DNA from: Octopus vulgaris
Taxonomy: Eukaryota
Length of the DNA: 64,000 nucleotides
NCBI GenBank assembly: GCA_951406725.2
Contig: OX597828.1
Location: forward strand, 40,672,001 to 40,736,000
Direction of reading: 5' to 3'
The notes beneath the pieces are model-generated. The model was not told the origin of the DNA. It saw nothing but the letters and a program-made list of their open reading frames with translations, and made no database searches. Below, piece after piece: positions 1 through 64,000 of this stretch. How positions within the stretch are numbered: position 1 is the stretch's first letter; every line of letters starts with the position of its first letter. The translations under genes were made by a program, and so were the position numbers.

Positions 1-983
1 TATACGTGTGTGTGTCTTTTCTCCTCACCCGCTTGACAACCGATGTTGGTTTGTCTACTGCAAGAACAAACTGATAGAACAAGTACCGAACTTCAAAGAC
101 AAAGTGGAATCGATTTGTTTGACTAAAATCTTCAAAGCGGTGCCCAGCATAGTTGCAATAAAGTCTAGGATATGTATATTCAATCATTTTTCAAATTAAA
201 AAAAAGGGTAATATATATATATAACAAGATCGCCCAAGGCGGCAAGGCTAGTATTCAGTTTAAGAGATGAGGAATTATGTACATTATTTACATTTGACAA
301 ATATCCGTCAAATGTAAATAAGGCTAGTATTGTTTGGCTCCGTGCCGTAGTGACTATCAAACACATTCTACAAGTATACGAAGTTTGAAAGTGTTTAGTT
401 ACAAACAATTATTTTTTAAATCTGTCGGTCAAAAGGTAAAGACCCTCAAACTGTTCAATAAGTAACGGAACAATGAATCCTGATAGTGACTTCTCAAAAA
501 AAAGTGAATAAAGCCTGTGAATCAAACTATATATGTTATGTATAATTACGTGTGAAGGGGCATGATCTAGTGGTTAAGGTTTCGCGATCACAAGATGGCA
601 GTTCAATTCCGTGCGCGTTGTAAGCAAATCATTTGTGCAGGCTGTTCACCAAAAAACTGACTACCAGAAATTCGCTTCACAACTAGTCTCTAGGTTCGAT
701 CTAGCTGCGTGACATTTTGCGCGAATATTATTTTCTATGGCCTCGAGTTGACCCATACCATGAATGTGAAAAAGGGGATACGAAAATTATAGAAAAGCCC
801 ATTAGGTACAAAACTGATTCTTTCAGAAAATTACGTGTCTGTAGATTACTCAGCTACTTACACGTTAATCTAGGAGCAAGGAATTCGATTACGAACGAAA
901 TCTTCAAGTCGAACGACAGGATCCACCATTCAATTACAGCCTTCGGTTTAGTTTTGAACATCAGATTTAGAATACTCTTTAAT

Positions 984-1379
984 CTTTTACTTGTTTCAGT
1001 CATTTGACTGCGGCCATGCTGGAGCGCCGCCTTTAGTCGAGCAAATCGACCCCGGGACTTATTCTTTGTAAGCCCAGTACTTATTCTATCGGTCTCTTTT
1101 GCCGAACCGCTAAGTGACGGGGACGTAAACACACCAGCATCCGTTGTCAAGCAATGCTTGGGGGACAAGCACAGACACACAAACATATACACACTCATAT
1201 ATATATACATATATACGACAGGCTTCTTTCAGTTTCCGTCTACCAAATCCACTCACAAGGCATTGGTCGGCCCGGGGCTATAGCAGAAGACACTTGCCCA
1301 AGATGCCACGCAGTGGGACTGAACCCGGAACTATGTGGTTGGTAAGCAGGCGAATTACCACATAGCCACTCCTGCGCCT
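984..1379 (-). mobile_element. tRNA-derived SINE, family A, full length
   Basis: Reverse complement starts AGGCGCAGGAGTGGCTATGTGG (A box) ... GGTTCAGTCCC (B box), followed by CORE-like CTTGGGCAAGT, an internal (TA/CA)n tract and the 3' end TGACTGAAACAAGTAAAAG. Near-identical copies occur elsewhere in the window. Confidence 0.9.
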
Positions 1380-3788
1380 ATCTACATTTTTTTTTATTTG
1401 AATTTTTTTGTTTGTTTTAATCTGATACAAATTAGGATTAAAGGATTTACAATGCAATGCTGTTCTTTTTTTTTAAAAAAAAGACAATTCGTTTGCATTT
1501 ATAGTGAATAAATATATGTATATTGTTTACGTTGGGAAGCATTAGTTTCACTTTCCAAAAACATTTTGGGTTTTACAGATGAAAATGTAATTATACATGT
1601 AATTAAAATATATTTAAACACTTCAAACGCAACCGTAATATATTTATATATGATAAAAGAAAAAAATCTGCAGCTGTAAATCTACTAATCCTGATAAGTT
1701 TTTATTTAAAATAAATACTACTTGTAATTTTTTAAATTAAAAATCACAAAGAAAAAGCATAGTAAATAGAGATGTTTTAAAAATAACTCAAGTGGAAAGG
1801 GCCTAACCCCCTAAACGTTTGGTGACAACCATTTCTTTTCACTTTTTTCCCCCTCAGACTTAAGCTTCCATTTCGTTATGATGATAGGACGTGATTATTT
1901 CTTGCAGACCGAGTGACCATTAGTGGCTCCTTCAGTGTTCGTAATCGGATGATAGTTGAAAGGCGATTGCACTGATATTATTGCTTTCAAATTGTTGTTT
2001 AACTCCAAAATAACTATAATTGAACTGACCTCTGATCACACATGGTCGGACTTTCGGAATTACTACTCATAACTGACAGGCCCCTCATTGGCGCGTAGTT
2101 CAATAAAAATCGTTAACAACAAGTATTCCCTACTATCAGAGAAAAATGTAACTGTTGCATTTTTTAATGATGAAGAATATTGCAACTTAATGCCTATTTA
2201 TAATTGCGTTAGACTGCCCTTACATTGGTGCAGTACTTAAACGTGTTTCCATTTTAACAAAAGGCTCCAGTTTGAAAAAAGTAAGCTCAAACCGAAAATG
2301 ACACGTAATAATGAACTAGAGAAAATGTTTTGTTTGCTTAAGACTCCGAGAAAAAAATTTACAACAAATTCCAGTATAATCGGAATCTATACCAATTGAA
2401 TAGTATTTGTAGAAAATTTTATTAAAAGAATTCATTTTTCTTAAAGCTTTTTTTTTTTTGTGGAGTTAATTGAGAACTGGACAGTTCAGGAAGAAGAGTA
2501 AAAGAGCAGGTCTGAGAAAATTAGCAATAGGCTGCGGTTATGAACAGAACACTCCACCTTGATCTACTTCACCATAAAAAGTTGATTTCATCGAAGAATC
2601 CCAGCTCAAAACGTTAGAGTTCACCTTTCCATGCGGCACACAAATTTATCTTTTCCAGAACAAAAAAAAAAGGGACCGTTTTCTCAGTTGATCGACCTGC
2701 TAGAAATCGCAGCTAAGTCATCCCCAATCCACAACCTACCTTCTTTAAGAGATCCAATGGTATAGTCACAGCTTATAGTATTCATAAAAGTTAGTGAATT
2801 GCGTTGTTGAATCGCTTAAGATTGTTCCGGTATTTTCTGTTTTGCATTTTTATACTTCAAAACCCAAATCTTATTCTAAAAGATAACTAATTTGTTCATA
2901 TTGAAGGAGTCCAGTACTTGGGTAAAGTAAAGGTAGAGATGCTCAAGTCACTGCAATTCTTGGGGCGAGGAATATTTCATTTGTTCATTTTTCATGATTA
3001 CTCAAGTGGGAAGTAGCTGTTCACCGAAATGAATCTCACACCCGGATACACTTCGGCAAACAACGCCCAACTCTAGTGGGCTATAATGTCCTAGAACAAC
3101 TTAAAAATACTACTCCAGGTGATGCTGTTAAGTTAGACATGACCTTGGCCAATAAAAGCCACAAAACCTAGATTGATAAGTGGTTGGTATAGCGCTCAGT
3201 CCTTTTCAGGGCCTCCGAAGTTAGTCAGAGGAAGGGATGATGTCAAGGCCATCTTAGTTGCAGAGTAGGCCAACGGGCAAATCAATGCACTGGCTCCTAT
3301 GGTATCTATTTACTAAACAAACCACAGCATACGTAGATTAGACCCGTTGGGCCCCAGGGAGATGGGTCTGAGAACTGGTTTATGTTATCCTCAAACTGGA
3401 TGTCTTACTCGAATGTTTGCAACAAAAAAGACCTCTTGATGTACCCAAGGAACAAAAAAAGTCTTAATAAATTGAAATTGTTGCGTCAGCAAGAGACAAT
3501 GCAGTAAAAACAAAAAGAATGAGGAAGCTTCAGTTTCTATTTTTAATTTAATTTAAATATACTGTTTTTCAACTGCACCCAAGTGCTATTAGCCACTTGC
3601 TATTAACCACATTTTGTATTGCGCTTCCACTTGTAAGACTACACTGCTCCAGTGGCCGTTATATATATGTTACGACTGCTGTTGGCTCTTTCTCTTTTAC
3701 TGCCGCCTTTATTCAACTGTCATTCTCAACCCTCGTTATCTACAGAATGTCAGAGAAGTGGGGTTTGTGAGGAGAGGGGTCTCCTCTT

Positions 3789-3791
<3 letters not shown>

Positions 3792-3838
<47 letters not shown>
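3792..3838. repeat. (CT)n microsatellite, representative of many (CA)n/(TA)n/(GA)n tracts (e.g. 25301-25402, 31157-31264, 35347-35384, 38564-38603, 45596-45633, 47090-47144)
   Basis: Read directly from the sequence. Confidence 0.95.
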
Positions 3839-3843
<5 letters not shown>

Positions 3844-4384
3844 AAAGTTAGCCGTTATTTGCAATCGTTAAATATCAACAAATTTCATGCTAAGGTAAAT
3901 TGTTTAGATTCAGTTCTGTGTCCTGAATGAGTAAACATATGATCAGAGAGAGGCATTTTAACCGTGACCATCCCCCACCTTTTTTTTATATCTAGTATTA
4001 CAGTATCCAACGGTAGGATATGATTTAGGAGCGATTTGACTACTACTTTTAGCAGATTGAGTGGCATGGGTAACCTTTTTCTAATATCAGACTTTATGAG
4101 CGATATCGCCCATCATACAATTAAAAAACATAATTTAACAAACATCATATATCCGACTGGCTCAGTGGTTCTCGTACTGACAAACACCAGTTTCCTGACG
4201 TATCATTGTTTTGCACCGCCAACCGTTCTTTATTTATTAACAAGATAAAACAATGTTTGCATCCATTATGAACACAATGGGCGTTTGCAGGGTAGGTGAG
4301 GTTAACAGGTTTATGGGGCCTAATTTTGATCTATATATTCTGTAACTTGCTATCAATAAATAAATTCTATGAAGCCAGTGCAAT

Positions 4385-4672
4385 GATTTCCCCTGAGACG
4401 GCTTTGTTGGACAAGTTTAAACGGTTTAAAAACCATCTTATATTTATTAAAGATGACGATAATGGTGGTGGTGGTTGCAATCTGCTCACCCACTTTTCAA
4501 TTCTCAGAACCTCACAACAAAAGGGGTCAGGCTCTCTTGTATAAGAAACACTGCACTGTGCAATTCTTTGTCTTTTTTTTAGTGAAATTTGGCTACTATT
4601 TCTAGCCTCTGGAAAATTTATTACTGTAAAATGTTTTTTTTTCGTCAACACACAAGGTATAGTCTATAAATT
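4385..4672 (+). repeat. Left copy of ~290-bp direct repeat flanking satellite island 1 (right copy 7548-7844)
   Basis: gatttcccctgagacgg...agtctataaatt is present on both sides of the island, with about 8 differences including (GGT)4 vs (GGT)7. Confidence 0.95.
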
Positions 4673-7547
4673 CTATGGGCATCCTCTTTGATCTCTGTCG
4701 GCACCTTCTTTGATCTCTATGGGCATCCTCGTCGATCTTTGTCAGCACCCACTTTGATCTACGTCGTCATCCTCTTTGATCTCTGTCGGCACCCTCTGTG
4801 ATCTCTGTCGACACTCTCTTGGATCTCTGTCGACACCCTCTTTGATCTCTATGGACATCCTCTTTGATCTCTGTCGGCACCCTCTTTGATCTCTGTCGGC
4901 ACACTCTTTGATCCATGTCGACACCCTCTTTGATCTCTGTCGGCACCCTCTTTGATCTCTGTCGGCACCCTCTCTGATCTATGTCAGTACCCTCTTTGAT
5001 CTATGTCGGTACACTCTTTGATCTATGTCGGCTAAATCTTTGATCTGTGTCAACACTCCTCTTTGATCTCTGTCGACACCCTCTTTGATCTATGTCGGCA
5101 CCCTCTTTGATCTCTGTCGGCACCCTCTTTGATCTCTGTCGACACCCTCTTTGATCTCTGTCGGCTACCTCGGTGATCTATGTCGGCACATTCTTTGATC
5201 TCTGTCAGCACCCTCTTTGATCTCTATGGACATCCTCTTTGATCTCTGTCGGCACCCTTTTTGATCTCTATAGGCATCCTCGTTGATCTATGTCGGCACC
5301 CTCTTTGATCTCTATGGGCATCCTCTTTGATCTCTGTCGGCACCCTCTTTGATCTATATCGACACCCTCTTTGATCTCTGTCGGCACCCTCTTTGATCTC
5401 TGTCGGCACCCTCTTTGATATATGTCGGTACCCTCTTTGATCTTTGTCTGCACCCTCTTTGATCTATGTCGGCATCCTCTTTGATCTATGTCGGCATCCT
5501 CTTTGATCTTGTTCGGTACCCTCTTTGATATGTCGGCACTCCTCTTTGATCTCTTCGGCAACCTCTTTGGAATGTCAGGAATGTCAAGAATGTCTGGAAT
5601 GTCAAAAATTGGAATATCAGGAATGTATGGAAAGTCAGAATGTCTGGAATGTCAGGAATGTCAGGAATATCTGGAATGTCATGAATGTATGGAATGTAGG
5701 AATGTTTAGAATGTCAGGGATGTGAAGTATGTCTGGAATGTCGGGAATGTATGGAATGTCAGGAATGTCTATAATGTCTGGAATGTCAGGAATGTCAGAA
5801 TCTCAGGAAAGCATGGAATGTCTGGAACGACTGGAATGTCAGGAATGTCTTGATTTCGTGGAATTTCATAAATGTATGGAATGTCAGAATGTCAGGAATG
5901 TCTGGAATATTTTTCGGCACAATCTTTGATCTCAGTCGGCACCCTCTTTGATCTCTATGGACATCCTCTTTGATCTATGTCGGCACCCTCTTTGATCTAT
6001 GTCGGCATCCTCTTTCATCTCTATCGACTCCCTCTTTGATGTCTGTCGGCACACTCTTTGATGTCTGTCGGCACCCCCTTTGATCTGTGTCAACACCCTC
6101 TTTGATCTCTGTCGACACCCTCTTTGATCTCTGTCGGCACCCTTTTTGATCTCTTAGGCACCCTCCTTGGAATGTCAGGAATGTAAAGAATGTCTGGAAT
6201 GTCAAAATTGGAATGTCTGGAGTGTCAGGAATGTATGAAAAGTCAGGAATGTCTGGAATGTACGGAATGCCCTGAATATCAGGAATGTGAATAATGTCTG
6301 GAATATCAGGAATGTCGGGAATGTATGGAATGTCAGGAATGTCTAAAATGTCTGGAATGTAAGAAAATGGAATGTCAGGAATGTCATTAATGTCTGGAAT
6401 GTCAGGAATATCTGGAATGTCAGGAATGCCTGGAATGTCTCAAATGTCAGCAATTTCTGTAATATCAGGAATGCCTGGAATGCCTGGAATGACCGGAATG
6501 TCAGGAATATCTGGAATGTCAGGAATGGTTGGAATGTCAGGAATGTCTGGAATGTCTGGAATGTCAGGAAAGTCAGGAATGTCAGAATGTCTGGAATGCC
6601 TTGAATGTCTGGAACGACTGGAATGTCAGGAATGTCTGGAATGTCTTGAATTTCATAAATGTATGGAATGTCAGGAATGTCTGGAATATCTGTCGGCACC
6701 ATCTTTGATGTCTTTCGGCACCGTCTTTGATCTGTGTTTGCACGGTTTTTTATATCTGTCGCCACGATCTTTGATCTCAGTCGACATGCTCTTTGATCTC
6801 TGTCGGCACCATCTTTGATCTCTATCGGCACCCTCTTTAATCTATGTGGGCACCCTCTTTGATCTATGTCGGCACGCTCTTTGATCCCTGTCGACACCAT
6901 CTATAATCTCTGTCGGCACCGTCTTTGCTCTCTGTCGGCATCCTCTTTGATCTCTGTCGGCACCTTCTTTGATATATGTCGGTACCCTCTTTGATCTCTG
7001 TCGACACCCTCTTTGATCTCTGTCGGCACCCTCTTTCATCTCTATGGACATTCCCTTTGATCTCTGTCGGCACACTTTTTGATCTCTATGCGCCTTTTCT
7101 TTGATCTCTGTCGGCACCCTCTTTGATCTCTGTCGGCATCCTCTTTGATCTCTGTCGGCACCCTCTTTGATCTCTGTCGGCACCCTCTTTGATCTGTGTA
7201 AACACTCCTCTTTGCACTCTGTCGGCACCCTCTTTGATCTCTGTCGGCACCCTCTTTGATCTCTGTCGGCACCCTATTTGATCTCTGTCGACACCCCTCT
7301 TTAATCACTGTCGGCACCCTCTTTGATCTCTGTCGGCACCCTATTTGATCTATGTCGGAACCTTCTTTGATATATGTCGGTACCCTCTTTGATCTCTGTC
7401 GACACCCTCTTTGATCTATGTCGGTACCCTCTTTGATCTCTGTCGGCACCCTCTTTGATCTCTCTCGGCACCATCATTGGTCTATGGAACCGGTTTGTCA
7501 GCACCGTCTTTGATCTTCGTCGGCATACTCTTTGATCTCTGTCGGCA
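4673..7547. repeat. Composite satellite island 1: 22-bp monomer (TTTGATCTCTGTCGGCACCCTC) with two blocks of 9-bp monomer (GGAATGTCW) at ~5569-5909 and ~6169-6688
   Basis: Tandem periodicity read directly from the sequence. Confidence 0.97.
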
Positions 7548-7844
7548 GATTTCCCCTGAGACGGCCTTTGTTGGACAAGTTTAAACGGTTTAAAAACCAT
7601 CTTATATTTATTAAAGATGAAGATAATGGTGGTGGTGGTGGTGGTGGTTGCAATCTGCTCACCCACTTTTCAATTCTCAGAACCTCACAACAAAAGGCGT
7701 CAGGCTCTCTTGTATAAGAAACACTGCACTGTGCAATTCTTTGTCTTTTTTTAGTGAAATTTGGCTACTATTTCTAGCCTCTCGAAAATTTATTCTTGTA
7801 AAATGTTTTTTTTTCGTATACACACAAGGTATAGTCTATAAATT
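7548..7844 (+). repeat. Right copy of ~290-bp direct repeat flanking satellite island 1
   Basis: Aligned by eye to 4385-4672. Confidence 0.95.
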
Positions 7845-8676
7845 TAGGATGCTTTTGAAATATACTATATTTTATACATCAGAATATATATACTTTCTCA
7901 CACAACAATTAAGAAATATTTATTTTAAATCGTTCATCTTCCCCGCCCACACACAAAAATTAGTTTGGGCGCGATTTTTTTTCCTTCGTGAAAATCGTGC
8001 GGGTGAAAAGATAAATGGGGGTGAGGGTGAAATTTCCGTGGCTTCCACCTCACTCCACTCCATTTTCGGACCTCAAAAAGGGTTTTGTAGCATATTAAGA
8101 GGTCACAGGAATTCATTCAACGAAAAAAAAAATTTTTTGCAATGATTCCTGGATGGGAGGGTCCCCTCCTCTTCCGAACCAAACTAGGGGATTTGTAGCA
8201 TATTAGGAGGTCAGAGTACTTGATTCCACGCAAAAAATCCGAGTTTTTGTTTTCTTTTTTTCTTATTGAAAATCGTGCGGGTGTTAATATAAAAATTTTC
8301 CCAAATGGCCATAGAGAACAGGGATGTATTAAGAATAATAATTCTTTCTGCTATAGGCACAAAGCTAGTGATTTGGGGGAGGGAAGAATTTAGTCGATGT
8401 TATTGATCTCCAGAAGTTGACTGGATCGTTATTTTATCTACCCCTGGGACATAAAAGGCAATGTCAACTTTGCTGGAGTTTGAACTCAGAACGTCAAACC
8501 GGAAGAAAATAATAATGGTTTCTAGTTTAAGCACATGGTCAACAATTTTGTGGGGAAGGATTTAGTCGAGACGATCGACCCACAGTACTTGACTGGTACT
8601 TCATTTTATTTACCTCTGAGGGACGAAAAGTAGAGTGTTCTGTTGGACTTCCTGAATGACAAGCCAAACGAAAAAT

Positions 8677-9391
8677 TATCTAGAATATTTTAAGTAATGC
8701 GGCCTACCTAATTACGAGCCATGCCTTGTGCAACCCGCTTCTCGGAAAAGGTTGCTCAGGTCTGCTTTAGAAAGATCTTGCCTGGCGCTCTAATAATTTC
8801 TTATACTATCAAAGACGTTGATTGATGCTTGTTGTTTAACCTCCAGTCAGCTCCGATCAAGCAAATATGACATTAGATATAGTTCAGTCACGATCACTTT
8901 ACCTGCATGTATTTCTCAGACTTCCTATACAGTGTTCTTCATTTTGTAAGATCAGGGATATCTTAGCTGCCATTTCTAGCAGATCTGGCAAAAGACACCA
9001 TAGCTCACACAATGGTTTGTCTTGTTAGTTTTATTAATTTTAAATGCATTTCTGAAATTGTATTCCACTCAAAGAATCCAGGCATAGTATATCTGGGAAA
9101 GGGATCTTTTCGGTTTGAACGATCCTGGGAAAGCATTGTACTATATGTCCTTCTCTTTTTTCTTTAAAGATGAGAGAGCGTAATGTGAAGGAAATTTGGC
9201 TGATATTTCTAGCGAGCTGAGCGACTAAATAAGAGGCTTCCATGTTCTCTCAAATTAATTGAGGTTTATAACGGAGGGGAAAATGATATATGACATCCGT
9301 GTTTTTCTCGAAGCCAATGTAGCACAAACTGGTCTTGACAGAACTTAGCTTAATAAAAGTCGCTCTGTTGGGGGCCTCTAGGTGATCGTTG
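8677..9391 (+). repeat. Left copy of ~710-bp direct repeat flanking satellite island 2 (right copy 23982-24691)
   Basis: tatctagaatattttaagtaatgcggcct...ctaggtgatcgttg is present on both sides, with roughly 15-20 scattered differences. Confidence 0.95.
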
Positions 9392-12300
9392 GACCCTCTT
9401 TGATCTATGTCGGCACCCTCTTTGATCTATGTCGGCACCCTCTTTGATCTATGTCGGCAAACACTTTGATCTCTGTTGTCACCCTCTTTGAACACTGTCG
9501 GCACCCTCTTTGATCTCTGGAAATTTGGTCCAAGGATTTTCTAACTTCTTGAAAATTTGGTCGAAAAAATTCATGGGAAGTTCCGAGGATTCTCTAACTA
9601 CCTGGAAATTTGGTCGAAAACTTCATGGTAAGTTCCGAGGATTTTCTAACTTCCTGGAAATTTAGTCGAAAACTTCATGGATAGTTCCGAAGATTTTCTA
9701 ACTTCCTGGAAAATTGGTCGAAATTTTCATGGGAAGTTCCGAGGATTTTTCTAACTTCCTTGAAATTTGGTCGAAAACTTCATAGGAAATTCCGCGGATT
9801 TTTCTAACTTCCTGGAAATTTGGTCGAAAACTTAATTGGAAGTTTCGAGGATTTTCTAACTTACTGGAAATTTGGAAGAAAACTTCATGGTAAGTTCCGA
9901 GGATTTTCTAACTTGCTGGAAATTTGGTCGAAAACTTCATGGATAGTTCCGAAGATTTTCTAACTTCCTGGAAAATTGGTCGAAAATTTCAAGGGAAGTT
10001 CCGCGGATTTGTTTTTTAACTTCCTCAAAATTTGGTGGAAAACGTCATGGGAAATTCCAAGGATTTTCTAACTTCTTGGAAATTTGGTCGAAAAATTCAT
10101 GGGAAATTCCGAGGATTTTTCTCTTCTGAAAATTTGGTCGAAAACTAGGAAGTTTCGAGGATTTTCTAACTTCCTGGAAATTTGGTCGAAAACTCATGGG
10201 AAGTTCCGAGGATTTTCTAACTTCCTGGAAATCGAAAACTTCATGGATATTCCGAAGATTTTCTAACTTCTGGAAAATTCGTCGGGAATTTCCGAGGATT
10301 TTCTAACTTCCTGAAATTTGGTCGAAAACTTCATGGAAGTTCCGAGGATTTTCTAACTTCCTGAAATTTGGTCGAAAACTTCATGGATAGTTCCGAAGAT
10401 TTTCTAACTTCCTGGAAAATTGGTGAAATTTTCATGGGAAGTTCCGAGGATTTTCTAACTTCCTGAAATTTGGTCGAAAACTTCATGGGAAGTTCCGAGA
10501 TTTTCTAACTTCCTGGAAAATTTGGTCGAAAACTTCATGGGAAGTTCCGAGGATGTTCTAACTTCCTGGAAATTTGGTCGAAAACTTAATGGATAGTTCC
10601 GAAGATTTTCTAACTTCCTGGAAAATTGGTAGAAATTTTCATGGGAAGTTCCGAGGATTTTCTAACTTCCTTGAAATTTGGTCGAAAACTTCATGGGAAT
10701 CCGAAGATTTTCTAACTTCCTGGACATTTGGTCGAAAACTTCATGGGTAGTTCCGAAGATTTTCTAACTTCCTGGAAAATTGGTAGAAATTTTCATGGGA
10801 AGTTGGAACTTCCTGGAACTTTGGTCGAAAACTTAATAGGAAGTTTCGAGGATTTTCTAACTTCCTGGAAATTTGGAAGAAAACTTCATGGTAAGTTCCG
10901 AGGATTTTCTAACTTCCTGGAAATTTGGTCGAAAACTTCATGGATAGTTCCGAAGATTTTCTAACTTCCTGGAAAATTGGTCGAAAATTTCAAGGGAAGT
11001 TCCGGGGATTTTCTAACTTCCTCAAAATTTGGTCGAAAACGTCATGGGAAATTCCGAGGATTTTCTAACTTCTTGGAAATTTGGTCGAAAAATTCATGGG
11101 AAGTTCCGAGGATTCTCTAACTACCAGGAAATTTAGTCGAAAATCTCATGGGAAATTTCCGAGGATTTTCTAACTTCCTGGAAATTTGGTCGAAAACTTC
11201 ATGGGAAGTTCCGAGGATTTTTCTAACTTCCTGAAAATTTGGTCGAAAATTTCAGGAAGTTCCGGATTTTCTAACTTCCTAAAATTGGTGAAAAGTCATG
11301 GGAAATTCCGAGGATTTTCTAACTTCTGGAAATTTGGTCCTGAAAATTTGGTCGAAAACTTCATGGGAAGTTCCGAGGATTTTCTAACTTCCTAGAAATT
11401 TGGTCGAAAACTTCATGGATAGTTCCGAAGATTTTCTAACTTCCTGGAAAATTGGTAGAAATTTTCATGGGAAGTTCCGAGGATTTTCTAACTTCCTTGA
11501 AATTTGGTCGAAAACTTCATGGGAAGTTCCGAAGATTTTCTAACTTCCTGGAAATTTGGTCGAAAACTTCATGGGTAGTTCCTAAGATTTTCTAACTTCC
11601 TGGAAAATTGGTAGAAATTTTCATGGGAAGTTCCGAGGATTTTCTAACTTCCTGGAACTTTGGTCGAAAACTTAATAGGAAGTTTCGAGGATTTTCTAAC
11701 TTCCTGGAAATTTGGAAGAAAACTTCATGGGAAGTTCCGAGGATTTTCTAACTTCCTGGAAATTTGGTCGAAAACTTCATGGATAGTTCCGAAGATTTTC
11801 TAACTTCCTGGAAAATTGGTCGAAAATTTCAAGGGAAGTTCCGGGGATTTTCTAACTTCCTCAAAATTTGGTGGAAAACGTCATGGGAAATTCCGAGGAT
11901 TTTCTAACTTCTTGGAAATTTGGTCGAAAAATTCATGGGAAGTTCCGAGGATTCTCTAACTTCCTGGAAATTTGGTCGAAAACTTCATGGGAAGTTCCGA
12001 GGATTTTCTAACTTCCTGTAAATTTGGTCGAAAACTTCATTTGGTCGAAAACTTCATGGGTAGTTCCGAATATTTTCTAACTTCCTGGAAAATTGGTAGA
12101 AATTTTCATGGGAAGTTCCGAGGATTTTTCTATCTTCCTTGAAATTTGGTCGAAAACTTCATGGGAAGTTCCGAGGATTGTCTAAATTTGGTCGAAGACT
12201 TCTTTGATCTCTGCCGTTCCTTCTCTTTAATGTATGTCGGCATCCTCTTTGATCTATGTCGGCACCACCTTTGATCTCTGTCGGCACCCTCTTTGATCTC

Positions 12301-15300
12301 TATCGACATCCTCTTTGATCTCTGTCGGCACCCTTTTTCATCTGTGTCGGTTCCCTCTTTGATCTATGTCGGGACCGCCTTTCGTATCTGTCGGCACCCT
12401 CTTTGATCTATGTCGGCATCCTCTTTGATCTATGTCGGTATCCTTTTTGATCTCTGTCAACGCCCTATTTGATCTGTGTGGACACATTCTTTATTCTCTG
12501 TCGGCACCATCTTTGATCTCTGTCGACACTTCTCTTTGATCTCTGTCGGTACTCTTTTTTATCTCTGTCGGTACCCTCTTTGATCTATGTCGGCACCCTC
12601 TTTGATCTATGTCGGTAACCTCATTGATCTATGTCGGCACCCTCTTCGATCACTGTCGGTCCCCTCTTTGATTTCTGTCGGCATCCTATTTGATGCCTCT
12701 CGGCACCCTCTTTCATATATGTCGGTACCCTCTTTGATCTCTGTCGGCAAACCTCTTTGATCTCTCTCGGCATCGTCTTTCATCTTTGTCGGCATCCTCT
12801 TTCATTTCTGACGGCATCCTCTTTGATATTTGTCGACACCATCTTTGATCTATGTAGGCACCCTCTTTAATCTATGTCAGCACCCTCTTTGATCTCTATC
12901 GGTACCCTCTTTGATCTCTGTCACCATCCTCTTTGATCTCTGTCGGCGCCCTTTTTGATCTATGTCGGTACCCTCTTTGATCTTTGTCGGCACCCTCTTT
13001 GATTTCTGTCGACACTTTCTTTGATCTCTTTCGGTACCCTTTTGATCTGTGTCGGCATCCTCTTTGATCTCTATCGGCATCCTCTTTGATCTCTGTCGAC
13101 ACCCTCTTTGATCTCTGTCGGCATCCTCTTTGATGTCAGTCGGCACCCTCTTTGATATATGCCGGTACCCTCTTTGGTATATGTCGGCACCCTCTTTTTC
13201 TAACTTCCTGGAAATTTGGTCGAAAACTTCATGGGAAGTTCCGAGGATTTTCTAAATTCCTGGAAATTTGGTCGAAAACTTCGTGGATAGTTCCGAAGAT
13301 TTTCTAACTTCCTGGAAAATTGGTAGAAATTTTCATGGGAAGTTCCGAGGATTTTCCAAATCCCTGGTTATTTGGTCGAAAACTTCATGGGAAATTCCGA
13401 AGATTTTTCTAACTTCCTGGAAATTTGGTCGAAAACTTCATTGGAAGTTCCGAGGATTTTCTAACTTGCTGGAAATTTGGTCGAAAACTTCAAGGGAAGT
13501 TCCGGGGTTTTTGTAACTTCCTGGAAATTTGGTCGAAAACTTAATGGAAAGTTTCAAGGATTTTCTAACATCCTGGAAATTTGGTCGAAAACTTCATGGG
13601 AAGTTCCGAGGATTTTCTAACTTCCTGGCAATTTGGTCGAAAACTTCATGGGAAGTTCCGAGGATTTTTCTAACTTCCTGGAAATTTGGTCGAAAACTTA
13701 ATGGAAAGTTTCATGGATTTTCTAACATCCTGGAAATTTGGTCGAAAACTTCATGGGAAGTTCCGAGGATTTTCTAAATTCCTAGAAATTTGGTCGAAAA
13801 CTTCGTGGATAGTTCCGAAGATTTTCTAACTTCCTGGAAAATTTGTAGAAATTTTCATGGGAAGTTCCGAGGATTTTCCAAATCCCTGGATATTTGGTCG
13901 AGAACTTCATGGGAAGTTCCGATGATTTTTTTAACTTCCTGGAAATTTGGTCGAAAACTTAATGGAAAGTTTCATGGATTTTCTAACATCCTGGAAATTT
14001 GGTCGATAACTTCATGGGAAGTTCCGAAGATTTTCTAAATTCCTGGAAATTTTGTCGAAAACTTCGTGGATAGTTCCGAAGATTTTCTAACTTCTTGGAA
14101 AATTGGTAGAAATTTTCATGGGAAGTTCCGAGGATTTTCCAAATCCCTGGATATTTGGTCGAAAACTTCATGGCAAATTCCGAAGATTTTTCTAACTTCC
14201 TGGAAATTTGGTCGAAAACTTCATTGGAAGTTCCGAGGATTTTCTAACTTCCTGGAAATTTGGTCGAAAACTTCAAGGGAAGTTCCGGGGATTTTTCTAA
14301 TTTCCTGGAAATTTGGTCGGAAACTTAATGGAAAATTTCAAGGATTTTCTAACGTCCTGGAAATTTGGTCGAAAACTTCATGGGAAGTTCCGAGGATTTT
14401 CTAAATTCCTGGAAATTTGGTCGAAAACTTCGTGGATAGTTCCGAAGATTTTCTAACTTCCTCGAAATTTGGTCGTAAAATTCATGGGAAGTTTCGAGGA
14501 TTCTCTAACTTCCGGGAAATTTGGTCGAAAATTTCAAGGAAAGTTCCGAGGATTGTCGGTATTCTCTTTCATCTATGTCGGCATCCTCTTTGATATCTTT
14601 CGACACCCTCTTTGATCTATATCTGTACCCTCTTTGATCTATGCCGGCACCCTCTTTGATCTCTGTCAGCATCCTCTTTGATCTCTGTAGGCGCACTCTT
14701 TGGTCTATGTTGTTACCCTCTTTGATCTTTGTCGGCACCCTCTTTGATTTCTGTCGACACTTTCTTTGATCTATGTCGGTACCCTCTTTGATCTGTGTCG
14801 GCATCCTCTTTGATCTCTATCGGAATCCCCTTTGATCTCTGTCAACACCCTCTTTGATCTCTGTCGGCATCCACATTGATGTCTGTCGGCACCCTCTTTG
14901 ATATATGCCGGTACCCTCTTGTGGTATGTCGGCATCCTCTTTGATCTATGTCTGCATCCTGTTTGATCTCTTTGCATCATTTTTTATCTATGTCGTCATC
15001 CTCTTTGATCTCTGCCGACACCCTCTTTGATCTCTGTCGGCATCCTCTTTGATCTCTGTCGGCATCCTCTTTGATCTCCTTCGGCACCCTCTTTGATCTC
15101 TGTCGGCATCCTCTTTGATGTCAGTAGGCACCCTCTTTGATCTATGTCGGTACCCTCTTTGATCTGTGTCGGCACCCTCTTTGATCTATGCCGGCATCCT
15201 CCTTGATCTCTGTCGGCATCCTCTTTGATCTATGTCGGCATCCTCTTTGATGTCTGTCGACACCCTCCTTGATCTATGTCGGCATTCTCTTTGATCTATG

Positions 15301-18300
15301 TCGGCACCCTCTTTGATCTATGTCGACATCCTCTTTGATCTCTGTTGGCATCCTCTTTGATCTATGTCGGCATTTTTTATCTCTGTCGGCACCTTCTTTG
15401 ATCTATGTCGGCACCTTTTTTGATCTGAGTCGACACTCATATTTGATCTCTGTCGGCACCCTCTTTGATCTCTGTCGGTACCGTATTTGATCTTTGTCGA
15501 CACACTGATTGATCTCTGTCGGCATCCTCTTTGATCTATGTCGGCACACTCTTTGATCTATGTCGGCACCGTCTTTGATCGCTGTCGACACCGTCTTTGA
15601 TCTCTGTCGACACCGTCTTTGGTCTCTGTCGGCACCGTGTTTGATCCAGACATTCCAGACATTCCTGACATTCCTGACATTCCAGACATTCCAGATGTTC
15701 CAGACATTCCTGATATTCCAGACATTCCAGACATTCCTGACATTCCTGACATTTGAACCGGTTTGATCAGGCTTGATCCAGTTTGCGCCGGTTTGGTCCG
15801 GTTTCAACCGGTTTGTCGGTACCGTCTTTGATCATTGTCGGCACACTCTTTGAACATTCCTGACATTTGAACTCGTTCGATTAGGCCTGATCCGGTTTCA
15901 ACCGGTTTGATCCGGTTTGATCTTTTTAGAACCGGTTTGAACAAGTTTGATCCGGTTTGAACAAGTTTGATCCGGTTTGAACCATTTTGAACCGGTTTGA
16001 TCCGCTCCAAAACCGGTTTGATCCGATTTGTACCGGTTTGTCGGTATCGTCTTTGATCTTTGTCGGCACCGTCTTTGATCTCTGACATTCCTCACATTCT
16101 TCGCATTCCTGACATTCCAGACATTCCTGACATTCCGGGCATTCCTGACATTCCTTGCATTCCAGACATTCCTGACATCCCAGACATTCCTCACATTCCA
16201 GACATTCCAGACATTCCTGATATTCCTGACATTTGAACCGGGTCGATAAGGCTTGATCCAGTTCGAACCGGATTGATCCGGTACTCTCTTTGATCTATGT
16301 TGGCACCCCCTTTATCTCTATCGGCACTCTCTTTGAACTCTGTCGGCACTGTCTTGACCCGGTTTGAACCGGTTTGATCCGGTTTGAATCGGTTTAATCT
16401 GGTTTGAACCGGTTTGAACCAGTTTGAACCGGTTTGATCCGGATTGAACCGGTTTGAGCCGGTTTGTCGGCACCGTCTTTGATCTCTGTCGGCACCCCTT
16501 TCATCTCTGTCGGCAACCCCTTTGATCTCTGTCGGCACTCTCTTTGATCTCTGTCGGCACTCCCTTTGATCTCTGTCGGCACCGTCTTTCATCTCTGTCG
16601 GCACCGTCTTTGAACTTTGAACCGGTTTGATCCGGTCTGACCCGGTTTGAACCGGTTTCATCCGGTTTGAACCGGTTTGAACCGGTCTGGACCGGTTTGA
16701 TCCTGTGTGGAACTGTTTGATCCGGCTTGAACCGGTTTGATCCGGATTGAACCAGTTTGATCCGGATTGAACCGGTTTGAACCGGTTTGTCGGCAACGTC
16801 TTGGATCTCTGTCGGTACCCCTTTGATCTCTGTCGGCAACCCCTTTGATCTATGTCGGCACCCTCTTTGATCTATGGTCGGTACTCTCTTTGATTTCTGC
16901 CGGTACTCCCTTTGATCTCTGTCGGCACCCTCTTTGATCTCTGTCGGCATCCCCTTTGATCTCTGTCGGCACTCTGTTTGATCTCTGTCGGCACCACTTT
17001 GATCTCTGTCGGCTCCCTCTTTGATCTATGGTCGGTACTCTCTTTGATCTCTGTCGGTACTCCCTTTGATCTCTGTCGGCAGCCTCTGTGATCTCTGTCG
17101 ACACTCTCTTGGATCTCTGTCGACACCCTCTTTGATCTCTATGGAATCCTCTTTGATCTATGTCGGCACCCTCTTTGATCTCTGTCGGCACACTCTTTGA
17201 TCCATGTCGACACCCTCTTTGATCTCTGTCGGCTCCCTCTTTGATCTCTGTCGGCACCCTCTCTGATCTATGTCAGTACCCTCTTTGATCTATGTCGGTA
17301 CACTCTTTGATCTATGTCGGCTAAATCTTTGATCTGTGGCAACACTCCTCTTTGATCTCTGTCGGCACCCTCTTTGATCTATGTCGGCACCCTCTTTGAT
17401 CTCTGGCGGCACCCTCTTTGATCTCTGTCGACACCCTCTTTAATCTCTGTCGGCTACCTCAGTAATCTATGTCGGCACATTCTTTGATCTCTGTCGGCAT
17501 CCCCTTTGATCTCTGTCGGCATCCCCTTTGATCTCTGTCGGCATCCCCTTTGATCTAGTCGGCACTCTGTTTGATCTCTGTCGGCACCCCTTTGATCTCT
17601 GTCGGCACTCCCTTTGATCTCTGTCGGCACCCCCTTTGATCTCTGTCGGTACTCCCTTTGATCTCTGTCGGAACCCTCTTTGATCTAAGCCGGCATCCCC
17701 TTTTATCTCTGTCGCCATCACCTTTGATCTATGTCGGCATCCTATTTGATCTCTGTCGGCACTCTATTTGATCTCTGTCGGCACTCCTTTGATCTCTGTC
17801 GGCAACGTCTTTGATCTTTGAACCGGTTTGATACGGTTTGAATCGGTGTGATTCGGTTTGAAGCGGTTTGAACCGGTTTGATCCGGCTTGAACCGGTGTA
17901 AACCGGTTTGAACCGGTTTGATCGGGTTTGAACCGATTTGATTTAGTTTAAACCGGTTTGTCGGCACCGACTTTTATCTCTGTCGGCAACCCCTTTGATC
18001 TCTGTGGGCACTCTCGTTGATCTCTGTCGGCCACCCCTTTGATCTCTGTCGGTACTCTCTCTGATCTCTGTCGGCACTCTGTTTGATCTCTGTCGGCACC
18101 CACTTTTATCTCTGTCGCCATCACCTTTGATCTATGTCGGCATCCCCTTTGATCTCTGCCGGCATCCCCTTTGATCTATGTCGGCATCCTATTTGATCTC
18201 TGTCGGCACTCTATTTGATCTCTGTCGGCACTCCTTTGATCTCTGTCGGCAACGTCTTTGATCTTTGAACCGGTTTGATACGGTTTGATTCGGTTTGTAC

Positions 18301-21300
18301 CGGTTTGTCGGCACCGTCTTTGATCTTTGTCGGCACAGTCTTTGATCTCTGTCGGCACTGACTTTGATCTATGTCGGCACAGTCATTGATCTCTGACATT
18401 CCTGACATTCCAGAAATTCCTGACATTCCAGACATTCCTGACATTCCAGTAATTCCTGACATTCCAGACATTCCTGACATTCCAGAAATTCCTGACATTC
18501 TAGACATTCCTGACATTCCAGACATTCCAGACATGCCGGACATTCCGGACATTCCAGACATTACTGAAATTCCTGAAATTCCAGACATTCCTGACATTCT
18601 TGACATTCCAGACATTCCTGACATTCCAGACATTCCAGACATTCCATTCATTCCAGACATTCCTGACATTCCAGACATTCCAGAAATTCCTGACATTCCA
18701 GAAATTCCTGGCATTCCAGACATTCCAGACCGGTTTGATCCGGTTTGAACCGGTTTGAACCGGTTTGAACCGGTTTGATACGGTTTGATCCGGTTTGAAC
18801 CTGCTTGATCTGGTTTTAACCGATCTCTATCGGCACCGGCTTTGATCTCTGACATTCCTCGCATTTCAAACATTCCTGAAATTTCAGACATTCCTGACAT
18901 TCCTGACATTCCAAACATTCCTGACATTTCAATCATTCCTGAGATTCTAGACATTCCAGACATTCCTGACATTCCTGTCATTCCAGACATTTCTGACATT
19001 CCAGACATTCCAGATATTCCTGACATTCCTTACATTCCTGACACTCCTGAAATTCCAGATATTCCTGACATTCCAAACATTCCAGACATTCCAGAATTCC
19101 TGATATTCCTGACATTTGAAACGGTTAGATCAGGCTTGATCTGGTTTGAACCGGTTTGGACCGGTTTGATCCGGTTTGATCTGGTTTGAACCGCTTTGAT
19201 CCGGTTTGTATCAGTTTGTCGGCACCGTCTTTGGTCTTTTTCGGCACACTCTTTGATCTCGGCACATTCCTGTCGGCACAGTCACTGATCTCTGACATTC
19301 CTGACATTCCAGAAATTCCTGACATTAGAGATATTAATGACATTCCAGACATTCCTGACATTCCAGACATTCCTGACTTTCCAGAAATTCCTTACATTCC
19401 AGACAATCCTGACATTCCAGACATTCCCGACATTCCAGACATTCCAGACATTCCAGATATTCCTGACATTCCAGACATTCCTGAATTTCCAGACTTTCCT
19501 GACATTCCTGACATTCCAGATATTCCTGACATTCCAGACATTCCTGACATACCAGACTTTCCAGACATTTCAGAATTCCTAACATTTGAACCGGTTCGAT
19601 CAGGCTTGATCTGGTTTGAACCGGTTTGATCCCATTTGAACCGGTTTGAACCGGTTTGACCCGGCTTGATCCAGTGGCAACCGGTTTGATCTGGTTTGAA
19701 CCGATCTCTTACGGCACCGACTTTGATCTCTGACATTCCTCACATTCCAAACATTCCTGAAATTTCAAACATTCCAGACATTCCTGACATTCCAGACATT
19801 CCTGTCATTACAGACAATCCTGACATTCCAGACATTCCAGACATTCCAGATATTCCAGACATTCCAGACATTCCTGACATTCCTGAAATTCCAGGCATTC
19901 CTGACATTCCAGACATTCAAGACATTCCAGAATTCCTGACATTCCAGAATTCCTGACATTCCTGTCATTTGAACTGGTTCGATCAGGCTTGATCTGGTTT
20001 GAACCGGTTTGGACCGGTTTGATCCGGTTTGATCTGGTTTGCACATGTTTGTCGGCACCGTCTTTGATCTTTATCGGCACAGTCTTTGATCTCTGTCGGC
20101 ACCGTCTTTGGTCTTTCTCGGCACACTCTTTGGTCTCTGTCGGCACTGGCTTTGATCTCTGTCGGCAGAGCCATTGATCTCTGACATTCCTGATATTTCA
20201 GCAATTCCAGACATTCCAGACATTCCTGACATTTTAGACATTCCTGACATTACAGACATTCCTGACATTCCGGACATTCCAGACATTCCTGACATTCCAG
20301 ACATTCCATTCATTCCAGACATTCCTGGCATTCCAGACATTCCAGATATTCCTGACATTCCACACATTCCACACATTCCTGACTTTCCTGAAATTCCAGA
20401 CATTCCAGGCATCCTTTGATCTCTTTCGGCACTGTCTTTGAACTCTGTCGGCACAGTCATTGATCTCTGACATTCCTGACATTCCAGAAATTCCTGACAT
20501 TCCAGACATTCCTGACATTCCAGACATTCCTGACATTCCAGACATTCCTGACATTCTAGACATTCCTGACATTCCAGTCATTCCAGACATTCCAGATATT
20601 CCTGACATTCCAGACATTCCAGACATTCCTGACATTCCTGATATTCCAGACATTCCTGACATTCCTGACATTGAACCGGTTCGATCAGGCTTCATCCGGT
20701 TTGATCTGGTTTGAACCGGTTTGATCCGGTTTGTACCGGTTTGTCGGCACCGTCTTTGAACTTTGTCGGCACACTCTTTGATCTCTGTCGGCACAGTCTT
20801 TGATCTCTGTCGGCACAGTCATTGATCTCTGACATTCCTGACATTCCAGAAATTCCTGACATTCCAGACATTCCTGACATTCCAGACATTCCTGACATTT
20901 GAACCGGTTCTCTGTCGGCTCACTCTTTGATCTCTATCGGAACCCTCTTTGATCTATATGGTCATCCTCTTTGATCTCTGTCGGCACCCTCTTTGATCTC
21001 TATGGACATCCTCTTTGTTTTCTGTCGGCACCATCTGTGATCTCTGTCGGCACCCTCTTTGATCTCTGCCGGCACCCTCTTTGATCTCTATTGACACCCT
21101 CTTTGATCTCTGTTGGCACCCTATTTGATCTATGTCGGCACCCTCTTTGATCTTTGTCGACATCCTGTTTGATCTCTGTCGGCTCCCTCTTTGATCTCTG
21201 TAGACAGCCTCTTTGATCTCTGTCGGCACGCTCTTTGATCTCTGTCTGCACCCTCTTTGATCTCTGTTGGCACCATCTTTGATCTCTGTCGACACCCTCT

Positions 21301-23981
21301 TCGATCTCTGTCGGCACCCTCTTTATGTCTGTTGGCACCCTCTTTGATCTCTGTCGGCACTCTCTTTGATCTCTGTCGGCACCATCTTTGATCTATGTCG
21401 GTACCTTCTTCGATCTCTCTCGGCGTCATCTTTGATCCCTGTCGGCACACTCTTTGATCTATGTCGGTACCCTCTTTGATCTATATCGGCACCCTCTTTG
21501 ATCTTTGTCGGCACAGTCATTGATCTCTGACATTCCTGACATTCCAGAAATTCCTGACATTCCAGACATTCCTGACATTCCAGACATTCCTGACATTCCA
21601 GACATTCCAGACTTTCCAGATATTACAGACATTCCAGACATTCCTGACATTCCTGACATTCCTGACATTCCAGACATTCCAGACATTCCAGAATTCCTGA
21701 CATTCCTGACATTTGAACTGGTTCGATCAGGCTTGATCTGGTTTGAACCGGTTTGGACCGGTTTGATCCGGTTTGATCTGGTTTGAACCGGTTTGATCCG
21801 GTTTGTACATGTTTGTCGGCACCGTCTTTGATCTTTATCGGCACAGTCTTTGATCTCTGTCGGCACCGTCTTTGGTCTTTCTCGACACACTCTTTGATCT
21901 CTGACATTCCCGACATTCCTGACATTCCAGACATTCCAGACATGCCGGACATTCCGGACATTCCAAACATTCCTGTCATTCCAGACATTCCAGACATTCC
22001 TGACACTCCTGAAATTCCAGACATTCCTGACATTCCAGATATTCCTGACATTCCAGATATTCCTGACATTCTAGACATTCCTGACATTCCTGAAATTCCA
22101 GACATTCCTGACATTCTTTGATCTCTGTCGGCACTGTCTTTGATCTCTGTCGGCACAGTCATTGATCTCTGACATTCCTGACATTCCAGAAATTCCTGAC
22201 ATTCCAGACATTCCTGACATTCCTGAAATTCCAGACATTCCTGACATTCCTGACATTGAACCGGTTCGATCAGCCTTGATCTGGTTTGAACCGGTTTTAA
22301 CCGGTTTGATCCGGTTTGATCTGGTTTGAACCGGTTTGATCCGGTTTGTACCGGTTTGTCGGCACCGTCTTTGATCTTTGTCGGCACACTCTTTGATCTC
22401 TGTCTGCACAGTCTTTGATCTCTGTCGGCACTGTCATTGATCTCTGACATTCCTGACATTCCAGAAATTCCTGACATTCCAGACATTCCTGACATTCCAG
22501 ACATTCCTGACATTCCGGACATTCCAGACTTTCCTGACATTCCTGACATTTGAACCGGTCTTTGATCTCTGTCGGCACCGTCTTTGATCTTTGTCGGCTC
22601 CGTCTTTTGATCTCTGTTATTCCTGACATTCCAGACATTCCTGACATTCCAGACATTCCTGACATTCCAGACATTCCTGACATTCCGGACATTCCGGACA
22701 TTCCAGACATTCCAGACATTCCTGACATTTGAATCGGTTCTCTGTCGGCACCCTCTTTGATCTCTGTCGGCACCCTCTTTGATCTCTGTCGGCTACCTCT
22801 TTGATCTCTGTCGGAACCCTCTTTGATCTATATGGGCATCCTCTTTGATCTCTGTCGGCACCCTCTTTGATCTCTATGGACATCCTCTTTGATTTCTGTC
22901 GGCACCCTCTGTGATCTCTGTCGGCACACTCTTTGATCTCTGTCGGCACCCTCTTTGATCTGTGTCAACACTCCTCTTTGATCTCTGTCGGCACCCTCTT
23001 TGATATCTGTCGACACCCATTTCTATCTCTGTCGACACCCTCTTTGATCTCTGTCGGCACCTTCTTTGATCTCTGCCGGCACCCTCTTTGATCTCTATTG
23101 ACACCCTCTTTGATCTCTGTTGGCACCCTCTTTGATCTTTGTCGACACCCTCTTTGATCTCTGTCGGCACCCTCTTTGATCTCTGTCGGTACCCTCTTTG
23201 ATCTATGTTGGTACCCTCTTTGATCTATGTCGGCACTCTCTTTGATTTATGTCGGCACCCTCTTTGATCTCTGTCGGCACCCTCTTTGATCTATATCGGT
23301 ACCCTCTTTGATCTATGTCGGCACTCTCTTTGATCTCTGTGTGTACCCTCTTTAATCTATGTCGGCACCCTCTTTGATCTCTGTCGGTACCCTCTTTGAT
23401 CTATGTCGGCACCCTCTTTGATCTATGTCGGCACCCTCTTTGATCTATGTCGGCACCCTCTTTGATCTCTGTCGGCACCCTCTTTGATCTCTGTCGGTAC
23501 CCTCTTTGATCTCTGTTGGCACCCTCTTTGATCTATGTCGGTACCCTCTTTGATATATGTCGGTCCCCTATTTAATCTATGTCGGCACCCTCTTTGATCT
23601 ATATCGGCACCCTCTTTGATCTCTGTCGACACCCTCTTCGATATCTGTCGGCACCCTCTTTGATCTCTGTTGGCACCCTCTTTGATCTCTGTCGGCACTC
23701 TCTTTGATCCATGTCGCCACCATCTTTGAACTATGTCGGCACCTTCTTCGATCTCTGTCGGCATCATCTTTGATCTCTGTCGACACCCTCTTGGATCTCT
23801 GTCGGCACCCTCTTTGATCTATGTCGGTACCCTCTTTGATCTATGTCGGCACCCTCTTTGATCTCTGTCGGTACCCTCTTTGATCTATGTCGGCACCCTC
23901 TTTGATCTATGTCAGCATCCTCTTTGATCTCTGTCGGCACCCTCTTTGATCTATATCGGTACCCTCTTTGATCTATGTCGG
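9392..23981. repeat. Composite satellite island 2: 22-mer (9392-9518), 52-mer (9519-12200), 22-mer (12201-13196), 52-mer (13197-14553), 22-mer (14554-15645), cyclic 9/10/22-mer zone (15646-22740), 22-mer (22741-23981)
   Basis: Monomers: 52-bp TTTTCTAACTTCCTGGAAATTTGGTCGAAAACTTCATGGGAAGTTCCGAGGA (period checked at 9601 vs 9653); 10-bp TTTGAWCCGG; 9-bp GACATTCCW; 22-bp as in island 1. Confidence 0.97.
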
Positions 23982-24691
23982 TATCTAGAATATTTTAAGT
24001 AATGCGGCCTCCCTAATTACGAGCCATGTCTTGTGCAACCCGCTTCTCGGAAAAGGTTGCTCAGGTCTGCTTTAGAGAGATCTTGCCTGGCGCTCTAATA
24101 ATTTCTTATACCATCAAAGACGTTGACTGATGCTTGTTGTTTAACCTCCAGTCAGCTCCGATCAAGCAAATATGACATTAGATATAGTTCAGTCACGATC
24201 ACTTTACCTGCACGTATTTCTCAGACTTCCTATACAGTGTTCTTCATTTTGTAAGATCAGGGATATCTTAGCTGCCATTTCTAGCAGATCTGGCAAAAGC
24301 ACAGAAGCTCACACAATGGTTTGTCTTGTTAGTTTATTATTTTAAATGCATTTCTGAAATTGTATTCCACTCAAAGAATCCAGGCATAGTATATCTGGGA
24401 AAGGGATCTTTTCGGTTGAACGATCCTGGGAAAGCATTGTACTATGTGTCCTTCTCTTTTTTCTTTAAAGATGACAGAGCGTAATGTGAAGGAAATTTGG
24501 CTGATATTTCTAGCGAGCTGAGCGACTAAATAAGAGGCTTCCATGTTCTCTCAAATTATTGAGGTTTATAACGGAGGGGAAAATGATATATGACATCCGT
24601 GTTTTTCTCGAAGCCAATGTAGCACAAACTGGTCTTGACAGAACTTATCTTAATAAAAGTCGCTCTGTTGGGGGCCTCTAGGTGATCGTTG
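23982..24691 (+). repeat. Right copy of ~710-bp direct repeat flanking satellite island 2
   Basis: Aligned by eye to 8677-9391. Confidence 0.95.
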
Positions 24692-25297
24692 AACCTGCTA
24701 AAAATAGAAGTCAAGTCTCTCTCAAAACCTATCCTACTGTCTTTTAATGAAATAAGTTTTCTGTTTCTTCCTTCTATCTGTCTCAATTTAGTGCACATCG
24801 TTTTTTCGTATCATTTACACTAAAATCTAAGCAATTAATTCAAAACCAGCTGTGTTTGGATCGGATAATGAAAGGATTATTGTTTGTATATCACCCAGTC
24901 AGCCTTTTTTTAAAGACGATGATAAAATCATATAAAGAAACACGCAAAGTTTAACAACCTTCAACCCCCAAGCTTTCTCTTCTTTCATGTAATTTCAACT
25001 ACCACTGCTAAAAAAATATTAATGCTGTCAAACTATTCATACATTCATTCATTGGATTATTATTCATTCATTCATTTATTCATTGTGATTCAACCAACTT
25101 ATAACAGGGTGGGTGGGCTGCTGGAAGAATTGGAGTGGCTTAGGAATGTGCATTGATTAACACCATATTAACCCTGATCAAGCTGTCATGATGAAAGGCA
25201 TTCCAGCAATGACCATCCTTTCATATTCTCAGACATAGTGCATCTAGGCTCACATACAATATATTCTTCTTTTTATTAAAGTTGGTAGAGTAAGGTT

Positions 25298-25335
<38 letters not shown>

Positions 25336-25364
25336 CTGCTATTTCTAGAAAACCAAGCAGCTAT

Positions 25365-25407
<43 letters not shown>

Positions 25408-25997
25408 CTGCTATTTCTAGAAAACCAAGCAGCTATTTTAATACTTCTTTGTTGGCTCTTCTTGAGTTGAGGGTAAGAGGGTCAGGAGAAGTAGGGTAGT
25501 TCTCTGAAGATTCTTATATCTGTGCATGTAGCTCTGAAGGAGAGATACAAAAGGGTGCATGAGTAGGGTGTCCAACAACCACTTGAGGGTAGGGCCTGAG
25601 AGGAATTTTACAAGGTGGAATAAGAATGCTTTTAGCCCTCAGGATGTTGGGGGACACCTCTGAAAATTCATATTGTTGGGTGGGGAGACTCTGCTGATAG
25701 TTACAGGCTTCTGTTTGATTTTTGGGAGCCTGGACTGATAAAACAACTGAACCTACCCAGCCTTTATAAGTCACACCAAAGAGCTCAGTAAGTCACATCA
25801 GTACTTTGAGATTTGGCTAAGATACTTTACACTGAGTAAAGTCTATTTAGTTCCAAGCTGCTATGGGACTCATCCCCTGTTTTGAGTTTATAATAACTAT
25901 AAGGTTGAGCTTATTGTAGCCAGTGCTCAGGTGCACTACAACTCATCAGAAAAGGGTTGGACAAAGCAGCAATAAGTCAAGTAAAGAAAGACAGTGT

Positions 25998-26310
25998 GGA
26001 GGTGCAATGGCCCAGTGGTTAGGGCAGCGGACTCGCGGTCAGAGGATCGCGATTTCGATTCCCAGACTGGGTGTTGTGTGTGTTTATTGAGCGAGAATAC
26101 CTAAAGCTCCACGAGGCTCCAGCAGTGGGTGGGGCGACCCCTGTTGTACTCTTTCTCTCACTCTTTCTTCCTGTTTCTTGAGTAACGCTGCGATGGACTG
26201 GTGTCCCGTCCAGATGGTGGGGGTGGGGGTAACACACACCACAGAAACCAGGAAACTGGGCCCTTGAGCCTGGCTAGGCTTGAAAAGGGCACATAAATAA
26301 ATAAATAAAA
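25998..26310 (+). mobile_element. tRNA-derived SINE, family C
   Basis: A box TGGCCCAGTGG, B-box-like TTTCGATTCCC, (TAAA)n tail. Confidence 0.7.
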
Positions 26311-27509
26311 GAAAGACAGTAATGAAAGGGAACAGCAAAAAAGGTACACAGGCATAGGCATGTCAGGATTAGCGTTGGAGAATTATGGGAAGCCTGAAAT
26401 TTTTGAAAGAGTCAGTATCCTGAAAGGTAACAACTGACATGGGTAGTTTATTCAATACTTAGACAATTTTGAATGTGGAAAATTTTTTCTGAAAGTCATG
26501 CACGATTTGAGTTGATTCCGCTGTTACTAATACATGTAAATGATTTATCTCTTATAAATAAATTTATTAAATCATTATTTGAAGAATTTTTATGATTCTA
26601 CCAAACACACCTTTAAAAAAAAAGGTGGAGTGAGGACTAAAGAATGCAAATTCCAAAACCTACTACATTAACAGCTGAAGAATTTTAATGTAAAATGATA
26701 TACACTATGAAATAAAGTTATATTATACAAGCTGCATTCCAGAAGTTTTGAGATTTTTAAGGAGAGGCAGATATAATTGTCCTAGATTGTTGTAATTTTA
26801 GTATATCATTACTACACATCTTACGAGCTGACTTGCCAAATTGCGTTATTCCAGATTAAAGAAGATGGCTGTAAGAACACTTTTAATACACCCAACTAGA
26901 CACTGCTTGTCACACAGCTGACTAGTTTGCCGACATGAAGGCAATTTGTAATCGTGCTATGTAATAGAGTTTTATGTTAAACTGGGCAAAACCCTCATGA
27001 AACTTATGAAATGCTCCAGGCTGCTTAAGGACTAACTTATATGAGCCAAGCATTTGTTTTTCACTGGCACAAGAAACCAGGCAAAGCAAATCCACCAGGA
27101 AGCTCGTGGTAATCCACTTTTTCAACAATATGGGCATCATCTACATCCACTGGTTTCCCTCTGGCCAGGCAGTCAACAATGAGTACTTTGTGGAGGTTTT
27201 GAAGGAATTCAGGAAGAGATTTTGTCACAAAAGGCCGGGGCACCTCGACCAGGTCAATGTACCAATTCACAATTCTATCTTGGTAACCTACAGTCCAAAC
27301 TCACTCTCCCTACAGTCCAAACTTTACTCCCTCTGATTTTTGGTGGTTCTCCAGGCTGAAGGAGGCTGTGACAAGAGTCCTGAACCCCTTCACTTTGGAG
27401 GACTTCCATAGGGCCAACACAAAGTGGCAGGGGTGCTACAACAACTGTACTGAAGTCAGAGGATCCTACATTAAAGGAGATTAGAGCTTTGTACTTCTTT
27501 GAAACCAAT

Positions 27510-28955
27510 GAGTGGCTGTGTGGTAAGTAGCTTGCTTACCAACCACATGGTTCTGGGTTCAGTCCCACTGCGTGGTACCTTGGGCAAGTGTCTTCTACTA
27601 TAGCCTCGGGCTGACCAAAGCTTTGTGAGTGGATTTGGTTGACGGAAACTCAAAGCCCATCGTATATATGTATATATATATATATATGCATGTGTGTGTA
27701 TATGTTTGTGTGTCTGTGTTTGTCCCCCCTATATCACTTGACAACCGATGGTGGTGTGTTTACGTCCCCGTGACTTAGCGGTTTGGCAAAAGAGACCGAT
27801 AGAATAAGTACAAGGCGGATCTTTTCACTTTGACTGGCAGATTTAAAAAATAATTTCTTTGTAACTAAATACTTTTAAACTTCGTATACTGGTAGAATGT
27901 GTTACATAAAACATCTTTTTCTCTTGGCTTTCTTGAGAAAATTCTGTAGTTTGTAAGCTATTTGTTGTTAAATTTCTTGCATTTTGGCAATTTCAACCAA
28001 TCAATGATGTCTATAAAGAAATTATTTTTTAAATCTACCAGTCAAAGGGAAAAGATATGTTGTATGTAATACTGTTTCATTCATTTATTAATTATCATTT
28101 CTCATCATTAATACCCTTTATTCATTAAGTTATTCATATATTAAAATGTATTTATACATCACTATACGCTTACAAATTTCAACACCCAAACCTTGTCCCC
28201 TTTTTCTTGTTTCTTTCTTGTAAACACTAGACACCCACCCACCCACCCACCCACCCAAATCTGGGTTACACACTAAGTACATATTTAATTTGGTATATAC
28301 ACCCTTAATGTTAAATATATAATTTACTAATGCCCTCTATACCGTAATCGTTTTAATCAGTTTAGCTCTCATAATGTATGTTTAATGTTTCATATAAGTT
28401 GCGGTATCCAGTGCCGGTGACCGAGTATCGATCTATTTCATTGCATTTCAATCTGTTTCTTAAACGAATATATAATATGTAATGTGAGTATCTGTGCAAC
28501 AGAGAGGGAAATTAAAACTGCATATATTGTGAACTTAGAATATGTGTTTATTAATAAAAGTTTAATAACGATAATCTTTTATTCATACGAACGTGACTAA
28601 TATGAAATATGTCATAAATAACAGTGACAAACTAAATAGACACCGCAGGAAGTTGTTGTTGACAAACAACAGCAGTAATTGTATTCACCTCAATAGACGT
28701 CATTGATTGGTTGAAATTGCCGAAATGCAAGAAATTTAACAACAAATAGCTTACAAACTACAGAATTTTCTCATTCTCCCAGTATATGAAGTTTAAAAGT
28801 GTTTAGTTACAAAGAAATTATTTTTTCAATCTGCTGGTCAAAGTGAAAAGATCCTACTAGGCTTCCAAAGAATAATTCCTGGGGTCGACTTGCTCGACTA
28901 AAGGCAGTGCGCTAGCATGGCCACATCAAATGACTGAAACAAGTAAAAGAATAAA
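27510..28955 (+). mobile_element. Family A SINE split by a MITE insertion (SINE parts 27510-27816 and 28855-28955)
   Basis: SINE sequence stops at agaataagtacaaggc and resumes at tactaggcttccaaagaataa. Confidence 0.88.
27817..28854. mobile_element. Non-autonomous DNA transposon with long TIRs, GG...CC ends and 8-bp TSD (Merlin-like)
   Basis: GGATCTTTTCACTTTGAC... / ...GTCAAAGTGAAAAGATCC, inverted arms of ~160-195 bp, TSD tacaaggc/tactaggc. A related terminal fragment lies at ~361-445. Confidence 0.8.
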
Positions 28956-29010
28956 TTAGAAAATTACTATTTTTAAATCTTACGAGAGATATTCAGCAAC
29001 AGTACTTTGT

Positions 29011-29334
29011 AGTAAAGATTGTTTGCCAACATAACATGGTAGTCCTGGTTTAGGAAGAATGTTGCTGTAATTTAGCCCCAGGAGACATCATTTCCAGCTG
29101 GCTATACAACACGATCTGTGTCCTTATATTTTTGAACAAGGGAATCTAGTACCCCAACTCAGCTCAAAACAATATCTATGTATTGCGATTTCCAGGTTAT
29201 TTCCCTTGTTTGAAAATATAAGGACACAGATCGTGTCGTATAACCAGCTGGAGATGATGTCTCCTGGAGCAAAATTACAGCAACATTCGTCCTAAACCAG
29301 GACTGCCATGTTATGTTGGCAAATAATCTTTACT
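29011..29334. mobile_element. Foldback MITE with ~135-bp inverted arms and ~50-bp spacer
   Basis: agtaaagattgtttgccaacataacatgg... is the reverse complement of ...ccatgttatgttggcaaataatctttact. Confidence 0.85.
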
Positions 29335-30214
29335 CTGATGAATATTTCACCTGGAAAATCTCAAAACTTCTGGAATGTACCTTGCATATTACTTACTATA
29401 ATCTACTATAGATATAGCTGTACAAATATTATATCCAAATTGGTACCTATTTGCTAATTTTCATTTATAAATTCCATACAACATATACAAAGATCATATT
29501 ACTATCAGTTAGTGAAGAGTAGTTAGCAAATGTGTGTGTGTGTGTTTGTGTGTTTTCTTGATCTTCTAGGAAAGAAGAAACTTCTTTTTTCTTTCATTTA
29601 TTTATATGAAGATAGAGGGGCAACACCCATCACCTTTTTCAGTTATCTTTAAGCAGAATATAGAGAAACTGTTTGAGATTAGTAATTGCTTGCCCTGATT
29701 AGTATATGAGTAAGGATCCATATAGGCTGAACAAACAAAATATCTGAAACTCTAGTTAAAATGAAATCAAGCTGATGAGGAAGCCTCAACATTGCTATTC
29801 AGTCTTCTAGAAATAGCAACCAAACTCCCTCAAATCACACTCTTCTGTCTTAAAAAAGGAAAGACACATTAAATGATGCATTTATATATACTGTGTGTCT
29901 CAATAAAAGACAGGATGATCACAGCTGGAAAAACCTTTGCTCGCTGATCTGCTAGATTAGAACTGACCAAGGCTTAATGATCGACTTGAAAGGATATATT
30001 GAATAATGTTGTCTTAGATATACTGTGTCTGAATAGAAGATGAGTTACCTCTGGCTGAAATAGTCTTGATCACACTTAAACTTGATTCAGCTGGACCGAG
30101 ACTAAACAACAACAGCTGTGTATAATGGAATCGTATGCAATATAACTTACTCTTCTTATCTTCTTTAGTAATGCATAGTCCATTGTACTCTTAGGTGTGC
30201 ATGTACATGCACAA

Positions 30215-30245
<31 letters not shown>

Positions 30246-30930
30246 CAGGGTGCAGTGAATAAATTGTCATCTAAATTATTCAAAAGTGAAAATCTCATTT
30301 TAATAGCTATATTTACCAAAATTACATTAACCCTTTAGCATTCAAACTGGCCATATCCGGCCCAAATATTCTACTTGTTTTATGCCCAAATTGACCAGAT
30401 CCAACCTTTCATACGTATCCCACAATGTGATTCTGAAAAATAAGCAATCACATTATTGAAATCTTGAAGCTATGAGACAGTGCATGGTTGATTCAAAACA
30501 ATGTGAATAAATATGCATTACATTTGACGGAGTAATCTGAATGCTAAAGGGTTAAAATATCTTGAAATGCTAAAGAGTAAAGAGTAAATGTGGGAAGATG
30601 AAAGGAGGCATAACTTTGCCATCACTAACGATCACTCCAAACACCATGATGTTCATTGGATGTTTGATTTTTAGTACTCTAAGTACATGTCCTCAGATTG
30701 ACACCCAAACACTGAAATGTTTGTATTGGGACTTCTGGTGTGAATGCCAAGTAATACAGCATGTTGCTTCCAAATTTCTGGCAGAGTGAATTGCATCATG
30801 ATGCTGTTATCATCACAGGTGGTGCCCAACTGACCCTACTATACTGTGTAGTCGACAAAATCAAACACAAATAATGCACATGCATGAAATTAAAGATATC
30901 AAATGGCGACAATATACTCATCACACCCTG
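30246..30930. mobile_element. Tc1/mariner-type non-autonomous element (TA-CAGGGTG...CACCCTG-TA) containing a piggyBac-type MITE
   Basis: Terminal inverted repeats and TA flanks. Confidence 0.7.
30331..30551. mobile_element. piggyBac-type MITE (TTAA-CCCTTTAGCATTC...GAATGCTAAAGGG-TTAA)
   Basis: 13-bp TIRs with CCC/GGG ends and TTAA TSD. Confidence 0.85.
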
Positions 30931-31200
30931 TATATTTATAAACGTGTGTGTATGTGTCCCAGATTTGGTTCCAGGGTTGACTTAGAGCTAATTTGCAACT
31001 GCAATAAAGCGTGAGACTCTTGGAATTTACAGGGTGCACAGTGTAACAGATGTGAGGTAGTTGTGTTGTTTATGCCTTGCCCAAATAATATCAAGAACAA
31101 AACAATTCATTAAAAGATATACACAATTAAATGGAAGTTGGTATGTAAGCTTTTAAATGTGTGTGTGTGTGTGTATGAGTGTATCTCTGTGTGTGTGTCT

Positions 31201-31243
<43 letters not shown>

Positions 31244-31825
31244 TGTGTCTGTGTGTGTGTGTGTGAAAGAGAGAGGATGAAAGGAACGGCAGGGGAGAGA
31301 TTACACATTTCAGACATATTCTTAGCAAAAGACAGCCAGCAGCTAAATATTGCTAAATAGAGCAAGTGAGTCATAAAGTAGCATCAATGGTAATTACCAA
31401 AGATAACTGACCAATTTCTAATCACCTCCTCCCCAAATTAGTAGTTGTTTCTTAACTGCTGTTAACTGTTGCGTTAGTTCTTGTTGCTACAGTAGATTGC
31501 TGGTTTGGGTCTGGACTGCTTTAATCTGTCCTGTCATTTCCAAGGTGCTGTTGCTATAGACAACCTCTATACAGTTCAGCACCTATCTGTCTCATTTCAT
31601 GTGTATGTATGTATGTGTGTTTATATGGGAGCTGGCATGCTAATCGTCATAAAGTCAATCAGTCATAAGTCAGATAAATCATAAGCCAATGACGACCTGT
31701 ATTACATGACCTAAAACTATGCCTGTTTTGTGCTATAGTAGAATTTGTTCTACTCTACAGTTCTGAATGCTCGTGTGTGTGTGAGGACGTCTATGTGTAT
31801 GACAATCAGTCTGTCTTTTCCTTAA

Positions 31826-32265
31826 CCCTTTAGCATTCAATTCAGCCATATTTGGCCCAAGTTTTCTACCTGATTTATGTTCAAACCAGTCGGGTCTGGT
31901 CTTTCACTCTTACCCTACAATGTCTTTCTAAAAATGAACATTCACATCATTGAAATATCAAAGCTATGAGTTAATACATGACTAATTCAAAACAATGTGA
32001 ATGAATAAATATTACATTTGACAGAGAAATCAGAATACTAAAGGGTTAATCTTTTAGCATTCAGGTTAATCTGTCAAATATAATGCTCATTTAGTCACTT
32101 TATCTTTAATTAATCATGTGTGTATCATAGCTTCAAAAGAACATTGAATTGATTGTCTATTCTCAGAATGGCATTGTATGGTAGGCTGAGATGTTAGATC
32201 TAACCAGTACAAACACAGAACTGGTAGAATATAAGCCACATACAGCCAGTTTTAATGCAAAATGG
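31826..32265. mobile_element. Two adjacent piggyBac-type MITE copies (31826-32045 and 32050-32265) in opposite orientation, sharing one TTAA
   Basis: Same family as 30331-30551. Confidence 0.75.
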
Positions 32266-33081
32266 TTAATGACATATCAATTTTAAAGATTTCTTGGCTT
32301 TTGAGATTATCTTCCCTTTTCATCTGGTGTCAGTCCCAATTGCCACAAGGCATTAGTTTACCTTTTTCTCAAAAGGAAGATAATCAACATGTTAACTTGT
32401 ATGATATTTTGATACACCTTTATTCATCTTTGATGCCCATATTTATACCACTGGACAATTAGAGCATTCTCTCTTCATTTTCATTTGAATTATACATACC
32501 TTATATGCATATGTACTGTTTTCTTCCTTCATCCCTCTCTAATTCACTTTTTCTCCCCCTCCCACTGTTTTCTATCTGTCTCTCTCTCTCCCCCTCTTTC
32601 TCTTTTTCTCTCTCATTGCTCATACATGACCATCAGCCATCTTTCCTTTCTTCACGTGACCATCTTTCTTTTCCTACATTCAAAGGACTAAGTTTTTTTT
32701 TCTCTCTTTTCTCTTTTCAAAGAAATTATTTCTCCCAGCATTCACTATTTTCCTCTTGTTCTGGTCTAACAACCCTCCATGTTTGTTTTCATTTGGTTTC
32801 CTTGTATGTCTCCACTGTCCTATTTTTGTTCCCAACTTTGACTTTCCATATATCCTAAATTCTATTTTAGAATTTATGGGAGCAACTGTCTTTGAAGACT
32901 CATGTTGTCGCTGAATACTTGAAATAAAGAGTAGATAGACAGCCGACAACTGATAAAGGGTCATTTCTTTGTGTTTACTTGTCCTGTTTTCCATTTTTTA
33001 CTCTTGTTTATATATTTAACTTGTTTGTCTATGTATTTCATGTTGTTTACATAGTTGGTGACATCCTGTACCCATATATGC

Positions 33082-33115
<34 letters not shown>

Positions 33116-33135
33116 GTATACTCTTTTTTCTCTCT

Positions 33136-33536
33136 CTTTTACTTGTTTCAGTCATTTGACTGCGGCCATGCTGGAGCACCGCCTTTAGTCGAACAAATCG
33201 ACCCCGGGACTTATTCTTTGTAAGCCCAGTACTTATTCTATCGGTCTATTTTTGCCGAACCACTAAGTGACGGGGACGTAAACACACCAGCATCGGTTGT
33301 CAAGCAATGCTAGGGGGACAAACACAGACACACAAACACACATACACACACACATATATATATATATATATACGACAGGCTTCTTTCAGTTTCCGTCTAC
33401 CAAATCCACTCACAAGGCATTGGTCGGCCCGGGGCTATAGCAGAAGACACTTGCCCAAGGTGCCACGCAGTGGGACTGAACCCGGAACCATGTGGTTGGT
33501 TAGCAAGCTACTTACCACACAGCCACTCCTGCGCCT
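33136..33536 (-). mobile_element. Family A SINE, full length
   Basis: Near-identical to 984-1379. Confidence 0.9.
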
Positions 33537-34134
33537 ATGTATATATGTATGTATAATTCAAATGAAAATGAGCTAAGAGAAAATGCTCTACAACCTCATG
33601 AGGACATTCAAGTCTGGTTATGAGGCCTGCATGATGTGTGCCCGTGAACTTATGCAGGACACATGATGGTGGACTGTCTCAGTGTTGACATGTTCAATGT
33701 CATCTTGCACAGCTTGGAGGGAAATTTGCTCTTGAGCTGGAGTCAATGTCCACTAGTAATGTGGCATAGACAAAAGAAGAGAAAAGTCTTTGGTATTATA
33801 CGCAGCTATAAACGTGTTTGTGTGTGTGTGTGTGCATGCACATGTGCGAGTTAAATATTTATGTATCTGTGTTTATACGTGTGTACATCTATTGTACTTG
33901 TGGATTACATATATATATATGTACATATATTACATGTATATACAGAGGGTTGGCCAAAAGTCACCTGACAGTAAATCAAAACCCTTTAATCCCGAGATTA
34001 AAGTGAAAAATTATTTTATATGAGACTTTGCTAATAAATAGACAAGTGTTGAAAAAAAATGGTGATTTTAACTCACAAGATTCAAATATTAAGCATTCAT
34101 AACTGGATTGAATAACTAAAATTGAATATTATAT

Positions 34135-34534
34135 AGGCACAGGAGTGGCTGTGTGGTAAGTAGCTTGCTTATCAACAACATGGTTCCGGGTTCATTCCCA
34201 CTGCATGGCACCTTGGGCAAGTGTCTTCTATAAGCCTTGTGAGTGGATTTGGTAGACAGAAACTGAAAGAAGCCTGTCGTATATATATATATATATATCT
34301 TTATATGTATGTGTGTGTATATGTTTGTGTGTCTGTGTTTGTCCCCACAACATTGCTTGACAACCAATGGTGGTGTGTTTACGTCCCCGTAACTTAACGG
34401 TTCGGCAAAAGAGACCGACAGAATAAGCACTGGGCTTACAAAGAATAAGTCCTGGGGTTGATTTGCTCGACTAAAGGCGGTGCTCCAGCATGGCCACAGC
34501 CAAATGACTGAAACAAGTAAAGGAGTAAAAGAGT
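34135..34534 (+). mobile_element. Family A SINE, nearly full length
   Basis: aggcacaggagtggctgtgtggtaagtagc...tgactgaaacaagtaaa. Confidence 0.9.
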
Positions 34535-34659
34535 ATTAAGTATTTATGGAATTTTGATTTACTGTTGGATGGCTTATGTGTGCATGTCTGAGGATTATTT
34601 GTATGTGATATGAGCAAAATGCCCCTCTGTCCAATGGACGGTGTTGTGTTGTCAAACAT

Positions 34660-34975
34660 TTAAACCAAATTTTCACAAAACAACTTGTCCGACCGTCCCA
34701 TAGACCTGCCCTTTGAGAAACACTGATTTAACCTAAATTTGAGACACCAGCAAAAGACGGATTTCGACTGATGTACTTGCGCATACAAACGCACGTTCCC
34801 ACGGCTTTATCGATCGCACTCTCACCTGGAATCAATTTTTGTAATTTTTTCAAGACTTATACACGCCCTGATACCGTCGGTATCAACATATCAAATTTGA
34901 GCGCAATCAGATGGAGGATGCCCGAGATCCTAGAAGACACACACAGACAAACAGAATGGATTTTATATAATAGAT
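34660..34975 (+). mobile_element. Possible Helentron/DINE-like non-autonomous element, 3' part
   Basis: ...atcaaatttgagcgcaatc...gatcctagaagacacacacagacaaacag...ttttatataatagat resembles HINE/DINE ends. Resemblance only. Confidence 0.35.
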
Positions 34976-35343
34976 ATATATGGTTGTGTGTGTATGTGTG
35001 TGTTATATGTGTATACATGTCTGAGTATTATTTGTGTATATAGCTTCTATATTATGAGCATGTCTGTATTATTTGTATGTCTATCTATCTTATGTGTCTA
35101 TATTATATGTGAATATGAGGGTTACATATGAATGTGTGTGTGTGTGTGTGTGTGTGCACATCATTTGATACTTCATAATTAGTCCCAAATAACTTTTCAG
35201 ATAATCGAATTTATCTTGATCTAAAATTAATTATCTGCATCAGTCGTTTGTTTAAAATTAACTCGGAAACATAATTTAATACTATTTCATAGTCAAGAAA
35301 AACAAAGAAAATTGTTTCCTAATTAATTAAATGCAACAGAGAG

Positions 35344-35386
<43 letters not shown>

Positions 35387-36881
35387 CTTTCTCATTCATT
35401 TAATTCTTTCTTTTTGAAGTTTGTTGAAGCCAATGTAAAAGTGTTTTGAAGGAAATATCTTGGTCAGCATGACAAAAATGTTACCATGGTCGTCTGTGTG
35501 TGTGTATGTGTGTGTGTGTGTGTACGCGCGCTCATGTGTGTATATGCCTTTATCTGTATGTGGATGTAAATAATAATACTTTCAACTGATTGGAAGTGTT
35601 ATCATGTTCATTGTTTTGTCTTGGTATAAAAGATGGCTACAGCAAATATTCTGCTCAATACCACAGATTTGCTTGTCAGTTGTTTGACCTTACCCAGTTG
35701 AGCATGTCCCTTAGTGGCTGTCGATATGTGCATCTCTGATCACGAGCAGGAGTAGTTGGGGAGCATCATAGCCGTGTGTTGAAAGGAATTCTTAGAGGTT
35801 TGGATAATTCACCTTTGGAAACATGGGCGTTTCGTTCAACATCCCTATGATTTTGATGAAATGATTGAATATTTTTAGAATGACATTGTAGGTCAGGTAT
35901 GAGGTGCCAGATCTGGCCAATTTGAACATAAAACAGAATATTTGAGCCAGATATGACCAGTTTAAATGATAAAGAGTTAACCCTTTCATCAACTGACATA
36001 AAGTCACCTTCCTCAATATTACACCCCTTCATTTGAGGGGAGCCTTGTCTTGCAAGTTATTTGGTAACCTCACCTGTTCCACTGCCAGTTAAAAAGAACC
36101 CAGTACACTCTGGAAAGTAGTTTGTGTTAGGAAGGGCATCCAGCTGTAAAACCCATGCCAAAGCAGATAGAGGAGCCAGCACAGTCCTCTGTCAAACCAT
36201 CGGATGCTTGTTTTACAAGAATTGTAACTTTAATCTATTGGTTCTGTTGTTTTTGCTGGTCAACTCAGCCATTGATAAAGAACAAAAGTTCTTAATATGT
36301 CTATCTGAGACTTAAATGGGTCACTCACTTGTTGAGGCCATTAATCCTGTTTGTTGTTAACTTATTTGTACATCTGAACACAGTGATTAAGGTTCAATAT
36401 CTGGGCAGAGAGTTGGTGTGTGGGTCTCTGCCAACATTCCTTCTACATATATACCATCATTTAGCATCCATTTTTCATGCTAGCATGGGTAAGACAGTTT
36501 GACTGGGACTAGTAAACCAGAGAGTTGCACCAGGCTTCAGTCCGTTTTGGCTTGGTTTCTACAGCTAGATTCCCCTCCTAATGCCAACCACTCCAGAGTA
36601 TACTGGGTGCCTTTCACATGTCACCAGCATGGGTGCCTTTTAAGTGCCGTGACTACAATTTCACTTAGTTTGATATGTCTTCTCAAGCACAGCAAATCAT
36701 CACCTCCATGAAACTCAACATTTGAAGATCATACCTCAACACCTCAGCCCACGTTTAGCTAGGCCTACCTCTTCCACAGTTTTCTCTTTTCTGGCAAATA
36801 ATAATGCACCTGAGTACAATAAACAATAAGTTCATTGTATTATAGTTAGATATATATAAGCAATGTAATTATATATATATA

Positions 36882-37641
36882 CAGGGGTCGGACAAAATAA
36901 TGGAAAAACCTAGCATCACAGCATCATGATTTTGAAATATCTATAAAACCATCAAAAGCTTGTTTATATTTATGTTTTTTGATTTATTATTAGTGTTGCT
37001 TAATATGTTTTGCTAAAATTGCTGTTTCTTTTCGGGTTGCGGATCCGTGGAATAAGCTGCTAGACGAGATAGTGAAGATGTCAACGACCACTAGGTTCAA
37101 AGTCTCTCTTGACCAGAAATGGCCTGAACTCTTTGTATGACCACCCTCCCTGTATATAACTCCATGTCCTCCTACATGGCCTTGCTTTTGCTTTTTGAGC
37201 CAATAAAAATTGAATTGAATTGAAAAATTTTCAGATATCATCAGAAAAAGGCTAATTAACGTTCATTAAAATGACAGATCTATTGAACTTTCAAAGAGAT
37301 TAAATTGTTAGTGCTCGTTTGGCAGGCGCTAACTTAACGAAAACAACCAAAATGTTTGGTGTATCAAGAATTATTGTCTTGAAAGTAATGACAGCCTTTG
37401 AGAAAGAGGGAAAATCCTCTTCTTCAAAACAAAATTCCAGAAGAAAACCAAAACTTTCAGATAGGGACCGTCAGACTCTTATGCGAATTGTTAGAAAGGA
37501 TCACAAAAGTACAGCTCCCAAAATTACTGCAGAGCTTAATGACCACCTCGAGAACACAGTTTCCAAAAAAACTGTTCGCTGGGAGCTGCACAAAGCTGGA
37601 TTTCATGGGAGGGCTGAAATCAGAAAACTACGACTTTCAAA

Positions 37642-37647
<6 letters not shown>
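36882..37647 (+). mobile_element. Tc1-like transposon, 5' part only (left end plus DNA-binding region of the transposase pseudogene)
   Basis: TA-CAGGGG start. ORF 37319-37705 (...RRKPKLSDRDRQTLMRIVRKDHKSTAPKITAEL...VSKKTVRWELHKAGFHGR) is a typical Tc1 HTH region. It has an in-frame stop upstream and is truncated at (TA)n. Confidence 0.85.
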
Positions 37648-37675
<28 letters not shown>

Positions 37676-38073
37676 AAAGACAATATCACAGTTAAACATT
37701 TTTAGAATTATGTATAGTTCATTGTTTGATTTTATCTATATTTGAATTGTTAAAAATAATTATTAATTGATAAAGAAATGATAGCAAAAATATTAATAGT
37801 TTAGCCAAGGTCTTGAGTTACTGTCTAAAAATATGTGTTGTCATTGCTAAATATACATACATACACACATATATATAAATATATGCATACATATGTATAT
37901 ATCTACCTATCTGTGAGACTCTCCAGTGATGGAGAAGCATTGAAAGTGACAGGTACTGGCAGTCACAGGCTCAACTCCGCATATAGGCAGTCTCTATCTT
38001 CCGCATGGTCTTCAGACATGATACTGCCATGATATGTATGTACGTTTTGGTTATCATAGCTTTCTTTATACAA

Positions 38074-38287
38074 GGTGGTAAGTTGGCAAAAACGTTAGCA
38101 CACTGGGCGAAATGCATAGCGATATTTCATTTGTTTTTATGTTCTAAGTTCAAATTCCGCTGAGGTCGATTTAGCCTTTCATCCTTTCAGGGTTGATAAA
38201 TTAAGTACTAGTTGCATACTGGGGTCAATCTAATAACTGGCCCCTCCCACAAAATTTTGGGCCTTGTGCCTAGAGTAGAAAAGATTA
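38074..38287 (+). mobile_element. SINE family B
   Basis: tRNA-like B box gttcaaattccg plus the shared body gcctttcatcctttcagggg...ctggggtc. Other copies at 51198-51590, 53545-53763, 56315-56515, 59230-59770 and 8345-8630. Confidence 0.75.
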
Positions 38288-38563
38288 TAGCTGTCTTTAT
38301 ACATGTCTTATTGCTATTTTCTCTTTTCTGGCAAGTTATAATGCACCTGAGTACAATAAACAATAAGTTCATTGTATTATATTATAGCTACTGGTTTTGA
38401 AATCCTTGTGCACATTTTAGTCTGTTAGTGTCTAAGTGGACCTACATAAATATATGTGGAAACAGACATAAACATAAATATAATCACAAACACACAAAAC
38501 ACATGCATGTGCGTGTGTATACATATATATACTACACATTTATCTATCGTAACATTAATATTT

Positions 38564-38604
<41 letters not shown>

Positions 38605-39728
38605 TAAAAGAAGTTCCAGGTAAATAAATATTACTTTTGAACCTGTTTCAACCTTCGATGGTGTCACTGAATGTTGTAGTGGTGGTGGCAGTGTCTGGTA
38701 GTAGGGGTAGCGGTGGTGATCAGTGGTTGTAGGGTCAGAGGTAGTGGTGTCAGTGGATGATGGTAGTAGTGATGCCTATGATGGTGGTGGTGGTGGTGGT
38801 AATGGTGGTAGTGTGATTGTTGACTGTGGTGGATGGTTGGTGACGTCATACGTCATTTACATGACATTACTCAGGTAATACAGAGATTTCTGTGTCTGTT
38901 GACAGAGACAGTTTAAACAAACTGGCAGTAAATAAAGACATTACTATCGCCAGCCACTGATTAACCTCCATGTTGCATTGCCAGTGTGTATAACGCTGAC
39001 AGTTTCACGTGAAATCATTTACCCCTAATAACCCCTGAAATACATATTGACATGAAATTCCCATTTTCTACTTTGGCCATGAGAGGAGAGGGTAGGTTTT
39101 GGTGGTTGGGGAGTGGAAGCAGTTTTTGGCAAGTGGGGAAGGGTGCAGGTTTGATCTATTACAGGTGAGGCTTTTTCTCCTTCTTTGAGATTCGTATGTG
39201 TGTATATACGTATGGGTACATTTGTGTATGCATATGAAAGTCTGTATATGAGTGTTTGCATGTTTGTGTGTGTTTTAATGTTTTCAGTATTTGTTCCCCC
39301 ACAGACATAAAGGTAATGAATGGACTTGAACTTAAAGATTTTTCTGGGGTTTTTTGTTGGTTTTTTTTTTTTTTTTTTTTTTTGTATATTCGAGCCTCAA
39401 GAACTGGTTAGTTGTATCCTTAAACTCATTCACCCAATTTATAAAAAAACCTCATATATAGACTTTTTATTTTGTGGGCAAGGCAGAAGGTGCATTCAGT
39501 TTATACATACATCTTACAATATCATTCCAATATCACTACCATCCACCACCACCACCACCATCACCACAACAATCAATGGTGGGTGGGTAGGGGGATGAGA
39601 AAATAATAGCAGATTCAGGCAAATTTCTTTACAGTGGCTCACTACATTTTTGAGGGTTCAAATCACAGTGTCTTCTTTTGTATTTCAGAACATTCAGAGG
39701 CACTGTCAGAATAAATGCTTGTTATAAT

Positions 39729-40110
39729 AGGCACAGGCATGGCTGTGTGGTAAGAAGCTTGCTACCCAACCACATGGTTCCAGTTTCAGTCCCACTGTGT
39801 GGTACCTTGAGCAAATGCCTTCTACTATAGCCCCAGGCTGACCTAAGCCTTGTGAGTGGATTTGGTAGACAGAAACTGAAAGGCCGTTATGTATGTGTGT
39901 GTGTGCACGCGTTTGTTCCCCACCACCACAATGACAACCGGTGTTGGTGTGTTTATGTCCCTGTAATTTAGAAGTTTAGCAAAAGAGACTTATAGAATAA
40001 GTACCAGGCTTTAAAAAAAATAGTGGGTTCAATTGATTTGACTAAAAATTCTTGAAGGCAGTGCCCCAGCATGGCTACAATCTAATGCCAGAAACAATTA
40101 AAAAGATAAA
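39729..40110 (+). mobile_element. Family A SINE, diverged
   Basis: Same head and body as the other family A copies. Confidence 0.82.
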
Positions 40111-41179
40111 AATACACATGGCACCAGTTCAATCAAAGCGATGCTTCATGAACCAATGATGGAGACCCTCCAAAGTGTGGTGGGGTAGGGTAGGATTGGG
40201 TTGCTCAACCTGCAAATGATGGCAGCCAAATATCCCTCAAATTACATACTATTGTTTTGAAAAGGAAGAAACACATTAGATAGGCCTTGATACATAATGG
40301 TAAAAAATTTACAGGAAGGTCATGGCTAGAATATCTTTGCTCATATGCACAGGTATGGCTGTGTGGAAAGAAGTTTGCTTCCCAAACATAAGGTTTCTGG
40401 TTCGGTCGTACAGCAAGGCACCGTTGGTGAATGTCTTTACTATAGCCCAAATAGTAGAAAATGTTGACGGCTGCCTGTGTGACAGGAATCTGCATCTGTA
40501 GTTTGTAAGAGAGCATTAAAGGAGGATTGAACCAAGAAGGCATTATAAACAATGTCATCTACTTTCTGGTGGTGGTGTTTAATTCCGTGCCAGTCACAAT
40601 CAAAGAAATGCCAGCTGTAACATTATTTTATACTTATGTCTGGAAAAAAAAGACAAGGTCATGGCTGGTTGCACCCAAAGAACGGACTTTATGTGGTTTC
40701 TGGACTTGCTAGAAACAGCAACCAAACCTCCCTCAAAATCTACTCTCATCATCATTTAACGCCTATTTTCCATGCTGACATGGAGATAACAATTTGACAG
40801 TAACTGTCAGGAGACAGCACCAAGTCCTGCTGTCTGTTTTGACATGGTTTCCCCAGCTGGATGTCCTTCCTAATGCCAACCACTTTACAGAGTGTACTGG
40901 GTACTTTCTATGAGGCACCAGCAGCAGTGATGTCACCAGGTAACTTGCAAGATAAGACCACCCCACCTCAACTGGGGTGGAGAGTAGTATTGAGGGACAG
41001 AAAAAGTGTCTTGCATTAGATGAGAGAGAGATTAAGAAGGTGAAAGCGAGATGAGGAGGGGTGGGCTGTACACCCAAGTTACTCAGTGGTGTATATAGTG
41101 AAGTGGGTCAGAGATTGAAGAGGACGTCTTAAAAAGGGTGCATCCAGAATAATGTAGTCCTAGATACACAATACATGAA

Positions 41180-41996
41180 TCCTTCAGCATTCAGATGACT
41201 CTATGTCAAATGTAATGCTTATTTATTCACATTGCTTTGATTTAATCATGCATTATCTCCTAGATTCAAGATTTCGATGGTGTGAAATTTTTAGCGTAGG
41301 TATGAGAGGATGGATCTGACTAGTTTGAATTTAAAATGAGAGGATGGATCTGACTAGTTTGAATTTAAAATGAGAGGATGGATCTGACTAGTTTGAATTC
41401 AAAATGAGAGGATGGATCTGACTAGTTTGAATTCAAAATGAGAGGATGGATCTGACTAGTTTGAATTTAAAATGAGAGGATGGATCTGACTAGTTTGAAT
41501 TTAAAATGAGAGGATGGATCTGACTAGTTTGAATTTAAAATGAGAGGATGGATCTGACTAGTTTGAATTTAAAATGAGAGGATGGATCTGACTAGTTTGA
41601 ATTTAAAATGAGAGGATGGATCTGACTAGTTTGAATTTAAAATGAGAGGATGGATCTGACTAGTTTGAATTTAAAATGAGAGGATGGATCTGACTAGTTT
41701 GAATTTAAAATGAGAGGATGGATCTGACTAGTTTGAATTTAAAATGAGAGGATGGATCTGACTAGTTTGAATTTAAAATGAGAGGATGGATCTGACTAGT
41801 TTGAATTTAAAATGAGAGGATGGATCTGACTAGTTTGAATTTAAAATGAGAGGATGGATCTGACTAGTTTGAATTTAAAATGAGAGGATGGATCTGACTA
41901 GTTTGAATTTAAAATGAGAGGATGGATCTGACTAGTTTGAATTTAAAATGGGTAGAATATTTGGGCCAGATATGGTCAGTTTAAAAGCTTAAGAGT
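41180..41996. mobile_element. piggyBac-type MITE copy with an internal minisatellite expansion
   Basis: ccttcagcattcagat...gcttaagag-ttaa matches the family in the same orientation as 48393-48608. Confidence 0.75.
41302..41947. repeat. Minisatellite, 19 x 34 bp (ATGAGAGGATGGATCTGACTAGTTTGAATTTAAA)
   Basis: 646 bp / 34 = 19 units; only units 3 and 4 carry a T>C variant. Confidence 0.97.
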
Positions 41997-42267
41997 TAAA
42001 CAAAGGATAATCATGACTGACACATCTTTACCTTAGGCCAGCAGAACCAGAACTGACCTGGAGACAAACAACAAACAGCAACATGTTTTTGTGGTTAAGG
42101 TGTTTGGCTAGTGATCATCAAGTGATTGGTTCAATTTCTGAACTGGATGAGGTGTTGTATCCTTGAGCAAGACACATCACTTCAGGCTGCTCCAGTCTAT
42201 TCTGCTGTACTGGATACCTGTCTGCTACTAGTGGAGCCCTCTTTCCTCAAACCCCAGCTGTTATCAC

Positions 42268-42432
42268 CAGGGGCGTAGCTAGAATGGGGCAAGCAGGGCA
42301 CATGCCCTGGGTGTAATTTTGGCCAAGATAATTTTTCAACAGCCGTTTCTATGCAAGTTTCCACTTTTTTGTTGGGGTGGGGCACAATTTTGATGCTTGC
42401 CCTGGGTACCATTTACCCAAGCTACGCCCCTG
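42268..42432. mobile_element. hAT-type MITE
   Basis: 13-bp TIR CAGGGGCGTAGCT/AGCTACGCCCCTG; 8-bp flanks gttatcac/gctgtcac. Confidence 0.75.
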
Positions 42433-42589
42433 GCTGTCACATCTTGGATGCCTTGCTGAATCAAAGATAAGACAGGTGAGGTGTCTATGACTACTCAAGA
42501 CTACATAGGCACCTAAAAGAAAAAAAAATCAGTGAAAGCATGCCACCTTACTAAAACACCCACAAGTAATGGCTGTACTGTACTACTAA

Positions 42590-42935
42590 GTGAAGGCACA
42601 TGGTTCAGTTGTTAGAGCATCAGGCTCACAATCTTGAGGTTGTGAGTTCGATTCCCAGACAAGACTGTGTGTTGTATTCTTGAGCAAGACACTTTATTTC
42701 ATGTTGCTCCAGTTCACTCAGCTGTAGAAAAGAGTTGTGATGTCACTGGTACCAAACTGTATCGGGGCCCCTTTGCCTTTCACTTGGATAACATCGATGG
42801 CATGGAGATGGGAGGCTGGTATCTATAGGCCACTGCTGGTCTTCCATAAACAGCCTTACCTGGACTTGTGCCTCGGAGGGGAATCTTCTAGGTGCAATCC
42901 CATGGTCATTCATGACCAAAGGGGTTCTTTACCCT
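42590..42935 (+). mobile_element. tRNA-derived SINE, family D
   Basis: gtgaaggcacatggttcagttgttagagc...gagttcgattccc head followed by ttgagcaagacactttatttc. Related heads lie at 44650-44947 (-) and 49700-49935 (-). Confidence 0.7.
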
Positions 42936-43099
42936 TGAATGTCCTACATTCACTCATTACAGTTCACTCATTAAATCATACTCACCTTATTCTTGCTTCA
43001 GATCTTCTGAACGTACCATCAGCATTGTCTTCTATAATTAGCTTCCCTACACATAGATATTCTATCAAAGTTTTTACTAATACAAGACTCATAAAAACA

Positions 43100-44599
43100 T
43101 TGATTTTAATTTTTCTTCACTTTTATTTCATTAAAAAAGGGAATTATGCTTGTTTTTATTATATTTTATTTATTTATTTTTTTATAATACTGGGTTGTTT
43201 CTTGGCCAAAACTTGCCAGTAAAGCTTTAAAGCTTAAAACCTCCAGTTTTAATGACTTACAGATTTTGGAAGATCATGTGATACAAAAAGATTCTTATTA
43301 TTTTTTTTTTTTAAATTAAATTTTCATATCCAAATATTTTAAGAAACGGAAAAGAAAATATGAGTAAAAAATAAACAATAATGATAAACACTGAAGAAAA
43401 ACAAAGGATGAGAAGAGGGAGGGTGGGTGTTATGGAGAAGATAGTTCATACCATCTGTTGTAATGAAGTGCATTAACAAAAAAAAAAAAAAACTCAATAC
43501 AAAATCTGATCAGTCTGAAAGTTAAAAAAAAAAAACTTTTTTAATTATTTAAATTTTAAAAAAAAATTATTTTGAACTTTTTTTTTTTCATTAAAAAAAA
43601 AACATCATTTTAAATAATATATATATATAAAAAAATCTACCATTATTAAACATGACACCCCAAACTGATCTTTTCATAAACCCAAATACTTAAATTTGTT
43701 TGAAGAACAACATCAAGTTAAAGAGTCAACTTTCAAAACTGTTTTGTCTGTGAATTGAAGGTGGTGGTGGTGGTGGTTAAGTGGAGTGTGGCTTTGAAAC
43801 ATTACTGAACAAGAATTTTCTTTTTCTCCCCCTTAAAAATTCATTCGATTGAAGTTGTTACAAACAACAACAACAATAGTGGAATATTCTTTTAAAGGCA
43901 AAAAAAAAAAAAAGCAAACAAACAAGAAAACACAATCTGAGACCAACCCAGTAAACACAAAAAAAAAAAAAACACACATCCTGAAATATGTGTTTGTTAA
44001 TTGGTTGCCTTGATCAACTTTTTTTTTTTTACAACTTTTTAATTATTTTTTTTTTTTTGAAATGTGAAAAACATTACCAATGACAGGAGATGATAAAGAA
44101 TGGATTTATGGGTGGGTGGGTTGGAGGTACAAGGATTGGGTCAACAATTAATGAAGGAATGGGTTAGGGAGGGGAAGTGGGGAGCAACAATATATATATG
44201 CATATATATATATATATATATACATACACACACACATATATAAAGCAACATTGTTTCTTTTTTTGTTGTTTTTTCTTTCTTGTTCTTCAGAAATATGAAT
44301 AGTACTTGATATTATGATATTGTTTTGACACAGGGGCAGTGGTGTACGTTCTGATAGTAGTAGTAGTAGTAGTAGTAGTATGTTTGGATGATTAAGAATG
44401 GTGTGAATTAGAATAGATTCCCTCCTTTTCATATTTATATATTTGCATGTGTGTGTGCGCGTGTGTGTGCGCGTGTGTGTGTGCGCGTGTGTGTGTACAT
44501 GTATATAAATGATTTCTCAAAGTGGAGAGAACTTGATGTCAGCATGAAACAAAGTAGTCGTTTTTACTATACTAATTGTTATATATATATGTATGTATG

Positions 44600-44630
<31 letters not shown>

Positions 44631-45591
44631 ATACATATATGGATATGGAGTACTCCATCGGTTACGACGACGAGGGTCCCAGCTGATACGATCAACGGAA
44701 CAGCTTGCTCGTGAAATTAACATGCAAGTGCACTGAGCAATCCACAGACACGTGTACCCTTAACGTAGTTCTCAGGAAGATTCAGCGTGACACAGAGTGT
44801 GTCAAGGCTGGTCCTTTGAAATACAGGTACAACTCATTTTTGCCAGCTTAGTGGACTGGAGCAACGTGAAATAAAGTGCGATGTTCAAGGACACAACGAC
44901 CTTACAATCGTTAGCCAAATGCCCTAACCACTAAGCTACGCGCCTTCATATACATATACACACGCATATATATATACATAATTTGTGTAGTGAGCAATTT
45001 AAATTTGGACAGTGATTATTGTTCGGATTCGGAAAGTAGAAAACCCCTTTAAATAATGAGCATTCATAGGAGGATGGGGGGAAATTTAAATGCATTTCTT
45101 AGTGTTTATTCAAACTTGATGCAGTTTGGTATTTAACTGAATGCATTCTCCTCTTTTGAACTCATAGCAAAAGAAGAAAACTGTAACATCATCATCATCG
45201 TCGTCGTCGTTTAACGTCCGCTTTCCATGCTGGCATGGGTTAACATTTTAAAGAATTTATATACACATTATATATACATAAAAAAAAAAGCCAATGTAAA
45301 TAGCAGCCAAATCTCCCACATAACATACGCTACCATCTTAAAAATGGGAAGGATACTTTGGATTTTATATATATATACATATATAAAACTTTAATGCCTA
45401 TTTCTGCTTTGCATTCCGTATCTTACAAGAATGACAAAATAAAAGCACCAGGCAAAAAGAGGGAGAGGGGTTGATATAGTTGACAAAGCCATTAAATGTG
45501 GTGTCCCAGCATGGCCTCATCTCAATGGCTGAAACAAATTAAAAGAAGGAAAAAAATTTTAAAAACCCATATATATGTAATGTCCATATTT

Positions 45592-45639
<48 letters not shown>

Positions 45640-47167
45640 AAACTCACTGATAAATAAATTACTGGGTTTTTTTTTTCTTCTTTAAGAAATATAAATATCA
45701 CTTAACCCCCACAAACTTTCTTTCCAACATTAGAAATATCTTAATACTGTTTTCAAATTGAGGCACAAGGCCAGCGATTTCAGGGTAAAGAGTAAGCCAA
45801 CCTCAGCAGAATTTGAACTCGTAACATGCCACTAAGTATTTTGTCCGGCATGCTAATGCTTCTACTAGATTGCCACCTTAAAACATCTTAACATTGATTT
45901 ACAGTGCTTTTCCCTTCCCCACACTGTTTTTGTTTGTTTTAGTTATTTTTGATTAACCTTTGGTCATCGTTGGCTCGGGAACAGGGGGCAATGAAAACAC
46001 TTTGAACACCCTCCTGAAAGACTTCATTGCCAAAACGAACAAGCATAGAAATATTTTTGAATTGACTTGATACAAATGAAAACAATAATAAAAATTTATT
46101 ATTATTATTATATTATAATACCTGTGCTTGTTTTATATCAAGAGTACAAAAAATATCGACCTTGATGGTAAAAAAAATTTTGAACCTGGGTTTGTAAATT
46201 TCATTCCCACACTTTTGTTGATCATCACTGACTGAGCAGACCTTTGATGAAAAACATTCCAGTTATGACCGACCTGTCATTCTCTGCTTAAGATGGCAGG
46301 GTTTGATTCAAGAAAGATTTAGCTGCTATTTCTGATGGTTCAAGAGACCACATAGAGGCTCCCTCACTAACTGAACTCTGAGTTCCCACACCACACAGCC
46401 TCAACCCTTCCAGTACTAAACTTCAGAAAACTGGAAAAGTGAAGTTGATTTAGCTTAGATTCAAACCGAGAACAAAGAATGGATAGGTGACAAGTTCTCC
46501 CCTGCTCTGATTGCATGTGATATGCCATGTTCTTTAATGTCAGTTATTGAGGTTCAGTCCATTTAGAGGTAACAGATGTGAAAGAGTAAATTGAATTTTT
46601 TCAAATGTTAAACAGATCAGAGACCAAACTGTTATGCCTGTGTTGTGTGTTCATTCCTCTTTGGTTTTGAGCACTGGTTACACAGAGTAGGATAAATGTG
46701 ATTCTTCAGATTCATTAATTGGTTAATTAAATTAAGAAGGAAGTGGGACATGAGTGTCGAGAGAAACACAAAGCGATAAAGAGAAGAAAGGATTTTAAAA
46801 AAAAATGAAAATAGAAGAGAAATAAATGTTAAATCAATTGTGATGTGTAGTGTGTGCATGTGTCTGCATCGAATACATGCCTGTTTGTGTGTGTAAGCGA
46901 GAGAGAATGAGAGAAGAATATCTGTTGTGTTAGTTTGAAAATAAAGTTACAGAGTATGTATTGATTTCTACTGCTACGCCACGGCTGACAGAATCGCTTG
47001 TGCGCATGTATGTGTGTATGTGTAGAGGGAAGGGGCTGGCCTGTGTGTGCATGTTTAAGTAGATGAGGAAGCCTATGTGTATACATGTTTGTGTGTGTGT
47101 GTGTGTGTATGTGTGTGTGTGTGTGTATGTGTGTGTGTGCGTGTGATGTTTTTAATATTCACTGGTT
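43100..47167 (-). other. Possible long 3' UTR of the MOB3-like gene (end uncertain)
   Basis: U/A-rich low-complexity sequence downstream of the stop, with clustered AATAAA on the minus strand (TTTATT on +) at about 43120-43180. Inference only. Confidence 0.3.
44650..44947 (-). mobile_element. tRNA-derived SINE related to family D
   Basis: Reverse complement begins tgaaggcgcgtagcttagtggttagggc; body is shared with 49700-49935. Confidence 0.65.
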
Positions 47168-47200
47168 TTACAAGTTGCAGATTCTTTCAGACATCTCCTT
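47168..47200 (-). CDS. MOB3: MOB3-like terminal coding exon (KEMSERICNL*)
   Basis: Acceptor tcttttgcag, then AAG GAG ATG TCT GAA AGA ATC TGC AAC TTG TAA. Matches the MOB3 C-terminus KEMTARMCH. The spliced visible CDS is 204 codons plus stop. Confidence 0.9.
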   Translation of the reverse strand, partial: KEMSERICNL

Positions 47201-47818
47201 CTGCAAAAGAAGAAAGGGAAATTAGGGAAAAAAGAAGTAGATGATTGGTTATATCAGTTAAGTTGATAGAAAACAAAATAAGGAGAGGGTGGATGACCAC
47301 GCTTGCATTAGGCATACATGGGGGGGGGGGGGAGAATCATCAACAAAGGGAATTGATTACAAATATGAGATTAGAACTGGAGACAACAATTTTGTTACAA
47401 GCAGATCAATTACTTTTCATTGGTTTTAGTTAGGAGGGAGGGCTTGTGCTCATAACCTTCAGAACTCCCCTAAAACTGCCCAAACTCATATCAGAAGCTA
47501 GTGTGTATCTGTGAGAGTAGAGAGAGAGAGAGTGTGTGTGTGTTGTTTAGCACTATGATCAAGACCTCCTAGTTGGGGACACCCCCACCCTCTTCACCTT
47601 TTCAGGTTACAGGCTGTGAATCAAGGAAGATTAAACAACTTTCTATCAGGTGAAATCTTTGACACAAGGTAGATAACTCTACGTTTCTCAGGCTAATAAA
47701 TTTTACGGATTTTGCTGCAAATTTGTGGATTTGGAAGACGGGAGTGAATCTTTGTTTTATCATCACCTAACAGTTGTAAACAAGCATCACCGTCATAAAA
47801 GTAGCGTATTTTGTTTCT

Positions 47819-48175
47819 AGGCGCAGGCGTGGCTGTGTGGTAAGATGCTTGCTTCCCAACCAAATGGTTGCAGCTTTAGTCCCACTGCATGGTACCTTGG
47901 GCAAGTGTCTCCTATTATAGCCTCTGGCCAACCAAAACCTTGTAAATGGATATGGTAGACGGAAACTGAAAACCCGTCGTGTGTTTGTGTTTGTCCCACC
48001 ACTACAGCTTAACAACCGGTGTTGGTGTGTTTACATCCCCGTAACTTAGCAGTTTGGCAGAACAGACTAATAGGATAAGTACCAGGCTTAATAAAATATA
48101 AGTACTGGGGTTGATTCAATTGACTAAAAATTCTCTTAAGTGGCCGCAGTCTAGTGACTGAAACAAGTAAAAAGC
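47819..48175 (+). mobile_element. Family A SINE in the last MOB3 intron
   Basis: aggcgcaggcgtggctgtgtggtaag...tgactgaaacaagtaaaa. Confidence 0.85.
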
Positions 48176-48392
48176 TAAAAGGTCATCATGTCACATGTCT
48201 AGCTATAGGAAAATATTATTTTACTAGGAGACAGGTGAGGATTGGTGACAAGGGCATTTGGCTGCAGAAAAGTTGCTTCAACAAATTTCATGCAACTCAT
48301 GTAAGTAGAGAAAAGTGAACACAAAACGATCGTCGTCATATAACGTCCTCCAGAGATCACTTCTGATTTGTATACAAAGTCTTTCATTTTAA

Positions 48393-48608
48393 CCCTTTAA
48401 TATTCAGATTACTCTATCAAATGTAATGCTTATTTATTCATCTTCTGAATGTATCCTGTATTATCTTGAAGCCTTCAGATTTCAATGATGTAACTATATT
48501 TTTTAGACTAACATTGTAGGGTAGGTGTAAGAAGTTGGATCGGGCTACTGTAAACATAAAAAAGGAAGAATATTTTGGCTGGATATGACCAGTTTAAATG
48601 CTAAAGGG
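48393..48608. mobile_element. piggyBac-type MITE in the last MOB3 intron
   Basis: TTAA-CCCTTTAA...GCTAAAGGG-TTAA. Confidence 0.8.
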
Positions 48609-48802
48609 TTAAAATATTCACAATGAAATTTAAACCCCCTCATTATTTTGTTTTTGTAAGTGTTCAAAACACAAACTTCAATGATGACAGAGTCATTTGA
48701 TTTATTAAATACTTCTAAATCCTTTGTTCTCAAATTAATGAAACACACATGGGAGTGGAGGGGGTATTCCCTTAGACTTTTACAGACAGTTAAATCACTT
48801 AC

Positions 48803-48889
48803 CAAAGGCTGTAACTCTCTCTTGTCTATCAAGTTATGCTCTGTTACAAAATAGTAGAAATGTTTATAGCATGTGTTTCCATGAGCCTC
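48803..48889 (-). CDS. MOB3: MOB3-like coding exon ([29 protein letters not shown])
   Basis: Acceptor cttccag, donor gtaagt, 87 nt in phase 0. [10 protein letters not shown] is the MOB3-type motif (MOB1 has NTSFKHFIFF). Confidence 0.95.
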
Positions 48890-49327
48890 CTGGAAGAAAA
48901 TTAGTGAACATGAGTAAATCATAAAAATGATGGAAATAACAACTAATATATATTCAAGAATAGGAATTCTGAAAAGTAATGAAGTTAACAAACTGATAGT
49001 ATTTCCCTCCCCGCCATCACATAATTGTTTCAAGTTATTTATCTATAAAATATGTTGATGCTAATTGTTTTGTTAATTTTTCAGACGACAGCTGTTTTCC
49101 TATAATAAAAAAAAGTACACTCTTGCAATATATTTACTTTAGATTCATTCATCACAAGAGAGATCATATGGAATGTTATACTTCGCTGATGAGGTCAGAA
49201 TAAAACCAAAACATGTTTGCAGATGTCTTCCTCAAAAATTAAAATATTTTCAGAAAACTTAAAAAAAAAAAATTTTAAAAAGGGTGGGGAAACGATAGTG
49301 ACATCTGGGGTACAGAAGGATACTTAC

Positions 49328-49443
49328 AGCACCAATACCAATAAGTTTGTCGAAATGATGAATGTACACATGAACAAACACCCGGAATAGTCTGGTCATA
49401 ATTTTTTTTACTATTTGAAGATAATTTCTCGGAAAAGGCACTC
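49328..49443 (-). CDS. MOB3: MOB3-like coding exon ((G)[38 protein letters not shown])
   Basis: Acceptor atttcag, donor gtaagt, 116 nt. [14 protein letters not shown] is identical to MOB3 and carries the two His zinc ligands. Confidence 0.95.
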
Positions 49444-50750
49444 CTGAAATAAAAGACGGATTGATTACAGAAAGTTGGAGGAAAAGGTAAAAAAAACATC
49501 AACAACACAAAGTTACTTGAGGGACCCCCCCACGAAAATGACATAAACACATGTGTACAAGGTAAGTATGCACAATAGGGAAACAATGGGCAAAAGCTGC
49601 AGAGAAAATGGAAATGCTGGAAAGGAACAATGCAAGCATGATTTGCTACACGTGGCCTGGCTTGGCTGACAAATATTCCAATTGAAAAGATCAAAAGACA
49701 ACCTGCTCGTGAAATTAACGTGCAAGTGGCTAAACACTCCACATACACGCATCCCCTTAACTCAGGGAGATTTAGTGTGACCTACCAAATGTGACAAAGC
49801 TGGCCCTTGTGAACTACAGGTACAACTCCTTTTTGTCAACTGAATGGATTGGAGCAATGTGAAATAAAGTGTCTTGTTCAAGGGCCCAACGTGCTGCCAG
49901 GAATTGAACCCACGACCTTATGATTGCGAGAACACAATGAACTTGAACTTGGTACCACATAGTTGCAGAACAAACTTCTAACGTGTGTGTAATTTGCTGT
50001 AGTTTTATGTACAACAAACTACACACTCAGAATAGCAACAGAATGAACATCAGCCTCCAATGACTAAACAAACACTGCTTAGTGGTACAAAGATGCAACT
50101 GTAAAAAAAACAAATGCTCAAACATTTAAGCTATAAGACAACTAGACTAAAACGGACAGCGGGACGCTACTAAATACTCGGTTACGGTGTAGGCACGGAA
50201 CCAATTGATTGTGTTTGGACGGGCTTTTTGGAGCAAGCAGAGTTATGTACCTTCAAAAGCGACAAGAAGAGTTATGTACCTTGCATAAGTGGATAAGTTA
50301 ACGTGGAAAAATATGAAAACATTTTCTTTTTAAATTTCTTATATGTTAAATCAATGTTTCCGAAACTTATTTTAGGGTGCCGCACCCTTGGTACCCGGAC
50401 GGTATTCCTAGCGCCCTCCCCCCACTCACCACTACAAACAGACCGTTTTATGCAGCAAATTCGAAACTGTATTTCACAAAAAAATTACCCTAATTAACTA
50501 ACCAGGATTTTTTGTTTACATCCATTAACCCCTTTTCTCTACCCACGATCGCCCCACATTTCTTCAACGTCACCCCCCCCCGCTTCCAAGAGGAAAGTTA
50601 TTTGGAATTGCTGTTTTCTTTGGCAATGAAGTATTTACATTAATCATTGGTAGATGTCTCATAGCCATGTGAGAGAGAGGGAGGGAGAAGGAAAGAAAAA
50701 AAAAGACAGGATTAGATGCAGTGAGAAGAGAAAGCCATGGTCGGACTTAC

Positions 50751-50884
50751 CGACAGTGACAGGGAATATTGTTTCTTCATTGATCTGACTTTCCACCCAA
50801 TCCATTAGTAATGATATGTAGACTGGGGCTGGTAGTGCTGTAGGTTTCTTGTAATTCACTCCATCACACCAATGGTATTCATAC
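50751..50884 (-). CDS. MOB3: MOB3-like coding exon ([44 protein letters not shown])
   Basis: Acceptor ttcttag, donor gtaagt, 134 nt. Matches the MOB3 YEYxW...KPTAL.AP.Y..LLMDW motif. Confidence 0.95.
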
Positions 50885-51197
50885 CTAAGAAAGAAGAGAA
50901 GTAACAGCGTCAGTAGATGCAGTAATAATAGCAAGTCCTTTTAATTGTCAATAAAGACAGAGAGAACAAATATGCAAAAAAAAAAAAACAAAACAATGGT
51001 AATTACATTAATATCAGTGTAGTGAATTAGCAAAATAGTCAGAGTACTGGAGAAAATATTTTGTTGTATTTAGTTATGGCTTTTTCATCCATTCATAACC
51101 AAGATATGAATCAAATGCTTGGACAAGGAAAAGACAAGAGATCAATATAATCACTGTATCCTTCTTCCTAAATTTCTAGTCTTGTATCCATGTTGTT

Positions 51198-51590
51198 GGC
51201 AAGCTGACAGAATCGTTAGCATGCCGGGTGAAATGTTCAGTGGTATATTTTGTCCGTCTTCACGTTCTTAGTTCAAATTCGGCTGAGGTTGACTTTGCCT
51301 TTCATCCTTTCAGGGTCGATAGAATAAGTAAGTACCAGTTGAGTACAAGGGTCAATATAATCAATTACCCACCTTCTCCAAATTTCGAACCTTGTGCCTA
51401 TACATTATTTACATCTGACAGACATTTGTCCTCATCTTGTTTTGTTAACACAACGTTTCGGCTGATATACACTCCAGCCTTCATCAGGTGTCTTGGGGAA
51501 ATTTCGAACCTGGGTTCTCATTGCTAAGGTATTTTTCGATGTTGTTATTATTATTATTATTATTGTGCCTATAGTAGAAAAAATTATTAT
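51198..51590 (+). mobile_element. SINE family B, interrupted near its 3' end by a 160-bp insertion (51403-51562)
   Basis: Body matches family B; ttgtgcctata is duplicated at 51392-51402 and 51563-51573. Confidence 0.75.
51447..51492 (-). ncRNA. Minimal type I hammerhead ribozyme motif (Penelope-like-element type)
   Basis: Minus strand reads gacac CUGAUGA a ggcug gaguguauau cagcc GAAA cg UU guguu: 5-bp stem I, 5-bp stem II, intact core and palindromic AACGUU in place of stem III. Confidence 0.6.
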
Positions 51591-51673
51591 TATGATGATG
51601 CTTGAGACACATTCAAACTGGTAAGAAAGCCATTCACTCTAATTTGTCATGGACAGAATTTCTCACTGTAGAC

Positions 51674-51849
51674 CAGTGGTTCCCAAACTATGAGTCGTGA
51701 CCCACAGATGGGTCGCAAAAAGTTATAAAATTACGCATTAACTTTGATTAACTGCTGTCTAATGTTTTTACTCAGTAGAGTTAAGTGGGTCGTCATAAAC
51801 TGGTGTGATAAATAGTGGGTCGCGACTCTAAAAAGTTTGGGAACCACTG
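51674..51849. mobile_element. hAT (Charlie-like) MITE
   Basis: TIR CAGTGGTTCCCAAACT/AGTTTGGGAACCACTG; perfect 8-bp TSD ctgtagac. Confidence 0.9.
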
Positions 51850-52012
51850 CTGTAGACAACTAAGTGTAAAACCATCGATTAAAAAGTAGTGGTTTAAAAG
51901 CAACATAGACTGGAGTAGTTTCCCTTTACTGAAATCCTGAAGACTTTATATCATAATCAAAGATGGATGATCTACAACATCAACAACAATAGTAAAAGAA
52001 GCATTTCCTTAC

Positions 52013-52106
52013 TTTGGTCCTCCAGACATTGTGGGACATGTCTTTTCAGTACAATGTTCACATATAGTGCCGTATAATAAGTTAATCCGATTGAAGAAGT
52101 CAACCA
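52013..52106 (-). CDS. MOB3: MOB3-like coding exon ((V)[30 protein letters not shown](K))
   Basis: Not in the ORF track; read by hand from the reverse strand. Acceptor tttttcag, donor gtaagg, 94 nt, phase fits both neighbours. Contains the CxxxxC pair of MOB-family zinc ligands. Confidence 0.95.
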
Positions 52107-53226
52107 CTGAAAAAAGAAAGGATAGAAATTTGTTAAAGTGTTCTAAGAAATCACAACAGACAGTTCAGAGACCTAAAACCATCATTATTTATCAGGATGT
52201 TTATTTTATGTTTGTTTTATTATGCTTCCATAAAATATCTATAATTTCTTTAAAAGCGATGAATTTAAAGAATTTTTATCCTAATGCAACACAGTTTCTT
52301 TTTTCTTTCTTTCATCAGATGCGGAATAATATACATTGCTATAAAATAAGATTCTATCTCCGAACTCATCTGCATTAAGATTTGAAATGTAAGATCTTTT
52401 CTACCTTGATGACGAACGCTTGACTTACCCAACGTTGATTGCTTCCATTACAACCGCATATTGTGATGAACTACATGTACCCACATTTATAATGGATCAT
52501 TGAGCCCTAGAAACAGCTGTTGGATTTATATTTTCTCTGCTGTTCATACTCTGTGTAAGTTGAATCTATTTAGTTTAACCAGCCCAGCTGAAACCGCCTC
52601 TAGCTCTGTAGTACAAATATCTTGCTTTTATAAGGTATAAATTAAAATCTTCCACCAAACTTTAGTCACAATTTATGTTCCTAACACTAGCTTAATGATA
52701 ACTAAGTTATTTTACTAAATTCTTTGTTATATTTAAAATTAATTGAAAGAAACACAGAGCATCTCAAAATAAATATGGTAAAGAAATGGTTAAACATTCA
52801 TATAGTTACGCTTAAAAATTCATCGTCTGAAAGTCTCCACTTTTTGCAAGTATACATATTTTGTATTTAATACCCAGACTGTTATATTTGATATATCTAA
52901 TTTGTTTATCTGCATTATTGCTACAAAATATGAAATAAGAAATATTACTGCATGTAGTCCACTCTGCTGGGTGGCTGGTGCTAGAAAGGGCATCCAGATG
53001 CAAAAACCCTGCCAAAACAGACAGAAATTTGGTGCAGGTTCCTGCTTGGCCAGCCCCTACCAAACCGTCCAACCCATGGATGGTGGGTGTTAAATGATGA
53101 TGATGTAGTATTACTAGATTGTCCAACAATGCTTACCTCTGACAGGCAATACCTGATCCCATCTAACATCACTATAGCCACAAACAGTGGCTAACAAAGC
53201 AAGTGGTTTCAGATTTTTTCTTTTAT

Positions 53227-53540
53227 CTTTTACTTGTTTCAGTCTAGACTGTGGCCATACTGGGGCACAGCCTTGAAGAACATTTATTCAAATGAATCAC
53301 CCCCAGTACTTATTCTATCAAACTCTTTTTTGTCAAACTGTTAACTTACAGGGACTTAAACACACCAACAGTAGTTGTTAAGCAGTGGTGGGACGCACAC
53401 ACTCACAAGCTTCTGTCAGTACTGCCTACCAAGCCCACTCACAAGGCTTTGGTCAGACTAAGGCTATAGAAGACACTTGCCCAAGATGCCATGCAGTGAG
53501 AACTGAACCTGGAACCATGTGGTCGGGAAGCAAGCTTCTT
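53227..53540 (-). mobile_element. Family A SINE, diverged; head interrupted by a family B SINE
   Basis: cttttacttgtttcagtc...gaagacacttgcccaag...aagcaagcttctt. Confidence 0.78.
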
Positions 53541-53544
53541 ATTT

Positions 53545-53763
53545 CTTTATTGCCCACAAGGGGCTAAACATAGAGGTGACAAACAAGGACAAAGGGGTTA
53601 ATTCGATTACATCGACCCCAGTGCGTAACTGGTACTTAATTTATCGACCCCAGAAGGATGAAAGGCAAAGTCGACCTCAGCAGAATTTGAACTCAGAATG
53701 TAACAGCAGATAAAATACCGCTAAGCTTTTCGCCCAGCGTACTAACGTTTCTGCCAGCTTGCC
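53545..53763 (-). mobile_element. SINE family B, full length
   Basis: Reverse complement of the family B consensus (ggcaagctggcagaaacgttag...gttctgagttcaaattc). Confidence 0.8.
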
Positions 53764-53838
53764 ACACATACAGGCACAGGTGAAGCTGTGTGGTAAGAAG
53801 CTTGCTTTCTTAACCACACAGCTTTACCTGTGCATGTA

Positions 53839-53884
<46 letters not shown>

Positions 53885-54282
53885 AGCTGATGCTATGTCA
53901 TTACACAAATTGTGATAATCCACTGTACCAAGCAGACATTTTATAGTTAGAACAGAGGTAGGCAAACTGTGGCCTGAATGGCAAACCTAATTTCATGAAG
54001 AAAATAACGTTTATCAAAATTTAATCTTTTTTTTCTTTTTAGCAGTGTGGTTCACCTGATAATGATCTAAGTCTCGTGCAGCCCATTTCTTGAAAAGGGT
54101 TGCCCATGCCTAAGTTAAAACTTGCACTCTTTGTAATTCTAAGTGAGCAGATGACACCATTTTAAAGTGAGTACATTGCACTTAAACAAAAACCTAATTA
54201 GGCGAGGAAGAACAACGTATCTTCACTCAGAGTAAACATAACAGAGCAAACTTCATCTGTTAGAGAATATGATCCTCTGATA

Positions 54283-54544
54283 CAGTGTTTTCCAACCATT
54301 TTTATTGTATATGGAACCTTTTTTATTTCTATTTATATAGACCCTTTTGATTTCTATTTTACTTGGGTGGACTCTCATAGCTATTTGGTGTTTGAAAAAA
54401 ATGTTATCATGCTTTTATTACTAAGCATTATTAGGGATTATATTAAAATGTTAAAATATTTTGTCTATTGTAGAAGTTTAAGCGATTTATTGCACACAAA
54501 TTTTAGCCACAAAATCTTTCATGGACTCCAGTTGAGAAGCACTG
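54283..54544. mobile_element. Diverged hAT (Charlie-like) MITE
   Basis: cagtgttttccaac...gttgagaagcactg; TSD not clear. Confidence 0.55.
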
Positions 54545-54780
54545 CTTCTAACATAATAAACAAAACAAAAAGAAAATTTTTCTTTGTACCACAATAAAAG
54601 AGTAATAAAAGAGTTATTTCCCCTGTATAGGTAGTTTCTATGTAACCATGACAATAGTGTCCAATGTCACTGGTAATGATTGCCGATCTGACTAAAAACA
54701 CCTCATTGAATCATTAGGCACTAATATGAAGACTACAAACAGAATCATTTTAGACTATAATGACAGGAAAATGAAAAGCA

Positions 54781-55704
54781 TTAGCCAAAGGCATCATGTA
54801 ATGTAATGCAAAAGTTGATAATGAGAAATATATCCCACCCTCCTCGAATATGGTTTAAGATGTTATACAATTTTGAGAATGCAGATTTTTGCCAGCCATA
54901 TTCGTCTTGATCTTTACACATTTTGCATCTTCTGTGATCAAAGTTCCAAGGTACCCGCCTAATGATTTGATCATTCACTTTCAGCATGCACTTCTTTCTC
55001 ACCACCATATACACCTGGTCTTCTGGCAATTTATAAACAGGCCCTTCCTCTCACTTTCTCTGACCACTTCATCTAGAAGTCTCTGAAGTTCCTTTTCCGA
55101 TTCCGCAAGTAAGACTGTGTCATCTGCATATTTTATGTTTGTGATGTTTCTGCCTTCTACCCTACAACCCTTTTTCTCCCTTTCCAGTTCTCTAATGATC
55201 GATTCGCGATAGTAATAGTAATTGAAAAGAGTTGGTGACATAACACTTCTTTGCCTGACCCCTTTCCTGATGTTAGTGCATTCACTGCCTTCCCTATCTA
55301 CCTTTATGCACACTGATTGGTTACAAGATTCGGAGGTCTTTCACAAGTGGATCAAGGTTACCAAGTTCTTCAAATAACATATTATGACTTACTTTACCGA
55401 AGGCTTTTGTGTAATCTATAAAACACACAAGGATGTCTTTTTGCATCTCCACCGCCCACTCTGTTACCATTCTCAATACAAAAATAACATTCCTAACACT
55501 AGCACTCTTTACAAAGCCTAACTGCTCAATTCCAATCTCGGATGTTATTCTGCTTCTTGTCCACAGGAGTAAAATTCTCAGAATGATCTTTGTAACGTGA
55601 TTCATTAGACTAATTGTGCAATGTTGTTCACGGTCCACTGCCCCTGATTTCTTCAGGCATGCAACAAAAATGGATTCACTCGGATCTTCTGGAAACTTCT
55701 TCAC
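54781..55704 (-). pseudogene. LINE (RTE-like) reverse transcriptase fragment, frameshifted
   Basis: Motifs TISLMNHVTKI, VCFIDYTKAFGKV, KGVRQRSVMSPTLFN and NIKYADDTVLLA are spread over three disrupted frames. Confidence 0.9.
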
Positions 55705-57313
55705 AGATCTTGTTTATTACATCCAGCAGCTTTGACCCAGCATCTCTGTTTTTGTCATTTTGATGACTGCCTGTACTTCATATAACATAATCTTTGAACC
55801 CTGATTAGAGTCAGGAAGCTCCTACAAACTACAGGCAGGTCTCCAAGGATCTGTAAATTCCATGGATACAGAGACTTCCTCCAGATCAAACCATTAAAAT
55901 AAAAAAGGCTGGATGTATTTAGTGTATTAAATACTGGAACTGATACTACAGAGGTTGTCTTTTGAGAAAACAGTATTTCCCTATTCTTTATCAATCCTCT
56001 CTGAAGTGAGTGCTTACCTTAGTGAGTCACTTTCCTGTGACCCAAGGATTGTTTCCTGTCAACTACAATAAGCATTTTTTCAGAGTTCATCTTTGTTGAC
56101 AAGCTGTTCTCATTGTAGCAAAAACAGTCAGGCCTCTTTGAGGTGAGTATTTAGGACAGCTTAGTAGCAAAGATGATTGAGAAAGCTTGTTTAAGCAAAT
56201 GTTACTGAGATACCAACACAAGCAGTGAGCCAACAAGGGAAGCTTTTACACGAGTGTTTAACTAAAGAAAAATAGCAGCCATATTTCAATCAAATTACAC
56301 CCCTCTTAAATAATCTTTTCTGCTATAGGAACAAGGCCTGAAATTTAGGTGTAAGGGGACTAGTTAATTTCATCGACCCCAGTGTTTCACTGGTACTTAA
56401 TTTATTGACTCCGAAAGAATGAAAGACTAAGTTGACCTCAGCGGAATTTGAAATCAGAACATAGCAGTAGATGAAATACCACTAAGCATTTCACCCAGTA
56501 CTCTAACGATTCTGATACACAAAAAGATGGCTTGGTCAAAGCTTTGATCAATGGTCTACTCAATTAGAACTGATCTGGTGATAAACGATACAAGATATTT
56601 AATATCATCATCAGGAAAAAGCTATATTAATTCACATGGATTATGAAGAAGTGCTATAGATCCTTAGTAAAAACTAATAACATCGTCCAACATTGTTATG
56701 ACTTATACACCATGGCAGGATATAATAATATTGTGGATAGTTTCCATAACATGGTATTGTGTAATAATATTATAGGTAAGACTTCAATATCATGGTAAGG
56801 CTTAATAAAAATATTAAGCTATCACTACAACACAATGGTATTTTTTAATGATATATATTTTATCTCCATTAGCTAATGAAAATCACTTGATTGTATTTTA
56901 CAAAGATAAATGTCAGTTTATAATTTTATCAAAGTCCCTATCCTATCATTGGTAGGATTGACAGAGAGTGAGATAGTCTCATTGTTAGAAGTATACCATT
57001 ATAACATCCTTGGCTGCTAGAAATAGCAGTCAAACTTCAAATCACACTCAGCCATCTTCAACAAAAAAGGGAAAGGCACACAGAACACAATGTAGTTATG
57101 AATATACAGATGGGCTGAAGAACAACACAAGGTATTTTAATATCATCATAAAAGAAATTATATTGCAAAAAACAGCAGCCAATTTTCCTTTAGATCATGC
57201 CTTACTGTCTCAAAAAAAGACATAAATATATATATATAAAAAAAAAAGATGGGATGGTTACAGCTGGAACATCTTCATATTTTGCTTAAGCAGAGTTGAC
57301 CAGGAACTAAATA

Positions 57314-57770
57314 ATCATCATCATCATTTAATGTCCGTTATCCATGCTGGCATGGATTGGACAGTTTGACCGGCACTGGTAAGCCGGAGGGTTGCACTAG
57401 ACTCCAGTCTAATTTGACACGGTTTTCTACAGCTGGATGCCCTTCCTAATGCCAACCACCTTGAGAGTGTAATGGGTGCTTTTATGTGCCACCGGCATGG
57501 GAGCCATTTGCATGACACTCGTATCTACCATGACTGTGATTTTGTTAGGCTTGATGGGTCTTCTTCTCAAGCATAACATAATGCCAAAGGTCTTGGTCAT
57601 AGCCTCCATGAGGCCCAACACTTGAAAGGAACGTGAAAGAACTCAACCACTTTGGCTCCCTGAAGCCCAGTGCTCTAAAGGAACTTAGTCACTTTGCCTG
57701 TGAGGCCCAGTGCACAAATGGAACTCAGCCACTTTGCCTCCATGAGGCCCAATGCTCGAAAGGATAACAA
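57314..57770 (-). mobile_element. Dispersed retroposon family E with (ATG)n tail; this copy has ~4 internal ~40-bp tandem units at 57602-57763
   Basis: Shared body ccatgctggcatgg...ctggatgcccttcctaatgccaaccac also occurs at ~36455-36700, ~40745-40940 and ~52960-53100 (opposite strand). Confidence 0.6.
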
Positions 57771-58779
57771 TTCCAATACAAAAGCACTATTTGCCTATAT
57801 AGAGAGTGCCCCAGTTTTTAACAAGAATCTATACTCATCATTAATGATGTTCAGATAAATAATTTTCTACCTCATTTTCAGCTTTCTAATCTGATTGAGA
57901 TTATTTCAACTAGCAAGTAAATCTTAATCTATAATAGCCATTAAATTATTAATCTGCTCATTGAAAATATTTGCTGGATTACTGATTCACAGGAATTTAA
58001 TTTTTTTTATTAGCATTGCTTTTATTGTTATTACTTTTTTTGACATAACAATATACATGCTCACATGTACAACACAATGTGAGCATGTATATCTGAGTGA
58101 GTGTGTTTACTGATACAGTTGACCTAGTGTTAACATAAAATAAAAGGTAAACTAGAAAAGTGAAGGGAAAAACATTAGTCACTGACTAAAGTGCTTTTGA
58201 TGTTGCAATAGCAAGTAGGGGCAGACAACTATGATAATGTCTTCAGTCTTATTTGAGTTCTTCAGTGAAGCTTAACCATCACTTTATTTGAGTTCTTCAG
58301 TGAAGCTTAACCATCACTGTACGTGACTGACATCACGATGAGAGAACCCCTACATTGAAGTACAAATTTGTATATGAGCAGACAATGAACACTAGAATAG
58401 TTTAGACAAGCAACGTTTTGCAATAGCATATTTATTTTACAGCAATGGCTTTATAGATTTATTGACCTTTAAATTTCTGTATTTTTTGAGTTATTTTAAA
58501 TGAGATACTTTCAAATACTTAAAAACGAATGTCATACTGGAGGACCTGTATAATAAGATTCCGCTTAAGAAATATAGAAATTTACAATTAAAAATCTCCT
58601 TAAAACCTTTATATCATATTTCATAACATTTTTTTGTCTTGAAGTTAGAAACCAATTATGTGGAAAGTATTTCAGAATAAAAGAGGTCAACTGACAATGA
58701 ATTCACAGTTTACGTTTAATGAGTTTAAGAACAAAAAAAGTCATAGGTTTGGTTTGCATTAAATAAAGTTATGAGTCTT

Positions 58780-59160
58780 ATAGCTATGTGTTTAAGAAGC
58801 TTGCTTTGCAAACCACATGGTTTCAAGTTCACTCTCACTGCACAGCACCTTGGACCAAGTAACTTCTATTATAACCTCATGAGTGAAATTGGTAGACAGA
58901 AACTGTGTAGAAGACTGTCATATACATACATACATACATACATACATACATACGCACAAACATACATATAAATGTGATGTGTGCGTCTTTGCGTTTGTCT
59001 GCCTCTGTTGCTTGACAACCAGGGTTAGTTTGTTTACAGCCATGCAACTTAGCTGTTTGGCAAAAGACCCTGATAGAGTAAGTACCAGATTTAAAAGTGT
59101 AGGGGGTCAATGTGTTCAACTAAACCATTCAAGACCACAGACCAAATGGCTGTAACAAAG
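58780..59160 (+). mobile_element. Family A SINE, old and diverged
   Basis: Head (aagaagcttgctttgcaaaccacatgg) and body still recognisable. Confidence 0.65.
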
Positions 59161-59229
59161 GCAGTATCAACAGAAATATGGTGACAAAAGGGATATTGTT
59201 GTTGTTGCTGCTGCAGATGATGATGGTTA

Positions 59230-59770
59230 CAAATTTTGCCACAAGGGCAGCAATTTTGGGGGAAGGGGACAAGTCGATTACATCAACCTGTGTTTCACTA
59301 CTACTACTACTACTACTACTACTAATAATAATAATAATAATTCTTTCTACCGGTAGCACAAGGCCTCAAATTTAGGGGGAAGGGATTAACTCGATTACTT
59401 CAACCCCAGTGCATAACTGGTACTTATTTAATCGATCCTGAAAGGATGAAAGGCAAAGTCGACCTCAGCAGAATTTGAACTCAGAACGTAAGGATGAATG
59501 AAATACTGCATTGCATTTCACCTGGCGCCATAATGATTCTGCCAGCTTGCTGTCTTAATAACGGATTCAAATTTTGGCACAATGCCATCAATTTCAAGGG
59601 AGAGGATAAACTGATTATACTGACCCCAGTGCATAACTGGTACTTATTTTATCGACCGCGAAAGGATGAAAAGTAAAGTCATCCTTGACGGCATTTAAAC
59701 ACGGAACGTAAAGTCGTAATGCTGCTGAGCCTCTTTCCCAAAGCAGTAATGATCCTGCCAGCTCACCACC
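59230..59770 (-). mobile_element. Cluster of tandem family B SINE copies and fragments with (TAA)/(TAC) tracts
   Basis: Repeated ccccagtgcataactggtacttattt..atcga..gaaaggatgaaa segments. Confidence 0.7.
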
Positions 59771-60278
59771 TTAATAATAATAATAATAATAATAATAATG
59801 ATAATAATAAACACCGACAACTAACATAAATGCTATTAAGTCTCTATAATCACAGCACTTTCAACATCACTCACCTCTTTCTTTCTTTCTCTCTCTCTCT
59901 CTCTCTCTCACATTGAAACATAAATTCTTTATTTAAAATCTGAAATGGTCAGCAGCACCTAAACAGTCTAAGCAAATCACTTCAAATTAGACCAAAATTA
60001 CTTGGATTTAACGCTGCATCCATTTACATTAGCTTGTAATTTATAAATGGAATCATTATATGTACATTGAAACTATTATAGCTGTGTTTCGACTGTAATT
60101 ATTATAGTTATCGCCAGTAGCTTAAAAATTCAAAGACGTTAGCACAGTAGCGATACAATTTACACTTAGAAGCATTCTCTGTAGTTGCTACCATTTAAAA
60201 TATTGCAAGAAACAGTGGAACATTGAAGGAGTTGGCAGAAGACACAACATTTTACCATCGGCTATTCTTATATTTACT

Positions 60279-60487
60279 CTTTTACTTGTTTCAGTCATTT
60301 GACTGTGGCCACGCTGGAGCACTGCCTTTAGTCGAGCAAATTGACCCCAGGACTTATTCTTTGTAAGCCTAGTACTTATTCTATCGGTCTCTTTTGCCGA
60401 ACCGCTAAGTGACAGGGACGTAAACACACCAGCATCAGTTGTCAAGCGATGTTGGGGAGACAAACACAGACACACAAACATATACAC

Positions 60488-60540
<53 letters not shown>

Positions 60541-60698
60541 CGACGGGCTTCTTTTAGTTTCCGTCTACCAAATCCACTCACAAGGCTTTGGTCAGCTCAA
60601 GGCTATAGTAGAAGACACTTGCCCAAAGTGCCACGCAGTGGGACTGAACCCGGAACCATGTGGTTTGTAAGCAAGCTACTTACCACACAGTCACTCCT
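60279..60698 (-). mobile_element. Family A SINE, full length
   Basis: Near-identical to 984-1379 and 33136-33536. Confidence 0.9.
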
Positions 60699-61409
60699 AT
60701 TATTTACTTGTTTATTTAGTGCTTGTTGAATGTGCAGGAAGGGACAGTGTTCATGACCTCTGTAGGTCTTTTGGAAACCAGTGAGACTACTGACGTGACT
60801 GTCCCATTTAAAATATCCCAGGTCAACATGTAAAGGAAAGACGTGAACCGGAAGAAGATACAAGAAAGCCAATGTTCTAAGGAGAAGCAGCTAGACATAG
60901 AGGTTAGTGCAAGAGGCGGGATGGTGGGTACTGGACACAGCGAGGGTGATGAGAAATGGAAAGACAAGTGGAGTTGGGGGACCTCATTAAAGGGGTTATA
61001 TGACCAGCCAGCTCTGAGGAACAGAGGTCATTATGGCAGTGACAGAAAAGACAGAGAGAAGAAACAGCACACCACCGGACCAGATGCAGGAGCAGGTCTG
61101 TTAGTAATTTAATCCATTAGCATTTAAACTGGCCAGGTCTGGCCTCTCACACCTGCCCAACTATGTCATTCTAAAAATAGGCAATCATATCATCAAAATC
61201 TTGAAATTATGAGATAATGCTTAATAGGAATGCTAAAGGGTTAATGCCAATCAGTTGAATGTCCCTTCTCTGATTGTGGTGTAGGATATTTGTGTGTGCA
61301 GCAGTAGCAGTACTATCCCAGATAAGGGAGCAATGCACTATTCTGGGCTTAGCCTGGGCCTTGTAGACTATTAGAAGCTGCTAATGGCTTCCTATAAGAC
61401 TGCATCATA

Positions 61410-61720
61410 GCAATAGGTGTCGAAAGAGCTCTTTCTTTCCTGCTCCCAAGCAACTCTGGTATGCCCCAGGGACCAGTTTAGTTCCCAACCCTCTTCATTC
61501 TGTACATCAAGAACCTATTTGCAATCCAACAACACTGCTCACTTTTGTACAAATGATATGACCCTTCATTTTGCCCCAACCTTCTCCAACTATGCATCAT
61601 CTGCACACACAACCTAGGCAGCAAATACCAAACCTTCATTGATTCCAGGATCAAAAGGGAAACTTGAAGGCACCTGCCAAAGGAGCTGTGCCAATCTTGC
61701 CTCTATTAACACCAAAAACC
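61410..61720 (+). pseudogene. Highly decayed LINE reverse transcriptase remnant
   Basis: tctggtatgccccagggaccagtttagttcccaaccctcttcattctgtacatcaag gives SGMPQGPV/xPTLFILYIK across a frameshift, compared with the LINE motif SGVPQGSVLGPTLFLLYIND. Confidence 0.5.
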
Positions 61721-62008
61721 CCTCCCCAAATACTTATACATTTATGCTCCCTTGAAAAAACCCCAAAACACAAGTAATATCCAGTGAGAACCCCCTAGTC
61801 ATTCAAAATGCTGGACCTCACTAGTGAAAATCTTTCTCAGCAAAACACATTCTTCATATGACAGCTTGTTGGGGGGAGGATGTCAAATTAGATGGTGATG
61901 ATGATGATAGGATGACGATGAGGACAACTAAGAAGAGGAACTTGAAAGCAAATGTAAAAACAAAGACATAGGCATTCATTGAATAAAATATTGAAAAGTA
62001 AGTCATAC

Positions 62009-62159
62009 CATGTACGGCAATCCAGTCATTTATATCTTCATTTGGTGGTAAACGGACAACTTCTTTCAGATCAATGCCAGCATTCAGCGAAGCATTGGCC
62101 TGTTTGTGAAGTTCATACTTCATGGTGCCAGGTTCAAACCGCTTCTTGGGTCGAAAAGT
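62009..62159 (-). CDS. MOB3: MOB kinase activator 3-like, internal coding exon ([50 protein letters not shown]); most upstream exon found
   Basis: Close match to the MOB3 N-terminal region (human [31 protein letters not shown]...DWVAVH). Acceptor ttttacag, donor gtatga, 151 nt (phase 0 in, phase 1 out). Confidence 0.95.
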
Positions 62160-63063
62160 CTGTAAAACAAGTAGAAAGAACAAGATCAGTTACTAGATCA
62201 ACACTAATCATTTATATAATGCATTTTTATAAATGTATACACATACAAAAGATTATATAGATACATAAAAGTGTGTGTGTGCATGCATGTATATATATAT
62301 TTATATACATACACACACACACACACACATTTATTCTGCTAGTATCTTATTTCACTAATTGAATTTTCACAAATGCTCGATCTAGCAGATGCATTATTAG
62401 TATAAGCAATCATTAAAATTATAATTTTTTACAGTACATCATATATACACATAATTATATATATTGCTGACATCATAAGACTTTTATAAACTTTTGAGAG
62501 AATATGCAGTAACTCTTTTTTGGAATAGTATAACAGTGAAGTACGCACATAAAGCTATAAATAATAGAATGTTTATAAATATCAAAATTAGGTTGAAAAA
62601 ACATTTTGGGTAGAAAAATTTGAAGGTAGCCTTGGACTTTTTCTATTGAAGGCTACTTTCAGTTTTTTATATCCAAATCACAATGATATGCTTTCTAAAT
62701 ATCATAATGATATGATTACTCTCCTGTGTGAATATGTTTGTAATCAATTAAAATGCTACTTCAAGAGAATGATTTACCATATATATCACAGTGAAATGGC
62801 AGAATATTGTTTATAGCTGCATGTGTACGTGAGCTTCAAGATATACTATTCCCCCAAAATTATTTATTTATACACACACACATACAGTGGTTGTGAAAAT
62901 TGTGTACAAATAGATGTGCAACTGCTACCGTTACGTCTAGAGCACCAGATTATCTTAATCCAGTCTGCTACTCTAGGGTTCCAAACAACCACAATAGTGA
63001 AGTATGCATAGGAACTATTATATAAACCTGTTTATCCTTATTCCTCACACACACACACACACA

Positions 63064-63275
63064 CAGTGTGCAGAAAAGTTCCTGGTTTTAAGGGTATCGC
63101 AAAAGGCTTGGTTGGGGGCCCAACCTTCTGAGTTCTTTTACAGGGCTTAGAAAAACTGAAGGACTGCTGCAATAAGTGTGTGAATCTGAGAGGGGAATAC
63201 ATTGAATAAAATCATGATTTACCTATCCTCTTGCATTTTCTTTTACCTGAAGCCAAGAACTTTCCAGTAACCCCT
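63064..63275 (+). mobile_element. Internally deleted mariner element
   Basis: C-terminal transposase remnant GLEKLKDCCNKCVNLRGEYIE*; inverted ends gaaaagttcctgg / ccaagaactttcc. Confidence 0.6.
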
Positions 63276-63634
63276 TATATATATCAGGGATTTTATACTT
63301 AGTAAAAGTTGATATTTAGCAGTTCTACCTGACTGGTCATATGGCTGTAATCTCAATACCTGCATTTTACATTTTATGATGCCTTCAATGAAGAAACCCC
63401 TTATTTGTCTAAGCCTATCAAAAGCCTATATCTGAGTTCCATATCACAGCAAGGTAATGATATAATAAATGCAAGACACACCATACACATGTCTTCATAG
63501 ACATACATGGTATCAAAAATTAGGTGTGAATGCCTTTGATCAAATATCTGACTTATAGTCAAGGGCTTTCCAGCCATGACCATTCTGTCTTTTTAAGAAT
63601 ATCTAGGAAATCAAGATGGTAGGGATATAATTTC

Positions 63635-64000
63635 GAGGGGAATTTAGTTGCTCTTTCTAACAGATTAAGAATCATATAAAGTCTACTTTGTTGGTTTGAA
63701 TAAGGAAATTTAGCTGCTATTTCTCACAGATCAATAACTACGTGAAAGCTCCGTTATTGGCTTGATTAAGGGAATTTAGCAGCTATTTCTAACAAATCAA
63801 AAACCATGTAGAAGCTTTTTTGTTGATTTAAGGGTATTTAGCTACTATTTCTCACAGATCAAGAACCATGTAGAGGCTCTGTCGTTTGTTTGATTAAGGG
63901 AATTTAGCTGCTATTTCTCACAGGTAATAATTACGTGAAAGCTCCTTTACTGGCTTGATTAAAGGAATTTAGCTGCTATTTCTAACAAGTCAAAAACCAT
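63635..64000. repeat. Diverged tandem repeat, ~62-66-bp unit with ~194-bp higher-order period; runs off the window end
   Basis: aagggaatttagctgctatttct recurs at ~63701, 63767, 63829, 63895 and 63960; units three apart are most alike. Confidence 0.8.

Follow-up and report, generated by a model that had tools for sequence, protein, structure and literature searches.

Our analysis of 64,000 nucleotides of Octopus vulgaris DNA (the window, whose coordinates are used throughout) showed two islands of satellite, each enclosed by two long direct copies of its own flank. Both islands and their flanking copies are likely to be real, inherited insertions of pre-existing satellite, and are best read as the germline counterpart of the 'cycles of templated insertion'. 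The origin that we prefer over staggered nicks, end joining after homology-directed repair synthesis had aborted, has in our estimate an even chance of being correct. The features concerned are the following.

4385..4672, + strand: D1 left copy, low-copy flank, 288 bp
4673..7547, + strand: island 1, block order S22/S9/S22/S9/S22
4774..5200, + strand: S22 tract common to both islands, position in island 1
7548..7844, + strand: D1 right copy, 297 bp
7845..8676, no strand: spacer separating the units, with many dispersed repeats, 832 bp
8677..9391, + strand: D2 left copy, low-copy flank, 715 bp
9392..15643, + strand: island 2, left half, S22 and S52 blocks alternating
15644..23981, + strand: island 2, right half, S22 > S9 > S10 cycles, last block S22
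17064..17489, + strand: island-1-like S22 patch in a block of another S22 subtype (island 2)
23982..24691, + strand: D2 right copy, 710 bp

The sequence-only reading had placed two islands between direct flank copies at these coordinates, and alignment bore this out (288/297 bp and 715/710 bp). Between the D1 copies there are 7 substitutions and three indels, two of 1 bp and one of 9 bp in a TGG repeat; the D2 copies differ by 12 substitutions and 5 one-base gaps, all 5 carried by the right copy. If one mismatch is tolerated, an ACC common to both sides prolongs the D2 match to 9395/24695. Self-comparison gave E values of 9e-128 and 0.0 for the two pairs, which excludes chance, and with the islands masked they are the only non-tandem, near-identical direct pairs above 100 bp in the 64-kb window; no alignment was obtained between D1 and D2. 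D2 has a depth of 17.5 and 10.4 in two relatives (organisms B and C below), versus thousands on the spacer repeats, and the copies are therefore low-copy DNA. Three further observations of the sequence-only reading also held: both pairs directly adjoin satellite, the two units lie within 1 kb of each other (832 bp apart), and LTR ends are lacking. The islands end in GATTTC/TAAATT and TATCTA/TCGTTG, and neither TG..CA ends nor an outer 4-8 bp repeat with such ends was found within 10 bp of the boundaries. We rejected an LTR, TRIM, LARD or solo-LTR element, there being no TG...CA termini and no outer 4-6 bp duplication; moreover, D1 and D2 are unrelated, and D2 has single-copy depth in two relatives rather than that of a multi-copy family. 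The trinucleotide AAT precedes the left edge of both duplications (L|D), and microhomology at the four junctions, a small sample, measures 1, 3, 0 and 2 bp, no more than chance could give. A third direct repeat in the same window, a candidate duplication of 65 bp at 36780/38317, surrounds non-satellite DNA and is preceded by CAG, not AAT; it hints that the process is perhaps not specific to satellite.

The islands, 2.9 kb and 14.6 kb in the assembly (lengths that could still be wrong), are tiled by blocks of four monomers: a 22-mer (S22), GGAATGTCW (S9), a palindromic 10-mer (S10) and a 52-mer (S52). S22 makes up ~70% of island 1 and 45% of island 2, keeps one polarity across both and occupies all four island ends, an outcome of ~0.1 by chance given these shares. 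Island 1 has shared motifs at its two S22>S9 and its two S9>S22 junctions. Junction motifs also recur between blocks in the right half of island 2, where S9 is inverted relative to island 1, and the composite of island 2 switches from S22/S52 to S22/S9/S10 inside an S22 block near 15,430-15,640. The tract common to the two islands shows 9 mismatches and 1 gap in 427 columns (background about 10%), an identity of 97.7%, and 121 rare 18-mers fall on a single island 1/island 2 diagonal. This diagonal and the divergence of monomers from their consensus, ~10-11% versus ~2% between flank copies, indicate that the insert is copied from older arrays. The same divergence, with a specific string of variants shared by the islands, led us to reject telomerase-like synthesis de novo on a short template. 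We likewise rejected the idea that the 17064-17489 patch sits inside a nested duplication, as the 92% match of its two sides is near the background of that S22 subtype. There is no coding sequence or room for a gene in the islands, no poly(A) or poly(T) tail at their four ends and no island satellite in the remaining 46.5 kb of the window (best match E 0.89); neither a LINE nor a 3' tail was found that would make the insert a non-LTR element, the islands being pure satellite. When four 150-nt samples were folded against shuffles, S10 alone folded better (z -6.2, versus -1.2 for S52, +1.0 for S22 and +2.5 for S9), and a general argument from hairpin fragility is thus weak.

An assembly artefact, in which overlapping haplotype ends are joined via satellite reads, had been put forward as the serious alternative. 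We now regard it as highly improbable, and a haplotype merge as an unlikely origin of the architecture, because contigs fork in two studies, D2 has about twice the depth of its surroundings and allelic divergence (0.15%) is far below that between copies (1.9%). The contigs come from two sequencing runs of the same species, X1 and X3, each from a different study, and fork positions were predicted by simulation from 31-mers common to both copies. For D2 these 31-mers span 8725 to 9391; X1 record 5 and X3 record 23 (8337-8754, 0 differences), which link the spacer to the left copy, both stop at 8754 (= 8725+29), and X3 record 24 covers exactly 8725-9391. For D1 the common 31-mers stop at 7782, and X1 record 1 (7753-7882, 0 differences, depth 52) begins at the predicted fork, 7753, and continues into the right flank, while an X3 contig (record 17) made of 570 nt of upstream flank, the D1 left-copy alleles and 40 nt that are not right flank agrees with the simulated left-copy contig. 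Short-read contigs also hold right-copy alleles: X3 record 24 carries 9 substitutions and 3 gaps, of which the 7 substitutions and 3 gaps that are listed are all of the right-copy type. In X1 the depth on D2 is 128; four neighbouring records have 52-70, and the right flank a computed ~55. Spacer alleles differ by 2 substitutions in 1,372 bp and the copies by 19 in 997 bp (Fisher p 5e-6, with six records chosen as orthologous). A haplotype merge would give a summed depth equal to that of the flank and a divergence equal to the allelic one, which is not what was found for D2, the case being weaker for D1.

On the artefact's side, the right copy holds all five single-base gaps of D2, a pattern expected of errors in a long-read consensus, and two of them (9114 and 9257) are missing from X3 record 24; X1 or X3 may moreover be the source sample. 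D1 is crossed without a fork in X3 record 17, where its depth is not doubled (9.74), and X1 record 8 passes 9391 unforked, so that one expected branch is missing per sample. The depth comparison proposed in the sequence-only reading thus came out as expected for D2 in X1 and not for D1 in X3. The junction of satellite with the D1 right copy is in none of the 32 contig records shown, and neither island was found to be spanned by a single molecule. Joints of 7547 with 9393/9396 were rejected as deletions; they arise from satellite contigs that match the stretch at both of its 25-base ends.

Two related species, organism B (run X4) and organism C (run X10), contributed one contig each on the island-2 site. 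X4 record 32 spans the whole of D2 at a flat depth of 17.5 and its match stops at 9395, where 4 of 5 scoring schemes also end the match of a contig running from D2 to the right flank; its 370-nt tail, if right flank, would end in an ATTC microsatellite. From this alignment end and tail length the island-2 site appears to be empty in organism B, and island 2 would accordingly resemble a mobile satellite in that a relative has no satellite at its site. X10 record 16 extends without a break from 8336 to 9406, which lies 15 letters inside satellite, at a depth of 10.4 versus 9.98-11.3 nearby, where two copies would give ~1.28x; organism C thus appears to have the left satellite junction of island 2 with a single flank copy. 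The comparison with sister species that had been proposed yielded, then, an apparent empty site and an apparent intermediate, both for island 2; for island 1, single-copy depth was seen in organism C only. The organism C contig suggests that island 2 gained its left junction before its right one, unless a deletion followed there. Such a single-copy left junction would argue against a one-step target-site duplication (TSD), and insertion and duplication may be separate events; the earlier interpretation is supported in part. Both D2 copies of the window have 9140A and lack an additional C at 9178, in which they depart from B, C and one X1 version, so that a left copy derived from a C-like allele would need later conversion or recombination. 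Positions 8995 and 9145 were rejected as derived characters common to the left copy and organism C, since all four 9140/9145 combinations occur and the alignment of 8990-9001 is ambiguous.

Under the explanation that we prefer, a germline break would occur at L|D, the left edge of the future duplication, and the left 3' end would invade an intact sister or homolog, copy D and run on into satellite. It would get there on a donor allele that had satellite at D|R beforehand, the state to which organism C points for island 2, or by switching template to an S22 array close by. Synthesis would then hop among S22-containing templates, with S22 polarity staying fixed and blocks of S9, S10 and S52 carried along, until it aborted within the array. 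Its end would then be linked, by 0-3 bp of microhomology, to the right end of the original break, which still bore D. The product would be L-D-satellite-D-R, with a duplication as long as the tract between the break and the site of satellite entry. This is close to the template switch during break repair suggested in the sequence-only reading, and not identical to it. The lack of poly(A), LTR or coding room in the islands supports aborted repair; the duplications, at 288 and 715 bp, fall within the size range of direct duplications from such repair (about 0.1-10 kb), and a host segment stands on both sides of the insert. The 427-bp tract is common to the two islands (97.7%) and O. vulgaris has another array of the family, while for the rest of the insert no donors were found; the model allows the apparent left-junction-only state of organism C. 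We infer all steps of this mechanism, and the rival mechanisms yield the same end product; two events 832 bp apart would also require local clustering, which can be argued from the shared tract only.

Published systems resemble this architecture in part, as far as the available excerpts of the reports go. The earlier statement that TSDs of known transposons are typically under ~30 bp was mistaken, as Dualen-4b_cRei LINE insertions have flanking duplications with a median of 900 bp (Lopez-Cortegano et al., 2023, PMC9977147), and a 126-bp duplication is quoted there for the rotifer element R9. As with the octopus islands, duplications of hundreds of bases flank the insert on both sides; the Dualen insert, however, is a LINE that has both an RLE and an APE endonuclease, whereas the octopus insert is satellite with no tail or coding sequence. 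Cycles of templated insertion likewise return copied segments to the host chromosome, re-replicate a host segment and draw on several templates in a mosaic (Li et al., 2020, PMC7025897), but they are somatic and described from breakpoint data in human cancer, while the octopus case is inherited, in an invertebrate, with a satellite insert and possibly in two steps. In C. elegans helq-1 mutants, end joining of abrogated homologous recombination (HR) produces direct tandem duplications of 0.1-10 kb (Kamp et al., 2021, PMC8654963), whose junctions show microhomology and, in some cases, a templated insertion; they are a feature of repair mutants, rare in the wild type, and the octopus junction inserts (2.9 and 14.6 kb) far exceed the duplications. 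Satellite blocks at new sites are known from the mobile satellite MSAT-11_cRei, for which the excerpted text reports no long flank duplication (PMC9977147), and from Rsp-like/1.688 hybrids of Drosophila simulans, in which the two satellites meet at microhomologies and the hybrids move in higher-order units (Sproul et al., 2020, PMC7403614). Rsp-like inserts lie in existing 1.688 clusters, with a short duplication (32 bp at the junctions of four clusters, PMC7403614), whereas the octopus target is low-copy and its duplication 9 to 22x longer. With Dualen TSDs, templated-insertion cycles and aborted-HR duplications all in print (PMC9977147, PMC7025897, PMC8654963), the suggestion of an undescribed system was too strong.

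The main rival is Dualen-like retrotransposition, in which non-LTR enzymes would nick the strands 290 or 710 bp apart and reverse-transcribe satellite RNA, leaving a true giant TSD. The Dualen-4b precedent, the uniform S22 polarity with four of four ends in S22, the AAT before both L|D boundaries and a broken reverse-transcriptase gene at ~55,000-55,700, which indicates that such elements exist in this genome, all speak for it; we nonetheless consider it unlikely, given that the island ends lack poly(A)/poly(T), that the islands lack coding sequence, that the third candidate duplication is preceded by CAG, that two composite families and a foreign patch make up the 14.6-kb mosaic of island 2, and that the apparent left junction with one copy in organism C fits a one-step TSD only with a later deletion. 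That same contig resembles the L-D-satellite allele required if satellite had inserted separately at D|R and at L|D on different alleles, neither insertion making a long duplication, and unequal crossing-over in S22 had then joined them. The change of composite within an S22 block of island 2 could be such a crossover, whereas island 1 is no obvious two-family chimera, the other 46.5 kb of the window lacks island satellite, and the L-satellite-D allele was not seen, records 5, 16, 23 and 32 crossing 8676/8677 unbroken; as four insertions and two crossovers within ~1.8 kb would be needed, we think this origin quite improbable.

A single crossover with a circle yields the geometry copy-insert-copy, and integration of a circle bearing D and satellite by one homologous crossover at D would match the architecture. 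Low-copy D would first have to join satellite, twice and at adjacent sites, and the left-junction-only state of organism C is left unexplained, which makes this origin very doubtful in spite of the flanking repeats proposed to arise from circle insertion in Arabidopsis (PMC2869330, in the part available) and of the abundance of Rsp-like satellite on eccDNA (PMC7403614, likewise).

Satellite arrays usually erase their own insertion scars, and how satellites colonise new loci is therefore an open question. The octopus islands keep both scars intact, with an apparent empty site in one relative and an apparent half-built state in another, so that the rival mechanisms make distinct, testable predictions within one genus. 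Aborted repair, if it is the origin, would be a route for the spread of satellite to new sites. If the pattern extends across the genome, octopus genomes would steadily gain small duplications by it, and such flank pairs should then not be mistaken for haplotype overlaps and purged. Should it be a local accident, it offers a clean germline instance of a repair scar that has been described in cancer genomes and in worm mutants. A bolder view, which we hold to be rather unlikely, is that octopus genomes undergo recurrent germline dispersal of S22-anchored composite satellites into new low-copy sites, possibly with a retroelement enzyme acting in trans on satellite templates and with flank duplications of 0.3-0.7 kb as the routine scar; these would be the first animal mobile satellites with giant target duplications.

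Searches with S22 patterns (38-base and 22-base) gave 0 matches in metagenome contigs, and a search for other arrays in viral contigs gave 0; prokaryote genomes gave 59 pattern matches, 0 of them confirmed, and Rfam found 0 families on 3500-26000. Protein searches with a translated island frame returned 25 and 35 matches, almost all collagen-like and of low complexity. One match was the O. vulgaris gene model CAI9722894.1, a 250-aa 'hypothetical protein' that, used as a query, found only itself. It is probably a spurious gene model, says nothing about flanking DNA and consists of translated S22 and S10 monomers; its longest exact match to the six frames of the window is 14 residues, which indicates that it comes from another array of the same satellite family.

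Our analysis confirmed the observation of the sequence-only reading that the window holds two satellite islands, each enclosed by a long direct duplication of its low-copy flank, and indicates that this arrangement is probably biological. The duplicated segments, D1 around island 1 (4673-7547) and D2 around island 2 (9392-23981), lie as follows:

4385-4672 and 7548-7844: copies of D1; 7 substitutions and 3 indel events in pairwise alignment
8677-9391 and 23982-24691: copies of D2; 12 substitutions and 5 one-base gaps in pairwise alignment

Satellite directly adjoins the copies in both pairs, substitution divergence between copies is 2.4% for D1 and 1.7% for D2 (with overlapping intervals), and the two units are 832 bp apart. 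With the islands masked, no further near-identical, non-tandem direct pair of more than 100 bp was found in the window. The island boundaries have neither TG..CA ends nor an outer short repeat with TG..CA, which bears out the earlier remark that the copies lack LTR ends and sets the flank pairs apart from LTR elements. The islands do not qualify as LINE inserts either, and no A or T tail was found at their ends.

Four satellite monomers, named by length, tile both islands: S22 (22 bp), S9 (9 bp), S10 (10 bp, palindromic) and S52 (52 bp). Their arrangement is:

Island 1: blocks in the order S22/S9/S22/S9/S22
Island 2, left half: S22 and S52
Island 2, right half: cycles of S22, S9 and S10, in that order, with recurring junction motifs

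These motifs gave 12, 8 and 8 matches to three patterns. S22 stands at all four island ends, makes up 70% of island 1 and 45% of island 2, and keeps the same polarity throughout, whereas S9 of island 2 is inverted relative to that of island 1. The S22 monomers (85 and 272 parsed) diverge from their consensus by 10-11% on average. Over 427 columns, positions 4774-5200 of island 1 align to 17064-17489 of island 2 with 9 mismatches and a single gap, where the best other register has about 21 mismatches per 200. This diagonal holds 121 rare 18-mers, and the island 2 tract is surrounded by a block of a different S22 subtype. Judged from these alignments, the S22 divergence and the common tract suggest that older arrays, diverged beforehand, were the source of the inserts; the islands may have shared a template, or one may have supplied the other. 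The rest of the window contains no island satellite, and S22 contigs were found in all four sequencing runs described below. The sole named record with these monomers, the Octopus vulgaris gene model CAI9722894.1, consists of S22 and S10 translations and is not an exact match to the window; it is probably a spurious gene model of the kind that frames of the S22/S9/S10 composite give rise to. Its occurrence fits an octopus source for the window. On the minus strand of 15644-23981 this composite is stop-poor, with open frames of up to 389 codons. The S52 monomers at 10100-10520 and 11240-11360 carry many small deletions, resembling poorly polished long-read sequence.

The architecture was tested at 7523-9416 of the window against assembled short-word contigs from four of 24 listed runs: X1 and X3 from two studies of organism A, X4 from organism B, and X10 from organism C. 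The comparison covers 32 of 10,488 contig pieces and 40 of 87 substitution rows; X1 was covered to about 80%, and contig tails are known by length rather than by letters. Contigs of this type end where the assembly graph forks and drop branches beside deep repeats. Either X1 or X3 may be the source sample, but both cannot be.

In the window alone, 31-mers common to the D2 copies span 8725 to 9391 and those of D1 end at 7782. X1 record 5 and X3 record 23 both cover 8337-8754 with 0 differences, ending at 8725+29; X3 record 24 is exactly 8725-9391, with right-copy alleles at all 7 substitutions and 3 gaps that are listed; and X1 record 1 begins at 7753 (7782-29) and continues, with 0 differences, into the right flank. 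X3 record 17 consists of 570 unaligned letters, D1 with left-copy alleles and 40 letters unlike the right flank; it aligns over 571-857 with 6 mismatches and 12 gap columns (571-858, 7 and 11 in a simulation from the window), and the position 570 letters upstream in the window is the TC microsatellite. The depth comparison proposed in the sequence-only reading showed D2 elevated over its neighbours in both runs: 128 in X1, against 52, 70, 56 and 62 on records 1, 3, 4 and 5 and a computed value of about 55 on the right flank, and 25 in X3, against 7-15. Six records of the spacer between the units (7845-8676), picked as orthologous, show 2 substitutions relative to the window over 1,372 bp, compared with 19 in 997 bp between copies; records 2, 18, 20 and 21, which resemble paralogous repeats and carry 10-12 differences, were left out. 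Support for two copies is strong for D2 and moderate for D1.

Other results run against the two-copy reading. X3 record 17 passes through D1 without a fork at a depth of 9.74, so that X3 gives no sign of the right D1 copy. X1 record 8 likewise shows no fork where it continues past 9391 into the right flank, which leaves the D2-to-satellite branch unobserved in X1. None of the 32 contig records listed contains the satellite-to-D1 junction. The X1 depth on D2 would also fit one filled and one empty allele (D joined straight to the right flank). Two of the five right-copy D2 gaps may be assembly errors, since they are absent from X3 record 24. The island lengths are those of the assembly and may be in error, as no contig record spans an island.

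The related species appear to offer empty and half-built states of the site. In organism B, X4 record 32 runs from the spacer through the whole of D2 at a flat depth of 17.5; its match ends at 9395, the behaviour of a D2-to-right-flank contig in four of five scoring schemes, and its 370-letter tail would reach the ATTC microsatellite at 25,065. The island 2 site of organism B thus appears to be empty, either because the island was never there or because it was lost through recombination between copies. In organism C, X10 record 16 continues without a break from 8336 as far as 9406. Its last 15 aligned letters are in S22, where the right flank agrees with only 6 of the 15, and 42 letters follow beyond them; its depth of 10.4 compares with 9.98-11.3 nearby, and two copies would give about 1.28 times that. 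On this one contig, organism C thus seems to carry the left junction of island 2 together with a single D2 copy. X10 record 9 joins D1 to its own right flank at single-copy depth, which suggests that organism C lacks island 1. In run X1, records 6 and 7 (9086-9208) reveal two versions of D2, one of which has 9140G and an extra C at 9178. Organisms B and C share this state but neither window copy does, which suggests that copies and alleles have undergone conversion or recombination with one another.

The best reading, to which we give about an even chance and whose steps are all reconstructed, is that homology-directed repair synthesis was aborted and the end was then joined. After a break at the left edge of the duplicated segment, the left end would copy D from the intact sister or homolog and synthesis would run on into satellite, either already on the donor allele or reached by a template switch; it would then jump among S22-bearing templates and abort, and the aborted end would be joined to the original right end, with D still on it. 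Such a course would account for the layout of copies and satellite, for a mosaic insert in which S22 keeps one polarity, for a D-to-right-flank junction that is ancestral, and for the presence of the left junction alone in organism C. Template switching during repair, one mechanism offered by the sequence-only reading, comes close to this reading; the other, integration of circular DNA, seems improbable. Staggered-nick retrotransposition of satellite RNA is unlikely, and an offset double insertion followed by unequal crossover slightly more so; junction microhomologies of 1, 3, 0 and 2 bp do not separate the candidate mechanisms. An assembly artefact, the earlier alternative, is the least credible, given the forks at predicted positions, the raised D2 depth and the right-copy alleles. 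We also doubt that there is a dedicated genome-wide system dispersing satellite with giant duplications.

Long flanking duplications have already been published, and the idea of an undescribed system goes too far: Dualen-4b LINEs have a median flanking duplication of 900 bp (PMC9977147, which also quotes 126 bp for rotifer R9), and transposed Arabidopsis genes have flanking repeats of >30 bp (PMC2869330). Rsp-like satellite spreads by way of junctions at microhomologies, and four of its clusters carry a 32-bp duplication (PMC7403614); end joining of abrogated homologous recombination yields tandem duplications that range from about 100 bp to 10 kb (PMC8654963); and 'adjacent overlapping breakpoints' are reported in human cells (PMC12807874). 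In their operation, the islands resemble cycles of templated insertion, in which a host segment is re-replicated around copied inserts (PMC7025897), but this assignment is tentative because a single-event origin is in doubt. Within a literature that included few subscription papers and no supplements, we found no paper on cephalopod satellite insertions with duplications of this size or on these satellites. What is new here is an inherited, satellite-filled form of what is probably a repair scar, found twice side by side, with apparent empty and half-built states in related species.

Elsewhere in the window, a 65-bp direct repeat (36780-36844 and 38317-38381, 3 substitutions) encloses 1,472 bp of non-satellite DNA and is, from its sequence, a candidate third insertion with a long flanking duplication; if so, the duplication process would be general. 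Inside this pair, a Tc1/mariner-like remnant lies between TA runs at about 36880-37650 (Pfam HTH_Tnp_Tc3_2, 37304-37705). The window also contains:

25301-25437: exact tandem duplication of 72 bp, including a GA microsatellite, without insert
29011-29334 and 31822-32183: long inverted repeats (330 columns, 85%; 274 columns, 72%), probably MITE-like elements
41302-41950: 34-bp minisatellite of very recent origin, with 19.1 copies, 99% matches and a strong G skew
48545-49042 and 61854-62189, minus strand: two frames similar to Pfam Mob1_phocein (C-terminal and N-terminal parts), probably exons from a gene of the MOB family
54999-55713, minus strand: disrupted gene for a reverse transcriptase, with RVT_1 matches in two frames
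58249-58318: exact tandem duplication of 35 bp, without insert
63638-64000: 66-bp tandem array, 5.6 copies, running off the window end

The 34-bp minisatellite terminates in a dispersed repeat, and the distance from the lower Mob1_phocein frame downstream to the islands is about 24 kb.
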